Shown: piece after piece, positions 1 through 64,000 of the stretch | How positions within the stretch are numbered: the stretch's first letter is position 1 | How the letters are laid out: each line of letters starts with the position of its first letter | Assembly: GCF_000143415.4 (NCBI RefSeq) | Contig: NW_003314261.1 | Coordinates: 2,553,266-2,617,265, forward strand | Length of the DNA: 64,000 bases | Direction: 5' to 3' | DNA from: Selaginella moellendorffii | Lineage: Eukaryota; Plantae; Lycopodiophyta | The notes under the pieces: generated by a model | The model's input: only the letters and a program-made list of their open reading frames with translations | The model's database searches: none | Told to the model about the DNA's origin: nothing | Translations under genes and position numbers: made by a program

Positions 1-774
1 GAGAGGAGGAATTTGAAGACGTCCTCGCCCTCGATGCCCTTTGTTCTCGCGAGATAGAGCGGCGTGAGGCCATACTTGTCTTCCCGGTTGATCTTGCCGC
101 CGAATTGGACGAGCAGGCCTTGGATCGATCAAGGAGTAGCAAAAGAAGTGGGAGAAGAAGAAGAAGAAGAAGACCATGGAAGGATACGGACAATGGGTAA
201 GCTTCCAGCTCTGGCCGCCCAGTGGAGAGCAGTTCTGCAATGCAAGGAAACGATCATCTCATCATCTTCTTCCTAGAGAGAAAGTTTCCCCAAATCAGTA
301 GCGAAATTTCTTTGACCATGTCTGTGACGAATCCACTCTTTGTACCTGCTCGTGTGCGTGTCTTGCGCATTGATGCTGGCGCCTAGCTTGATGAGATCCT
401 CGCAAATCTTGAGATGGTTGCAATCGGACGCCCAGATCAGCGCGGTTCTTCCATACCGATCCTACACTTCCATTTGGATGAATCGAGACAGAGGAAGAAT
501 TTAGGCGATGCCATACCTTGGCATCGGCATCGAAATCCTTGTCCTTGGAGAACTTGAGCACCGCCCGGTGATCGCCAATCTCCGCGGCATCGAAGATGTT
601 CTTGGGCGGCGCGCCGCGGCCGTGGAGATCGTAGATCGCAAACTGGCGCGTGGGGAGCTTGTTGGCCGCCTCGGACTTGCGCACCTGCTCCTGAGCTTGT
701 GCCTGGAGGATCGCGGCCTCCTCCTTCTTGGATTGCTGCCGCCGCCGCTCCATGGCCCTCTCCTTATCGTCCAT
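1..774 (-). CDS. Ankyrin-repeat protein (spliced; 3' end runs off the window)
   Basis: Exon 1 MDDKERAM...IFDAAEIGDHRAVLKF. After GT-AG introns the spliced frame reads DRYGRTALIWASDCNHLKICEDLIKLGASINAQD, RTALHWAARAGSLPIV and EDKYGLTPLYLA, all ankyrin consensus motifs. Confidence 0.85.
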
Positions 775-1548
775 GCCGTCCCGAAGAACCCTAAAACGGT
801 TGTCCCATGAAATTCAAACTGCCCGCCAAATGGGTAACGAATATGCTCAATTTTAAAGCCTTAACCCAACCCTAACCCTACATTCGCCTAGAAATTGGGG
901 CTCTTTATAAAAGACGGCAAGGTGTGTCTTTAAGCCGGTTGACCGTGTCGAGAGTTCTATTTTCGTGGCCGAGAATGTCAAGGAAAATGTCTCAAAGTGG
1001 GATCAGCACTACGGCACTTTGTTTTTTTGTATCCATGTCATTCGTCTCTCGCTCTAGTTCAAAGGGTCAAAATTTTCAGGCTCAAAGCAGATGATTCCAC
1101 GAGAACAATGTGAGACACGAAATCGCGATGAATTGCGCTCGCTCTTTCCATCTCATCTCGCGGGGGGAGGTGGAAATCGTCGACCTTTGTTTGCTGGAGG
1201 AAATGAGACAAGAAGAAGTTGAAGAAACGGACGCAAAGAACACAAGGTACACCGATTTTTTCTTTTCGCCTTTTATTTTTTTCTTTGGTGAGGAGTTTTA
1301 ATTGGATTTGCCAATCAGCAGTAGCTTAGGCACTGACGTTCTTACGTCTTAGAAAGAACACGCAATATGATCCAAAAAAGCGCAGATTATTTTATCCAAG
1401 GAGAAGAAAAAACTGCGAATCGAACTCGCCAAAATTGGATTTTTAGAAACAATATCTATGCGAAGACGAATGAATGAATGAACGAACAAGAGAAAAACGA
1501 TAGACAGCTTTCCTTCTCCCGGGGAGGAAGAAAGAAGAACACTGATTG

Positions 1549-3355
1549 CTATGACGGAGGAGGGGGACGAGGATCGCTCTCCTCCTCCTCGTCGAGTTCG
1601 AATGGATTGAAGCTCTGCTCGTGATGCCATTCTTGCGAGAACAAGTTCTCGATCATCTGCTGCTGCTGCTGCTGATGCTGATGCTGCTGCTGCCGGAGCA
1701 AATGATGCTGCAAAAGAATCTCTTGCCGCCTGCGCTGCTGCTCTTGATGCTGTGGATCCTGTTCTTCCACTCCAAATCGCGGCAGCTGGGCTAGGCTCTG
1801 CTGGATTTGTTGCTGGCGATGGATCTGCTGCTCGTGAATCTGGGTTTGCTGGGCCTGCTGGAGCTGCTGCTGCTGCTGGGAGGAGAATCCGACGGATGGC
1901 GATTGCTGGAGGAATGGCGGGCGATAGCCAAGAACCCTAAGTTGCTCCTGCTGGAGCACCGATGCGTGGAACAAGCTCTGCGCGCTCTGCGGCCATGCGA
2001 AAGACGCCGTCGCGGGAGGAGGACGAGGAGTGGGAGGGGGAGTGGTGCTCGCTTGCGCTGCCGCCGCGGCTGCCCTGGATTGGATCAGCTGCTGCGCTTC
2101 CTGCTGCTGCTTCCTCTCTTGCTCGCGCTGCCTCTGGCGGCTGTGGTACTCGTCTGGGAAGTTGAGCTTGGCCCTGTGGCCACGGAAATTGATGGCCGCC
2201 GCGTCGTACGCCCTGGCCGCGCCCTCGGCGGTGTCGTAGGTTCCCAGCCATACCCGTGCCGCCTTCTTGGGATCCCTAATCTCTGCCGCCCACTTCCCCC
2301 ATGGCCGCCGGCGAACGCCGCGGTATCGCGGCCTTGGATTCTCTTGCTGTTGTTGCTGCTGGCGCTCATCGCCCGCTCCGCGCGCTTGCGCCGGCGCTAG
2401 CGCTGTTCCTCCTGCATTGAAAGAGAAAACAAAGACGAGAAGTTAGAAAGAGATCGAGCAAGAATGGATGCTTTTCTCGCGGCAAGGCTGGATTTTGAGC
2501 ATCGAGCATTGCGGACGATCGTATTCGGGAATCTAGGATTTGAACAAGAGGATGGATTCGATTCGATCCGTATACGCTTTGATGTAACGTGCACATACCT
2601 CGCTGATGATCGTGAGATTGCTGCTGCTGCTGCTGCAGCTGGGCCTGTGCCTGCTGCGCTGTGATCGATGAGACCGATCGAGCTTGCCCGATTGACGCGA
2701 CATGCATTGCCGGTCGATCGCCGGAGCCACTTGCTGCTAGAGCCTCCGGTTTAAACTCGTGATCATACTCGTAGCTCCAGTCTAATTGCTCCACATCTCG
2801 CTGCCGCTTGTGTGAAGCTTGCGCCTGCTCGAGCGCTTGCTGATCGTCACCGCGGCGCTGGTCCTGCGGGATGATCATCCTGGAAGAGGAATCGCCGGCA
2901 AAAGGCGAGGAGCTACTGCTAGTCGACGTACTACCCGATTGACCGACGTGAGAGAGGACGCTCACCATTAGCGACCGTTCCTGGGTCAAAATCTCACCCC
3001 TCCCATCCATGAATCCCGGTATCTGCCGCGGGTCTACATGGAAGTCGGAGCTCCGCAGTGATCGAGCTTGCTGATCGTGGTGTTCTTCTTGATGGGGATC
3101 CTGGAGCCGCGGCCTCTTGGCGGTGCTTGACTCTTCCTCCTCCTCTTGCTCCTCCTTCCCACCGCCACTGGCACCGCCACCGCCACCATCGCCACCACTG
3201 CGATCTTGCCGACGATGAAAATCACCGCCACCCCCGGGGAACTCCACCTTCGATCTCGAAGAAGCGAATTTTGCTGTGATGATCGGCTGCTTACTTGCTG
3301 ACTTGATTATCCTCGTGGATGGCTGGACGGATAGTATTCTCGGCGGAGCGATCAT
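1549..3355 (-). CDS. AP2/ERF transcription factor, group X (ABR1-like), Gln-rich
   Basis: Two exons (3355-2599, 2411-1549; intron 2412-2598). Exon 2 encodes [57 protein letters not shown]. Exon 1 has [12 protein letters not shown], resembling the group X N-terminal motif. PolyQ C-terminus. Confidence 0.9.
1657..1692. repeat. CTG/CAG trinucleotide tract encoding polyQ in the ERF
   Basis: ctgctgctgctgctgctgatgctgatgctgctgctg. Confidence 0.8.
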
Positions 3356-3763
3356 CACAGCGCGTTTGTTGCTGCCGCTCGTCACGAGGCTTCATCCAAG
3401 TGAAGCTCCCTAGCTCTCTCTCACTCGTTCTGGAATCTGGATCGCTCTCGCTAGATTGTATTGTTTTTTCTTTTTCCTTGTGGCTACTGCTGCTTTGCTA
3501 CCACTGCTCCTTGCCTGGTGTGCTCAATGGATCCTGCTCCTAGATTTCAAAAGCTACATGATTTTGTCGGCAGCGATTCAAGCCCTTTCCGATTAAAACA
3601 GTGGAGAGTGTCTGAGCTGTTGTACAACAGCACAACAGTCGGAACACGACTTCGAATTCCTCAGTATTTTGCCACTCTTTGGTTTTGATGGTTGCGTGCG
3701 CGTCCTTTGCACCGCCCACGCTCAAACCCAAACAAAGAAAAAAAAACACCTTTTCTTCCTTCT

Positions 3764-3767
<4 letters not shown>

Positions 3768-3801
<34 letters not shown>
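3768..3801. repeat. (AG)n microsatellite upstream of the ERF gene
   Basis: About 17 perfect AG units. Confidence 0.95.
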
Positions 3802-3803
<2 letters not shown>

Positions 3804-4297
3804 GGAGGGGGGAGCTGGAACCTCTTCGCCAAAAACCGACCTAGTGAATAATCTTCTTAGTAAATTCCCCCCAAATGAAAGAAGAAAGTTATAGAGAGTC
3901 CTATTTCATCAGCTCTAAAACTCATGCTAGATCCCCTGTAGCAATTGCTGCGCATCTGCTCGCGCGATGGCCTGATTGACAGACAAGCGAGGCCTTTTTC
4001 TCGCAACCCACACACACATTTTTCTCGATTCCTATCGCGTTCTCCTCTATCTCGAGTGGAGTGTGCGCGATATCAATTCGAGGAGCTTATCGGCCCTGGA
4101 TCGCACGAAAGATCCGCAAGATAAGATCAATCTCTCGTTTGCTTGCTCTGCCGCCTTTGACGAAGCTTCGCGGGGGTCCAGGCGCATTTGCCCGGGCCTT
4201 CCTCGTCCCTTCCCGCGCGCTTTGAGGATATTCCCGCCACCGCTGCCCTAGGTTTTAAATTTGAAACGGGCGGACGCCACATGGACCCTGCTGTAGA

Positions 4298-4636
4298 CAC
4301 GTGTGCAAATTGGGCTGGCCACCGTCGACGCGACACCGACCTTGGTAGCCCACGCCAGCATGTCGGTGTGGCACGTGGCGGTATCCAAGGGCCGCGATTC
4401 TCTCGGTCACGGTCAAACCCCGCCATAAGCGGGAAAACATTCCAGGCGTCGTTTAGCGCATCAACGCGCTTACAGGATATGCGGCTGGTCAATTCAACCA
4501 TTCCGTTATAAGTTGGTCAACCCCTTGGACGAAATGTTTGCCCTCTCTCTCTCCATTTTTTCTCCGAGCTTGGTAAGAACTTAGAAGAAGGGAGCTGTTT
4601 TTCCTGGGTTCTTTCTGCGCATGGCGGTGGCACGTG
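4298..4636. promoter_or_regulatory. Cluster of G-box/ABRE (CACGTG x3) and DRE/CRT-like (ACCGAC/GTCGGT) motifs upstream of the ERF
   Basis: CACGTG at 4298, 4372 and 4631; ACCGAC at 4335; GTCGGT at 4362. Function is inferred only. Confidence 0.4.
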
Positions 4637-4709
4637 TTTGGACGTAAATTTTTTATCGGTGCGCCAGTGACCCACTGCTTGAATCGTTGAAATCTAATCC
4701 ATGGCTCTT

Positions 4710-7135
4710 TCAATCCCTCTCACGGGAGGAAGCGAGGGCGTCAAGGAGCTTCGGTCCAACAATTGTTACATCACCTGATGATGCGAGCAATAAAAGCATT
4801 GTCTCGTCAAAAGATTTGAGTAGAGAGCGCAAAAAAAAAAAAAAAAAACAAAAAAATTGGAATCAAACAAACCTGCACCGAGCGTAAGGAGTACGATATT
4901 CCCCCCTTTGTTGACTTCGTTCTCCTCCAGCGCTGTGAGCTCCCAAGAGAGACGTTCTATAACTTCGTCCTGGATATGTGCATGCGTGGGGGCTTGTCAG
5001 AGGTAAAAACAAGCACGCCTCAAGGAGCTAGCTAAGCACTCACCAAGGTTGGTATGAACATCGCAGGTGGGCCTGTAATAACGGAGACCAAGTCCGCGCC
5101 GCTAAGTTTCCAAACATTGTTCTCTCTGGCCGAAAAAATCTGCCACAATGTAGGTACGAACTCAGAGCAAGCAATATTTTACAAGGACAAGAGAAAAGAA
5201 TACTGGCCTCCGTCACGATCACTCTATTGGCACCGCTAAATGCCGGAGCAAAGTCCTGTAAGAGCTTGGCGATACGACTGCATGCACCATCTTGTCATAC
5301 CGTGAAAAAGAAGCAACGCCAAGAACGAGGCCGAAACTTACCTGTGTGTGTGTGGCTGAAAAACCACCCAAATCGGCTGCTTATCAAATCTCTGACGAGC
5401 TGCTTGAAGAACAGCGCGGACCTCCGTCGGATGATGCGCGTAATCGTCATATATGTCACACCTTCGTACGGTTCCTACGTACTCGAAGCGCCGGCGGAGC
5501 CCCTGGAAGCTTTGCAAGGCGCTGCTGGCGGCTTGTGCAGCCACTGCCATGGCTTTCAGCTGGCCAGATTCATCACATGATCCTTTGCCTTTGAATGCCA
5601 ACAGTGACACTGCCGCGAGAACCTGGACATCGAAGGTGAGCAAACGACAAAAGGATTTAAATACGCACACTCAACAAAGGCTTACCGCTAGAGAGTTGAG
5701 TACGTTGTATGTGCCCGGAAGCTTCAAGCTGACCCTGGCCATGGGCCTATTCCTGTACACCTGCATTCACGCAATATAAATCATTAGTCCCTCCCATGTT
5801 GCTGAAGTGCCGAGTGACGAAATTATACAGCAACATAATCTGTACCGCCCAAGATGTTTGGCACAAGCATGATTGCTCGCCAATCATTTTGTTCGTGAAG
5901 GCCATATGTGAGTTTCCTAGAAGCCTGTTTGGAATATTGCTCGAGGCTAGTGATCAAGGATCGCGTCCCTGCACTGAAGAGAAGGATTACGTTGGCAAAA
6001 CAATGAACATCGCAGAAAGAACCTGTCGCCACAAATTATCAGGCAGCCATCCGGCTTGATCCGGGAAATAAAATGCTTGAACATTTCTCGCACGGAGGCC
6101 TGCTAGACAGCTTGATCTGTAGACAATTAAAAACAAAAAGAGAGAGACAAACACTATACCTCGTCCGGGAACATGTCGACATGCTCCCATTCCACGCTAG
6201 TGACAATTGCGAGGGAAGGCGAAACGCCCAGAAAACAGCCATCGTACTCGTCTGCCTGGAACAAAACATTCTATCAGAAAGAACAAAAACACATCCACAA
6301 CTTTACATGCCTGGGATCTAGTGTGAAGAGCACACCTCTAGGACGAAACGGCCTCCTTTTCCATAAGCCATATTACCGCCAGCCAACTGCAAACTTGCTG
6401 GGAATTGTCACTACAATAGAACAACAGCTACCTGTGGGACGTCAGCACCAACGATGGCCGTAATATCATCACTGAAACTTTGAAGAACAACGGCCAGCAT
6501 CGCCGTGGTGGTACTTTTGCCTGCATTCTCGAGTTTAGAGCGAAGTGTATTAGCGGATTCAAAGCGTCATACCATGAGTTCCAGCCACAGCAATAAGCTC
6601 ATAATCTTCGGTGATCTCACCCAGCCATTCCGTCCGTTTGATTCTGGCAGGAAAAAAAAATTTAAAAAAATTAAAGATACGTTTCTACTGGGTGGTGCTT
6701 TACTTACACTCGTAAGCCTCGACGGCGAGCAGCTACAACTTCTTCGTTTTCGGCAGGAATCGCACTAGACACCACAACAGCATCGGGAAAAATCCCAGAG
6801 TCGCGAAGCCAACGCTCGTCATGGCCGGCATGAACGATGGCACCAGCTTCTTCCAGCGATCGCAATTTATTGCTCCATGTAGCATCAGATCCAGAAACCT
6901 TCCATCCCTGCATTGGGATGGCCACAATGCCAGTAACTACTACCAGAAATAACAAGCATACCTGCTTGAGCGCTAGCAAAGCGAGAGGGGACAATCCAGT
7001 GCCGCCAATCCCTACAAAATGCACCCATCGCGATCCTTCCGCCGATGCCGCGCACGGAAATCCAAGGCGCCGCTGCGATGGACTGCGCAGCGGCTCCGGC
7101 AGCAGCGCCCGCGGCATTCTCCAAGCCATCGCCAT
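4710..7135 (-). CDS. murC: UDP-N-acetylmuramate-L-alanine ligase (plastid peptidoglycan synthesis), multi-exon
   Basis: Transit-peptide-like N-terminus, then HFVGIGGTGLSPLA...GWKVSGSD, DAVVVSSAIPAENEEVVAARRRG, FQGLRRRFE, IYDDYAHHPTEVRAVLQAAR, VVFQPHT. Last exon GDVTIVGPKLLDAL...ERD* stops at 4710-4712. Confidence 0.93.
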
Positions 7136-8015
7136 GAACCCTAATTAGGGATTGAGGGTTTTAACGGTCTTGGAGGGTGGAGCTTTCTCAGATCGGTCGA
7201 ATTTTCCATCCACTGGTAGAGTTGATCGATAGCTATGGTTTTAGTTCTCGTGATCGTGGCGCTCTTTAACTTGGAGCTATGCATCGCCCAGCAATTCCAA
7301 GCTCTCTCTCCTCCAGTAACTAATCTTCTTCCATCTCCCGCTGGAGATTTTCATCTTCCTCTCCAAAATGGCAAGGGCGAATGAAAATCAAGACGATGAA
7401 TCATCTCCAAAGGGGTAAGAGTGGGAATCGCGTTTGTTATAGTCGTCGCGGTAATTTTTGGAGTGGGAGGTTCTTACATCTACGTGACCAAGAAAGCCGA
7501 TTTAACCGGGCAAAGAATGGGTAAAATTTTCAAGATCTCTTTAAAAACCATGGCATTCTTTTTGACGTATGGTTAGAAAACACGCATCGCGGCAGCCTTT
7601 TAAAAAAACACACACGAACTCCTCACGCCTGTGTGTTGTAAGAGTGAAATTTATGGAAATCTCTCTTTTTTTCTACCCCCACACGCGAAAGGCATGCCAC
7701 GTCAGCTTTTGGGCTCCCTCTGGAGCACTTTTTATGCGTTTGGCCGGGCGGCAAATGGGGCGCCATGCATGGCTGATAAAGTGGGAAGGCCAAATAACCC
7801 TACATTCCTTTCTTTCTTTGTCTTGTTTCTTTCTTTCTTTCTCCCTCTCTTTCTCTCAAGGCGCTAGCTAGGGTTTTAGGTCTGTCGCAGCGCCCAGGCC
7901 GCGATTGCAATGCGGCGATGCGGATGATCGCTCTCTTGGATCAGCTCCGCCTAGCAATGCAGGTGGCCGACGCGCGCATCTGGCCGATTCGAGGCTAGCG
8001 GAAAAATATTTCGCA

Positions 8016-11000
8016 ATGGCAACGTCGAGAGGAGACGCCGGGCGGCGCCTCTCCGGCACGCACACGAGCGGCGAGGTTCTTGACAGCGAAGTCGTACCGT
8101 CGTCGCTCGCCTCAATTGCTTCGATCCTGCGAGTCGCGAACGATGTGGAACAGGAGCGGCCACGCGTGGCTTATCTTTGTAAGTTCATCCGATAGAGCAT
8201 CACGGCGCTATTTGACACTGTATCTCCGCTGCTAGGTCGATTCTATGCTTTTGAGAAGGCGCACCGACTGGATCCTACCTCCAGTGGCAGAGGTGTTCGT
8301 CAGTTCAAGACAGCACTCTTGCAGCGACTGGAAAAGGTGAGCGTTCGTTTTCTACCAGTGTCACTTTCGGGCCTGATGAGTCCGATATTTCTTTCAGGAC
8401 AATGCTTCGTCGCTCGCTCAACGGGTTAAAAGAAGCGATGCAAAGGAGATCCAGTATTACTACCAGCAGTACTACGAGAAATATGTCAAAGCCCTCGACA
8501 AGATTGATCAAAGTGACCGGTACTTTCTGCTCGATCTTAATCTGCCAGCCTATTGGAATGTTTTGTGTGTCTCCAGTGCTAAACTTGCCAAGGCGTATCA
8601 AACTGCCGGAGTTCTTTTTGAAGTACTCTGTGCGGTCAACAAAACTGAGGAAGTTGCTCCCGAAGTGAGTGCATGCTACTTTCTTCAAGTGCTGGTACTA
8701 ACTCCAGGTTTCCAGATCATAGCTTTGGGTGAAGATGTCAAAGAAAAAAAGGACATCTACGCGCCGTACAACATTCTTCCTCTGGATGCCGCTGGCGCAT
8801 CGCAAGCTATAATGCAGTTGCCAGAGGTGCTTTAGTTCACTCGTCTTTTCCGTCGAAGGCTCTTACGTTTTTGTTCTTAGATAAAAGCAGCTGTCGATGC
8901 TTTGAGAAATATTCGAGGCTTACCTTTCCCAGCTGCTTTAGAGCATCAGCCGAACAAGTCAGCTGAGGTCGACATTCTCGATTGGCTCCAGCAAATGTTT
9001 GGGTTTCAGGTAATTGAAATAATTTTCTTGCTTGTTGGCGGGCACTTGATTTGCGCATATCAGAAAGACAGCGTGGCCAATCAAAGAGAGCATCTTATTT
9101 TAGTTCTTGGAAATTCACACGTGAGAAATTCGCAAAAGTCGGAATCCACATCATCCAAGGTAAGCTAGGTAGTTTTTTTTTCTGATGAGAGTATGAATGT
9201 TAACTCGGGCAATTTTTGTTAGCTGGATGATCGAGCTCTCAATGAAGTTTTCTTGAAGCTTTTTAAGAACTACAAGGATTGGTGCAAGTTCTTAGGCCGT
9301 AAAAGCAGCCTAGTGTAAGTTTCCTAAAGCTAACCTTGATCCTTGAAGCATACTTGATTGATTACGCAGGTTACCCGAAGTTCCACAGGAAGCGCAGCAG
9401 CGAAAGCTTTTGTACATGGGCTTGTTTCTTTTGATTTGGGGTGAAGCCGCCAATCTCCGTTTCATGCCCGAATGCCTTTGCTATATCTATCACAATGTAA
9501 GTCACTTTGCAAGCCGTTTAGGAATGCGCTCATGGAAACACTGCAGATGGCGTTGGAGTTGCATGGCATGCTAGCCGGAAATGTCAGCTTTGTCACTGGC
9601 GAGTATATCAAGCCTGCTTACGGTGGTGACGAAGAGTCTTTCCTACGAAAAGTTGTAACGCCCATTTACGATATCATTGAGAAGGTGCGTGATTAGTTTC
9701 TCGAAGAAGATACAATGACCTTGCCTTTAAAGGAAGCGAGAAACAATAAGAACGGAACAGCTCCTCATTCGGCATGGCGCAACTATGATGACTTGAATGA
9801 ATACTTCTGGTATTTTGGTGTTTGTGGAAAGACGTTTTAGCCATCTTGTAAATGCCAGGTCTGCCGAGTGTTTTCGATTGGGTTGGCCGATGCGAGCAGA
9901 TGCAGATTTTTTTGTGCCACCTGCTAGAAAGATTGTCAAGGTAAGCTCCAGTTTCATTATTTCAATAATTTTGTAAGCTTTTTATTTGGCAGGGGACATC
10001 TGGGAAGCGATTATCTCAGCGTTTAAATAAGACAGGCTTTGTGGAAATACGTTCATTTTGGCACATATTCAGGAGTTTCGATCGCATGTGGACATTCTTC
10101 ATCTTGGCCCTTCAGGTAATTACTTGTCCGAATCACTTACAATTTACAAGAGATATTGTTGTTATAGGTGATGATCATTATCTCTTGGTCTGGAACTGGC
10201 TCTCCTTCTGACATCGTTCGCGGAGACACACTGAAACAAGTCTCCAGCATTTTTATAACTGCCGCGGTTCTTCGCTTCCTGCAAGGTATGAAGTTCCGCG
10301 TGCTAGCTTCCAACACATTCGGGTTCTCTCAGGTGTATTGGATGTTATATTCAGCTATAAAGCTTATCACAGTATGAGATTTACAAGCACGTTGCGGCTG
10401 TTCATAAAGCTTGTGGTTTCTGCTGCATGGGTGGTTGTCCTTTCGGTTCTCTACGTCCATACGTGGGAGAGTCCCAGGGGTTTGATTGGGATTATACGAC
10501 GCTGGCTGGGGCACAGGTGGAAGAATCCTTCGCTCTATATTGCTGCTGTCATCGTGTATGTACTTCCCAACGTTATAGGCGCGTTCTTCTTTATATTTCC
10601 CGCTATACGACGATGGATAGAAAATTCTAACTGGCGAATCATTCGTTTCTTGCTTTGGTGGTCACAGGTAATTTTTCTTTTTCATTTGACTTATGTAAGC
10701 TTGTAATATGGTACAGCCGCGCCTCTACGTCGGACGTGGAATGCACGAGGGGCAGTTTACGCTCTTCAAGTAAGGCTTATGTTTTGTTTGATGTAGATAA
10801 TTCAATTTTGGTTGCAGATATACCTTCTTTTGGGTTCTGTTAATTTGTAGTAAGCTGGCATTCAGCTATTACGTGCAGGTTTGCATCTTTCGATTTATTT
10901 ATTTATTTTTCTAAAACCTTTCATTTCTTTTTCTTCTTTTTTTATGTCATATATCTATCAGATAAATCCTTTGGTGAAGCCTACAAAGAACATAATGAAC

Positions 11001-14000
11001 ACCAGAAACATTACTTATACATGGCATGAATTTTTTCCTAATGGTAATGCTTTCTCGATGTTTACGATTCTTCATGTTTACTTTTGCAGCGAAAAAGAAT
11101 ATCGGTGCTGTGATTTCTGTCTGGGTACCTGTCTTGCTGGTAAACTTCGCATCTCTGTTATGAGAATCCGTATGTTTTAACTTTCTTCTTCAGATTTACT
11201 TCATGGATACGCAATTGTGGTATTCTGTGTATTCCACACTGTTTGGAGGTATATCAGGAGCCTTTAGGCGTTTAGGAGAGGTAATTATAAGTCCAATTTA
11301 TCTTTTCGTTCTGATCTGCGCTAGTTTTGTAGATTCGAACGCTCGGCATGTTGAGGTCCCGGTTTCAGTCTTTACCAGAAACTTTTAACCGCAATCTAGT
11401 GCCGAAGGATCGCCAGGTGAACAGCCACGAATACTGTAGTCGCAACTGATGCTTTCTCTGATTCAGGCTAGTGGAGAGCAAGAGGCATTTGCCAAGTTCG
11501 CACAGCTGTGGAATGAAGTTATCACCAGCTTTCGGGAAGAAGACCTCATTAGCAACAAGTATTTCTGTGCCTTTTATGATGTCTTTACTTAACCAGATAT
11601 TGCAGGGACATGGATCTGATGCTTGTGCCATATTCCGCTTCAAATATGAATGTAAAGCAGTGGCCTCCATTTCTCTTGGCTAGTAAGGTAGGAATTTCCA
11701 ATCTGTTTCTACTTCTAACATTGAAAGCTTCTTGTAGATCCCAGTAGCCATACAAATGGCGGAGCATGCTAGAAAGAAGGATGGATTGCAGCTATCAGAC
11801 GATTATATGCGTTCTGCCGTCACAGAATGCTATAGTGCGTTTAAACTGGTCTTGAATACTCTGATCGCACCTAACACCCGTGAGAAAACGTATGCGTTGC
11901 AGATTTTTTGGTTTCATGTTCTTAATTGTTATTTGCAGGGTTATCGATGAAGTTTTTGAAGAGGTTGACAAGAGCATCAATGGAAACACCCTACGTCTTT
12001 ATTTTAAAATGAGTGCATTACGCGCACTCAATGATAAGTTCGTTACGCTTATAGAGCATCTGGTAAGGTTGTGTTTTTAAATTCAGAAACTGATGCTATA
12101 TTTGTTTTCTTCATAGCTGAATCCAAGTCCTGATTCACGACATAGCGTGAGTGTGTTGCTACAAGACATGTATGAAGTGGTATCGAAAGATATGATCGTG
12201 GAGGATTTATGGTAAGCTTGATCGCTAGTTTGGTAACTTACACAAGTGCAACACTTTCAGGGAAGAAATCGAGGAGCGTATTGCTAGTAAGGAAAACAAA
12301 ACTGCAGTTCCAGTCGATCCAGCTAACCGGCAGATTGACTTGTTCGACATCAAAACTATACGATACCCGCCACCCGATACCCCTGCCTGGGTTGAACAGG
12401 TTCAGACGCAGTTTAATTTGATGCTTCACGTTGTCTTACTGCCTACATTTTGCAGATTAAGAGGCTGCATTTGCTGCTCACTGTCAAGGAAACTGCGATG
12501 GACGTACCGACAAACTTGGAAGCTCGTCGACGTCTTACATTTTTCACGAATTCTTTATTCATGAAAATGCCAGAGGCTCCACCTGTTCGAAATATGCTTT
12601 CCTTCAGGTAAATTTTTTTTCTCTTGAAATTTTTGTTATGTGCGGTTTTGATTGTTTTAACAGCGTTTTGACGCCTTACTATGCTGAGGAGATTGTATTT
12701 ACAAAGGAGCAGCTGCATGAAGAAAATGAAGATGGCGTTTCTATCCTCTTCTATCTGCAAAAGATATTTCCAGGTTAGTTTTTGTCATATTTTGTTTTGA
12801 TTGCAAATCAGTAACGAAGTAATCAGATGAGTGGGATAACTTCTTGGAGCGTATCGATTGCGAGTCCGAGAGTGATATTGGGCATAACGAACAGCACACA
12901 TTGGAACTTAGAAAATGGGCATCTTTTAGGGGACAAACACTCTCAAGAACAGGTAATTTGACATGTTCTTATGCATCTTTTCCTACGTGTTTTGTATGTA
13001 GTTCGGGGGATGATGTACTACCGCAGGGCACTCGAACTACAAGCATTTTTAGATATGGCGTCTAGTCAAGGTATAAGTTTTATCACATATATTTTGTATT
13101 TAAGCAGCTTGCTGGCAGAAATTCTTGAAGGATATAAAGTGGTCGCCAACTCTTCTGAAGAAGCGAAGCGAAGCCAAAGGTCACTGTGGGCTCAATTGCA
13201 AGCAATAGCGGACATGAAGTTCACGTATGTAGCAACCTGCCAAAGCTATGGTATTCAGAAGCGATCGAGTGATACGCGTGCGACAGATATCTTAAATCTG
13301 ATGATTAAGTACGTCTTCCAATGTTCTACTTTGATTGGGTTTTCTGACCGCGATCAAAATGCAGGCATCCGTCATTGCGAGTTGCATATATTGATGAAGT
13401 GGAACAAAGAGAGAAAGATAAGATAAAGAAAGTCTACTATTCTGTTCTTGTGAAAGCTGTAAATAAGCTTGACCAGGTAAGGTGTTTTTTTGTTTACAAT
13501 CTGTCTCTTACACGTTTTTGGCTTCAGGAAATCTATCGTATAAAGCTTCCTGGACCTGTGAAACTAGGGGAGGGTAAACCCGAAAATCAAAATCATGCTA
13601 TTATTTTTACGCGGGGAGAAGCTCTTCAAACGATTGACATGAACCAGGTAATCTCAGGATTTTTGTTAAATGAGCTAAATCCATATAAATTTATGTTCAG
13701 GACAATTACCTAGAAGAAGCGTTTAAGATGAGAAATCTCTTATCCGAATTTCGCAAAAATCATGGTGTTCGTCCACCGACAATTCTCGGTGTGCGGGAGC
13801 ACATTTTCACTGGCAGGTAACAGTGTAACAGTCAACTGTTAAACATGGATCGGACTCCAATTTTTTTGTCACTTAAACAGTGTCTCGTCGCTTGCATGGT
13901 TCATGTCCAACCAGGAGACAAGCTTCGTCACTATTGGACAACGAGTGCTCGCAAATCCATTGAAGTAGGATTCCAAACTTCTGTTCGATCTGTTTTGTGA

Positions 14001-15940
14001 TTCGGTGGTGCTTGCAGAGTTCGTTTCCACTACGGTCATCCTGACGTTTTTGATCGATTATTTCATATCACACGGGGTGGAATCAGCAAAGCCTCACGCG
14101 TTATAAATTTGAGCGAAGACATTTTTGCAGGTTTTATGTCTGTTTTTAACTTATCCGTTTCTGATCTTCATCTGTACAGGTTTCAACTCCACTTTGCGTC
14201 AAGGCAATGTGACTCATCATGAGTACATACAAGTTGGAAAAGGAAGGGACGTTGGACTGAACCAGATTTCGCTTTTTGAAGCTAAGGTGGCTAACGGGAA
14301 TGGAGAGCAAACTTTAAGCAGAGATGTTTACCGATTAGGACATCGATTTGATTTCTTTCGAATGATGTCCTGCTACTTCACAACCGTGGGATTCTACTAC
14401 AGCACTTTGGTAAGGCTCCAGTTCTCTTTATTCGTGGGTCTCTGAATTGTTCTTGCAGCTGGTTGTCTTCACAGTGTACGTCTTTTTGTACGGGAGGCTG
14501 TATCTAGCAGTAAGCGGGATGGAAAAATCCCTGATGCAGAGTGCGGACTTGAATAACGACATTCCTCTCCAAGCAGCTTTGGCTTCTCAGTCGCTGGTGC
14601 AGCTAGGTGCGCTGATGGCTTTGCCAATGGTGATGGAACTTGGACTCGAACGGGGATTCCGAAGTGCGTTCAGTGACTTCATTGTCATGCAGCTGCAGCT
14701 CGCCCCGGTTTTCTTCACATTCTCCCTTGGCACGAAGACTCATTACTATGGCCGAACTATCCTTCACGGCGGCGCGAAGTACAGGGGCACAGGAAGGTTT
14801 TTCGTTGTTCGTCACGAGAAGTTTGCCGAAAACTACAGATTATACTCGAGGAGCCACTTCACTAAAGGCTTGGAGTTACTGATGCTGCTTATTGTCTACA
14901 ACGTTTACGGTTCCTCGGCCAAAGGCACAGTAGCGTATCTGATCGTCACGTTTTCCATGTGGTTCCTGGTTGCAACTTGGCTGTTTGCGCCATTCTTGTT
15001 TAATCCATCGGGCTTCGAGTGGCAAAAGATCGTGGAAGACTGGGAAGACTGGAATAAGTGGATCAACAGTAAAGGCGGCCTCGGTGTTTCGGCAACTAAA
15101 AGCTGGGAGTCCTGGTGGGAGGAAGAGCAGGAGTATCTTAATCACACGGGCATTGAAGGGAGAATTTTGGAGATCATCTTGGCACTTCGATTCTTTCTCT
15201 ATCAGTATGGCCTCGTCTATCAACTGCACGTTACAGGCGGGTCAAAAAGCATTACAGTAAGTTTCCGGCTGTCTGGTGTCCACTTTGTTTATAATATGGC
15301 TGACTTCCTTCGAACTGCAGATATATGGTCTGTCCTGGCTGGTGATTGTGGCTGTTCTTACGGTGTTGAAGGTAAGCGACACATTTTTATAGTCTACGGG
15401 ATTTGTGCTCATTTGTTTTCTTCTGTCCTAGATTGTGTCCATGGGAAGGAAGAGATTTAGCGGGGATTTTCAGCTCATGTTTCGTCTGCTGAAAGCCCTG
15501 CTATTCATTGGATTTCTTTCGATCATTGTTGTTCTGTTCGTGGTGGTGGGTCTCACTGTTGGAGACATCTTCGCGAGCATTCTGGCGTTCATGCCAACTG
15601 GCTGGGCACTTCTGTTGGTAAGACGGCATTTAACTTTTTCGATTGTTAGACACTGACTTCTCACGTGTTGTTTGACCTCTCCCAGATTTTCATGGCAAGC
15701 AGGCCAGTGATTGTCAAGCTCGGCTTTTGGGATTCTATCCGGGCTCTGGCGCGGACCTACGAGTTTGTCATGGGCCTTGTGCTCTTCGCACCGGTAGCAG
15801 TCCTGGCGTGGTTTCCCTTCGTCTCGGAGTTCCAGACGCGCTTGCTCTTCAACCAAGCGTTCAGCAGGGGTCTCCAAATCTCACGCATTCTCGCGGGTAG
15901 GAAAGGGAAGAAATCCAACCAGGACAAGAGCACACACTAG
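8016..15940 (+). CDS. Callose synthase (1,3-beta-glucan synthase, GSL/CalS), many short exons
   Basis: DSEVVPSSL...LRVANDVE...[31 protein letters not shown]; [12 protein letters not shown]; [27 protein letters not shown]; [19 protein letters not shown]; [23 protein letters not shown]. Confidence 0.97.
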
Positions 15941-16553
15941 GAGGGGAACATACAACTCACACAACACGCAACGAAAGCTACGCGACACGGTTAGTCCGAG
16001 AGAGAGAGAGAGCGAGAGAATCTTGTATAGTATTCGTTCCATTTCGTGCGTAGAGGATTTAGTCAGCTCGATTATTCATGTGCTGACCTCTCCCTGTAGC
16101 TAAAGCGGGGAGTTCGCTGTAAGCGCTTTTATTATACGTGAGAAGAACAGAAGTTTTCCTTTGCACGAGCAAAGGCTTACGTTTTGGACAGTGACACTTG
16201 GATTCTACTCATCAAATGGTCAGAGTTTTCATTCCTTCGGTCGTACTCAGCTGTGAGGTGTTTTGGCATTGCAGGGACGCGAACGAGCACGAGCTATGCA
16301 AGTTGACAGTGACACGAGCTGCAAGTTGAGGATATCTTACCATTTTTTTCCACTCGCCCCGGCGCAAGCAAGCTTTCCTGGCGTACTTAAATGCTGGCTT
16401 TTGGGAGGAGACGAGATAACAGGGAGATGTGTTCCAGCTGATCGACCAGAGATAAAGAGAGGTGAGCGTTTCGCAGTGGAGGAGAACCAACGTGGGAGAG
16501 GAAGAATGAAGAGAAGGTCCAAGGATAACACGCGGAGAAGCTGGAAGGATGGA

Positions 16554-17075
16554 ATGGCCGGGCCAATTGTTCGTCTTCCTCCTCTTCGTCTTCGGCTTCT
16601 AGGACACCTCGTCCCTGCGCTGCTCGTCGTTCTTGTCCAGCTCCCAGCTCCACTCACAGCCTGGCCTCTCATCTATCCATCGCCGCCGCCACCACGTCCG
16701 CCAAAACGCTGTCATCCGCCTCCGCCGTGCGTCTGCCCCGCTTATCCGCCATATTCGCCTCATCCAGCTCCGCCGCTCGATCCCCCACTACCTCCGCCAC
16801 GATCTCCTCCATCGCCATCTCCACTTCCGGCTCCATCGCCATCACCAGTGTCTCCATTTCTGAATCCATACAGCACGACTCCGAGTGGCTATGGTGGCGA
16901 TCACGGGCTCAGTCTTGCACAAAAAGGTGGCATTGCTGCGGGAGCGGTTTGTGGTGCTCTCTTGGCCGCACTGTGCCTGGGTTTCTTGGTCAAGAGGAAA
17001 TACTACCATCGCCGCCATCCCCCTGGAAGCCAAATCCTGGAGCCTGCTGCTCCACCACCCGAGGAACCATGCTAG
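16554..17075 (+). CDS. Pro-rich single-pass membrane protein (signal peptide, extensin/AGP-like ectodomain, TM, short basic tail)
   Basis: Hydrophobic N-terminus LLGHLVPALLVVLVQLPAPLTA, SPPPP/PSP runs, TM GGIAAGAVCGALLAALCLGFLV followed by KRK. Confidence 0.7.
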   Translation: MAGPIVRLPPLRLRLLGHLVPALLVVLVQLPAPLTAWPLIYPSPPPPRPPKRCHPPPPCVCPAYPPYSPHPAPPLDPPLPPPRSPPSPSPLPAPSPSPVSPFLNPYSTTPSGYGGDHGLSLAQKGGIAAGAVCGALLAALCLGFLVKRKYYHRRHPPGSQILEPAAPPPEEPC

Positions 17076-17324
17076 TTTGAATATCTCTCCCCCTTCCTTT
17101 CTGCTTCCTTTCTAAATAAATCGAGCTCCAATCCAATGTACACTGTATGCTTTTGATTGGTGGTTGCGATTGTCAATTTCAAAATAAAAACATGCCTTCA
17201 AAGAAAAATAGGGCTATCTGCCCTAAATTTATGCAACCTTTTCGCGTTGCTTAAAACCAAAAAAGTTGACCGTTGACTGTTTCTTTTTAGGCCTTAAGTT
17301 TGCCACCGAGATGTCTGTACAAAA

Positions 17325-19283
17325 ATGACAGGTTCGAGAATGGATACGTACCAGTGGTTGCACCTTATACAGGCCTGCAAGGAGGTTTCCATGCTTGAGG
17401 AAACTGACTCTCGCATTAGGTCATCCTTGGGAGCTCCCGACACAGTAATCTACAACAGGCTGATTGAGCAGTATGGGAAGCTTGGAAGCCTAGATGGCGC
17501 TCGGAGAGCTTTCAACGACGTCAGAGAGAAGAACGGCTTCACTTGGGTGGTAATGCTGGTGGCTTGTGCCCGAAACGGGCATATGGAGGAGGCGCAGCGC
17601 GTGTTCGATCAGATGCCACGGAAGACGCCGGAGTCTTGGACAGCAATGCTAAATGCGTATGCCCGAGCTGGGCGTATCGGCAAAGCGAAGAAGATCTTCG
17701 ACGAGCTGCCTCACAGGGATTTGGTTTCGTGGACGTCCATGCTGACGGCTTATGCCCGCTGCGGATATGTGGACCAGGCGAGAGAGATCTTTGACCAAAT
17801 GCCAGTTTGGAACCTTGTTTCCTTTACGGCAATGCTCAGCGGGTATTCGCGAAACGCACAGACCGAGCAAGCGGTGGAACTCTTCTCCCAAATGCCAGAG
17901 CCGGATTTATTTGCGTGGACGACGATGCTAGCTTTACATGCTCAACAGGGACACGTCCATGAAGTAATGAAGATGTTTGAGGCGATGCCCTTGCGGGATC
18001 TGGTGGCGTGGTCTTGTCTCGTAGCGGCAAATGCAGGGATGGGCCTCGTCGAGCAGGCCAAACAAGTGTTCGATGCAATGCCGGAGTGGAGCCTTTTTTC
18101 CTGGAACTCGATGATAAGCATGTACGGACAGAATGGAAACTTGGAGGAGGCCAAGCGCTTGTTTGACGAGATGTTCCAGCGTGATGTGTTCTCCTGGACT
18201 TCTCTTCTTACAGCGTTCGCTCAAAGCGGGCAGATTGCTCTTGCACGGCAGACCTTCGAGACAATGCCGGAGTTTAGTCTCGTCTCGTGGAACTCCATGC
18301 TCGCTGCTTACGAGCAAAACGGAGACTTTGATCGTGCTAGAGAGATTTTCGACTCGATGCTACTGAGGGACTTGATTTCCTGGAACACCATGCTAGCCGC
18401 GACTGCTCATCATGGGCTCCTGCACCACACGAAGCTCCTGTTCGGCGGCATGCCATGCAGGGACTTGGTCTCGTGGACGACGATGGTGGCGGCTTTTGCA
18501 GAGAACGGGCAAGTGGAAGACGCAAAGGCAGCGCTGGATTCCATACCTGTGTGGAACTTATCATCAGTGAACTCCATGCTCACTGCGTTCGCGAGAGCCG
18601 GGCTCGCGAAGGACGCCAAGAGGATGTTTGATGCGATGAGGCACAAGAACATCGTCTCGTGGAACACGATGCTGGAGCTTTACGCACAGAACGGGTTCCA
18701 CAAAGAGCTTGCGCGCGTGTTTGAGGACATGCCCGAGCGGGACACAATCTCCTGGAACACAGCCATCTCGGCCTACGCACAGAGGGGCCACGCCGCTCAA
18801 GCAAAGAGACTCTTCGATCAAATGCCGGAGCGGAGCTCGGTTTCGTGGAGCTCAATGGTGGCACTCTACAGCTACCATGGCCGCTCCAGCCAAGCGTTTG
18901 TCACATTCGAGGAGATGAACTTGGAGGTGGCTCCTCGCGTCGACGAGGTTTGCTTTGTGTCTCTCATGGCTTCTTGCGGCCGAGAAGGCAGGACTCTGGC
19001 CGGGAAGAAGTGCTTTGTGTCGATGAAGGAAGACTTTGGGATCTCCCACACAAAGCACCACTACTGCTGCATGGTGGACTTGCTGGCCAGGGCGGGATAC
19101 TTGATCGACGCGCAAGAACTCGTGAGGGCCATGCCGTATCGTGCTACCGCGGTGGAGTGGCTTTGCTTGCTGTGTGCTTGCAACAGCCGCGGGAGTCTCA
19201 AGCACACCGCCGTGGAGATCAAGTCGGTACTGGAGCAAAACTTTGGATCCGCGTTTGTGGTGTTGGCAAACAAAACGATTTGA
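17325..19283 (+). CDS. PLS-class pentatricopeptide repeat protein with E domain (no DYW)
   Basis: 652 aa intronless ORF with ~31-aa repeats (A..IFD.MP.RDLVSW..ML.AYA..G), ending HYCCMVDLLARAG...MPY...WLCLL.AC. Confidence 0.93.
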   Translation: MTGSRMDTYQWLHLIQACKEVSMLEETDSRIRSSLGAPDTVIYNRLIEQYGKLGSLDGARRAFNDVREKNGFTWVVMLVACARNGHMEEAQRVFDQMPRKTPESWTAMLNAYARAGRIGKAKKIFDELPHRDLVSWTSMLTAYARCGYVDQAREIFDQMPVWNLVSFTAMLSGYSRNAQTEQAVELFSQMPEPDLFAWTTMLALHAQQGHVHEVMKMFEAMPLRDLVAWSCLVAANAGMGLVEQAKQVFDAMPEWSLFSWNSMISMYGQNGNLEEAKRLFDEMFQRDVFSWTSLLTAFAQSGQIALARQTFETMPEFSLVSWNSMLAAYEQNGDFDRAREIFDSMLLRDLISWNTMLAATAHHGLLHHTKLLFGGMPCRDLVSWTTMVAAFAENGQVEDAKAALDSIPVWNLSSVNSMLTAFARAGLAKDAKRMFDAMRHKNIVSWNTMLELYAQNGFHKELARVFEDMPERDTISWNTAISAYAQRGHAAQAKRLFDQMPERSSVSWSSMVALYSYHGRSSQAFVTFEEMNLEVAPRVDEVCFVSLMASCGREGRTLAGKKCFVSMKEDFGISHTKHHYCCMVDLLARAGYLIDAQELVRAMPYRATAVEWLCLLCACNSRGSLKHTAVEIKSVLEQNFGSAFVVLANKTI

Positions 19284-19384
19284 TCGCTGTAAATATCAAT
19301 CTTACTGATGTGTTCTCGCTATCAGTTTCATGGGCGAGGATCGACAGGACGATAGTTGGCATTGATTTTGATGAAATATATCAA

Positions 19385-19389
19385 GCGGG

Positions 19390-19430
<41 letters not shown>

Positions 19431-19457
19431 CCGCGTGTTCGATCCACGCTCACCGCA
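19385..19457 (+). tRNA. tRNA-Phe (GAA)
   Basis: GCGGGGATAGCTCAGTTGGGAGAGCGTCAGACTGAAGATCTGAAGGCCGCGTGTTCGATCCACGCTCACCGCA, 73 nt. Plant cytosolic tRNA-Phe sequence with A and B boxes; CAA immediately upstream. Confidence 0.97.
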
Positions 19458-19466
19458 CGTCTTTCG

Positions 19467-21089
19467 ATGGCATCTTCTCAAAAACTGGTTGAATCTTTTG
19501 CCACCATTTACCAACTTTCAAGTGAAAAACTAAAGTATGCACACAAACTTACAATGACAATGAATTTGGACGGTGAGACCGCAGGAAAGATTTTGGATCT
19601 CATCAGCACCTCTACCACCCTCGCCGACGCCCAGCACGTGCAATCCATCATCCATGCGCGTTTCTCCCCGCCGCCAACTTTCCTCCTCAACAAGCTCATC
19701 GAGCTCTTCGGCAAATGCGGCAGCGCCAAGCACGCCTCTGCCATCTTCACCGCCATGCACGACGACAGGAAAGACGCCTTCTCCTGGGACCTCATGCTCG
19801 TCGCCTTCTCGCGAAACGCCCATCTCAACCACGCCAAATCCCTCTTCGATCGCATGCCGCACCGCAACATCGTCTCCTGGAACTCGATGCTCGCGGCCTA
19901 CGCACAAAACGGGCATCTCCGCCGCGCCGCCTCGCTCTTTAACGAGATGCCGTACAGGGATCTCGTCTCTTATACAACGATTCTGTCAGCTTATGCTATT
20001 AGCGGGCATTTGGAGCTAACGAGACGTGTGTTTGACTCCATGCCGGTAAAGAATCTTGCAGGATATACCTCCATGCTGATAGTCCTTGCTAGCAAAGGTA
20101 AAGTTTGTGAGGCAAGGTTGGTTTTTGATTCTATGCCCATGCAAGATACCGTGGCCTGGACTTCTATGTTTGTGGCATATGCCCAAAACCGGCATTTTGA
20201 TAGCGCTAGAGCCTTGTTTGAAAACATGCCCGAGCAAGACTTAGTGTCTTGGAACTCAATGCTTTCAATGCTAGTCCTTACAAGTAACCTGGAATATTTG
20301 AAATACCTTTTTGACACCATGCCTCAGCGAGACATCATCTCTTGGACCAACTTGCTTACTGCATATGCCCAAGCCGGGCATCTCGAAGAATCGAAACGAA
20401 TCTTCGACGAGATGCCGGAGCACAACCTCGTGTCGTGGACGTCGATGATCTCTGCAAGCTCGCAAAACGGCAACTTGGTTGGAGCGAAACAAATCTTCGA
20501 CGACGTACCTCAGAGAGACGAAGTTATGTGGAACTCGATGCTCGCTGCTTACACCCAGAACGGGCACTTGATCCGAGCCTGCCACTTCTTTTGGGAGATG
20601 CCACAGCACGACTTTGTTTCCTGGAACTCGATGCTCGCAACGTACGCCCAGAACGGGCACGTCGTCGAGGCCAAGGCCATCTTCAACCGGATCAAACTCT
20701 TGAATCATTGCGACGATGTCTGCTTTCTCTCTATCCTGATAGCGTCCAGCCACGACGGAGACCTCTACACTGCCAGGTCCCATTTTGTGTCGATGAGCAT
20801 GGATTTCCGGCTGCAACAGACGAAGCAGCACTACACTTGCATGGTCGATTTGCTGGCTAGAGCCGGGCACCTCAACGAGGCACGGGAGCTCATGCTAACG
20901 ATGCCGTACCTCACGGATTCTGTCGACTGGAAGTGCTTCCTCGGTGCCTGCCGAAGTCACAGTGATATCCGGGGCGGTGGCCATGCTGCACAGCGCACGC
21001 TTGAGATGGACTCGAACAATGGATCGGCTTACTCGTTACTCGCTAACATCTACTCCATGCGTACGAGAGAGACTGGGGGAAGTTTATAG
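19467..21089 (+). CDS. PLS-class PPR protein with E domain (intact copy of the duplicated pair)
   Basis: 540 aa intronless ORF with PPR repeats and HYTCMVDLLARAG...WKCFLGACRSH...SAYSLLANIY. True start may be a downstream Met near 19554-19560. Confidence 0.92.
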   Translation: MASSQKLVESFATIYQLSSEKLKYAHKLTMTMNLDGETAGKILDLISTSTTLADAQHVQSIIHARFSPPPTFLLNKLIELFGKCGSAKHASAIFTAMHDDRKDAFSWDLMLVAFSRNAHLNHAKSLFDRMPHRNIVSWNSMLAAYAQNGHLRRAASLFNEMPYRDLVSYTTILSAYAISGHLELTRRVFDSMPVKNLAGYTSMLIVLASKGKVCEARLVFDSMPMQDTVAWTSMFVAYAQNRHFDSARALFENMPEQDLVSWNSMLSMLVLTSNLEYLKYLFDTMPQRDIISWTNLLTAYAQAGHLEESKRIFDEMPEHNLVSWTSMISASSQNGNLVGAKQIFDDVPQRDEVMWNSMLAAYTQNGHLIRACHFFWEMPQHDFVSWNSMLATYAQNGHVVEAKAIFNRIKLLNHCDDVCFLSILIASSHDGDLYTARSHFVSMSMDFRLQQTKQHYTCMVDLLARAGHLNEARELMLTMPYLTDSVDWKCFLGACRSHSDIRGGGHAAQRTLEMDSNNGSAYSLLANIYSMRTRETGGSL

Positions 21090-21102
21090 CCTTGTGCTGT
21101 CC

Positions 21103-22935
21103 TCAGCCAGTGGTGCCTTTGTTGAACAGCTCAAGTGTCAAGTTGGCTATAAAAACAGGTATCGATTTGAAGCCCAAAAATGTCGTCATCTGTGATTCAT
21201 TGTAAATATTGAATGACTTTAAAAACGACTCCCTCAGTTACCTGACGGTTGATTTCAGGCGAAGTTGTATAATCATTTGCCTTGCATCAAAAAGAGCGTT
21301 TTGAGAGGTCAACGACAGGCAAAAGCAAAAAGCATACCAGCATGTCCATTTTCTGTATACTGAAACTCAAGCTCTTGAGTAAACCGAACGGAGCTTGGAA
21401 CGTAACTGCGGAATTGAGCTTCTCTATCTGCAGTACCAAGTTAAATCAAAGAAACAAGTGTGGTGCATAAATCACCTCACCAAAGATCAAACCACACGCT
21501 GTCCTAAAAGTAAAAGCCTTTTCAGCAAACACTTGCATGTATCAAGCGAAGACAGTCAAGCGAAGTTATTCTAACCTGTTTTCACGTTTTTATGACGTAG
21601 AAATCTCCTGCTCTAGCACGCCCTCTTTGCCCGTCAGCATAGCAATCTTGTCCTTGCATTGATTTTTCCGGTGATTTCACCATAAGGATACGATTGAAAA
21701 CAGCTTGCTTGCGGTGAGTTTGATCCTTCCAAGACCAAAGTCTTGAGCTTGGACACTACAGAGACGTCTCACCCTTCTGTACCTGTTACCGTATGTTTGG
21801 TTATATTTGAGGCAAAAGTCAGAAAATAATACAGAAAGATTACCTTTCCTTCAAGGATTCCAACTTCTTGCCGTAATTGCAACGATTCGCGTTCCAAAGA
21901 TGAAATGGTAGATCGTGCAGCTTCACGGCTGAGAGTCTATCAGAAGCGACTTGAAGCTCCTTTGACGTTCCAATGCTTTCTTTCTCTATGACCTTGATCG
22001 TCTCCTGTGTCCTAGCTAAGAGACTTTCCAGCAAAAAACATCAACTTATCATTGACATTTTTTCCTAGTCGCTTCTTAGACTTCTCAGGAGTCGCAAGTA
22101 CAGATGTAGATGAAGCTGCCTTATGTTGTTGCAAAAGGAATGATTCCTCATCATCATATGAAGCAAGGATGGCTTTTACTCTGTAACCTGCCATCAACGC
22201 AGAGCCTTGAAAAAAACCACAACAAGAAATCAACGTGTCAGAATACCTGGCGTTCCAGGCGAGAGTTTCTTCCTCGAGCTTCTTCTGCATGTTCACGTAG
22301 CAGACGCGGATTCTTGTTTTTTTTCATCAGAGTCCTCCAGTGCGACTTGTAACTCCCCGACTTTAGCTTTACTGACCAGCAACTCCCTGAAATCAATAGA
22401 AAAACCTGGCAAATGTACCTCTGCAAGCTAACTAGCTTTTCTATTCAGGGATCTCATCTCGAGAGGCGTTTCCTGGGATGGCTTTGAGGGCATCCTCCCA
22501 AGCATTCAGATCGCATTCCAAAGCAGATATACATAGCTTGCTCTTCAAGCTCTCCATGTTGCACGAGCAAATAGGAAAGCTCCTCTGATACGCACTCGGT
22601 CTCCCGTCTGCATGCATCATTCTGAAGAAAATCGCACACAAGCCATTACAGCAAGCCAAAGATCCAAATAATTCACCTCAGCATTCATTTTAGACATGCT
22701 AAACTCGTTGTTCTCTCCCATCCCTTGTATGTTCCTTTCTAGACGACGAATTTCTTTAGCGGAGCTGTCACGTAAACTTGCAAGCTCGGTTTTCAGTGAG
22801 GAGACTTCGTTTTCCGCTTCCTTAGCTCTCGTCTCAGCCTCGGACTTTGATCGAATCTCTGCCTTTTCCTATGGACAACGATTCTAGAAACAAAGAAATC
22901 CAACTGCTTGCGAAATCTTATAGTGACTTCACTCC
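21103..22935 (-). pseudogene. Degenerate, 5'-truncated copy of MAD1
   Basis: Colinear with ~29853-32450 but carries many small deletions, lost exons and an inverted exon (21703-21805). Confidence 0.88.
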
Positions 22936-23589
22936 CGCTCTTTTCCACAGTACAACCTTCTAGTCCAGGGTCAATAATCCATATTTTCAATGGTCATTGC
23001 AACTTAACCACTTCTTGGAACATAACAGCTGGAATCCAGCTGATAGAAGTGGGATTACTAATCCTCCAAGAGGAGACAACCTTGCTAATTGACAAGTATA
23101 GTCATTCTTTTGTGTGGGATCACATACCAAAGTCTTAAATTTCTCAATTTCTGAAAGGATGCATGTGGTTATCCAACCGTAGGCATGTTTGTTTCCAGAT
23201 GAATTATACAGCAAATGTCATTTTGAGATTATAGTAGATTATATTCTCAATTCCATTCCAATAATTTTATCATGAAAACATTTTATAATGTGTTAGATTG
23301 TGAATTCTTCAAACACCTTTGACCTGCACTGAAAGTGAGGCCTTGGTAAATAAAATTGACTTAGATTGGTAGATGGACCTGCATACCGTATTGATATTAT
23401 TATCTATCATTCCATAAAGAATCACATGGATAGTTTCCTGTATCACAAAGCTTTAAGCAATATGCTAATCAAATCACTATTCATGTATATTTAAACATTA
23501 TATCAGTCCGAACTGATCAATTTAACTTTACCTTCTCTTCCACTAGACACAACAGCTAGAATCAAGCTGATAATAATACATGTGTTTGA

Positions 23590-23700
23590 GCCAAAAGGGA
23601 GCACATTGTACACAAAGATGCCCCAGGGGGTGAGAAATGCTGTTTTGTCACAGTTGGCTAGGTGAATCCTTCTTGGACAACTGGAGGCATGAAGCCACAA
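23590..23700 (-). mobile_element. Ty3/gypsy reverse transcriptase remnant
   Basis: CDKTAFLTPWGIFVYNVLPFG matches the gypsy RT motif KTAF.T..G.F.Y.VMPFG; no flanking LTR recognised. Confidence 0.6.
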
Positions 23701-24527
23701 TACAATGAATGCAAAATTATCACTCTTGGTCCCTCTAGTTTTCAGTGTTGCGTACCCACATCCTTTGCCATTGCCAAAGTTTGTATTCATTGGCATGGAA
23801 TCTACCCTAGCTTAAATATCACAATCTAGTGGAGTTGGCATTGGCAAAAGTAGGTTTTGCTTGGAAAGGAATGCCCATGCGGAAATCTCCCGTCCAGGAT
23901 GGGAACTCGCTCAAAATGGAGCTCGCAGCACTCAGCAGTCGCAGCCCATGGGCGGCGCTCCTAGGAGCCCACTGCGCCCCTAACACAGGGCGCCCATGGG
24001 AGTGGAGCTCGGAAGCTTGAAGTGCTGTAGACAGAGTGTCAGTGCCGCCATCAAGTATAGTGCCAAGAGAGGAGCCCACAGCACCCAAAAACAAGAGCTC
24101 GTAATGGGCGGCCCTCCAGCAGCGTGACCAGAGCTTGCCGAGCGGCACTCACAGCCCTTACGAATTGACAGTTGGACCTACATTATCACGTGCATGTTTG
24201 CTGCTTTGGTTTTGTTTACATAGTAAAGAAAGCGATTGTGTATCATCCAGCACTATCAGCAGTTCATTACAAATGTGCTTTGACAATGTCTTAACCATGG
24301 GGCTCGTGCACTAGTTAAACTTTACAAAAATATTGATGTGAGCCACGCGCATTGAATTTTGAAAGCAACCAATAATCTGCTTAATGTCAAGATCCAAACT
24401 CGTCAACTTGCCACAGAGGTTTGATTAAGAAACAAATATTGATTGAATATATAACATCAGAAGCGCCTTATCCTCTCCTCACCTCGCTACTTCATTCTGA
24501 GCAACTCATCAAAATCTTAGGTATTCC

Positions 24528-26280
24528 ATGGCTTCACACCGTTTGCTTCCAAAGGTTGGAGGATCCGCAAATATCAGCATAGGAAAGGTAACGACTTGAG
24601 TTTCATATGAAAATTTCTGATCCTGAACAGGACGGAATCAAAGCCTCGCTGGACAATTCTAAACAAGAAGATGCTAAGACACCTGTATGTGATTCAAGAG
24701 GTCCTGTTTCGTTCTAATGTTTGTTTGTGTGTTCGTAGGATAATAATGCTCCAGCTGTGACTCTCCTGCCCCGCTATGTAGCAGTAAAGAGCTCTGGGGG
24801 CTACTTGAGGCTCAACTTCAAGTCGAGCGGGGAGGATAACACAAAGCGTCCCTACTTGACTTTCTCGGAACAGAGCAAGTCCCGGTTAGCAACTCATCAA
24901 ATCCTGTACCTGAAGAAAGATACTGTGTTCTTACGAGCAGCAAATGGAAGATTCTGGCGTGTTCTTCAGGATGGTGGCTGGGTAGTTGCTGATCGAGAGG
25001 GCACACCTGCATCCACCGATACTGACTGTCAGTTTGAGGTGAAGCAGATCGACTCAAACACCTATTCGTTCAAATCGGTGCTGAATGGAAAGTATCTTGG
25101 TGGTCATACCGTGAAAAACCTGGAAAGGGGATTCAGAGCTTCTGATGATACGTCCAAGGAGAGCTTGCAAGTGACTTCTGCAGAAGATACTGCACTCACA
25201 CTTCCACGCTATGTCATGTTCAAGGGCGGCAACAACAAGTTCATGTGCGTGCATGCTGAACGTGGGCAGGAAATCTGGCTACAATTCAACCTCGAGAACA
25301 ATCCGGACCTTCACGCGGCTTTTGAAGTTGTCCCCACTGTGGATGGTAATGTAGCGATGTGCAGCATCAAAAGGGACCGCTTCTGGAGGCTAAGTCCCAA
25401 TTGGATATGGACCGACATCGAACGTTCCAAGGCACTTACCACTCCGGCGTGCTTGTTCGAGCCCATCAAACTCAGCAACAAAGTTGTAGCCTTCCGTTCG
25501 ACAGTCAACCAAAAGTTGTGCAAGCGCTACACTGATTACTGGGTGAGTTCCCTATGTGCCATTGCCGACAGCATCAACGATAAAGAGACCCACCTGGAAG
25601 TGAGCAAGGCTGTGTCGCATACAAGCATATTTGATGTAAAGTATCTGCTCGAGTTGGCCGAAATGCGGGAGATTGAAACCCTGGTGGTTGGCCGCAGCTA
25701 CCTGAAGAACGACGGTGAAAAAACGGCAGATTTACAGGCGCAGGTTACCTTGTCTGAAACACTGACCACCAGCCAAACGTGGAGCACCTCTGACACCTTT
25801 TCTATGAGCACAAGCGTGTCTTTAACCGCTGGGAAGCCTGAAGTTGCAAGTGCTACGTTTACGCTGACTATTGGGACTGAAACAACAAAGACCTACGAAT
25901 TTGGTAAGGCCACTCAGAACGCAATCCAGTTTCAGTCCACAATCACTGTCAAAGATGTCAAGCCAAATGAGGAGGCGAACCTAACCTTTGAATGTACTAA
26001 AGCTAAGTGCCGAATTCCTTTCACGTACAAGACCAGGAGCACTCGACTGGATGGTGTCGATCTGCCAGCAACTGAAGAAATTGATGGTATTTTCGAAGGT
26101 GTCCTGGTATACAACGTTGGAGCAAAGATAGGACGTGGAACTAAGTTGTCTTCAGAAGCTGGAAATAAGTTGTCTTTAGAAGCTGGAGACGTTATCTCTA
26201 TCAACATAGAGACTGGAGAGACACGGAAGGAGGAAGAATGGGTGCCTATGGAAGTGACAGAAACTCCTATTAATGGATAA
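24528..26280 (+). CDS. Amaranthin (agglutinin) x2 plus aerolysin-type beta-pore-forming domain chimerolectin (Hfr-2-like)
   Basis: Predicted exons 24528-24587, 24631-24684, 24739-26280. Two LPRYV..K.. beta-trefoil repeats, FWRLSPNWIW.D, LFEPIKL..VVAFRS..N.K.CKR; Ser/Thr-rich alternating hairpin (TWSTSDTFSMSTSVSLTAG); CRIPFTY...DGIFEG. Confidence 0.85.
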
Positions 26281-26694
26281 ATTACAGAGAACAGCGAAAC
26301 AAATAAAGAGAAATAAAAGCTTTCCTCTGAGTGCTAATAAAACATTTCTTCATTTACTTTCGAAGAGGCTATTAGGTATTAGCTGAGGTATTTGCATCTA
26401 GGGACACGATCGATTAATCAATCTAAATTGCCTTCTGCCTCAACACTTACAACAAGACTGTCATAGCTCGTCCGAACACGCACAACAAAGAGCTGGAGAG
26501 CGCGGAGAAGTGTAGAGTGAGGCAGCGGTGCTGCTATGCTATTTTCGACCAAGAGGTCATTCTAGCATTTTAGGGCTTTCTTTTACTTCTCCTAACTTTA
26601 TTCGGCTAACGTAACCCTAATCCTGACAGCTGTCCTAACCCTAACTAAGTTCTATTTTATTTAGATAGACAAAAGTTATTTTTGTGAGGGGAGC

Positions 26695-27984
26695 TTCATC
26701 TGCTAGGGAGATTACCGAGTGGAGATACTGATGTTGCGCAAACCTGTCTGGGACAATGAGATTGTGCGTCTTGTCAGCGTAGAATGTGGCGGAGAACTTG
26801 TCAGCAACGGATCTGAACAGCTCCTAAGTCACCAAAAGCAGACTGAAAGAAACGACTGAAAAGTTGCATCCGTTCGTTAGCTCAGAGTAAGGATGGAGGG
26901 CTTTGGTTGTCTAAACCTGGAATCTCACCCAATTGGAGTCCAACAATCACTCCCATTTGCTACATTGTATCCGGAAGCCACGGGGAATTGTCGGTGTTTT
27001 TCTTGCGGCATGATGTATTCCAATTGGATAGTTCTGATTTTTCCAAGATAGAGCTGCCAATGAATTTCCTGTCAACACTAGCGATAGAAAGGACCATATA
27101 ATTGATCAGCTGCTGATTCGAATGTGAGTCAGATCGCTGAGACGTTGAATGAAGCTTCTCTGCTTGATCGTAGAGATTGTAATGAAGGTAGTTCCTTAAC
27201 AGGAAATTCAACAAGGTTTCCTGGAAACAACATCAGTAAGGCACTACCTGCTCTAATTCATCATGCCGTAGAGTCGCTGGTGAAGAGCAAGAAGGTCAGA
27301 GAAAACATACAGTACATTCCGTAAACCATCCAAAAGTACACCTCTATCCCCGCAAGAGAGTCAGCAAAGTGACTAGTAGGATTACAGCCTTGATGCCAAT
27401 GTCCTCCGATTCATCTGTTGCAATGTCTTGATACCTGCATCTGAGCAAGCCCTGGCCTAAAAAACAAAGTAAGCACCTGCGAAGCAAGTAGCGGATTCAC
27501 CTGCCTACACTGCTTCTGGTCGATCAAGTAGATCAAAACTATGAGGTAACACAGTATTTCCAGCTCAGGTAGCACATTCTGCTTCGATGGAGAATCTCAT
27601 AGTCTTGTCATCCTCCGGCTGTATGAAGTCTCTTCAGATTGAAAACAGGGATCATATACAACAAATGTACCTTCTTCACGAATTGCAGCAGTGAATCAGA
27701 ATCCGACAGAATCACGAACTTGATAAATGCAGCCAAGTGATCCAGGCTTGAGCTTATGCCGTACAGCCATCACGTTGCAAACAGCTCGAACCATGAGCCC
27801 CATCTCCTTCGTTGCCACACCTTCTCCACCAAGGTGGAGCTAGGGTAAAATGCGGAACAAGCTTAAGTGAGAGGATTGACGGCCCTGTGGAATCCTTAGA
27901 GCGATGTGGAGAGGAAACAGCAGGCACTTCCTTCATTTCCACGTCGAAGGCTATGCAATACAGATCCATTGCATTGTCAGGCAT
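26695..27984 (-). pseudogene. RPN3: 26S proteasome regulatory subunit RPN3/PSMD3 pseudogene
   Basis: Fragments in different frames: DVEMKE, LPELEILCYLIVLIYLIDQK, LNFLLRNYLHYNLYDQAEKL...SHSNQQ, YLGKIRTIQLEY, LFRSVADKFSATFYADKTHNLIV. Frameshifts, deletions, and no recognisable C-terminus. Confidence 0.82.
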
Positions 27985-28570
27985 TCTGCTTCAGGACTGT
28001 TCTCCTGTCTCAACTTAAAGAGTAATTTTTGTTATTGTAAATAGCCTATCAAGGTGTTCCAATCACCAAGGAGTTTTTTTGCAACCACATATAAGTGACA
28101 CATTGGATGACTTCCCTTCCTTCAAACGTGCCAAGTTTCTAGTTGACAAGGAGGCCTACTTCCGCCAGTGAGCTTCTTGTTCTGCTATTTTCCGATTGTT
28201 TCAGTGATGCTTATAGCTTTGTAGGCTCGCAGCGAAGAATTTAACGCCCCTTCCTGGCCTTCCAAGGTTATGTAAGTGGATCGAGGACAAAAATCTGCGA
28301 CGTGCTGCAGTGAGCAATGCTCCCAAGGTGAATGTTGAATTTATGATTTCGCAGGTGCCTTCAAAGTTTCTTCGAGACGGTGATTTTGGGAGATGCATGA
28401 TAAGCTTTTTCCCAATCCGTACTTGGAGGCAATGCAATTACTTATCTCTCCGTCTGGTATTCTCGGCTCTGACTGCTTGCTTTCTTTTTGGTTGCACACG
28501 CAGGATTCACCATCTGGAATCAAAGCAGGAGCAGGCATAGCAGGATACCTTTTTAGCTCAGAACTATGAT

Positions 28571-29839
28571 TTGGTCAGCTCCCTAAAACTTACAATGATA
28601 CCACGAGGAGAATTTTGGATGTCATCAGCACCTCCACCACCCGACGCCAATCCATCATCCATGCACGTTTCCCCGCCGCCAACTTTCCTCCTCAACAAGC
28701 TCATCGAGCTCTTCGGCAAATGCGGCAGCGCCAAGCATGCCGCTGCCATATTTGCCGCCATGCACGACCACAGGGAAGACGCCTTCTCCCATCTCAACCA
28801 CGCCAAATCCCTCTTCGATCACATGCCACACCGCAACATCGTCTCCTGGAACTCGATGCTCGTGGCCTACGCACAAAACGGGCATCTCCGCCACGTCTCG
28901 TCTAATGGACAACGATATTCCATTACCAGCTAAACGTGTGTTCGATTCTATGCCAGTAAAGAAACTCGCAGGATATACCTTTCATGCTGATCTATTTAGC
29001 CTGGACCTCTATGTTCATAAACCGGCATTTTGATAGCGCCGAGCGTGAATTGGTGTCTTGGATTCAATGCTAGTCCTTACAAGTAACCTGCAATACCTAA
29101 AATATCTTTTCGATACCATGCCACACCGACACGTAGTCTCTTGGACCAACTTGCTCACAACATATGCCCAAGGCGGGCATCTCGAAGAATCCAAACGAAT
29201 CTTCGACGAGATGCCGGAGCACAACGTCGATGATCTCTGCAAGTGGAAACTTGGTTGGAGCGAACAATCTTCGACGACGTACCTCAGAGACACGACATTA
29301 TGTGAAAATCGATGCTCGCTGCTTACACCCAGAACGGGCATGTCATCCGAGCCTTCACCTCTTTCGCGAGATGCCACAGCACGACTGTCTCCTGGAACTC
29401 GATGCTACGTAACGTACGCTCAGAACGGGCACGTCGACGAGGCCAAGGCCATCTTCAACCGGATCAGACTCGCTTTCTCTCTATCCTGATAGCCTCCAGC
29501 CACGACGGAGACCTCTACACTGCCAGGTCCCATTTTGTGTCGATGAGCATGGATTTCCAGCTGCAACCATCGAAGCAGCACTACACTTGCATGGTCGATC
29601 TGCTGGCTAGAGCCGGGCACCTCAACGAGGCACGGGAGCTCATGCTAACAATGCCGTCCCTCACGGGTTCTGTCGACTGGAAGTGCTTCCTCGGTGCCTG
29701 CCGAAGTCACAGTGATCTCCGGCGCGGTGCCCATGCTGCAAAGCGCACGCTTGAGATGGACTCAAACAATGGATCGGCTTACTTGTTACTCGCTAACATC
29801 TACTCCATGCGTACAAGAGACACTCGGCGGAGTTTGTAG
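28571..29839 (+). pseudogene. Frameshifted PPR pseudogene, paralogue of 19467-21089
   Basis: Near-identical segments (PPPTFLLNKLIELFGKCGSAKHA; HYTCMVDLLARAG) split over several frames by deletions. Confidence 0.9.
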
Positions 29840-29852
29840 CCTTGTGCTTCCC

Positions 29853-32800
29853 TCAGCCAATGGTCCCCTTGTTGAACAGCTCGAGTGTCAAGTTGGCTAT
29901 AAAAGCAGGTATCGATTTGAAGCCTTGCAAAAATGTCGTCACCTGTGATTCATAGTAAATATTGAGTGACTTTAAAAACGACTCTCTCAGTTACCTGACG
30001 GTCGATTTCAGGCGAAGTTGTATAATCATTTGCCTTGCATCAAAAAGAGCGTTTTGAGAGGTCAACGACAGGCAAAAGCAAAAAGCATACCAGCATATCG
30101 ATGCGTCCAACTGCATGTCCATTTGCTGTATACTGAAACTCAAGTGTTTCGTACTCCTTATCTCTTGAGTAAACCGAACGGAGCTTGAAAAACGTAACTG
30201 CGGAATCGGGCTTCTCGTTCATCAATATCTGCAGCACCAAGTTAAATAAAAGAAACAAGTGTGGTGCATAAATCACCTCGTAACCAAAGATCAAACCACA
30301 TGCCGTCCTAAAAGTAAAAGCCTTTTCGGCAAACACTTGCATGTATCTGGAACAAAGACAGATTAACAAAATCTCAAGCGCAGTTATTCTAACCTGTTTT
30401 CACGTTTTTTTAACGTAGAAATCTCCTGCTCTAGTGCGCCCACTTTGCCCGTCAGCATAGCAATCTTGTCCTTGCTTTCAAGAATAGATGCAATTTGCTC
30501 TGCATATCACGGTGATTTCACCATAAGGACGCGATTTAAAACATATAACCGAACATACCGTGCGTGGCACTCTCAACAGGTATAGAAGTGACAACCGGGT
30601 GAGACGTTTCTGTAGTGTCCAAGCTTGTTCGCAGCTTCAAGACTTTGGTCTTGGAAGGATCAAACTCACCGCAAGCAAGCTTTGAGGCAAAAGTCAGAAA
30701 ATAATACAGAAAGAAAGTACTACTATTACCTTTCCTTCAAGGGTTCCAATTTCTTGCCGTAATTGCAGCGATTCGCGTTCCAAAGATGAAATTTTAGAGC
30801 GTGCAGCTTCAAGATCGGCTGAGAGTCCATCGGCAGCGATTTGACGCTCCTTTGACGTTCCAATGCTTTCTTCTAATTCCTTCTCTATGACCTTGATCGT
30901 CTCCTGCGAGCTAGCTAAGAGACTCTCCAGCTCCTGTATGAACACAAAAAACATCAACTTATCATTGACATATTTTTCTACCTCAATTCGCCGCTGCTTA
31001 GACTTCTCAGGAGTCGCAAGTACAGATGTAGACGAAGCTGCCTTATGTTGTTGCAAAAGGAACGATTCCTCTTCATCATATGAAGCAAGGATGGCTTTTA
31101 CTCCGTCTCTTTCTCGTGTCAAAGAAACAACCTGCCATTACGCAGAGCTTGAAGAAAACCACAACAAGAAGAAATCATGTGTCAGAATACCTGGCGTTCC
31201 AGGCGAGAGATTCTTCCTCGAGCTCCTTCTGCATGTTGACGTGCTGATGCAGCAGCAGACTCCGATTCTTGTTTTTCCATCAGAGTCCGCGCCAGTGCGA
31301 CTTGTAACTCCTCAACTTTAGCTTTAAGCCCTCCATTTTCAGATAGTCTGACCAGCAACTCCCTGAATTCAATCATAAGTAGCCGCAATCTTCAAAAGAA
31401 CTAAGCAAATGTACCTCTGCAAGCTAACTAGCTTCTCGGGGATCTGATCTCGAGAGACGTTTCCTGGGATGGTTTTGAGGACATCGTCCCAAGCATTCAG
31501 ATCACATTCCAAAGCGGATATACGGAGCTTCACGTCAGCATAGTCTACCAGCTTGGCTTCTGCTTGTTCTGCGCGCTTTCTTAGAGTATCAAGTTGTTCT
31601 TCCACTGCCTGCTGCTTCACGTAATTTGCCTTCAGCTTCTTCGCCTCTGAAATTTCAGCAGACTTTAAAAGAAAAAAACAGTAAGAGAGATTTTCAATGA
31701 CAAACTTCAAACTCCACTTGACCTGATGTTTTAATTCCTCTCGCAGACTGTTGATTACTGCCTCCGCCTCTTGACTGTCCGTCATACGTGTATTGGAAAG
31801 CTTACTTGACGCGGTAGCGAGCTCTCTTTCAAGGTTCATTTTTTCCTGCAGTATCTGCAATACAGAAGCAAATAAACACATGTGTGAAGAACACAAATTT
31901 CTTACTTACATTGTTAAGTTTCTCTTCAAGCTCTCCATGTTGCACGCGCAAATACGAAAGCTCCTCTGATACGCACTCGGTCTCCCGTCTACATGCATCA
32001 TTCTGAAAAAATTCACACACAAGCCATTACAGCAAATCAACGATCCAATACTAAACCTCAGCATTCATTTTAGACATGCAAAACTCGTTGTTCTCTTCCA
32101 TCCCTTGTATATCCCTTTCCAGACGACGAATTTCTTTAGCAGAGCTGTCACGCAAGCTTGCAAGCTCGTTTTTGAGTGACGAGATTTCGTTTTCCGCTTC
32201 CTTAGCTCTTGTCTCGGCCTCGGACTTTGATCGAATCTCTGCCATCAACTTTTCCTATAGACAACGATTCTAGCGTTAAGTAAAAAAGAAAAATCCACAC
32301 TGGGTATGAAAGCTTGCCTGGATTTCGTTGCAACGAAGTAGGTGCTTGCGAAATCGTTCTTCTCCCACAGTCACCTCCTCAGCTCGCTGCGTACGTAGAG
32401 CTTCTTCTCTGCACGTAGCAGCTGCCAAACTTTGTTCTAGTGACTTCACGCGCGCAATCAGGCTTTGGTTCTCGCTTTCTGTGACAAAATCAAAGTCTCG
32501 AAAGGAGAAAGGGAGGAACTCACCGCGAGCTTTTAGCTGTTTAAATGCCGCTTCGTACTCTACAACTTGCTTTTCTCTGCGATCCAGCGTCTCGAGTAGC
32601 TCCGATTTCACCTACATTCCCGCAGAAAAACCTCTAGAAAATCGAAGAACCCTAAACCCAGACTCACCATATTTCGGCATTTATAGCTGCAGCGCATCGA
32701 ATCCCAGTCGCGATCGTGATCGCCGGCATCATCGTCCTCTGGATAGGAACCGGCGAGCTCAAGATTTCGCTGATCATACGGCACCATAGCCGCCATTCCA

Positions 32801-32907
32801 TCATCGAGCACAGGATTCCTTGCTGCCGGCGAGTGCGCCACTTCGATCTCGCGCTCCAGCAGCTCTAGAACTCGCGGCCGCTTCGCCGCTGGCGTCCTCG
32901 TCATCAT
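29853..32907 (-). CDS. MAD1: Mitotic spindle checkpoint protein MAD1, multi-exon
   Basis: Starts MMTRTPAAKRPR; long coiled coil; GEFDPSKTKVL; VFAEKAFTFRTACGLIFGYE; FKLRSVYS...LEFQY; ends SIPAFIANLTLELFNKGTIG*. Not every exon junction was checked. Confidence 0.88.
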
Positions 32908-32967
32908 CCTGGAAGCCCTGATATAACTCCCCTCAACCAAGAGCCCTAAAAACAGAGCTCTATCCAA

Positions 32968-33569
32968 ATGGAATCCATAGCAGCGGCATTGGCGACACCG
33001 CGGATGAAAATCTCCTCCAATCTCAGGGAAAGGAGGGCCAAATCCGCAGTAATCTCTGTAAGAGCCTCGAGTGGCGGCTGCTGCGGAGGATCGGGATCAT
33101 CGTCGGGCAGCTGCAGTAGCCACAACAAGATCACAATGCCGGATCTAGACTACAATCCGGGCGGGGCGAGCTCGTCGAAATCAGGGCTGGAGAACGTTGG
33201 CAAGGAATTCGAGGCTTTAGTGGCGCAGCAAACGCTCATAGAGCTAGAGAAGGATTACGAGACTACACAGGTGAGAGAGCGAACGATTTCTTTTCGAAAA
33301 TTTCTCCATTGATTCGTGGATCTTGGCAGATGAGAGGCACAATCTCCAAGGAAGAGGTTCACGAGGCCATGAACAGCGTCCCAGTGGTGAGTAGTCGAGC
33401 ATGAACTTCACGCGGGTTAAAAAACACTTACCTCTCCATTTTCGTCTTACAGGGTAAAACTTCCACCACGCAGGGTAACTCCTGCGTGGATATTGACGAG
33501 TTACTGTCCGACGCGGCCGACTGTAATTTCGTGTTCCAGCAGTGTGACGAAGAAATCGTCTTGGTGTAA
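32968..33569 (+). CDS. Small unknown protein, probably plastid-targeted (3 exons)
   Basis: Exons 32968-33270, 33330-33386 and 33453-33569 splice in frame with GT-AG. Ser/Ala/Arg-rich N-terminus ending VISVRA, then GGCCGG...CSSH, acidic C-terminus. Confidence 0.65.
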
Positions 33570-33731
33570 AAAAAACATCGAGATATTTTGTGATATTTTA
33601 TAGAATTTACGATTGCCATCTTACCACGCCACATGAGCCCTAATCTTTAGCTCCATTCTTTCCAATAATGCTTTTGGCGCTCGCGACGAGGAGCTGATGG
33701 AACCCTAGCGGGGCAAGAAAGAAGAGGGGCG

Positions 33732-34838
33732 ATGACGACGCCGCTCCATATGGCGTGCTATGGCGATCTCCGGGCGTGGTTCCGGAGGCGGCGCCGCGCA
33801 ATTCTCATCGCCGCGGGCGCGCTGGGCGCGGGATGCGTGCTCTACTACGGATTCACCAGGTACAGCGCCGCGGCGCTCGCTAGGGCTAGGGCGGTGGAGG
33901 AGGAGGAATCCAGGCTTAGGGCGGAGACGGAGGAGGAGCGCATCCTCCACCTCCGCCGGCATTGCGACGAAATCCAGCTCCTGGCCGATGCCACGACGCT
34001 GCCGTCGCTGCTCGCGCACCTCAGCGAGCGGCTCTTCGAGCTTGTCAACCTCTCGGAGCTCACGCGGCAGCTCATGGCGGGCAAGGAGGGGCCGCAAGCG
34101 CTCACCCCCGACGAGAAGCTCAATCTCTGGCAGAAGCTCAAGGTCTCCAGCTTCACAAGGACGCTGTGCGCCGCCTGGGGGATGGGTCTCGTCCAGCTCT
34201 TCGTCCGGGTCCAGCTCAATCTCTTGGGCAGGCAGCTCTTCATCAGCACTGCCTCGTTCGGCGATCTCCCGTTCAGCACCCAGCACAAGTTCCTCGCGTT
34301 TGGCGACTTCCTCCCCCTGCATGGGATCGCGCTTCTCGTCCAGGACGTGGAAGAAGCGGTGACCGAGGTGATGAGAGACATCTCCCTCAAGAAAGCGTAC
34401 TCGTTCGACGAGCTCCGGGACTTGCTCATCCAGATCCAGGCCGCGTTCGAGAAGCAGCAGAAGGATTGGTGCCGCTACTTGCTTCCAGAGAATGACAAGC
34501 TCCCGGAAGAAGACTATCCAGTCGCCGAGAGTTCTCACAGCCGAGACGATGACGAGCAGCTGCTCGTGGCCAAAGCCCGGGACGTGATCTCGAGCGCGGA
34601 GTTCCAGCACACGCTGGGTGCTGTGCTTGACGCTCTCCTGGACACGATGGTGCAAGACTTGCTTCCATACTACCAGGGCCAGCCGGCGGTGGGACTGCCG
34701 CTCGCGAAGCTCGTCCCCGCCGTTTCCAGCGTTGGAATGCTGCTGGACAATCGCCAAGACAGCAAGTACGTTCGAGCGGTGGCCGAGCTCCCAGAGGTGA
34801 AGTCTTTCAGCGCCATGGTTTACGGTAGCGCAGCCTGA
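33732..34838 (+). CDS. PEX3: Peroxisome biogenesis factor 3
   Basis: WFRRRRRAILIAAGALGAG (basic cluster plus TM), IQLLADATTLP, EKLNLWQKLKVSSFTR, RVQLNLLGRQLF, LPLAKLVP. Intronless; start may be Met at 33750. Confidence 0.92.
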   Translation: MTTPLHMACYGDLRAWFRRRRRAILIAAGALGAGCVLYYGFTRYSAAALARARAVEEEESRLRAETEEERILHLRRHCDEIQLLADATTLPSLLAHLSERLFELVNLSELTRQLMAGKEGPQALTPDEKLNLWQKLKVSSFTRTLCAAWGMGLVQLFVRVQLNLLGRQLFISTASFGDLPFSTQHKFLAFGDFLPLHGIALLVQDVEEAVTEVMRDISLKKAYSFDELRDLLIQIQAAFEKQQKDWCRYLLPENDKLPEEDYPVAESSHSRDDDEQLLVAKARDVISSAEFQHTLGAVLDALLDTMVQDLLPYYQGQPAVGLPLAKLVPAVSSVGMLLDNRQDSKYVRAVAELPEVKSFSAMVYGSAA

Positions 34839-35083
34839 CTAGTTCTTTGCGGCTTTTTCTCGAATCGCGCTGGGCGACTGCTAGATTTCGCTTGTGAATG
34901 TAAATCTTACACTTGGAAAATAATCTCGGCTGGTTCGCATCGATTTATTGGAAGATCTCAGACAAAATTCCCGGACGAGAGATTTACCTTCTGAAGTGAA
35001 AAGAAACACAAGGAAAACAATATGAAGTTCCAAGTAGAACGAACACTTGGACAAACTATTCCATGGAGTACCTGTGGGAGAGC

Positions 35084-36544
35084 CTAGTTGACGAGCCTGG
35101 CAGGATTGATGTTGAGCAGCATGTTGTTTCCACCGGGGAGATAGGCCAGGTTCTTGTTCTTGGAGAGGGTGTTGGCGATGTCGCGAGCAGCCTCGATGCG
35201 CCGGAGCTCGATGAGGCCAAAGCCGGCGTTGGCGGTGGCCTGGGAGATGAGCTTCGCGGCTTCTCCCTCGCCCTCGGCGCGGATGATCGCGGCACGGCGC
35301 TCCTGCTCGGCCTTTGCCACCACGAACTTGGAACGCTCGGCCTCCTGCTGCGCGACTTGCTTGGCCTCGACGGCTCTGGCGAACTCCGTGCCGTAGGAGA
35401 GATGGGTGATGGCCACGTCGTCCAGTTGGATGTTGAAATCCTTTGCTCGCTTCACAAGTCCTGCAAGCACAAGAAGAAAGCAGTAGTAAAAACTACGATC
35501 TCATTCTCATCTGGAAACCATAGCACCACCAAGTGTGAAGACAAGACAATACGAACATCCATAACGGAAAAAAAAAAGACAAAAAGAGAGAATAGTCAAG
35601 ATTTCATTCTCATCTGGAAACCATAGCGCCATGCATCGACCAAAGGCAATCATTTCATTCTCATCTGGAGAGCAGCGCCATTTATCGACCAAGGGTAAAG
35701 CCCATGTCAAGAAAAAAACGTAAGAAAGAGCCCAAGCAATACGAACAAAACCAACATCCATAACGAAAAAAGAAATAAAAGAGGATGGTAAGAACTAAGA
35801 TTCATTCTCATCTGGAAACCATAGAGCCATGCATCGACCAAGTGTAAAGCCCATGACGAAAAAATACGTAAGAAAGAGCCCAGGCAATACGAATAAAACC
35901 AACATCCATAACGGAAAAAGTTGCCATGGAGAAGATGAAGAACAAAACTAAACAACGAGTAAAACAATCAAGCATCCATCACGAAGGCAATTAAAAAAAG
36001 CCAACAGGCACAACAAGGCTAAATGCTTTACATCGATCGCATTCTAAAAGAAGAAAAGGAGGATAGAAAGCTTACCTTCACGGACAAGGGCCGAGACGTA
36101 TGGGCGATCCGTGAGGAGCTGGTCGGCATTGAACTGCGCGACCACAGCCTTGAGCACCTCGTTCCCAATCGAGGGCAGCACGCGCTCGTCGTAATCCACG
36201 CCCAGCGTCTTGAAGATCGACGGGAGGCTGCCCACATCCGGCCGCGACAGCACCCTGAGCGTGAGATTGACCATCTGGAGATCCTTGGTGCCCGTGACCG
36301 ACGAGATCGCTCTAGGGCGCGTGCGAATGTCGAAGATGTAGGGCTTCTGGAGCAGCGGAATGAGGACGTGCGTGCCCTCGCCGACGGTCTCATCCAGCAC
36401 GCCGCGCAGCCGATCGAAGATCACCGCCTGCTCGCCCCCATCCACCGTGTAGAGCGACGCATTGAGGATGCTGCCGCCGATTCCCAGCGCCACGGCGACG
36501 CGCGCCACATTGTTGAGCAGCCCGGCTACCCTTGGTGCCGCCAT
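35084..36544 (-). CDS. Prohibitin (PHB1/PHB3-type), 2 exons
   Basis: [20 protein letters not shown]...[18 protein letters not shown]...[28 protein letters not shown]; intron 35461-36075; [16 protein letters not shown]...[10 protein letters not shown]. Confidence 0.95.
35495..35920. repeat. Degenerate tandem repeat inside the prohibitin intron
   Basis: TCATTCTCATCTGGA recurs at ~35501, 35604, 35655 and 35802; CAATACGAA...ATCCATAACG recurs three times. Confidence 0.8.
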
Positions 36545-36795
36545 AATCCCTTCCCTTGCCTTCCTCACTTCCAAAACCCTAAACCCTCAGCCGCTAGAGT
36601 GGGGCCACACACGGAATATTCTTGTCAAGGCTGCTCATTCTGTTAGTTTTGAAGCTAGAAAACGTATATTCTGCTAAACATTTTAATACGGGCATATTCT
36701 GGGAAGTGGCGGAGATATTTGTCTATGCCCGTTGGATTTGCTCCGTGCATTGGACGGCCACAGATCGGGCATTTTGTAGGGTTTGTATCGAAGAA

Positions 36796-37622
36796 ATGGA
36801 GCTTGTGGCAGCGCCACAGGCGGTGCCGCTCGCCAGGATCTCCGGCGCTGCGTCCACTTCGTCGGCATTGAGCAAGGGATTGAGCGTGAGAAGCCCCGCG
36901 ACGACGGCCTTCTTTGGATGCAAGCTCCAATCGCTGCCACTGCAGTTAGCAGGGCGCCAAGCGCGATCGCTACAGGTGAGATTTAGCTAGAGAATGTGGG
37001 GATTTGTGTCCATCTAGAGTGGATTCTCGTGATTCACGAAAATTTCGAGCTATATCACTACTAATGACCTTTAAATCGCAGGTATGCGCGAGTAAGAAGA
37101 CCTTCTCATCCTTCGATGAGCTCCTGCAAAAGTCGGATCGTCCCGTGCTCGTCGACTTCTACGCAACATGGTATGTGGTAATGAATCCCTCGCAAGTTTC
37201 TTCGTGCCTAAAGATTGATTTAGTTGCCGTTGTCTTCTGTGAAAGGTGTGGTCCGTGCCAGTTCATGGTTCCCATCCTTGGTGAAGTCCAAACAGCAATG
37301 AAGGATGAGATCACTGTGGTAAGCCCATTCTTCTCTCTTTTTGTTCGATTGGTTGCCAAGCTTCTCATTTCCAGGTAAAAATCGATTCGGAGAAATACTC
37401 GGACTTGGCGAGCAAGTACAGCATCGAGGCTCTTCCAACATTCATTCTCTTCAAGAACGGCTCGCCTGTGGATCGTTTCGTAAGTTCTAAGCAAAAAGAG
37501 AAAACTTCTTTCAACTTCATTGCTAAAATCCATGGGTTCTTTTGCAGGAAGGTGCTCTACCGGCAGCAAAGCTGATGGAAAGGATCCGCGGGGTCTTAAG
37601 CTCTTGCAAGGCAGGCGTCTAA
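36796..37622 (+). CDS. Plastid thioredoxin, y-type, multi-exon
   Basis: Transit peptide, then KTFSSFDELLQKSDRPVLVDFYATW|CGPCQFMVPIL...VVKIDSEKY...IEALPTFILFKNG...DRFEGAL. Confidence 0.93.
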
Positions 37623-38146
37623 AACGAAAGTTCGTGCCTGGTATCCATTTTTTAAAGGATTCAATCTTATAGAAGTTTGCTTGGCTTCTCCTTCAGAAAC
37701 AATAAAATAAAATGCAACAGTCGGATCGCGAGAAATTCCTATCCTGTTTTTCTGACTTCTGAGCACTGGTTTTTATTGTGATCCAGGATCGTTAGCTTCG
37801 TCGAATCGGGCTTTTTGTCCATAATGACCGGAAATTGTCAAGTGAGATCATTCCATTTTGTGCGGAGAAAAATGTCGACTGACGATTGGTGGCTTGTAGA
37901 TTTGGACGTAACGGAATCGATCAGTTTGATGATGGCTGTATCTCTCCCGGAAATCAGCCCGTTGTAGTAATCCGGCAAGTATAAACTTATCTTCTTGGAT
38001 CGTCGCTTTCAAATTGTCTTCTCAAAACGACCAGCTTGTTCCTGTTCTTTTCAGCCTCGGTAGCACTCAAAAGGTAGAACTTTCTTTCACCCCGACTTCT
38101 TTGCTCACTCGGATGGATCTTTTTCTTTTTCCATGCAGCTTCCAAG

Positions 38147-39751
38147 ATGGCTTCTACAGCAGTTCTTGCGCTCCTGACAGCGACGCTACTCATCGTCTCG
38201 TGCACGGCTCAAGCTCCGGTAGAATCTCCGGCCGAAAGTCCAGAACAAGGGCCCGTCTTGCCAGTCTCTCCAGAGAGCGCTCCGGCGGAGCCCCCGGTTC
38301 CTTCTCCACAAATCTTTGGCATCCCACAGTCGCCGTCGCCGTCTCCGTCTCCATCAGAACTCCCGCCGCCGTCTTCAGCTCCCGTCTTTCTGCCTCCATC
38401 ACCATCACCACTTGAAGCTTTGTCTCCAACTGAAGCTTTGGTTCCAGCTCCAGCTCCATCTCCAGCCTCCCCGCCACCTTTACGTGTTCCAACAAGCTTC
38501 TGCGCACGCTCGGTCCTCCGGAAGACATGTCCGAATCCTCCGACGTTCGACTACATCCAGCTCCCGGACTACGCCGGCAAGTGGTACGAGATTGGAGCCA
38601 CCGCCACCTCCAAGCTGCTGCTCGAGGCCGGGACTATCTGCAACCAGGCCGTGTACGCCGTCCCCAACACCTCGAGCTTCGCCCAAGCGCCAAACATGTC
38701 CGTCACCAACGTCGGGCTTCACGTTGCCGGCCCGCTCACATCTCTCGGCGTCCAGCAGGTTGCGGCCGCCGCTGGAAGCGCCTGCTCGGGCGCTCGAACC
38801 ATCTGCGACCGAGTCGCCAACGACAGCCACACCACCAGAGCAGCAGTGGAGCTCGCGTCCGTGGCCGCGGCCATCGAGCAAGGGAACTTCGCCGCCGAGC
38901 TGCTGGAGCTCCAAGACCAGATCTTCTCGGCCATCGGAGAAATGGAGGCGACGCTCGACCTCTTCTCGCCGTGCATGGAGAGCATCCAGCGTCTCGACGG
39001 CGACCTGAGCCAGGCGGAGATCTTCGCCAACGCCACCACCCCGGAGCAGCGCAACGCGACGCTGCTGGCGCAGGGAGCCCGCCTCGAGGCTCTGGATGGC
39101 CTCCTGGATCAAGCCAACGCGCTGGTGGACTCGCTGCGTCAGTCGGTCCACAAGATGACGCAGTGCACGCCCAAGATCGTCAACATCTCGGCGCAGCTCC
39201 TCTTCGTCGGGGACCTCGAGTCGAGCGTCCGGCTCACGTCGGCTTCCACGGACCTGAGCACCACCGGCGACGCCATCCTCTCCCAGGTCCTGGCGATGCG
39301 TCTCACGCTGAAAGGCATCGCGGCGGCTCGCGGCCTCATCGATCTCGCCATCAGCACCGCATCGCCCAACACCACCGCGCCGAGCTTCGACACCTCTGCC
39401 GGCTTTGCCATCCAGAACGTCACCTCTCCCGGCAAGCTCAAGCTCCAGCTCGCGCCATCCATCGCCGCGCCGGTGCCGCCACCCGCGGCTCCATACTGGG
39501 TGCTATCACTGCGAGGGCGGGCAATGCAGGGATACCGGGCCTCGCTGGTTTACTCGTGCTCGCAGAACAAGGTGACGGGAACGATCCACCAGGGGATGTT
39601 CATCCTTTCCCGGACTCCCAGCCTTCCGCAGAAGATCGTCGGTGAGCTGCTCCAGCTCTCGGCCGCTTTTGGCATCAACAACGACTGTGACGATCCGTTC
39701 CTCTACACTGTCCATCACGGCAAGACGTGCGCCATGCCACCCTCGGAGTGA
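38147..39751 (+). CDS. Secreted ApoD-like lipocalin with Pro-rich N-terminus and a large helical insertion
   Basis: 534 aa intronless: signal peptide; SP/AP-rich linker; CPNPP...YAGKWYEIG...CNQAVY; ~220 aa Ala/Leu/Gln-rich insert; PGKLKL...APYWVL...LVYSC...ILSRTPSL. Confidence 0.75.
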   Translation: MASTAVLALLTATLLIVSCTAQAPVESPAESPEQGPVLPVSPESAPAEPPVPSPQIFGIPQSPSPSPSPSELPPPSSAPVFLPPSPSPLEALSPTEALVPAPAPSPASPPPLRVPTSFCARSVLRKTCPNPPTFDYIQLPDYAGKWYEIGATATSKLLLEAGTICNQAVYAVPNTSSFAQAPNMSVTNVGLHVAGPLTSLGVQQVAAAAGSACSGARTICDRVANDSHTTRAAVELASVAAAIEQGNFAAELLELQDQIFSAIGEMEATLDLFSPCMESIQRLDGDLSQAEIFANATTPEQRNATLLAQGARLEALDGLLDQANALVDSLRQSVHKMTQCTPKIVNISAQLLFVGDLESSVRLTSASTDLSTTGDAILSQVLAMRLTLKGIAAARGLIDLAISTASPNTTAPSFDTSAGFAIQNVTSPGKLKLQLAPSIAAPVPPPAAPYWVLSLRGRAMQGYRASLVYSCSQNKVTGTIHQGMFILSRTPSLPQKIVGELLQLSAAFGINNDCDDPFLYTVHHGKTCAMPPSE

Positions 39752-40250
39752 GAAGAGAGGATCGATCTTTTTTATTCCATTTTCGTTGCTTGGAAATGTC
39801 TGTCTGCTTGTAGCTAGAAACCCTGCTAAAAACGATGCTCCCAGCTCTCTGTTTGCGCAAGCACAAAAATAACGAAATAAGACCATGCTTAAATCTGGCT
39901 CAAAGCACGTTAAATCTGAATCAAACCTCCGTACAGTGCGACACTGAAGTGAGCCACTATATTCTCTTTGAGCACAATAGTCTTTTCTACACAATATTTA
40001 TATTGAGAAAAGTCTAGAAATATTCTATTTTAATTAAAATAAAAATAAAAACTGAATATTCCCATTGTAAAATGTAACATTCTGAAGTCCAAGTGTACAG
40101 TTAAGTCTCTTCTTATGCCGTGTTCAAGCTCATTTCTTAAGAACCAGCCAGTCAAAGTCATGTGTGAATACTCTCCAACTCTGACTGATGCTTGGTGGCC
40201 TTTATATGATCACAAGCACCATTCATTTATTTTATTGTTGTTGCATTCTA

Positions 40251-42210
40251 ATGGAGCTATGTAGGCTATTTGCTTTTGTCCTGCTTGTTGTCAAACTTGT
40301 TTTTCATGGAGATGCTGAAGATTCAGAGTTGGAAGCACTCTTGAGCTTTAAAATTCTGTGGATGATCCTCTGGTGGCACTGAATAACTGGAAGGCAGGCA
40401 CAGACGTTTGCCAATGGATTGGTGTAAGTTGTTCCTCGGTAGGCGGCATCACTGGCATACAGCTTGATTCTCTGTCACTTTGGGGCCTTCTTCCATTTTC
40501 TACCATCCAAGCCCTGCCTCAACTACGCACCTTGAGTGCTTCTGGGAACAACTTCACTGCGATCAAAATATCACCGCAGAAATGCTCTTTGGAGGTCCTC
40601 AATTTGTCAAGCAACGATTTCACTAGTCATTTTCTAGATATTCTTTTGGTTACTTACAAAGACATCAGGCACTTGAACCTCTCACACAACAAGCTAAGAA
40701 AAATTTCGCTGAAGGGAACAATCGGGCATGTTATGGTTTCGGTTGATTTATCTCACAACAGAATCAGTGGCTCGATACCTGCTTCCATTTTCACATTGTG
40801 TAAGAGTCTATCAGACAATCACGTATTTGGACCATTCCTCTCGGTATTTGCCAATCGAAGTTTAGCTACGGTTTTCAAGTCTCTTAAAGTTCTCCAGGCC
40901 GACCACAACAACTTTATAGGTGAACTCCCTACAGTTCCTCCAAGTCTTAAGGCTCTAGACCTGAGCTGCAACTTGTTCAGCACTGGCAACCCAAACATCT
41001 GCCCTGCAAGGTCCTCACTTAAGTCTTTGCTGCTGGTATATAACAGGTTGCATGGTCGGGTTCTGAACTCAGCCATGAACTGTGTGGAAGTGCTTGGTAT
41101 CAGCATCAATTCTCTAGCAGGGCCCATGTGCAGCAGACTTCCGAAGCTTCAACATCTTCTTCTTTGGGGGAACAATCTTGAAGGCAGCATACCCGCTACA
41201 ATCAGCAATTGCAGTGAGCTGGTGACACTAAATCTCAGTTTTAACAATCTCACAGGCGTCATTCCTCAGCAAATATCTAGGCTGAAGAAACTCTGCTTGC
41301 TGTTTCTGAGCAACAACATGATATCTGGAGCAATCCCGGGATCTATTGGAAGTATGCTGAGCCTTCGATCTCTTTTACTGGGTCACAACAAGCTTCAGGA
41401 TAGCCTACCAAGCGAGCTGAGGAACAGCAACGGTCTGTTTTTAGTGAACGACAATCAGTTGACAGGACAAATTCCAAGCTGGATCGGCCGCTCATCAGAA
41501 GTGGAAATAACCGAAATAACCTTCCCGTTTCTGATGGTGTTTGCAATCAACATAGAGGCATCCATCTGCAAAGCTAATGAGGAGGTTTTCATACTGCAGG
41601 GGATCCGCTTGGATGACTTTGAGCACCTTCCATTTGCAACCAGATGCCGAAGTTGGCACCTCCTGGTTCCAACTTAACAACATATACTCAGGTAAACAGT
41701 CCTTTGGCTATTGATCTCTCGCACAACAGCTTCACCGGAACAATCCCAGAGGAATTCGGTGGCATGCGAGACTTAAATGTGCTAAATCTCGCACACAACT
41801 TACTTACAGGGGCCATCCCTTCCACAATTGGAAACCTCAAGAACCTGGAGTGGCTAGATTTATCACAGAACTGGCTTGAATCACACATCCCGGACTCGCT
41901 TGGCAACCTCACCTTCCTGAAATACTTAAACATCTCGCACAACAAGATTCTCGGAAGGGTTCCACAGAGTGCTCAGCTTGCATTATTCCCAGTGAGCAGC
42001 TATGAAGGAAACCCAGGCCTTTGTGGCTTCCCCCTTGGAGAGTGTGCTGGTTTGCATAATCCTTTTCATGATGATCACACAGATGAAGACGATGATGACG
42101 GTCATAGTGATCAAACGATTCTGGCTGCCATTGTTGGTGGTGGTGTTTCATGCATCCTGTGGACCTCTTCAGTAAGAGATGGGAGGCACTGCTTAAACTT
42201 TTTATTATAA
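40251..42210 (+). pseudogene. LRR receptor-like protein, frameshifted
   Basis: Signal peptide/LRRNT (ELEALLSFK; DDPLVALNNW...C.WIGVSC), plant LRRs (L.L..N.L.G.IP), SSYEGNPGLCG, acidic juxtamembrane region and TM. Spread over three frames. Confidence 0.85.
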
Positions 42211-43039
42211 TCTGATTTGTTGTTTAAGACTGGCAAGAAATTAATCCTAGGAGACGAATTGTCCAGTTGAATTCCAAATAAAACTGAAGTAAAAAGTTGC
42301 GGAGAATTTGTCATGCTTGTTCATGTAAGCATTGATTAGAGTGAAACGGCATTGCTTCTATGTGACGCTCAGCAAAATCCGACATGAATCTTTGCTCGCT
42401 TAGCTCCCAAAAAGGTGAAAACAAATTAATTAATTCATTGCTAACAAGTTTTCTTCCATCCATGGAAGCATTTCAATGGAGAAAGGTCAAGAGTATGACA
42501 AATAGATTGGAGAAGATCAGCATCATATGGTAAAGCTAGTAAACGTTTTAACAAGGATAGGCAGATTTGTGGAAACCTTCTACCCCTAACACCAATGTCG
42601 AGGATTCTCAACCCCAGTTCCCAGAGAGCAATCTTCTATAAAGGCAGTAAGTTTTTCCTGGTTATTAATCATTTGATCTTCTAATTCTTTCTTATTATTG
42701 TTAATTATTTTTCCGGCTAAGCAGCATCCAGCGTGATGATCCCGAGCTTGGTCCTTCGAAAGAAGTGGAACTCGACAGAGCTACTCATGAATTCATTGTA
42801 AAACATCAATGTACTTGCCCTCGTTCTTCTGGATCGTACTTTAATCGGGTGACTCCATTGCACACAATCTGACGCATTGACATCATCGTCCACAGTGACT
42901 GGAGATCCTCCGCTAACTAGAATCCAAGAGCTGATGATCGGCTTCCATCCTTAGTTCCATTGAAATCCTTTGTTCACCACCATCCAAGCCAATCCAGATC
43001 CCAATGGAAGTAGCTTCCAATGTCCGAGAGCTTATCAAG

Positions 43040-43271
43040 TGTTATGATCCGGCGCAAAAAGACAAAGATCTAGTTGCCCTAGACTATGCTACGCCACCTC
43101 TTGAGGTTCCTCACCACCCAGCCACCCCCGAGCTACCTCAAAAGCTCCATTGCGCCGCCGCTCCACTGTGAGCCCTAGGGTAGGTTAGTCCCCTACCCTA
43201 ACATGCCTTAATATACCCTTGAGCCTCCCTTTGACCGACATTGACCACGTAGTCAAAGTTGGCGCCTAACA
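43040..43271 (-). repeat. 3' LTR
   Basis: 232 bp; 7 substitutions versus the 5' LTR by manual count. Confidence 0.95.
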
Positions 43272-46200
43272 ATTCTTCCCCCCCAACAAAGTCCTTGTCC
43301 CAAGGACGAGTGGTTCCGGTGATCACCCTTTCTGGGGAACCCTGCTCAAGCTCCTGATCCATCGTCCACAGCCGTATACATCAAGGAGGCATTGGGCTCG
43401 TCACTCCGAGATAGTACACCTTTCAACTAGCTGACATAAAATACCGGATGAATTTTCACCCCAGCTGGCAGCCACACCCGATAAGCCGCTTTACCAATGC
43501 GCTCCAGCACTTCATATGGACCAGCATATCGATGGGAGAGTTTATCACTCTTCCCTGTCCGTAAATGCACCAAGGTGTTCTGCCGCTCACTTGACGGAAA
43601 GACCACTCACACAAAGACGAGATCACCCACCTTATATTCCCGGAATTGGCGATGCTCATTGGCAAACTTCTCCGCTCTATCTTGAGCTGCTTGCAAATTC
43701 CGTTTGCACACCACCAGAATCTCATCAAGTTCGGTGGCCAGATCAGTTGCCTCGGAATCAAGCTTATCTTGAACGTCCTTACTCAAATGCAATCCCAACT
43801 CCACCGCTGTTCGAGGATGCCTTCCAAACATGGCAAAGTAAGGACTTAGCTTGGTTCCACTGTGTTGGCTATTGTTGTAAGCAAATTGCACCAACGGAAG
43901 ATATAGATCCCACTGTCCTTGCCTTTGACCAATGCTACAACGTAGCATATCCTCCACCACTTGATTCACACGCTCAGTTTGCCCATCCGTCTGAGGATGA
44001 TCTCCACTCGAGAGTTTCAAAGTCACTTGCATAGCCTTTGCAAAGCTTTTCCAAAATCCACTGGTGAACTTTGAATCTCGATCACTAATGATGTCCTCTG
44101 GCAAACCAAAATCAGGAAAAACCTTCTCCAAGTAAACCGCAGCCAAGTCTGAGGTAGTGACAGTCTTCCGAAGAGCCAACAACCGCACATACTTCGTCAA
44201 CCGATCCACTATGACCCATACTTGCTCCTTTTGCCTCTGTGTTCGTGGCAAACAAGTGATGAAGTCCATAAAGATACTACACCAACGGCTCTGAGGAATA
44301 GGTAAAGGTTGCAAAAGTCCCCCTGGCTTCTCCCGTGGCACCTTAACCCGCTGACAAAGCTCGCATGATTTACAATACTTGAGGATATCAGCCTTCATAT
44401 TCCTCCAATAAAAGTTGCGCTTAATCAACTCATACGTCTTCTTCCCCCCAAAATGACCGGCCTCTGGACGATCATGATAGTGGAATAAAACTTGAGTAAT
44501 TAACGCATCCACCCGTGGCAAATAGACACGGCCATTGTAGTAGAGAATCCCATCCACCAATGAGAAAGGAGCTTCCATCTGGTCTCGCAAAGAGGCCACC
44601 TCAACATCCTGAGCCTGAGCATGCTCAACCAATTGCCCAAACTCGCTGACCACCTTACTCAAATGATGACAAAATCGTGTTCGTAACGTCGTCACATGAC
44701 GAACATGAGATAAAGCATCCGCCACTACATTTGATTTTCCCGAACGATGCTCAATAGGAAACTCCCCAAACTCCATGAGTTTGACCATCCAATGAGCTTG
44801 CCTAGTGTTCAACTCCTTCTGTGTGAAAAGATACACAAGGGGTTTGTGATCTGTCAACACCACGAACACTGCACCATAAAGATAGTACTGCCACATCCGC
44901 AAAGCATGAACAATAGAGAGTAACTCTTGCTCATATGTGGATTAGCGTTGCTCCGCGGAATTCAAAGTTCGACTCTCATATGCAATAGGCTGTCCCTCTT
45001 GCATGAGAACTCCTCCTAGTGCATAACCACTCGCATCGCATGTCACCTCATAAGGTTTCGATGGATCAGCAATGCGAAGCACTGGAGCCTTGATCAACAA
45101 TCGTTTCAGCGCCACAAAACTCTCCTCTTGTGGTGTCTTCCACTCGAATGGCACATTCTTGCGTAACAACCGCGTCAACGGAATAGCCACCTCTACAAAC
45201 TTATGCTGGAAACGTCGGTAGTAACTAGCCATACCAAGAAAACTGAGCAACTCAGCCACTGTAGTCGGTGTAGGCCAGTTTTCCACCACAGCCACCTTCC
45301 TTGGATCCGTCTTGACACCCTTAGATGTCACAATATGGCCTAGATATTCCACCTCCGACTTTGCAAATTCACATTTGCTCTTCTTCACATAAAGTTTGCT
45401 GTCTCGAAGTAACAAAAGAACCTTGTGCAAATGCACCCTATGCTCCTCCATATTTTTGCTAAAAAAAAGAATATCGTCCAAGAAAATCTCCACAAACTCA
45501 TGAAGATAACGCCCAAATACCTCCGTCATCAACCGAGTAAATGTGGCTAGTGCATTCGTCAAACCAAACGGCATAACAGTAAACTCAAAATGTCCGAAGC
45601 TTGTGTTGAATGCCGTCTTGGAGATAGATGCATCATCCATTGCAATCTGATGATATCCACTCCTCAGATCAATCTTGGTAAACACTCGTGCTTCACTAAG
45701 CTTGTCAAGGATATCATCCACACGTGGCATCGGCATCTTGTCCTTCACTGTCTTCTTGTTTAAAGCACGGTAGTCAATACACATCCGCATTGAACCGTCC
45801 TTCTTCTTCACAAGCAAGACCGGAGCACCAAACGGAGACTTACTTGGCTGAATAAATCCAAACTCAAGTAACTCCTTGACTTGTCGTTGAACTTCTTGCT
45901 CCTCCACATAACTTAACCGAAATGGACGCCGGTAAATTGGTCGCGTCCCCGGCTCCAATGTAATCCCATGCTTCACACCTCGTAATGGAGGCAATCCATG
46001 AGGAAGTTCAGATGGAAAAACATCAGAAAACTCGTCTAGTACATCCCGTATTGCTGCTTCACCCCCACACATGCCTTGGTCCCCCAAGTCACGAACAAAC
46101 AGCAAGTAACTCGAATGTGCTTTTCCATTACGACAAGCCCGCTTCAAAGATGTAGCAGAGAGCATAACAACTGGGGGTTGAACGCCCTCGCCAAACCACA

Positions 46201-47721
46201 CATCTTTAACACCACCATACTCCAGCGAGATACGCTTAATGCTCCACTTTATCTCTGGATCCACCTTCACCAACCATGGCATCCCAAGAATGAGATCCAC
46301 ACAATGGATATCTGCGAGATAAAAAAGTCTCCACAAGTGTGGTTTTGCCAACCAACACTTCCAGCCCCTCGATACAAGCATCGAAATGCTGAGCAGAGGT
46401 AGCTGCACCTTCCACTGTGTATGGAAGAACTCCACGTGTGTTCAGGCGATGCTCCGCAACAAACTTTGCCGAAACAAAGTTGTCATCGCTCCCACTATCC
46501 AATAAAATCTGCACTGGATCGCACGGAACACGCCCTCCAGCATTAAAGCTGATTCACGCGTATCCTCGAGCTCCATCTTGTTCCACACACAGTTGAGTTG
46601 ACGAGCAACGATCGAAAGTCTCTTCCTCCGACCAGAATGGTCGTTCTCGTCATCCTCACGCTGTAAAGCTTGCAACTTTTTAGTATCTGACTTACCGTGA
46701 GAAGATGATTGACCATTCTTCTTGTCCTGCTGCTTGTTCTTCAACTGCGGACAATCAGCCTTGTAGTGTCCAAGTTCGCCGCAATGATGACAACCCTGTC
46801 TATAATTCTTCACAAAGAACTTTTGCTTCTTGGACCCCTTTGCATCTGAAGTAGTCACCACTGACTTCAACTTGTGATACTTGTTCCCATCCTTGTGTCC
46901 ACGGCGATCATCACGACGATTCTCGATAGAAGGACTCCGCGACCGCTTGCGAGACTTGTGCTTGTCATTGTCAAGTCGACGAGCCGCATCAAAGAGCTCC
47001 TCCAAACTCTTTGTAGGATGAGAATGACGCAAGTGTTGCCGCATGCTCTCACTATATAGGCCATCAATGAAGTAGGACTTGTTCTGATCTGGATCCTTCA
47101 TTGGAACACGACTAATCAAGTGAGTAAGCTTCTCAATATAGTCCCCGAGCATCATTTTCCCTTGCTGGAAATGGCGAAGTTCTGTACGAGCATTCTCCAC
47201 ATCGTAATGAGGGGCAAAACGTAAACGGAAAGCAGCCTCAAACTCATCCATGGTAGACACTAGTGGTTTCTTATCCGCAACACGGGACTCCTCAAGCCAA
47301 TTCCACCATCGAAGACCTGCATCACGCAAAACCATCGGAATAGCCACTAAAGCCTCTGCATCTAGAGTTCCTCTAGCAGCCAAGAACTTCTTCACATTGG
47401 CTAGCCAAGCAAGACACTCATCCACACCACCATCACCGGAAAAGGTTGGAATCTTGAGTCGATCTACCAAAGAAGGCTTACTTGGAGTGCTACCCCGTCC
47501 AGCCTCGAGTGCCTCAACACGCCCACACATGGTATCCATCATGCCATGCATCTCGTCTTGCATCTCTTGCTGATTTTTATTAAGGGCTCGCAGCTCATGA
47601 ACCACATCTTGAATGGTCCAAATCTCCGCAGCTTCGTCGGCACCATCGTCAGCACCACCATCGACAATAGGATTCCAGTGTTCAGCTTGGTCGGCCATCG
47701 CAACCAATCCTCTGATACCAA

Positions 47722-47953
47722 TGTTATGATCCGGCGCAAAAAAACTAAGATCTAGTTGCCCTAAACTATGCTACGCCACCTCTTGAGGTTCCTCACCACC
47801 CAACCACCCCCGAGCTACCTCAAAAGCTCCACTGCGCCGCCGCTCCACTGTGAGCCCTAGGGTAGGTTAGTCCCCTACCCTAACATGCCTTAATATACCC
47901 TTGAGCCTCCCTTTGACCGACGTTGACCACGTAGTCAAAGCTGGCGCCTAACA
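47722..47953 (-). repeat. 5' LTR
   Basis: 232 bp, adjacent to the PBS. Confidence 0.95.
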
Positions 47954-49536
47954 TCAAGCCTGCAACTTCTCTCCACCACCACGACCGTCCATACTTCTCA
48001 GCTGCCTCGACCAGATTGCTCCTCGGGTCTACATGCCTTTCCTCTACTTCATTGCACGATTCAGCCCTTCCAACCAGCTCAAGCTATCCCTCTCCAAGAC
48101 GCTCTCCCTCTTCTACCCGCTAGCCGGCCGCTACAAGCTTCTTCCCAATCAGGCCCTCAAGATCCAGTGTTGCGACTCCGGCATCGAGTTCTTTGCCGGT
48201 CTAAACCCTAAACGCCAGCAAATCTCTAGAAGAAGAACTCGGCAGCTTCCACGAGTTTAATCCCAGCCTCGACAGCCTAGCGTCGCGCGAGGCCTTCCCA
48301 ACGCAAGAAGCCACGGAACTTCCTCTTGTCTATCAAGCTCACTCGGTTCCTGTGCCTCCAAGTAGCGACTCACCACAGCGCAGCCGATGGAGTTGCCACG
48401 GCCGATTTCGTGAAAGCCTGGGCGCTGATTTCCTCCGGCCAGGAGCATCGCGTCAATCCGCCACACTTGGAACGATCCCTGCTCCTGCAACCTGACGCAA
48501 TTCCACCGGAATCCACTCCAGCGGAGTACCAGATTGAGCCTCCGCCCTTCCCCGACCCCAGCAATGTGGAGCGTGCAATCCTCTCCTTCACGAGCAGCGG
48601 CATTCGGTCGCTGCTAAAGAGCGACACCACCGCGACTCGATTCGAAATACTGGCGGCTCACCTCTGGATCGCGATCACCCGCGCCAGAACCGAGCTCTCG
48701 CTTCTTCAACTGCATGAGGAAACGAGGCTAGGCTTCGTGGTGAATGGGAGAAAACGTTTCAATCCTCCAATTCCCGATGGCAATGCGGTCTTTCTTGCAA
48801 TCGCATCCTCCAGCGTCGAGCAACTTCTGGCAGGATCGATCGACGGCGCTGTTAATCTCATCCAAGAAGCCAAGTGCAGGATCACGCACCAACACATGCT
48901 ATCCACAGCCGCCTGGATTGCATCGAGGAAGTGCCCGCTAAAGATTTCGCTCTCCTTCAAGCCCTCGGATCTCGTGATCTCGAGCTGGCAGCGATTGGAG
49001 ATGGCTGGCGCGGATTTCGGAAGCGGCAAGCCGGTATTCGCTGGAACCATGGGAATTGTGTGGGCTGGAGTGGCCATCATTTTGCCCGAGATCGAGGGAA
49101 ACGATCGACTTGTCGTCAACACGATGCTTGAGCGCGGTCAAATGGATGTCGTTCGCAGAGATCCTGGGCTCATAATTTAGGGCAACTAAAGCATATTCGC
49201 CTTCATTGACACAGAGTCAATTCTGCTTAGATGATTAGCGAAAGATGCGACGTTGGCAACCAGCCATTTTAGATTCAACTTTGATCTTTGTTTATATATC
49301 AATAAACGTTTTACAATTCTTTTTTTACATTTCAACTCCCTCGTTTGCCTTTTCGTCCCAACTTGTTTTCGTTGCACAGTTGTTCTCGGCAGCCACCAAA
49401 AATGTTTTCCAGCCATAGACATAAGAGATGTTGATGTCCGGAGAATAAAAAAAAGAAAAGCGCAAGCAAATGAAGTTAGTAATGGTGAAAAGGAAATACG
49501 AACTAGCAAGTAAAGCTTTAGTGCTGGCATTTGCAT

Positions 49537-50070
49537 TTAAGCCGCTTGAACTCTCTTCATGACCAAGTCGTTCTCAAGGCCAGGAGCACTCCTTTTCACA
49601 CCACTCCTTCACAGCTTGTCGATCTTACTGCTGCAATTTTTGACAAATCCATGGGTGTTGCAGAACCTGACTGGTCCTTGCTTGTTTGCAGCGGAGGATC
49701 TCATTTCTAAGATGTTGGCCGTGGATCCGAAAACAGAGGTCGCTCCCTGTCACATGAGATCAAATGCTTCCATCGGCTGGTATCCAGCATCTTGTATAAA
49801 ATTGCTCCTAGCCCCCACACGTCGATGGCTGCCATGTAGAGCTCCAATCCCTGTTGTCCACCACCTCAGCTGCCATGTACTTCACTGTGCAATAGTTCTG
49901 TGATATCTCCTCGGGGTTATCTGTGGCAATGCCAAAGTTGCTGATCACCACTTTGTCGTGCACGTTTAGCTTGGAAAGAATGCTTGAGATCCTGGTGAAC
50001 CACGCCCCTCAAATGCATCTCTTTTGAGGGTCTTTACCAGCTGCTTGATGATTCTGGCTGCTTTCTCTTC
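49537..50070 (-). pseudogene. Degenerate copy of the Ser/Thr kinase at 55804-56678, with duplicated 3' flank
   Basis: Colinear with ~55804-56390, and flank ~49230-49536 resembles ~55435-55803. Many deletions and an inverted segment at ~49671-49740. Confidence 0.82.
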
Positions 50071-50139
50071 AACCATCTTCTCGCAAATATGCAATACTTA
50101 AAAGACCACGAAATAATTTACCAAGTTTGGGATAAAGCC

Positions 50140-52448
50140 TTAAGAAAGGAAGGCAATATTTCCAGCAACCACTCGAGGAAAAATGCCCGTGTGCTGTGCA
50201 AAAGGAGACTTGGACAACACCGCAAAGTCGGCAAACTTTCCTGGCGTCAGTGACCCAACCAGATCCTCCAATGCAGCTGCATACGCAGCCGAGGATGTGT
50301 ACCTGTGAATCCAAAAACAAGGACTTCATTTCAGTTTCTCATCTGTTTTCTCTTACCCCACCACTGCGTCCCATGCAGAAACCCTTTCCTCGGGAATCCA
50401 GGGATGACTCCAGCCTGAAGGTGTTCTCTCCACGGCTGCGCGGATCCCTCCAAGTGGATTCACTGCTACCACCTTGAGACAAATCATTCACGTAACGCCA
50501 AAGAAAAAGTATTTGACAGACTTACAGCAACCACGCTACCGTTTCCGAGGAGGGACCGGAGGTTATAAGATCCGCGTGAGTGCTTCTCACCAAGTTTCTT
50601 TACGGCGTAGTAAGCATCATCTAGAAGTTGCTCTGGCTGTGCAAAAATCCAGGGTTTTGCAATGGAGGCATCATGCATTCATCTGCTTACTTGCATCGAC
50701 GCAGATATCAAGAACTTCCCAAATTTGAGGTGTGCTCCAGGTGAAAGGTGTTGTGCATGCTCTACCTGCAATCCCACGAGTTAAGCGATACAAACGTAGA
50801 TTTGTTCATCGTTACTCTCAATCGATGTCCTTGACGAGGATGTTTAGAGATAGCGTCAGCGTAAATTCCAAGCACATCATCGTTTGCTGCATCGCCAATC
50901 GCATGTACTGCTACCTGAAGTTCATGATTAAGCATTGGATCAAGGATCATGGAAGTACCTGTAATTTCGACTCAAAAGCAGCACTCACGGACTCGGAAAG
51001 CCAACTCAGATCGGCCACACGGAGGCCAAAATTGTTCGGATCGTCTTCGTAGTGCTGCGCCAGAAACTTTAATACCTCAGAAAAGCTACTTAATATTTAC
51101 GTGACACCTGGTGAAAGAGAGCTGTTCCCGAGCCCAGCGATCCATCGGCAAAAGCTTTGACCCACCAATGTGAACCCAGTCGCTTATATGCCGTCCTCGC
51201 TCTTTTATCAGAGCCTGAAGAACAAATTCAAGTATCGTATAGTAAAATGCGACTCGCGGCCAAGTCTCGAGTGGGAAGAAAAGTGCAGACCTCACAGTCA
51301 TATTCCCGAGAGAGTCCATCCATGTGTATACCTCTAGAGGAAGAATTTAGACGAGGAACATGATGTTTAAAATTGAATTACCTTCAAAATCGTTCTTGAT
51401 TGATCCACCAGGAAAGTATGATCCGATATCAACTACTGAGGTGACGCCTTTAGAGACAGCATAATGGCTTGCTCTTGCCAGAGCTTCTCTACGTTGCTCC
51501 AATGACGGTTTAGGAACACAAGAAGTTAACAATATCATAGCAGCATCAACGAGTAAACCAGTTGGAACTACAAAGAAGGATGTTAGAACCAACTTCTCTA
51601 TAATTCAGATAGGAGAAAAAAACTGACCACCATCTGCATCTCTTACAATGCTCCCACCAGTTGGATCTTCTTTAACGCTCTTCAAATCACAAATATCCAT
51701 GGCAACTTTATTTGCAAGGCCCATGTGACCGTCCATCCTGCTCTGTGTGATACTATGAACGTCAGGTTTTTAGAACCTCAAAACTACAACAAAAACTCAC
51801 CGGATTGTTTTCTGTGACACTATCAATCCAGGATGAATCTGGCCACTCACCTCCCCAGTGTTCGTTGCTCCATCCGAATCCTTGAAGCCACTCATTTGGC
51901 TCGAGCCCTTCAAAAGAAGCGATGAATATTATACACTCATGAAGAAACAAATTCAAGAGCACCATGAGCAGCATGTTGAACTTTTTGTGTGAACTCTAGA
52001 CGTGTGTGTACATCATGAAAATCCAATCTTACTAGCTGCAGGTAAGACGTTAATTTCCCTTGTTGTTTAAACTTAACATACCTGCAGGCCTCCAGGAATA
52101 AAGTGAACATGAGAATCAATGAAACCAGGCACCACAAACTGCCCCTCGAGATCACGGAATTCGGTATCAGAACCGGCAACCTCGTACAAGCATGAAATTT
52201 TGTGAAAAATATCTGTAACAAAGAAAACAAACGCTTACCTTGACAAGTGAGAGAGAACCCACGCGAAGGATTCTTCCCCGTCTCACAGCCATCGATTCTG
52301 CCCATGGAACATCCTTGTCTGCAGTCCAGATACTGCAGTTCGTGATGACAAAATCAGCCGGTGCTCCTGGATTTCGTTTCCAAGATAGAAGAGCTGCTAC
52401 GGCTAGGGACAGCAGCACTATCCCAAGTGAAGTTGCTAACGAACCCAT
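50140..52448 (-). pseudogene. Amidohydrolase-3 family (LAF3-like) gene, probably disabled
   Basis: N-terminal TM, ADFVITNCSIWT, VPGFIDSHVH, VHAIGDAAND, VEHAQHL, GSLTPGKFADF. The GG(V)KAFADGSLG motif is frameshifted near 51160 and the expected GSDWP motif is absent. Confidence 0.7.
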
Positions 52449-52577
52449 CACGACTGTCTAGGGCCAGTTAGCTTTAACATTTAAAACACATGCAAAGGAG
52501 ACCCGATTCGATAAAATGTACTCGAAAGGATACCTGAGAAGCGCCTTGTTTCAAAATTGATTTACAAAAGCCCATCG

Positions 52578-54523
52578 TCACTGAAGCTTACATCCCAGAA
52601 ATTTCTCCATGACACTGTCCAAAGCCTGAGACAAAAGCACCGTTTAACAGCAGCGAAATAGCTTCAGAATCTTTACCTTTGATGCGAACGCTTCCTTCCT
52701 ATCGAGGAGCGCAGTCATTGCGACACTGGAGTCGTCCAAAACACTGTAAAAGCGCTTGTAGAACTCTGCTCTGTTAAAACCAAAGCCATAACCACGTAAA
52801 ATCAACAGCATCCTAAAACTTGCTTACTGTGATGCTTCAGAAGCAATCGAGTCCATCTCTTCGAACTGTTTTGTCAAAAGTTCTGCAGCAACAGGACTGA
52901 GAGCATGCAATACGAGTGCTTCTAGTGAACGAGGAAATGTAGTCTGCAAATGCACAACTTGGTAACGACAAACATAGCATACAGTGCCTGCACTTACCAC
53001 CATGGTAAGAAAGATTCGACGAAGGCTTCGAGGGCTCGTATTTAGAAACACACTTGCGATAGGATCGTCCTCACAATTGCCATTGTTCACTGCGACCGCT
53101 ACGCAGGATAGTATGACGTGAAGTTGTTTTGTTTCTAGTGGACTCAAGCTGTTCACGGTAAGATCTTCTGCTCCTTGCACGTCATCAAGATCACTTTCTA
53201 CATCCACGTGAGGATTCCATCCGAGCATCGATCTCTGTAGAACAATATAAGTAAATTGCATTGGAAATTGTTGCTTGTTGACCTTTTCGGCGTCCAAAAG
53301 ACTGGAAAACAAAAGAAGCTGTTAAAAAGCCAAGAGCAACATTTGCTAACCTCACTAAAATCCTCCGCAAATAATATGCATCCATGGGCGTGTCGAATGC
53401 GCAAGATTGTTTAGACGCCCACCAAAAGTTTACGGCAATGGTTAGAGCAGCACTGTCCACTTGGTGGAACCAACCCTCTGGTATAAAAACTGCACTGCCA
53501 GCATCGACTACGAGAACCCGACTGTCTTTTAATGCATCTCTAAAGCGTGGAAATTTTTGGTAGTCTGGTTCTACAAAGTTCACCTCGCTGCATAGAAACA
53601 AGAATAAAAGAAGTGTATCTTTTTCTATAAAAACAAATACCTATGGTTCGAAGCTTCTCCATACAGTGGCTTGGGGTACAGATATGGCGCCGCATCAGGA
53701 GGCCACAGGGTAACTGCAACAAATACAACACTGAAAAATGCCACGCATGAAAAAGCTCTACCTTCTTCTGACCCGTCACGACTCCAAGAACATTGTGGTA
53801 TGGATCATAATGTATGCTTGATCGAGAAGACGTCGAACTCATCCAAAGGTTGATGTTTGAGACCGCATCCTCGTCCAGGAACTCTGGCTGAGCATGGTAA
53901 GTGTCACAAAAAAATAAAAAAGTAGGCGAAGAATATATGATACCAGGGATATCTCGGATTCCAGAGAAGCGAGCGGAGGTTTCTCGGTTGAGTCTTTCAC
54001 GCGTATAGGAACCTGCAGTGATATCCTTAATATCGGCAACACAGGCAACAAGAGTAAATCTTAACCTGTGCCAGATAAAAGTGATCGTTGTGCTCTCCAG
54101 GTGACAAAACCATGTCTAGATATTCTCTAAAAGGCAACGCTACCTAGGAACCAGTTTAAGAACAAAAGAAAAGAAGGAATCAAAGAAAAAATACAAACTC
54201 TTTCATGGCTTCTAATATCACCGAAGAACGTAGAGCCATCGCTGCTCACCATTGCTTGCACTAGAGGTTCTCCTGCGATTTCCTTGAGAAGCGGTCTAAT
54301 CCCTGCTCTAGGACACGAAAATTCTCACCTTAAGATGCTCGACACCGCCAGTGGCTGGATTCCACCGCTCAAATGCGGGCCATTGCCGCAGAATCCCTGG
54401 AAAAACCTGCCAGAAGCTCTAGCAATCGAAACAAATCGACGCGCCTTGGCTTACCTCGGGAATGTTTCGAGCTTCCATCTCCCGGAATTCGTCCCTCGAC
54501 GGTGGGCGCCAATTTTCCTCCAT
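52578..54523 (-). CDS. JmjC/Cupin_8 2-oxoglutarate dioxygenase (JMJ31-like), multi-exon
   Basis: VFPGILRQWPAFERWNP, NINLWM...SSIHYDPYHNVLGVVTGQKKV (HxD), AGSAVFIPEGWFHQVDS...IAVNFWW. Confidence 0.85.
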
Positions 54524-54579
54524 AGCCAAACGTTCAAATGAAGAACCCTAGCTAGGACGTAAGTGGATTTTGAGCTAGT

Positions 54580-55400
54580 GTATGCGGCAATGCCAGCGCC
54601 TGTCCGATCGCTATGGCGAATGCGGCAGCGTCGGCGAGGCGCGCGAGATCTTCGATGGCATGGACGATCACAGCAAGAACAGGTTCTCCTGCATCGCGAT
54701 GCTCACCGTCTACGCGCACAACGGCAGGCCTTTGGACTCCAAGAATCTCTTCGATCGCATCCCCGGTGGCAGAGATTCCGTGGCGTGGAGTTGCCTCATC
54801 GGCGCATTTGTTCAAGATCGGGGATCTTGAGCACGCAATGCACGTCTTCGATCCCCTCCCGCGCTGGACCGTCGTCACATCCACGGCATTCTCGTGGCGC
54901 TGGCGAAGCGTGGCAAGGCCGAGGACGCCAGAGCGATGTTCTTGGCGATGCCGGAGAGAGATTTCGTCGCGTGGAACGCGATAATCACCGCATATGCCCG
55001 GAATGGGAATCTCCAGGTAGCGCTGGCGATGTTCTTCCGGATGCCGGCTAGGAACTTCATCTCCTAGAACGCGATCTTCGATGGTTGGGATGAAGCACTG
55101 GCCAAGAAGGTCTTCGATTCGATGCCCCAGCGAGAGGTGGTGTCATGAGCGGGCGTTTGGAGGAAGCGCGAGCTGCCGGCCTTGAACATCGTCTGGTGGA
55201 ACCTGATGATCCAGGCGTTCGCGAACAATCTCCTGGTTGACGAAGCCAAGGAGCGCTTCAATCGAGCGAGCACGACTTCGTGTCATGCACGGCCTACGCG
55301 CAGACCAGCCAGATCTTCCTCGCGAGAGCAGCCGTCGATTGAATTCCCCAGCGCCAGTCGTATCCCCAAGCATGGATCACGCGGACTCTTCCACCACTTT
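54580..55400 (+). pseudogene. PLS PPR pseudogene fragment
   Basis: YGECGSVGEAREIFDGM, AMPERDFVAWNAIITAYARNG and AKKVFDSMPQREVVS* in shifting frames with stops. Confidence 0.8.
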
Positions 55401-55803
55401 GAGAAGTTCCCGAATGATCTCAAGATATGCTTGGGTTGTTAGATTAACAGTGATCAATAGCCATTCTCGATTTAACTCCACTTTTGATCCTTGTTTATAT
55501 ATGGATAGACTTTTTTCAATTCTTTCTTGAGGGGAGAAACATTCAACTTCCCTTGTTTCTTAAAGAAGAGCGGCATAGCTTTGTGTGTAACATCTATCTC
55601 GTTTGCATCTACCTCGGCATTTGCTTGGATCTCGTTTTTGTTCCACGATTGTTCTCGACAGCCACCAAAAAGGTATTTCCAGACAGAGACACGAGAGATG
55701 TCGATGATGTCCGGAGGATACAAAAGCGAACCTGAAGTTAGGAACTGCGACTAGGAGAAAGAGGAAATGGCAAGTGTGCTTACCGGACTGACTGCTGGCA
55801 CTT

Positions 55804-56678
55804 TTAAGCCGCTCGAACTTTCTTCACGACCAAGTCCTTGTCGAGGCCAGGAGCACTCCTTTTCGCACCACAGGGCCTCCTCCACGTCCTGTAGATCTTA
55901 CTGCTGCTGCTTCTGCAAAGCTTGACAATCCATGGGTGTTGTAGAACCTGATCGACTGTCAGCCTTTGTTTCGGATCCACAGCCAGCATCTTGGCAAGGA
56001 GATCCTCCGCTATAAACGAGAAAGGACCAACCGGGGATGCCCCCTGTCGCACGCGATCAAATGCTTCACTCGGCTGATATCCTCCCTTTCCCAGCATCTC
56101 GTATAAAATCGCTCCAAGTCCCCACACGTCGATAGCTGCTGTGTAGAAGCTCCCATCCTTGTTCTCTGCCACCTCGGGTGCCATGTACTTCCCCGTGCCA
56201 CAGTACTGCGACATCTCCTCAGGGTCGTCTGTGGCCATACCAAAGTCACTAATCACCACTTTGTCGCGCGCGTCTAGCTTGAAAAGTATGTTGCCCGGCT
56301 TGAGATCCCGGTGAACTATGCCTCTCGAATGCATCTCCTTGAGGGTCTCTGCCAGCTGCTTGATAATCTGAGCTGCTTCTTCTTCGCTCATCTGCCCGGA
56401 AGCGCGCAAGCGATCAGCAAGACTAGATCCACATAGTTCCATAATAATACTCCCAAAACATTGTCCTCCATCTCTCTCCTTGATGAAATCTCTAAAGGAG
56501 ACAACTCCAGGGCAGCCCCGGAGCTTGGCCATGATCCCAACTTCTCTCTCTCGCTCCCTGATCGAAATGCCTTGGCTGCATATGAGTTGTGACCGTCCAG
56601 ATTGTGGAGCACGAATACATGCCCCTGGCCGCCACACCCCAGCGTCCTACCTTTCTTGAAACCTCACTGCCCCAACAT
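55804..56678 (-). pseudogene. CAMK/PPCK-like Ser/Thr kinase, catalytic core intact but N-lobe disrupted
   Basis: HRDLKPGN, DFG, CGT..YMAPE and DVWGLG are in one frame. The Gly loop LGCGGQGHV and YAAK are in another frame, preceded by ATG at 56678 and an in-frame TGA. Confidence 0.75.
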
Positions 56679-56799
56679 ATGAATACTGAGAAGCTCTTTG
56701 CAATCTTCCTCCCTAAACTCACTTACCACTGCCATCGCTCTTCTCTCTCTCACAAGTTTAATAAAAAAAACCCTAGCTTCTTCTAACGAATTTAATTGA

Positions 56800-59600
56800 T
56801 ACTGTATATTAATATTAACAGCCGTACACTAATATTAACATAATGGCATTTTGATAACTGTTAAATTGGTTTTAATTTGGATTGTTTACTTTTGATATAA
56901 ATTAGGGTTTTTAAGCTGATTAATATGCACATTTTGTATTTTATTTCCATATTCCATAAATTCATATTGGTGGAGAGGAGAATGCTTAGATTTGGGATTT
57001 TAGTTTAAATCTAACTTTTGAATCATCTATATCTCACTTTCTTTATAACTTTTCTAACTTATTCTCTTTTATTTTTTCTTTTTCATTTATCTTCATGGCA
57101 GAGTATCCTCCTTTAACTTTGGAGCAATAGTTAGTGCAATTATATTATATGGTTGCAATTGAATAATTAAACCTAGTTGATAGTAATATTCACAACATAT
57201 GATAACTCCTTTTGTTTTTTTTGCCAATACTTGCATCTGGCCAAAGTTCTTCCATGGGAATCTTGGGATAATATGTACCATTGATTTGATCACTTTACAA
57301 TGATTGCTATATATCATTTTTGGGATGATATTTAATATTTATTTGAGTTTCTCACGTGTCTCTAAGGGCTAATGCTATAGTGGTATAATAGTTTGAGTGC
57401 AGCCACTTATATAGATTAAAGTATTCTCCTGAAAGTCTTCAAACATGTATTTGGACATGCTAATGATTGTGATAATGCCTTTTATTGATTGCATTGTTTT
57501 TATCAAAGTTATTTGAATCAGTCATGCAATGTGGTATTCATTTTTGGAGCTTTTTGCTTCATGCAAAGCCAAATATATCAAAGTGAATTGAGCCTTTTAC
57601 TTCGTGAGGAGCCAAATATATCATTTAGACATGCCGATGCTTATAATGATGCCTTCTATTGATTGGATTATTGTAAACCACAAATTTTTCCTTTTCAATT
57701 TACTAGATTACTTTGTTTATCTGACCACCACTGCCTTGGCCTTAGTTAAGTTCCTTTATTAAGGTTCCTGTCTATAATACCAACTCCTACTTGGTCTTAC
57801 TTAGTCTTAATTATTTATTGCATGAGCAACAAAGTGTTAGCTATCTATCCATAAGTTCTCAAATTCTCTCCCAATCCCTTTTCCTAAGTTAAATTACACT
57901 TAAAGTTTAATTACACTCCTTACAAGCATAAGCAGCCAAACATACTAAGCCTCTAGATTTTTAACATCCCTTGATACACAAAACTTGATCATAGGACCTT
58001 CTAAATCCTAAACCTTAAATGCATCATTTGCTTTGGGATCTCAAGGGTAAACACCATGGCCTAATGGCCTAGTATAGGTACCCTTACTCCCCCACTTCCA
58101 TCCAAAAGGGAAGGCCCAAGCTTTTAGAAAAGAGTGAGGACCAATTTACCATATGGTATTTATATGGGGCACCACTCCATATGAGCTAGAAGCACTGCAA
58201 TTGGTTTGCTTTCCAGGAGTGAGTCTACATTGACGACATTTTGATCTATATAGCAAGACGCTAAAGGAGTATACCAAACACTTGATGAAGGTGTTTGAGT
58301 TGCCAGAAGTGGGGGTTGCTCTTGAGCACTTCCTTGGATGGCCTCTTTGACACCACCTAAGTTCATGCTTATTTTCACCTAAAGCACTTAACCCTCAGTC
58401 TCAACTTTAAGTCAATTCGGAAGCACCTGTAGCACATGTGATCATGAGATGAGATTTAGTATATTATCACCATGGATCCTTGAAACCTTGGGGGATAAAT
58501 GGGGATAAAATAGCCACTAAAGGCTCTCTCATCAAGCAATTGCCCCTTTTTCAATTGGTTTAAGGGGAGAGAGATAAAGTGTGTTACATGTGGTATTAGA
58601 GCAAATGGCACATGTATGATTAATGGGTACTTAAAAATATAATATACCCTTAAAAAAAGTATATTCCTACTATATTTTGGAACTCCCCCCCGCCCTCCCA
58701 TCCTCCCCTAAGGAGATGATCGCTTTGGGCTTTCACCCCACAACCTATATTAGTATTTGAACTTGATTTTGAACTCAATCTTGGACACAATTTCAAACCC
58801 GACCTCAGACTCGATCTTAAACTCGATCTCAAATTCAGTTTTAGACCCAATCTTGGATCTCAGACTTAGTCTCGAACTTGGTCTTGGACTCGGTCTTGAA
58901 CTTGGTATCGGACTCAATCTCAGACTCGGTCTTAAACTCGATTTTGGTCAGTCTTCGACTTGATCTTAGATTCGGTCTTATTTAATAAACTCTTTATCAT
59001 TCCGATTATAGTTTCAAGGATCTTTTAAGTGTACGACACCTCGGAGAGTTGGTTCCTTACAATTATCATTTCTAAATATATTAGAGTGAATTAAGTTGAG
59101 AATGTTATGGCTAACATTTTGTCAATATCTTATAAGACTTGTGTATGCACTTGCTCTAGCACTTTTGATAATACTTTTTGCTTGGCATAACATTATGAGA
59201 CATTGCCTCTTCCACTCGTTACACATTCTTCAGCCATAACATTTAATAGGTTGATACTCCAGAAATTATACATATGTAATGGTTAAAACACTATGTATAA
59301 AGGAATCAAGAACCATTAGTACCACGTACAAATCCACTAGTGCCTCTTTTTAATATTCCTCCTGATGTTCTTCTAAATCCCAACCCATCAACCAAAGAAA
59401 CTTAACTACTTTCCATCCTTTTGAGAGGAGGGAATGATGTGAGGTCCAAATATACATACTAATATTAACAATTATATATTATAGTAGCCATTGGATTAGT
59501 TTCAATCCAAATCACTCGTATATATAAATTAGGGGTTTTGGGCTAATTAATATGCATATTTCTATATTCCATTTTTATATTCTATAGTTGTATTTAAATA
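56800..59600 (+). mobile_element. Old degenerate LTR-retroelement remnant
   Basis: Diverged direct repeat (~56820-56960 vs ~59455-59590, TAATATTAACA...TATAAATTAGGG...TAATATGCA); PBS-like TGGTATAATAG at 57381; purine tract GAGAGGAGGGAA then TG at ~59423-59439; AT-rich, no intact ORF. Confidence 0.45.
58757..58980. repeat. Degenerate 6/12-bp tandem repeat (ACTCGGTCTTGG-like)
   Basis: ...actcgatcttaa actcgatctcaa...acttggtcttgg actcggtcttga...; source of the spurious low-complexity ORFs here. Confidence 0.75.
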
Positions 59601-60759
59601 TATAAAAAATTATATACAACAATATATTATTCTTTGCATCATTATTATAAATTATTGATGATGGTATGATTATGAGTGAAGAGTTATATTGGATTGCTTC
59701 AACATTTTCCATGATTTTTGCAATGAAGTTAAAGCTATAACTCAAAATATTCAAATTATTAGGAACTCATCATCAAAATAATTTGCTGCGCATTGCATGC
59801 AACAACACTTGGTTTTAGTAGTGTTATTCTTATTTATTAATCTAACTGATGAAATGGAACTTTATATTATGAACATGTTTATAATTTATAAACATAAGAA
59901 TAATATTTTTGAATATCAACCATTAAATGGTAGAATAAAGTAAAATATACTAGAAAATGTTTAGAAAACTTTATAAATTTTCTACCACAAGAAAATTCTA
60001 CAAGATTAATCTAAATGAGTAACAACCATTAGATGGTAAAATATATCCTAGAATATTCAAGATATTCTAGGTATATCCACTACCATCCCAAACCAAAAAG
60101 TGGTAATGACAAAAACAAGACAAAAGAAAATAAGAAAAATCATTTATAAATAAAAATATTTTGTGTTTGAAACTAACCTTAAGTTAACATAAGGACCTAA
60201 TCTAGGTGTGGATTGTAGATGCTTATTTGAACCAGTGGTCACAAATATACTCTAATGAATAATAAGAGACTTCCCATTTTTTTGACTATTTAAACATATT
60301 TTTCCCCATTAAAAATTCACACCTGTTACAATGGAGCCTAGAATTGGTTGTGAGAACACTAAATTGCTCTTCTCACTACATTTGAGAACCTGATAATTGG
60401 GTAAATTCTTGAAACACCATATAAACTCAAGAGCTTCCTTGTATTCCAGAACTCTGAAGCTAAAAAATACATTCTCCCAACACCTTCAAAAATCATTCCT
60501 TCAAAAAACCAAAACTAGAATAATAGGTTACTTTTATCTCTAGTGCTGAGATCCTCCACAAACTATGTCCCTAGAATTGCCTTTGCATGCCTTCCAAGGG
60601 CAACGTCTTATCATTGAACGATTGAACACCACCTCCAAAACCATTGCCTATTGTCGCATTACATGCCTCCATGGCTTTTCGTGTAAATACAATATATATT
60701 ATGGAAACTTTCAATTGTCATCAATTGTAATTTGTTAGCGAAGATCAATCCTTCTGCAA

Positions 60760-61710
60760 TAAACAAACAAAAAATATTTCACCATGGAGTGGACAAAACC
60801 TGACACTTAGCCGAGCAGGAGGTATAAGGCCGATGGAACTCTGCTTGGAGTCCAGCAGCAGCAGTGGCGACCATGTCTGGCTTGAGATCCTGTAGACACA
60901 CAGCTCGAGGAGACCGAGGACTACCACAGGCACCCGCACAAATAAACCGCTCCTGGGACGATCTCCCGAGGAAACAGCCCTGGATCACTCAGTGGCATTG
61001 CCCAACGTCTCGTCCAATAGCATAAATGCTGGGGTTGTCATCACTCCTCCACTGCCACCTTTTCACGTTTGCATGCATGGGAGGAGGATTCACCAAAGAC
61101 AACCGACAGGGGAAATATGTGAAGTAGGCAAACTGGCATGTCACTGACCATGAATCCCAGCGGCAGGCTCTTCCATCGCGCAGCCCCGATCGAGGAAGTT
61201 AACAAACTTGAGTGAGTACTCCTCCCCTGCCGAGCTCCTCCTGGCAATTAAAACAATGTGGCTTCCATCGCTGCAAAACCCAAGCTTGGGAAACGATGCC
61301 AGTATCTGATTTTGGCCAGCTCCAATGCCTCCAGCTCTCCCGCTACTGCCGCACAACAGCGACGCGAACAGCAATCGTAAACGAGGACTCGAGCCATAGA
61401 CCACCCAAAAGTTTGAGTCTAGGAACGCCTAGAATATGGCAATGAAAGCACTCGATCTCACAACCCAGTCCTTTGGTGGAAGTCGAGTCCAGTGGCGAGT
61501 GAGGGGATTGGTGACGATCAGCTTGTCTCGCCTGGTCTCCACTAGGAGCAAGCCCGCTGAAGTTGCCGCCCGCACGTGGAAGAGCTCCTCGGGAGGTAGC
61601 TAGAGATCTTGTTGCCATAAAAGTTGAGGGAGATCACGGCTGGTGCCAGGATTTGAAGGCGAGCTTGGCGGCCTGGAGAGGGAAGTGATCGAGAAGCTTG
61701 AGCAGCATGG
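60760..61710 (-). pseudogene. Possible F-box gene remnant
   Basis: MLLKLLDHFPLQAAKLAFKSW (F-box-like), ..WKSLP and ELCVYRISSQTWS in different frames; weak. Confidence 0.3.
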
Positions 61711-62140
61711 TATGTACATTCCTCAAGAGGCCCTTAGGGACTATTACAAAAACCGGGCCACTTTGGCCCCTAGTGCGGCTCTAGTGTTATAGCTACGGCG
61801 GGCCAGCGATCAGGACCTGCTGCAACCGTCCTCGTTAGAGTGAGTTGATGTCCCCTCTCCTTGCGCTCGCCAAATCCTATCTGGGGGGTGCCACCTCCAC
61901 TTCGGTCCCTGTGGAGGCAGCCACTGGCTCAGCCATGTTCTGGCTGGATCTGGTTTCGCTTGCCCTTCCAACTGGGCCTGCCGCGATCCAATGGCAGCTA
62001 GGGAGAGTTACCACCATGTAGAAATGATGGCTCATATCCGAGCTAGTGCTTGTTCCGTGCTTCCCAGATCACTTGGACGCCAATGGACCACCAAATCACC
62101 CATCGCTCTAACCCAACTCACTATGTTTGCTACTCCTTAA

Positions 62141-63064
62141 CATGGTTGGTCCCGATCGTTCCGAATGCCAACCGGCCGACTGCCCGACCGTAGTTATCTA
62201 TCGACGGGCTGTGAAAATGCCGAACGGCCGAACGGTTCACAAAATTTTTTTGAAAAAAAAAAAAACATTTTTAGTAAAACCACATTAATAAAAGTAGGAA
62301 AACCAAAGCATTAAACCAAACCAAACCAAACCAAACCAAAGCATTAGACTAAACTAAACCAACTACTACTCATTTTCTTCAACATCTTCGGCAAGTCCCT
62401 CGACATCTCTAGCATCTTCCTCAACAATCACATCTTCATTTGGAAGATCTTCTTTGGCTAAATCTTCTATACTAAGAGATTCAAGCCTAGATTACATCTC
62501 TACATTTGAAAGGGCATTTGCTATTTGCTCCACAAACATTCGGTGAGCTTGGTTCTGAACATGAAGAGGAACATTTGAAGCACTACATGCTTAAATATCA
62601 TGCCCAAAAACTTTAGCAAGATGCGCCTTGATGCATTTCGGCAGACCGCCATACATTTTACCACAATAATTACATTTCCAATGCTCAGCTCCTTTGCCGG
62701 AAGCATAAGGAGTGAGCTTGGTAACATGGGACCATGCCCAATCGGGTGCCATCGCTCAATTGTGCCAGAATCGCTATGAATCTCTACAATCAAATCTCTG
62801 GAATCACTGAATTTCCATTTTAGGGCAAAAACTTCAAGTGTTGCGGACTGGGCGATTTGATTTGCGAGGCCTCAGTGCTGCTCCACGCTCAATCGAAAAC
62901 AGAGGCAGGTATGCACGCAGCTCCTATGCCCTCCTCGCCGCAGCAGCATCAGAAATCTAGCGCGATCACCATTTTTTTTGCCGAACGGAATCATCGAACG
63001 GACCTGTCCGACCGCGTTCGGCGGCGGTCGGGGTTTCGGCCGAACGCGGTCGGGACCAACCATG
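62141..63064 (-). mobile_element. Non-autonomous hAT (Ds-like) DNA transposon, 924 bp
   Basis: 15-bp TIRs CATGGTTGGTCCCGA / TCGGGACCAACCATG; 8-bp TSD CTCCTTAA / CTCCCTAA; subterminal CCGA-rich motifs; remnant BED finger WSHVTK...WKCNYCGK...KAHL...I*AC fused to an acidic tail. Confidence 0.9.
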
Positions 63065-63600
63065 CTCCCTAACCCGAGTACCCCAGCCATGCCCTCCCCA
63101 GCACGCGATCCTTTGCCATGCAGCTCCAGTACTCGGGCCTCACACATTCAAACTACTGTAGAGCTCTTGCTTCGAAGTCTTGAGTGACCCCTAGCTCTCT
63201 TGTCGCTCCCAAAATCTGTTTCCATGTTTCTTTGGCCACTTTGCAATCCCACAGGACATGAGTCATGCCGCATTCCTTCCATTTATGGGCATCCTGATTG
63301 TAAAGTGTTGCTTGTAAATCCACGTCCACTTGGATCCCATATCGTTCTCCTGGTTCCAGCCACCAAAATCCAATCGCTTGAGCTGGAGATGGAGTGGGAG
63401 ATTCGCCCAGATGGATGCATTGGAGAGCTGCAATGGAAAGAACATCCCGGAAGAATCTAGGATCGAAATCGACGAATTACCTTTCAGCATTGTCAATGCC
63501 GTCTGCCGCTCGTGCGCTTCATTTCCCGCCACAGCAAACTCTTTATTGAGCCCTAAAGAGAGTTTGAATTTTAGGGTTCTATGCAAGTTTCCCTTGGAGA

Positions 63601-64000
63601 ATGCAGGCTGCCGTGAAGCTCGAGCCATGGGAGAGAGTGCCGTGGTCGACCGTCAAATCCGTGGTGCTGCGCCTCCAATCCATGATCTACCGCGCCGCCG
63701 TGGCCAACGACACCGCCAAGGTACACGCATTCCAGTCGCGGCTGCTGGAAAACGCTCACGCGCGCCTCCTGGCCGTGCGGCGGGTCACCGAGTCGAATCA
63801 GGGCGAGGCGTCGCTGGGCGTGAACGCGCTCATCACCAGCGAGGCCCGAATCGCGCTCGCCAGGACGCTGCGCATCACTGACAAGGGCCTGCCCTTTTGC
63901 GTCACGCGGCGCCGCCGGCTGGGGCGATGCTTGCAGGACGTTGTCCGCGATCGCGCCAAGCAGATGCTCGTCAAGCTCGCGCTGGAGCCGGAGTGGGAGG
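63601..64000 (+). CDS. Group II intron-type reverse transcriptase/maturase (chloroplast-like lineage, RVT_N/RoaA-like), partial
   Basis: Open from ATG 63601 to the window end: MQAAVKLEPWERVPWSTVKSVVLRLQSMIYRAA...VHAFQSRLL...ARLLAVRRVTESNQG...GVN...DRAKQMLVKLALEPEWE. Confidence 0.85.
   Translation, partial: MQAAVKLEPWERVPWSTVKSVVLRLQSMIYRAAVANDTAKVHAFQSRLLENAHARLLAVRRVTESNQGEASLGVNALITSEARIALARTLRITDKGLPFCVTRRRRLGRCLQDVVRDRAKQMLVKLALEPEWE

Follow-up and report, generated by a model that had tools for sequence, protein, structure and literature searches.

The single-exon coding sequence at positions 38147-39751 of the window (the whole 64,000-nt stretch of Selaginella moellendorffii contig NW_003314261.1 that was analyzed) is an expressed gene, and we put at roughly three in four the probability that its product is a secreted lipocalin of the ApoD/Lazarillo/bilin-binding type, one of an ancient streptophyte family characterized by a four-helix bundle nested in the C-D hairpin of the barrel. 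An earlier interpretation made from the DNA letters (the sequence-only reading) had placed the gene at these coordinates, which are exactly those of a 534-aa open reading frame on the forward strand, and every motif it quoted was found where it had been reported: CPNPP (C128), GKWYEIG (G144), CNQAVY (C165), APYWVL (aa 448-453), LVYSC (C471), ILSRTP (R489) and a terminal cysteine (C528). The features of the locus are as follows.

37842-37899, + strand: first 5'-UTR intron, 58 nt, GT..AG (joint 37841/37900 in RNA contigs from three runs)
38072-38136, + strand: second 5'-UTR intron, 65 nt, GT..AG (joint 38071/38137, three runs)
38147-39751, + strand: single-exon coding sequence, 534 aa plus stop (open reading frame list; RNA contigs unbroken across it)
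38147-38212, + strand: putative signal peptide, aa 1-22, with an AQA/P cleavage motif (sequence inspection, hydropathy)
38213-38500, + strand: AGP/HRGP-like Pro-rich N-terminal extension, aa 23-118 (composition, dipeptides)
38501-38722, + strand: N-part of the predicted lipocalin domain, aa 119-192 (AF2 secondary structure; aligns to ApoD 5-61)
38723-39382, + strand: predicted four-helix bundle in the C-D loop, aa 193-412 (AF2, whole protein and insert alone)
39383-39748, + strand: C-part of the predicted lipocalin domain, aa 413-534 (AF2; aligns to ApoD 63-150 and sandercyanin 84-153)
39752-39893, + strand: 3' UTR with approximate end (RNA contigs end at 39812-39893)

In four studies, the RNA contigs had the 5'-UTR introns removed and the helical insert retained. 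Contigs from which three nearby GT..AG introns had been spliced were unbroken over 38137-39580, 38179-39857 and 38321-39812, and no RNA coverage was seen past 39925 among the contigs at the locus. The second 5'-UTR intron ends 10 nt upstream of the ATG, and once the introns are removed the mRNA carries a stop codon in frame ahead of this ATG. The gene had been described as intronless and GC-rich; its coding sequence is indeed a single exon with a GC content of 63.7% (GC3 of 0.75), but the two 5'-UTR introns mean that the gene as a whole is not intronless. In one contig 38249-38320 is missing, which removes 24 aa in frame from the Pro-rich extension. An allele, XP_002967467, is 98% identical to the 534-aa protein and annotated as "hypothetical," an exact copy of the protein is present in a public protein collection, and the gene occurs on both haplotypes. 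Variants across the coding sequence comprise 16 synonymous and eight non-synonymous changes, in line with coding constraint.

These transcripts bear directly on whether the insert could be an unannotated intron or other non-coding sequence, the real protein being an ordinary contiguous lipocalin. Ordinary lipocalins of ~200 aa do match both halves with 10-25 residues between them, and as the contigs demonstrate the presence of the insert rather than the absence of any shorter form, a rare spliced isoform is conceivable. However, the same contigs that are minus the three neighboring introns hold the whole insert in all four studies, its frame is open with variants of seven synonymous to two non-synonymous, it is collinear and length-conserved in ~20 homologues including the single-exon genes of Diphasiastrum and Marchantia, and it folds in silico at pLDDT 92. 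The insert is thus kept in the spliced mRNA, and we regard an intronic origin as scarcely credible.

Structure prediction returned the two halves as an eight-stranded barrel with a C-terminal helix. In the AlphaFold model of the protein (pLDDT 89.2, pTM 0.88), the N-part comprises C119, the CPNPP motif, a 3-10 turn and strands A (144-152), B (164-171) and C (183-192), and the C-part comprises strands D-H, an alpha-helix (495-507) and strand I, and carries C471, C514 and C528. Strands A-C (aa 144-192) and strands D-H with the C-terminal helix (aa 413-520) close into a complete barrel, so that the predicted structure has the arrangement of the lipocalin fold, an eight-stranded antiparallel barrel followed by an alpha-helix and strand I. 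By VIA the best matches were sandercyanin (Z 22.4) and ApoD (Z 21.5), with 164-165 residues superposed at 2.0-2.3 Å across model residues 13-421; for ApoD, 164 of 166 residues superposed on the predicted model at 2.3 Å with 27% identity. Foldseek TM-scores normalized by target were 0.82-0.83 (0.83 to ApoD over ~405 alignment columns), and a chordate ApoD cluster was matched over 167 aa at 1.9 Å.

Sequence comparisons gave the same picture. In phmmer searches against the PDB, each half of the protein matched ApoD (through aa 127-171 and aa 424-505, respectively), aa 432-513 matched sandercyanin, and a profile of the family matched ApoD in two stretches (E = 2.7e-19), followed by Blc (6e-12) and AtTIL (6.7e-9). 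At this level the resemblance of both halves to ApoD is greater than chance, and phmmer, the profile and the superposition agree with the earlier proposal of an ApoD-like lipocalin. The Pfam Lipocalin_2 score of the Selaginella protein (19.1-20.1 bits) falls below the 24-bit cut-off because the lipocalin domain is split; 16 of 19 family members match Lipocalin_2 at E ≤ 0.01 (best 1.2e-12), and NCBIfam gave weak Blc matches only. Of the structurally conserved regions, SCR1 is present as G144-K-W146-Y-E-I, the counterpart of GRWYEI in ApoD, with G144 invariant and Y147 and E148 nearly so. SCR3 is represented by the nearly invariant R489 in ILSRTP, which aligns to ILARN of ApoD. In SCR2, where ApoD "ATDYENYALVYSC" is aligned with Selaginella "SLRGRAMQGYRASLVYSC", TDY is not retained, but Y463, V468, Y469 and C471 are conserved.

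Eight cysteines are conserved in the family, and four of these occupy the positions of the ApoD disulfides, which link Cys8 to Cys114 and Cys41 to Cys165. C128, C165 and C471 align to Cys8, Cys41 and Cys114, respectively, and C528 lies seven residues from the C-terminus, like Cys165, bearing out the parallel drawn earlier between four cysteines of this protein and those of ApoD; each of the four columns is cysteine in 17-18 of 19 members. The protein therefore combines, in its sequence, the signal peptide and two-disulfide cysteine pattern of the ApoD type, and we infer from the alignment that C128-C471 and C165-C528 correspond to the ApoD disulfides. The four extra cysteines probably fasten the bundle onto the barrel: predicted pairs C119-C220 and C213-C514 would anchor the first helix of the bundle, the former to the N-terminal and the latter to the C-terminal segment, and with these ties barrel and bundle would act as one rigid body. 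C213 and C514 are both present in 11 members, both absent in five and discordant in one, a distribution that is phylogenetically clustered and represents few independent events.

The insert itself (~210-220 aa) sits exactly at the C-D hairpin, between ApoD residues 61 and 63, and its modeled bounds (38723-39382) agree closely with the ~38720-39390 estimated beforehand. Its helices span aa 196-242, 247-289, 299-353 and 357-404, it is predicted with high confidence when folded alone (pLDDT 92.4), and in the model its N and C ends come together at strands C and D. The sequence-only reading had suggested either a helical bundle or a coiled coil in a barrel loop; the former is what was modeled, as an intramolecular four-helix bundle in the C-D loop, and the coiled coil was rejected. 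Among its fold matches, designed four-helix bundles with long helices rank first (Z 17.3; 198 of 199 residues of 6z0c at 2.4 Å), and like the designed maquettes 6z0c and 8d9p the insert has an up-down-up-down topology with helices of ~45 residues. Relatives of the insert sought by Atlas shape search, Foldseek and VIA were generic bundles only, and no natural homologue emerged from the Atlas feature search, which gave no usable match, or from the profile search of the PDB, which gave coiled-coil noise only. The insert is rich in Ala, Leu, Ser and Thr, with 17% charged residues, three Lys, two His and no Trp or Tyr. An apolipophorin-like bundle was also rejected: at this charge and Lys content the helices are not the Lys/Arg/Glu-rich class-A helices of the apoLp-III and apoE bundles, and none of these was among the top fold matches. 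A nearly invariant glutamine, Q289, in an LSQ motif, lies in the loop between helices 2 and 3.

A different view of the insert is that the bundle is the active part, either a membrane-inserting module, pore-forming and defensive, like those of ClyA, Hbl and Nhe, or an inhibitor of wall enzymes resembling PMEI and invertase inhibitors, the lipocalin serving only as a targeting or lipid-sensing head. Its fold matches include AhlB (Z 13.5), HblL1 (11.9), Hbl-B (11.3), MakA (10.9) and NheA (10.5) as well as a plant PMEI (Z 12.0 at 2.4 Å) and an invertase inhibitor (10.6), there are weak profile matches to MakE and Nhe L1 (E ~2.5e-4, with no single stretch passing alone), the Marchantia protein matches NheB at E = 0.012, and the insert is rich in Ser, Thr, Gln and Ala. 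Yet Z-scores below ~13 are common for helical bundles by the fold-search tool's own calibration, the top matches are designed bundles, and the PMEI match covers 121 residues only. The resemblance to the maquettes, ClyA tails and PMEI is confined to the fold, at 6-14% identity, and the insert has no cofactor-binding His pattern. Nor does it contain the hydrophobic head or beta-tongue of the ClyA family, its 19-residue hydropathy maximum being 1.34, in bundle helix 4. The barrel is also better conserved than the bundle, with mean pairwise identities in the family of 33-37 vs. 19%. We consider an active bundle of either type very unlikely.

The N-terminus is consistent with secretion, as had been proposed. 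A Kyte-Doolittle maximum of 2.84 (12-residue window) at aa 6 marks the hydrophobic core of a putative signal peptide, which was called by eye and hydropathy rather than by a trained predictor, and an equivalent hydrophobic segment occurs in all homologues. Downstream, aa 23-118 are 34% Pro and 66% Pro, Ala, Ser and Thr, with 13 SP, five AP and three VP dipeptides and no Tyr or Lys, so that the protein has the signal peptide, PAST content above 50% and clustered SP/AP/VP by which chimeric AGPs/HRGPs are recognized. Hydropathy of the sequence revealed no membrane anchor at either end of the protein, leading us to regard the Pro-rich region as a free N-terminal extension; the AGP-like composition of the proposed "AGP-like stalk" is upheld but the stalk is not. 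A GPI-anchored stalk was rejected, the C-terminal hydrophobic signal being missing. The extension is absent from most homologues, and a similar one is found in Taxus P0087. There is an analogy with the xylogen-type chimeric AGPs, which join an nsLTP domain to AGP modules and are GPI-anchored: both combine a secreted domain of a lipid-binding type with glycomodules rich in Pro, Ala, Ser and Thr. The Selaginella protein differs in having a beta-barrel lipocalin in place of an all-alpha nsLTP, in having no C-terminal hydrophobic signal and in that its AGP-like region is lineage-specific.

An exhaustive HMMER search, in which 20 of 81 matching clusters (50%-identity representatives) were looked up, yielded ~20 collinear homologues from Zygnematophyceae, liverworts, lycophytes, ferns and gymnosperms, conifers included, and no member from angiosperms, mosses or hornworts was found among those 20 clusters. 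For homologues from Logan, IMG and MGnify the lineage was assigned by the tree alone. Word-index searches with the whole protein, aa 120-534 or the family alignment returned essentially the query only, amid 8000 low-complexity candidates. The insert is 196-235 aa long in 17 of 19 homologues, and members from Zygnematophyceae through to gymnosperms keep the architecture, the signal peptide and the eight cysteines. In one homologue only, Pfam gave a weak ApoLp-III match (E = 0.0075). The architecture had been thought new, and searches of the literature by accession, locus tag and topic, mostly outside subscription journals, found no description of the family; it is, however, not peculiar to Selaginella but conserved across streptophytes.

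The origin of the gene had been flagged for testing, and its high GC content, intronless coding sequence and likeness to ApoD could suggest a contaminant or a gene acquired horizontally from animals, microbes or viruses. GC3 is 0.80-0.87 outside the Pro-rich part (itself 0.40) compared with 0.50 in the adjacent LRR open reading frame. ApoD is also the top PDB match, ahead of the plant TIL, and lipocalin clusters from viruses and fungi appear in the Atlas feature search, none of them reaching 0.9. Against this, the gene has two spliceosomal 5'-UTR introns and is carried by both haplotypes, the insert is shared by homologues throughout the streptophytes, and a single-exon coding sequence is a family trait, shared with Diphasiastrum and Marchantia paleacea. 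The homologue tree matches the species tree, with Zygnematophyceae sister to land plants (support 98/94), which indicates vertical inheritance and not horizontal transfer; we attach a negligible probability to a foreign source. The presence of the family in Zygnematophyceae suggests that streptophyte nested-bundle lipocalins arose before land plants.

With regard to function, the mature protein would be disulfide-bonded and probably N- and O-glycosylated. It is a candidate apoplastic carrier: in the apoplast or the wall, its barrel may take up a small hydrophobic molecule, whether a lipid, a sterol, a tetrapyrrole or a carotenoid. The C-D hairpin would lie where ligands enter the barrel, at its open end, and there the bundle could provide a docking or spacer surface, while the proximal helix 2-helix 3 loop with Q289 may gate the mouth of the calyx. 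The AGP-like extension would equip the Selaginella protein with wall-matrix glycomodules, and likewise that of Taxus, where it is either an independent or an ancient feature. Alternatively, the protein may not carry lipids but bind a pigment or act as an enzyme, outside the cell or in the vacuole (a holder of bilin, haem or carotenoid, or VDE-like). The nearest solved structures include biliverdin-binding sandercyanin, crustacyanin (Z 20.1), haem-bound AtTIL (20.1) and bilin-binding protein (19.1), and the VDE lipocalin domain is matched at Z 16.5. However, ligand class is not given by similarity of fold, and ApoD, whose ligands include progesterone and arachidonate, is equally close; no catalytic motif was identified, and the Cys-rich and Glu-rich flanking domains of VDE are missing. 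We judge the pigment-binding or enzymatic alternative to be unlikely and favor a carrier of hydrophobic ligands.

Relative to known lipocalins, the family shares with ApoD, Lazarillo, sandercyanin and bilin-binding protein a signal peptide, the CPxPP start, GxWYEI in strand A, LVYSC and the strand-H Arg. It departs from them in having a ~210-aa four-helix bundle in place of a two-residue C-D turn, four extra conserved cysteines, an SCR2 without TDY, a plant and algal lineage and, in the Selaginella protein and Taxus P0087, the AGP-like extension. VDE, a protein of the thylakoid lumen, likewise joins a plant lipocalin fold to additional domains, but these lie on either side of the barrel (a Cys-rich one before it, a Glu-rich one after it), whereas here the extra domain is nested in a loop, and a specific sequence relationship to VDE was undetectable. 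CHL is plastid-targeted, and TILs are not known to have ApoD-type disulfides. Like TIL and CHL/LCNP, the family belongs to the true lipocalins, within the Blc/ApoD group (the AtTIL match is to 8wb2); it differs in being predicted to be secreted, with eight conserved cysteines and a nested bundle, and in being closer to ApoD than to TIL. TIL, the "plant ApoD ortholog," has no targeting peptide and a contiguous barrel of ~180-190 aa (PMC2527315), in keeping with the earlier remark that typical plant lipocalins are of another kind; the Selaginella protein has a signal-peptide-like N-terminus, a 220-aa insert and a profile match to TIL weaker than that to ApoD.

The current scheme for plant lipocalins recognizes TIL and CHL and treats VDE and ZEP as lipocalin-like proteins (PMC2527315); a secreted, disulfide-bonded ApoD-type class would, if true, revise it. 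Tentatively, and at a little under even odds, we propose such a third class of true lipocalins in streptophytes: a secreted barrel of the ApoD type whose C-D bundle is stapled by disulfides, older than land plants, present from liverworts to gymnosperms, apparently lost in angiosperms and acting as a wall carrier or gatekeeper for hydrophobics. That no angiosperm was found among the 20 clusters looked up would explain why the class was missed. If the proposal is true, animals did not invent the cysteine framework of ApoD. The family would also be a natural case in which an entire domain sits within a single loop at the open end of the lipocalin barrel, one of the four that are engineered in anticalins. 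Should the protein prove to be a wall lipid carrier, it would, speculatively, bear on how hydrophobic precursors of the cuticle and spore wall cross the aqueous apoplast in non-flowering plants.

An AlphaFold2 model of residues 112-534 of the study protein, built from a 19-sequence alignment (pLDDT 89.2, pTM 0.88), contained a complete barrel with a helical insert between strands C and D.

Secondary structure elements of the study protein in the AlphaFold2 model (residues)
144-152, strand A
164-171, strand B
183-192, strand C
196-222, 228-242, 247-289, 299-338, 340-353 and 357-404, helices of the insert
413-423, strand D
430-435, strand E
448-456, strand F
465-473, strand G
480-488, strand H
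495-507, C-terminal helix
518-520, strand I

VIA-align superposed the model on sandercyanin (Z 22.4; 165/169 residues, 2.0 Å), animal apolipoprotein D (ApoD; Z 21.5; 164/166 residues, 2.3 Å, 27% identity), AtTIL and Blc (both Z 20.1) and the VDE lipocalin domain (Z 16.5). Foldseek gave TM-scores by target of 0.82-0.83 against ApoD and sandercyanin (~405 columns), and a chordate ApoD cluster in ESM-Atlas matched 167 residues at 1.9 Å. These superpositions indicate that the two halves would close into a complete lipocalin, as the sequence-only reading had proposed for a barrel split by an insert. The A-B, C-D, E-F and G-H loops of lipocalins form the open end of the barrel, and the bundle, being in the C-D loop, therefore exits and re-enters at the ligand-entry end.

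At the sequence level, Pfam Lipocalin_2 matched only the C-terminal half of the protein (19.1 bits vs. a cut-off of 24), and in a phmmer search of the PDB human ApoD was matched by residues 127-171 and 424-505 and sandercyanin by residues 432-513. The best solved relative of a 19-member family profile was ApoD (E = 2.7e-19), with E. coli Blc (6e-12) and Arabidopsis TIL (6.7e-9) scoring below it. The ApoD match fell into two stretches, ApoD residues 5-61 at profile positions 39-104 and residues 63-150 at positions 307-396, which flank the break and therefore place the extra domain exactly at the C-D beta-hairpin turn. Residues C128, C165, C471 and C528 are the equivalents of ApoD Cys8, Cys41, Cys114 and Cys165; both the ApoD-like motifs and the four cysteine positions first noticed by eye were borne out. 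By its fold, SCR1, SCR3 and the ApoD cysteines the protein is a lipocalin, and its nested-domain architecture is new: literature searches by accession, locus tag and topic, covering few subscription journals, returned no paper on the family or the architecture, in keeping with the earlier claim of novelty. The known plant lipocalins are the TILs and CHLs, of which the TILs are without a targeting peptide (PMC2527315).

The gene lies in S. moellendorffii nuclear DNA, and the public protein collection contains an exact match to its 534-residue product. The 90% cluster of the protein includes a second copy on a different scaffold (EFJ32066/XP_002967467/D8R8H4, "hypothetical protein SELMODRAFT_408493"; 525/534 residues identical, 98%), which fits two haplotypes of the assembly.

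The study gene and its surroundings (window positions)
37004-37730, + strand, thioredoxin-like gene
37480-37547, 37842-37899 and 38072-38136, GT..AG-bounded segments missing from run contigs
38147-39751, + strand, coding sequence of the study gene (ORF, 534 aa)
38213-38500, + strand, Pro-rich region (aa 23-118)
40358-41677, + strand, leucine-rich-repeat receptor-like ORF

The stretch was present in 20 public sequencing runs, and contigs from four of these (four studies), whose RNA nature was a guess until splicing was seen, were mapped onto 37400-40400. As the contigs lack the three short GT..AG-bounded segments, they represent spliced cDNA. The same contigs run unbroken over 38137-39580, 38179-39857 and 38321-39812, together covering the full coding sequence, and cross the insert without a joint, so the insert is retained in the mRNA. 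Since the spliced mRNA also has an in-frame stop upstream of the ATG at 38147, the coding sequence is a single exon; the gene, which had been taken to be intronless, has two 5'-UTR introns (37842-37899 and 38072-38136). Contig variants in the coding sequence were synonymous at 16 and non-synonymous at 8 positions (7 vs. 2 in the insert). Four of the replacements lie within the first 120 residues, two in the Pro-rich region and one each in the signal peptide and at residue 120 itself.

An intron interrupts the WCGPC motif of the thioredoxin-like gene ("VLVDFYATW" ... "CGPCQ"), whose last intron (37480-37547) was spliced at high depth in all four runs. In one run (X1) a single contig connects the 3' end of this gene to the lipocalin mRNA via both UTR introns, and the two units therefore overlap or read through. 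The downstream ORF probably belongs, as a single exon, to a larger LRR-RLK or RLP gene, and the four runs had no RNA contigs at 39925-40400. Overlapping ORFs in other frames of the GC-rich coding sequence (38527-39645, +2, 372 aa; 38480-39151, - strand, 223 aa) are Arg/Gly/Pro-rich and resemble composition artefacts, not genes.

At E<=1e-3, an exhaustive HMMER search with residues 120-534 yielded 81 protein matches in two groups. One group, ~20 proteins of ~400-480 residues, was collinear with the full query including the insert; a second comprised ordinary lipocalins (~170-250 residues) matching residues ~120-190 and ~420-530 with 10-25 residues between the stretches.

Organisms with collinear members
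Lycophyte: Diphasiastrum complanatum
Liverworts: Marchantia paleacea, Calypogeia fissa, Riccia fluitans
Fern: Ceratopteris richardii
Gymnosperms: Ginkgo biloba, Taxus chinensis
Zygnematophyceae: Mesotaenium endlicherianum, Closterium spp.
Source uncertain: Leptophrys vorax transcriptome

All of these are named "hypothetical" or carry automatic lipocalin-domain labels, and the match from L. vorax, an alga-eating amoeba, may be prey sequence. Angiosperms and mosses were absent from the 20 named clusters. Three algal gene models, P0015 (Closterium sp. NIES-65, 1321 aa), P0058 (Closterium sp. Naga37s-1, 750 aa) and P0067 (868 aa), have two to three tandem lipocalin-with-bundle modules, and could represent either polyproteins or tandem genes that have been fused. 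In a maximum-likelihood tree two named Zygnematophyceae (97/93) were sister to a land-plant clade (98/94) in which the fern and gymnosperm groups were nested. In Diphasiastrum (1314 nt, 437 aa) and M. paleacea (1311 nt, 436 aa), too, one exon holds the entire coding sequence. The suspicion of a foreign origin, raised by a GC-rich gene thought intronless, is rejected because of this tree, the streptophyte members and the single-exon relatives.

The insert is 196-235 residues long in 17 of 19 family members, and mean pairwise identity is 37% in the N part, 19% in the insert and 33% in the C part. Modelled alone (17-sequence alignment; pLDDT 92.4, pTM 0.86), it comprised four long helices, of which two had a kink. 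Its closest structures were designed long four-helix bundles (6z0c, Z 17.3, 198/199 residues, 2.4 Å), followed by ClyA-family toxin tails (AhlB, Z 13.5), the TorS sensor and plant PMEI (Z 12.0), Z values below ~13 being frequent among helical bundles with this tool. Foldseek returned no match at E<=0.001, and ESM-Atlas shape and feature searches no specific relative. As its matches are designed or unspecific, we take the modelled insert to be a four-helix bundle of a generic kind; of the earlier alternatives for the barrel loop, the models favor the helical bundle over a coiled coil. The insert is rich in Ala, Leu, Ser and Thr (17% charged, three Lys, no Trp or Tyr), a composition unlike that of the exchangeable apolipoproteins.

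Every full-length family member has a hydrophobic N-terminal segment and none a hydrophobic C-terminal one, so no member is of the GPI type; most have 3-8 N-glycosylation sequons and 8-10 cysteines, eight cysteine columns being conserved. The ApoD disulfides are 8-114 and 41-165. C119 and C220 are almost invariant, and C213 and C514 are both present in 11 members, both absent in five and discordant in one, from which pattern we infer C119-C220 and C213-C514 disulfides. These would staple helix 1 of the bundle both to the N-terminal segment and to the stretch that follows the C-terminal helix, and the pTM (0.88) agrees with a fixed predicted orientation of barrel and bundle.

By the composition rule in general use, the Pro-rich region (34% Pro, 66% P+A+S+T; 13 SP, 5 AP and 3 VP dipeptides, no Tyr) counts as AGP-like. 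Lying between signal peptide and barrel with no anchor, it is an N-terminal extension, and only the composition of the proposed AGP-like stalk is upheld. Most homologues lack it; a Taxus chinensis homologue (P0087) has a 113-residue Pro/Ser/Thr-rich extension at the same place (aa 24-136; Pro 31%, PAST 65%), and AGP-like extensions are therefore recurrent in the family. Codon composition changes abruptly within the exon (GC3 0.40 at 38213-38500 vs. 0.80-0.87 at 38501-39748, the barrel and bundle; 0.44 in one homologue's transcript), which hints that the extension was a later addition from a different sequence. One contig (run X11) lacks 72 nt in frame at 38249-38320 (aa 35-58, GPVLPVSPESAPAEPPVPSPQIFG), with non-canonical GG..GC ends, probably a length allele of this region and not an intron.

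We propose that the protein is secreted, rigid and two-module. In the apoplast or wall its ApoD-type calyx would bind a small hydrophobic ligand; those of the nearest structures are biliverdin, astaxanthin, haem, progesterone or arachidonate, and fatty acids. The bundle, in whose proximal helix2-helix3 loop Q289 of an "LSQ" motif is almost invariant, would be held in place by disulfides and may provide a surface for docking or act as a gate next to the calyx mouth, and the AGP-like extension would integrate the Selaginella protein into the wall matrix.

Follow-up and report, generated by a model that had tools for sequence, protein, structure and literature searches.

Does a lycophyte nuclear genome hold a working descendant of a chloroplast-like group II intron protein, or only the expressed remains of one? 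The question is raised by an open reading frame at the very end of the window analysed here, a stretch of 64 000 nucleotides of Selaginella moellendorffii DNA. An ATG at 63601 opens a plus-strand frame that runs to 64000, the edge of the window, and its first 133 codons (63601..64000) hold RT0, which corresponds to RVT_N, an eroded RT1 and the start of RT2. A preliminary description of the same DNA had reported this 133-codon frame and its absence from the ORF track; direct reading bears out the first point, and the gene table of the locus (NCBI annotation, GCA_000143415.2) indeed calls no gene there. The 2550 bases past the edge were taken from the reversed segment GL377565.1:2599069-2619815 (L002, positions 1-2550), whose positions 2551-20747 are 100% identical over 18 kb to window positions 64000-45804 (window position = 66551 minus L002 position). 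The preliminary description had followed the frame as far as the edge. Extended in the 3' direction, the frame meets neither stop nor frameshift until it amounts to 493 codons (63601-65082 in window-extended numbering; L002 2950..1469, minus strand). Not one of 20 000 composition shuffles of the 493-codon ORF was free of stops, and the remaining five frames over the ORF carry 3-29 stops each. On the 5' side, an in-frame TGA read directly at 63565-63567 (plus strand), 12 codons before the ATG, closes the frame, which excludes an in-frame extension at the N-terminus.

The base composition of the ORF is that of coding DNA. GC content rises from 0.47 to 0.65-0.70 near 63600. In the first 133 codons GC3 is 0.88 against a GC2 of 0.46, and in the 493-codon ORF the values are 0.74 and 0.43, with GC3 declining along the ORF from 0.88 (5' end) to 0.56 (3' end). 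The strong three-base periodicity indicates that the ORF evolved as coding DNA, and a 5'-to-3' gradient of GC3 is a typical trait of nuclear genes. The third positions had been described as GC-rich like those of neighbouring genes. GC-rich they are, but a GC3 of 0.88 lies above most of the long ORFs nearby (0.46-0.81) and fits the upper end of that range only. Among the neighbours within the window is a kinase ORF on the minus strand (55807-56532). It falls in a region, 41032-56795, of which GL377573.1 (L001) carries a copy that is 92-95% identical; the copy covers that region only and does not include the maturase, and a second maturase copy was not found in the 10 kb beyond L001 (L086).

What the ORF encodes is indicated by its domains. 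The 133-codon peptide matches Pfam RVT_N with an E-value of 3.3e-19 (69 bits; cut-off 28), and the full ORF matches RVT_N at residues 10-89 (E 3.8e-18) and GIIM, the thumb or domain X, at residues 337-410 (E 6.4e-13); domain X, which the preliminary description had named as a feature to look for, is thus present. RVT_1 scores 28.7 bits, just below its cut-off of 29.6. No Pfam match to an HNH domain was found in the full ORF, whose alignment stops before the HNH block of its relatives, and there was no Pfam match to Intron_maturas2 at E≤1 or to the MatK family. Among solved structures, the only sequence match of the 133-codon peptide is the T.el4h group II intron maturase-RT (6me0_C). The same protein is the best solved structure by sequence for the full ORF (E 1.8e-35, residues 9-414), followed by the 7uim RT (E 6e-14), GsI-IIC (E 1.7e-8) and LtrA (E 1.4e-7); class C RTs and LtrA thus match the GL377565.1 maturase far more weakly than T.el4h does.

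The relatives point in the same direction. A HMMER search of about 15 billion proteins with the 133-aa peptide returned 1076 relatives, the best of them 42-48% identical. As no relative exceeds 48% identity, the gene's own product is absent from this collection, and no plant orthologue more than 38% identical was found among the same ∼15 billion proteins. The full ORF gave 706 matches, the best of which share 31-38% identity with it across about 90% of the length; these best relatives all carry RVT_N, RVT_1 and GIIM, and in some cases HNH as well. Those with a name are encoded in introns of chlorophyte organelles (Gormaniella, Bracteacoccus and Jenufa). Plastid contexts are also found for P0001 (before atpB exon 2, followed by atpE, cemA, psaM, ycf12 and psbK), P0179 (after rpoA, rps9, rpl12, clpP and petB exon 1) and P0200 (inside atpB, on a 152-kb contig with psbV, petF, tatC and ycf66). 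Across the genomes of 185 579 prokaryote species, identity is 29-36% at the 79 best loci, of which about 65 belong to cyanobacteria. T.el4h (Thermosynechococcus, 6me0/8fli), the algal atpB and petB intron ORFs and the cyanobacterial intron ORFs share with our protein the order RVT_N, fingers-palm fold (in our protein as modelled), GIIM. The class assignment, which is made by domains and nearest relatives, is therefore supported by sequence as chloroplast-like/cyanobacterial; the protein does not belong to the mitochondrial-like lineage, which includes LtrA, MatR and the nMATs. The preliminary description had read the 133 codons as the RVT_N/RT0-RT2 region of the chloroplast-like class, and the RVT_N domain, the T.el4h match and the plastid and cyanobacterial nearest relatives uphold that reading. 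We are highly confident that the locus is a nuclear gene that descends from a chloroplast-like/cyanobacterial group II intron-encoded protein.

The donor is a separate matter. In a tree of 105 rows the GL377565.1 maturase groups with the plastid-type set (28 rows; SH-aLRT 100), on a terminal branch of length 2.64, about 10 times the median value (0.26). In an AU test (44 rows, LG+G4), a placement that joins it to the cyanobacterial clade was not rejected (p 0.62). We therefore do not claim a plastid as the donor, despite the SH-aLRT value of 100. Candidate sources are an alga, a cyanobacterium, an ancestral plastid and a mitochondrial intron of the same class.

As background to the comparison with the maturases already described in plants, nMATs have presequences at the N-terminus and a domain X of the Intron_maturas2 type, and MatK belongs to the mitochondrial-like lineage. 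Like the GL377565.1 maturase, nMAT1-4 and the paralogues in Selaginella and Physcomitrium are nuclear, free-standing descendants of group II intron ORFs. Going by the general description of nMATs, our protein differs from them in that it combines RVT_N with GIIM, has its relatives among plastids and cyanobacteria and lacks a presequence. In two reviews, every nuclear maturase of land plants is traced to a mitochondrial-type intron ORF (PMC3927076, PMC10012718); nMATs act as splicing cofactors for organellar introns, several of them with degenerate RT motifs (PMC3927076). Selaginella is reported to have seven nuclear maturase loci, likewise traced to mitochondrial paralogues; the text of the review places five of the seven, four with nMAT1/2 and one (nMat6) with nMAT3/4, and leaves two unplaced (PMC3927076). 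The two unplaced loci give some room to the proposal that our gene is one of the seven nMAT-type loci of Guo and Mower (2013) and descends from a mitochondrial paralogue. We regard this as very unlikely, since the protein combines RVT_N and GIIM with no Intron_maturas2 match at E≤1, LtrA as the mitochondrial-like reference reaches only E 1.4e-7 compared with 1.8e-35 for the chloroplast-like T.el4h, and plastid and cyanobacterial ORFs are the nearest relatives. Moreover, NCBI has no gene model at the locus, and the Selaginella paralogues mentioned in a later survey are nMAT1/2-like only (PMC10012718). The same features agree with the preliminary description, in which the gene had been kept apart from the nMATs. 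A literature search for Selaginella moellendorffii together with RVT_N found nothing. Nuclear maturases as such are known; the GL377565.1 maturase appears to have a different origin from the known plant ones. A chloroplast-like origin would mean an independent domestication with the same outcome as in MatK and the nMATs, i.e. loss of the polymerase and retention of the RNA-binding body.

Unlike other ORFs of the chloroplast-like lineage, the GL377565.1 maturase is nuclear, lies outside any intron and is followed by predicted spliceosomal introns. Searches with the Rfam group II intron families gave no match up to E 1-5 in window positions 56000-64000 or in L002 1-4000, and intron domains I-III were not found in the 600 nt 5' of the ORF, where transposon debris lies. 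With no intron RNA on either side, the gene is free-standing, which supports the domesticated, free-standing state proposed in the preliminary description. An intact mobile intron was considered as a reading of the locus and rejected, the Rfam scan for domains I-VI being empty on both flanks. The 5' side of the gene consists of repeat debris that comprises 62414-63120 and a BED zinc-finger ORF (62594..62752, minus strand; Pfam zf-BED E 5e-5) of a repeated, hAT-like element; in DNA run X25 the words of this stretch of the flank reach depths in the thousands, which shows that it is a repeat. Pfam searches with the minus-strand ORFs at 63156-63329 and 63266-63628 gave no match, and a zf-RVT motif seen by eye at 63156-63329 is therefore unsupported.

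The gene is transcribed. In no fewer than 11 RNA runs, which come from at least five studies, 0.58-0.65 of the words sampled from 63400-64000 are present, a fraction that corresponds to the portion from 63601 on. We compared two RNA assemblies, from two studies, with positions 61000-64000, bearing in mind that assemblies may drop a few 5' bases. The contig of run X1 (1843 nt) has its 5' end at 63595 and continues 1437 nt past the edge; that of run X3 (1576 nt) begins at 63588 and continues for 1163 nt. Both match at 100%, with 0 mismatches, so that the transcript for which the preliminary description had suggested a check is there, and both stop at their 5' end without extra letters. The transcript ends lie 6-13 nt before the ATG at 63601, and RNA depth is 0 over 62818-63524. 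In both assemblies examined, the positions of the 5' ends (63588 and 63595) rule out an upstream exon using the TTTTAG at 63574, which had been put forward as a possible source of a transit peptide. The alignment of RT0 begins at residue 6-10 of our protein and, in the relatives from bacteria and plastids, at their extreme N-terminus. Judged from the sequence, the GL377565.1 maturase is without an N-terminal presequence or transit peptide, for which there is no room. With neither a presequence nor an upstream exon, import into an organelle is unsupported for this protein.

The abrupt boundary at the start of the ORF calls for caution. The GC jump falls exactly there, the RNA contigs stop at the same point, and the mitochondrial DNA of S. 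moellendorffii is very GC-rich, all of which could be taken to mean an assembly artefact, a contaminant or a NUPT/NUMT insert with RNA that stems from an organelle copy. We consider this extremely improbable. The junction between the maturase and host DNA is bridged by a 925-nt contig of an independent sample, dated 2020, that matches 62748-63672 at every position, and it is not an assembly join; the chimeric join named as a risk in the preliminary description is thereby dismissed. The gene lies 2.6 Mb into the 6.95-Mb scaffold GL377565.1 with plant DNA on both flanks, and the predicted downstream introns are of the nuclear GT..AG type. Selaginella organelle transcripts are heavily C-to-U edited, and the 0 differences between RNA and DNA over 406-413 nt hence argue against an organelle as the source of the RNA. 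Since the RNA contigs end at the boundary without extra letters, they also do not continue into organelle sequence.

Is the encoded protein still a reverse transcriptase? The active site motifs give a clear answer. In RT1, where the relatives read RRVxIPKPGKxExRPLGIP, the GL377565.1 maturase has an 8-residue gap and CVTRRRRLGRCLQD, in agreement with the eroded segment noted in the preliminary description. The RT3 motif LDADIxKCFD is replaced by LVAHSCYIFQ, which turns the catalytic Asp into His. In RT4, GTPQGGVISPLLAN of the relatives is RAGDFGVITPLLAN in our protein and the GTPQG loop has become RAGDF. In RT5, RYADDFV reads RYCEQFV; the YADD motif that the preliminary description had named as a feature to look for is YCEQ. 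All three catalytic aspartates are replaced, which excludes reverse transcription by the GL377565.1 maturase. The extent of decay was measured by a conservation audit of 124 alignment columns, each at least 90% conserved in 104 relatives. The GL377565.1 maturase retains 81 of the 124 (65%), the lowest value of the 105 sequences (median 97.5%), and about half of the 43 lost columns fall within RT1, RT3, RT4 and RT5. Other parts of the protein are far better kept: 17 of 21 conserved columns in RT0, 9 of 13 in the thumb, nearly the whole of RT2, and RT6 and RT7. The W..YF..C and RAWVFRR blocks of the thumb are also present in the alignment. The protein thus keeps RT0, the thumb and, going by the predicted fold, the fingers-palm scaffold, and its polymerase site is dead.

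The predicted fold is in line with this division. An AlphaFold (AF2) model based on an alignment of 66 sequences has a pLDDT of 82 and a pTM of 0.80. It is confident at residues 10-455 and weak at 68-73, in the eroded loops 102-106 and 212-221, and beyond 457. The top Foldseek matches of the model are 8fli_B (E 9e-18) and 6me0_C. The maturase part is strongly basic, with a calculated pI of 10.4.

Compared with the ORFs of the chloroplast-like lineage, the GL377565.1 maturase is set apart by the loss of the catalytic Asp, RT1, the RT4 loop and the D/HNH domain, and by its very long branch. The nearest parallel is P0001, an ORF in an atpB intron of an uncultured algal plastid and the best N-terminal match (42% identity). 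Its RT1 is likewise eroded, it has YADN for YADD and the GTPQG loop is lost, which indicates that decay of the RT with retention of the maturase occurs within this lineage. P0001 differs in that it is still borne by an intron in a plastid genome, and it keeps 82% of the conserved columns compared with 65% for the GL377565.1 maturase. MatK, the plastid trnK-intron maturase, is also RT-dead and serves several introns in trans. It provides a working precedent for a protein that has lost the polymerase and kept the maturase function, although MatK is plastid-encoded and most of its RT domain is gone.

Beyond the window that the preliminary description covered, the dead RT active site is followed by a degenerate SDHAF2-like tail. 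Three GT..AG introns are predicted downstream, at 65031-65082 (52 nt, just before the stop of the 493-codon frame), 65192-65243 (52 nt) and 65295-65370 (76 nt), with a GC content of 0.37-0.42. Their predicted removal yields a single frame of 1722 nt that ends at 65502 and would encode 573 aa, with the added part joined after residue 477 and a calculated pI of 9.95 for the whole. The sizes of the RNA contigs (1843 and 1576 nt) are compatible with the spliced and the unspliced form alike. The first added exon resembles Pfam Sdh5 (E 0.0017 / 0.0074; 18.6 bits, below the cut-off of 27), its sole match in the PDB is yeast SDHAF2 (2lm4; E 0.085), and all 100 of the 100 named Atlas matches are Sdh5 (score 0.82). 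Pfam found no match in predicted exons 3 and 4. SDHAF2/Sdh5 is the flavinylation factor of succinate dehydrogenase, and the likeness to it lies in predicted exons 2-4 of the maturase gene. In comparison with SDHAF2 itself, the copy is degenerate, is C-terminal in the predicted fusion and is without the N-terminal part of SDHAF2. Its RGxxE motif is replaced, RRIVQ being aligned to RGILE of yeast Sdh5. The transferred ORF probably captured the 3' end of a host gene, of which the degenerate SDHAF2/Sdh5 exons would be the record.

What purpose a maturase with a dead polymerase might serve is best discussed together with the possibility that it serves none. Our overall best explanation, held with moderate confidence, is that the locus is a transcribed nuclear gene, without prior annotation, for a plastid-type, RT-dead maturase that has been kept as an RNA-binding protein. 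Its maintenance by selection as an RNA-binding protein is, on balance, probable: the frame has stayed open despite the extreme branch, the losses are aimed at the polymerase site, the codon periodicity is strong and expression is broad. With the polymerase lost, the protein is a basic one that retains the RNA-binding body of a maturase and would bind structured RNA. Organellar group II introns would be its likeliest clients, and the protein would then act as a domesticated trans-acting cofactor analogous to MatK and the nMATs. That it is specifically a splicing factor for organellar group II introns is a tentative suggestion by analogy. As a separate observation, the missing presequence, the lowest motif retention in the family and the failure to find an orthologue in other plants speak against a function. 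The very long branch and the 65% column retention would also fit relaxed constraint.

The alternative is that the gene is an expressed relic: the ORF of an organellar or otherwise foreign intron landed in or beside an SDHAF2 paralogue, came under a fortuitous promoter in transposon debris and has drifted since, its frame still being open merely through youth or luck. An extremely long terminal branch and a motif retention below that of all other sequences in the set of 105 are what such drift would leave behind. The lack of a targeting peptide and of an upstream exon, the location amid repeat debris, the fusion to a degenerate piece of a host gene without the RGxxE motif, the absence of an orthologue elsewhere in our searches and the lack of annotation at the locus also speak for it. 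Nevertheless, 493 open codons at about 1.8-2.6 substitutions per site are incompatible with neutrality, given that 0 of the 20 000 shuffles were stop-free. The losses also cluster in the polymerase site, with RT0, the scaffold and the thumb retained; three-base periodicity is strong (GC3 0.74-0.88 against a GC2 of 0.43), the predicted fold is confident and the gene is expressed in many independent RNA studies. We therefore consider a relic unlikely, though it is the likeliest of the alternatives, and if it were correct the drifting gene would be a mere curiosity.

A more specific proposal holds that lycophytes domesticated a nuclear maturase of plastid/cyanobacterial lineage in an event separate from the origin of the mitochondrial-type nMATs, and that it took on either trans-acting plastid splicing or a role on nuclear or cytosolic RNA. 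Taken as a whole, this is a doubtful and rather improbable combination. The plastomes of S. kraussiana and S. lepidophylla lack matK (PMC6590440), which makes a nuclear substitute conceivable. A plastid splicing factor of this kind would explain how some Selaginella plastomes could lose matK, and the GL377565.1 maturase is a candidate for the factor that lets some species of the genus live without it. The lack of a presequence, on the other hand, suggests that the maturase may work outside organelles, on nuclear or cytosolic RNA, in which case eukaryotes would have recruited a group II intron protein for a second time, Prp8 being the first. The pattern of loss and retention can also serve as a natural experiment on the parts that maturase function requires.

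With its missing transit peptide and its SDHAF2-derived tail, the locus is also a case study of how a transferred ORF gains nuclear expression signals. One such signal may lie immediately upstream. The telo-box-like TTAGGGTT that had been noted 5' of the ATG is present on the plus strand at 63571-63578, 10-24 nt 5' of the transcript ends, and is a candidate core-promoter element. The motif occurs at 11 sites in the window against 1.5 expected, a count that none of 100 shuffles reached, which indicates that TTAGGGTT represents a genuine class of motif in this genome rather than a product of chance.

Among the relatives of the maturase protein, P0001 is an independent instance of polymerase decay within the maturase's own lineage, in an ORF that is still intron-borne. 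This ORF lies within the atpB intron in the plastid genome of an uncultured alga (L003, 622–2310); its RT1 motif is eroded, YADN replaces the YADD of RT5 and the GTPQG loop of RT4 is gone. A further relative, P0200, is an atpB-intron ORF on a 152-kb plastid contig (L085), and is almost identical (tree branch 0.06–0.08) to the ORF of L005, a 3.3-kb contig (JAQBBZ010000167.1) carrying a Labilibaculum MAG label. L005 is probably a plastid fragment that was mis-binned in a Bacteroidota MAG.

Window positions 41032–56795 form a 16-kb block, containing kinase, Cupin_8/amidohydrolase and transferase genes, with a second copy on a separate scaffold (L001, GL377573.1:1680781–1701716) at 92–95% identity. 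The L001 copy represents either a divergent haplotype or a segmental duplication. Collinearity breaks off at position 56795, and past this break the L001 scaffold has PPR and ankyrin genes in place of window 56.8–64 kb. The maturase gene does not lie within 20 kb of the block's copy on GL377573.1. The kinase gene neighbouring the maturase (55804–56637, minus strand) is represented by several gene models of differing length (209–311 aa). Its product falls in a cluster, specific to Selaginella, that comprises at least 11 nearly identical PEPKR2/CDPK-like products from two scaffolds.

Immediately upstream of the maturase gene (ATG at 63601), positions 62414–63120 are a high-copy transposon fragment, probably of hAT type. 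The segment has a word depth of 370–4000 in one DNA run and encloses a BED zinc-finger ORF (62594–62752, minus strand; Pfam E 5e-5), and positions 62512–62746 are also matched, with 11 mismatches, by an RNA contig from a different copy. The GC-rich stretch at 61404–61706 is covered only piecemeal by RNA and DNA contigs and is unconnected to the maturase transcript. One RNA contig skips positions 61522–61671 and carries 225 different letters in their place, and several contigs have loose ends within the stretch (at 61476, 61522, 61671 and 61703). The stretch has the look of a repeat that is transcribed, or else of a variant copy.

The telo-box-like motif TTAGGGTT occurs at 11 sites in the window (787, 868, 1933, 7137, 26613, 26637, 32648, 36575, 48204, 56902 and 63571), compared with 1.5 expected, and nine of these are on the minus strand. 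Such sites may be promoter marks throughout the window; the one at 56902 falls just outside the kinase gene, on its 5' side.
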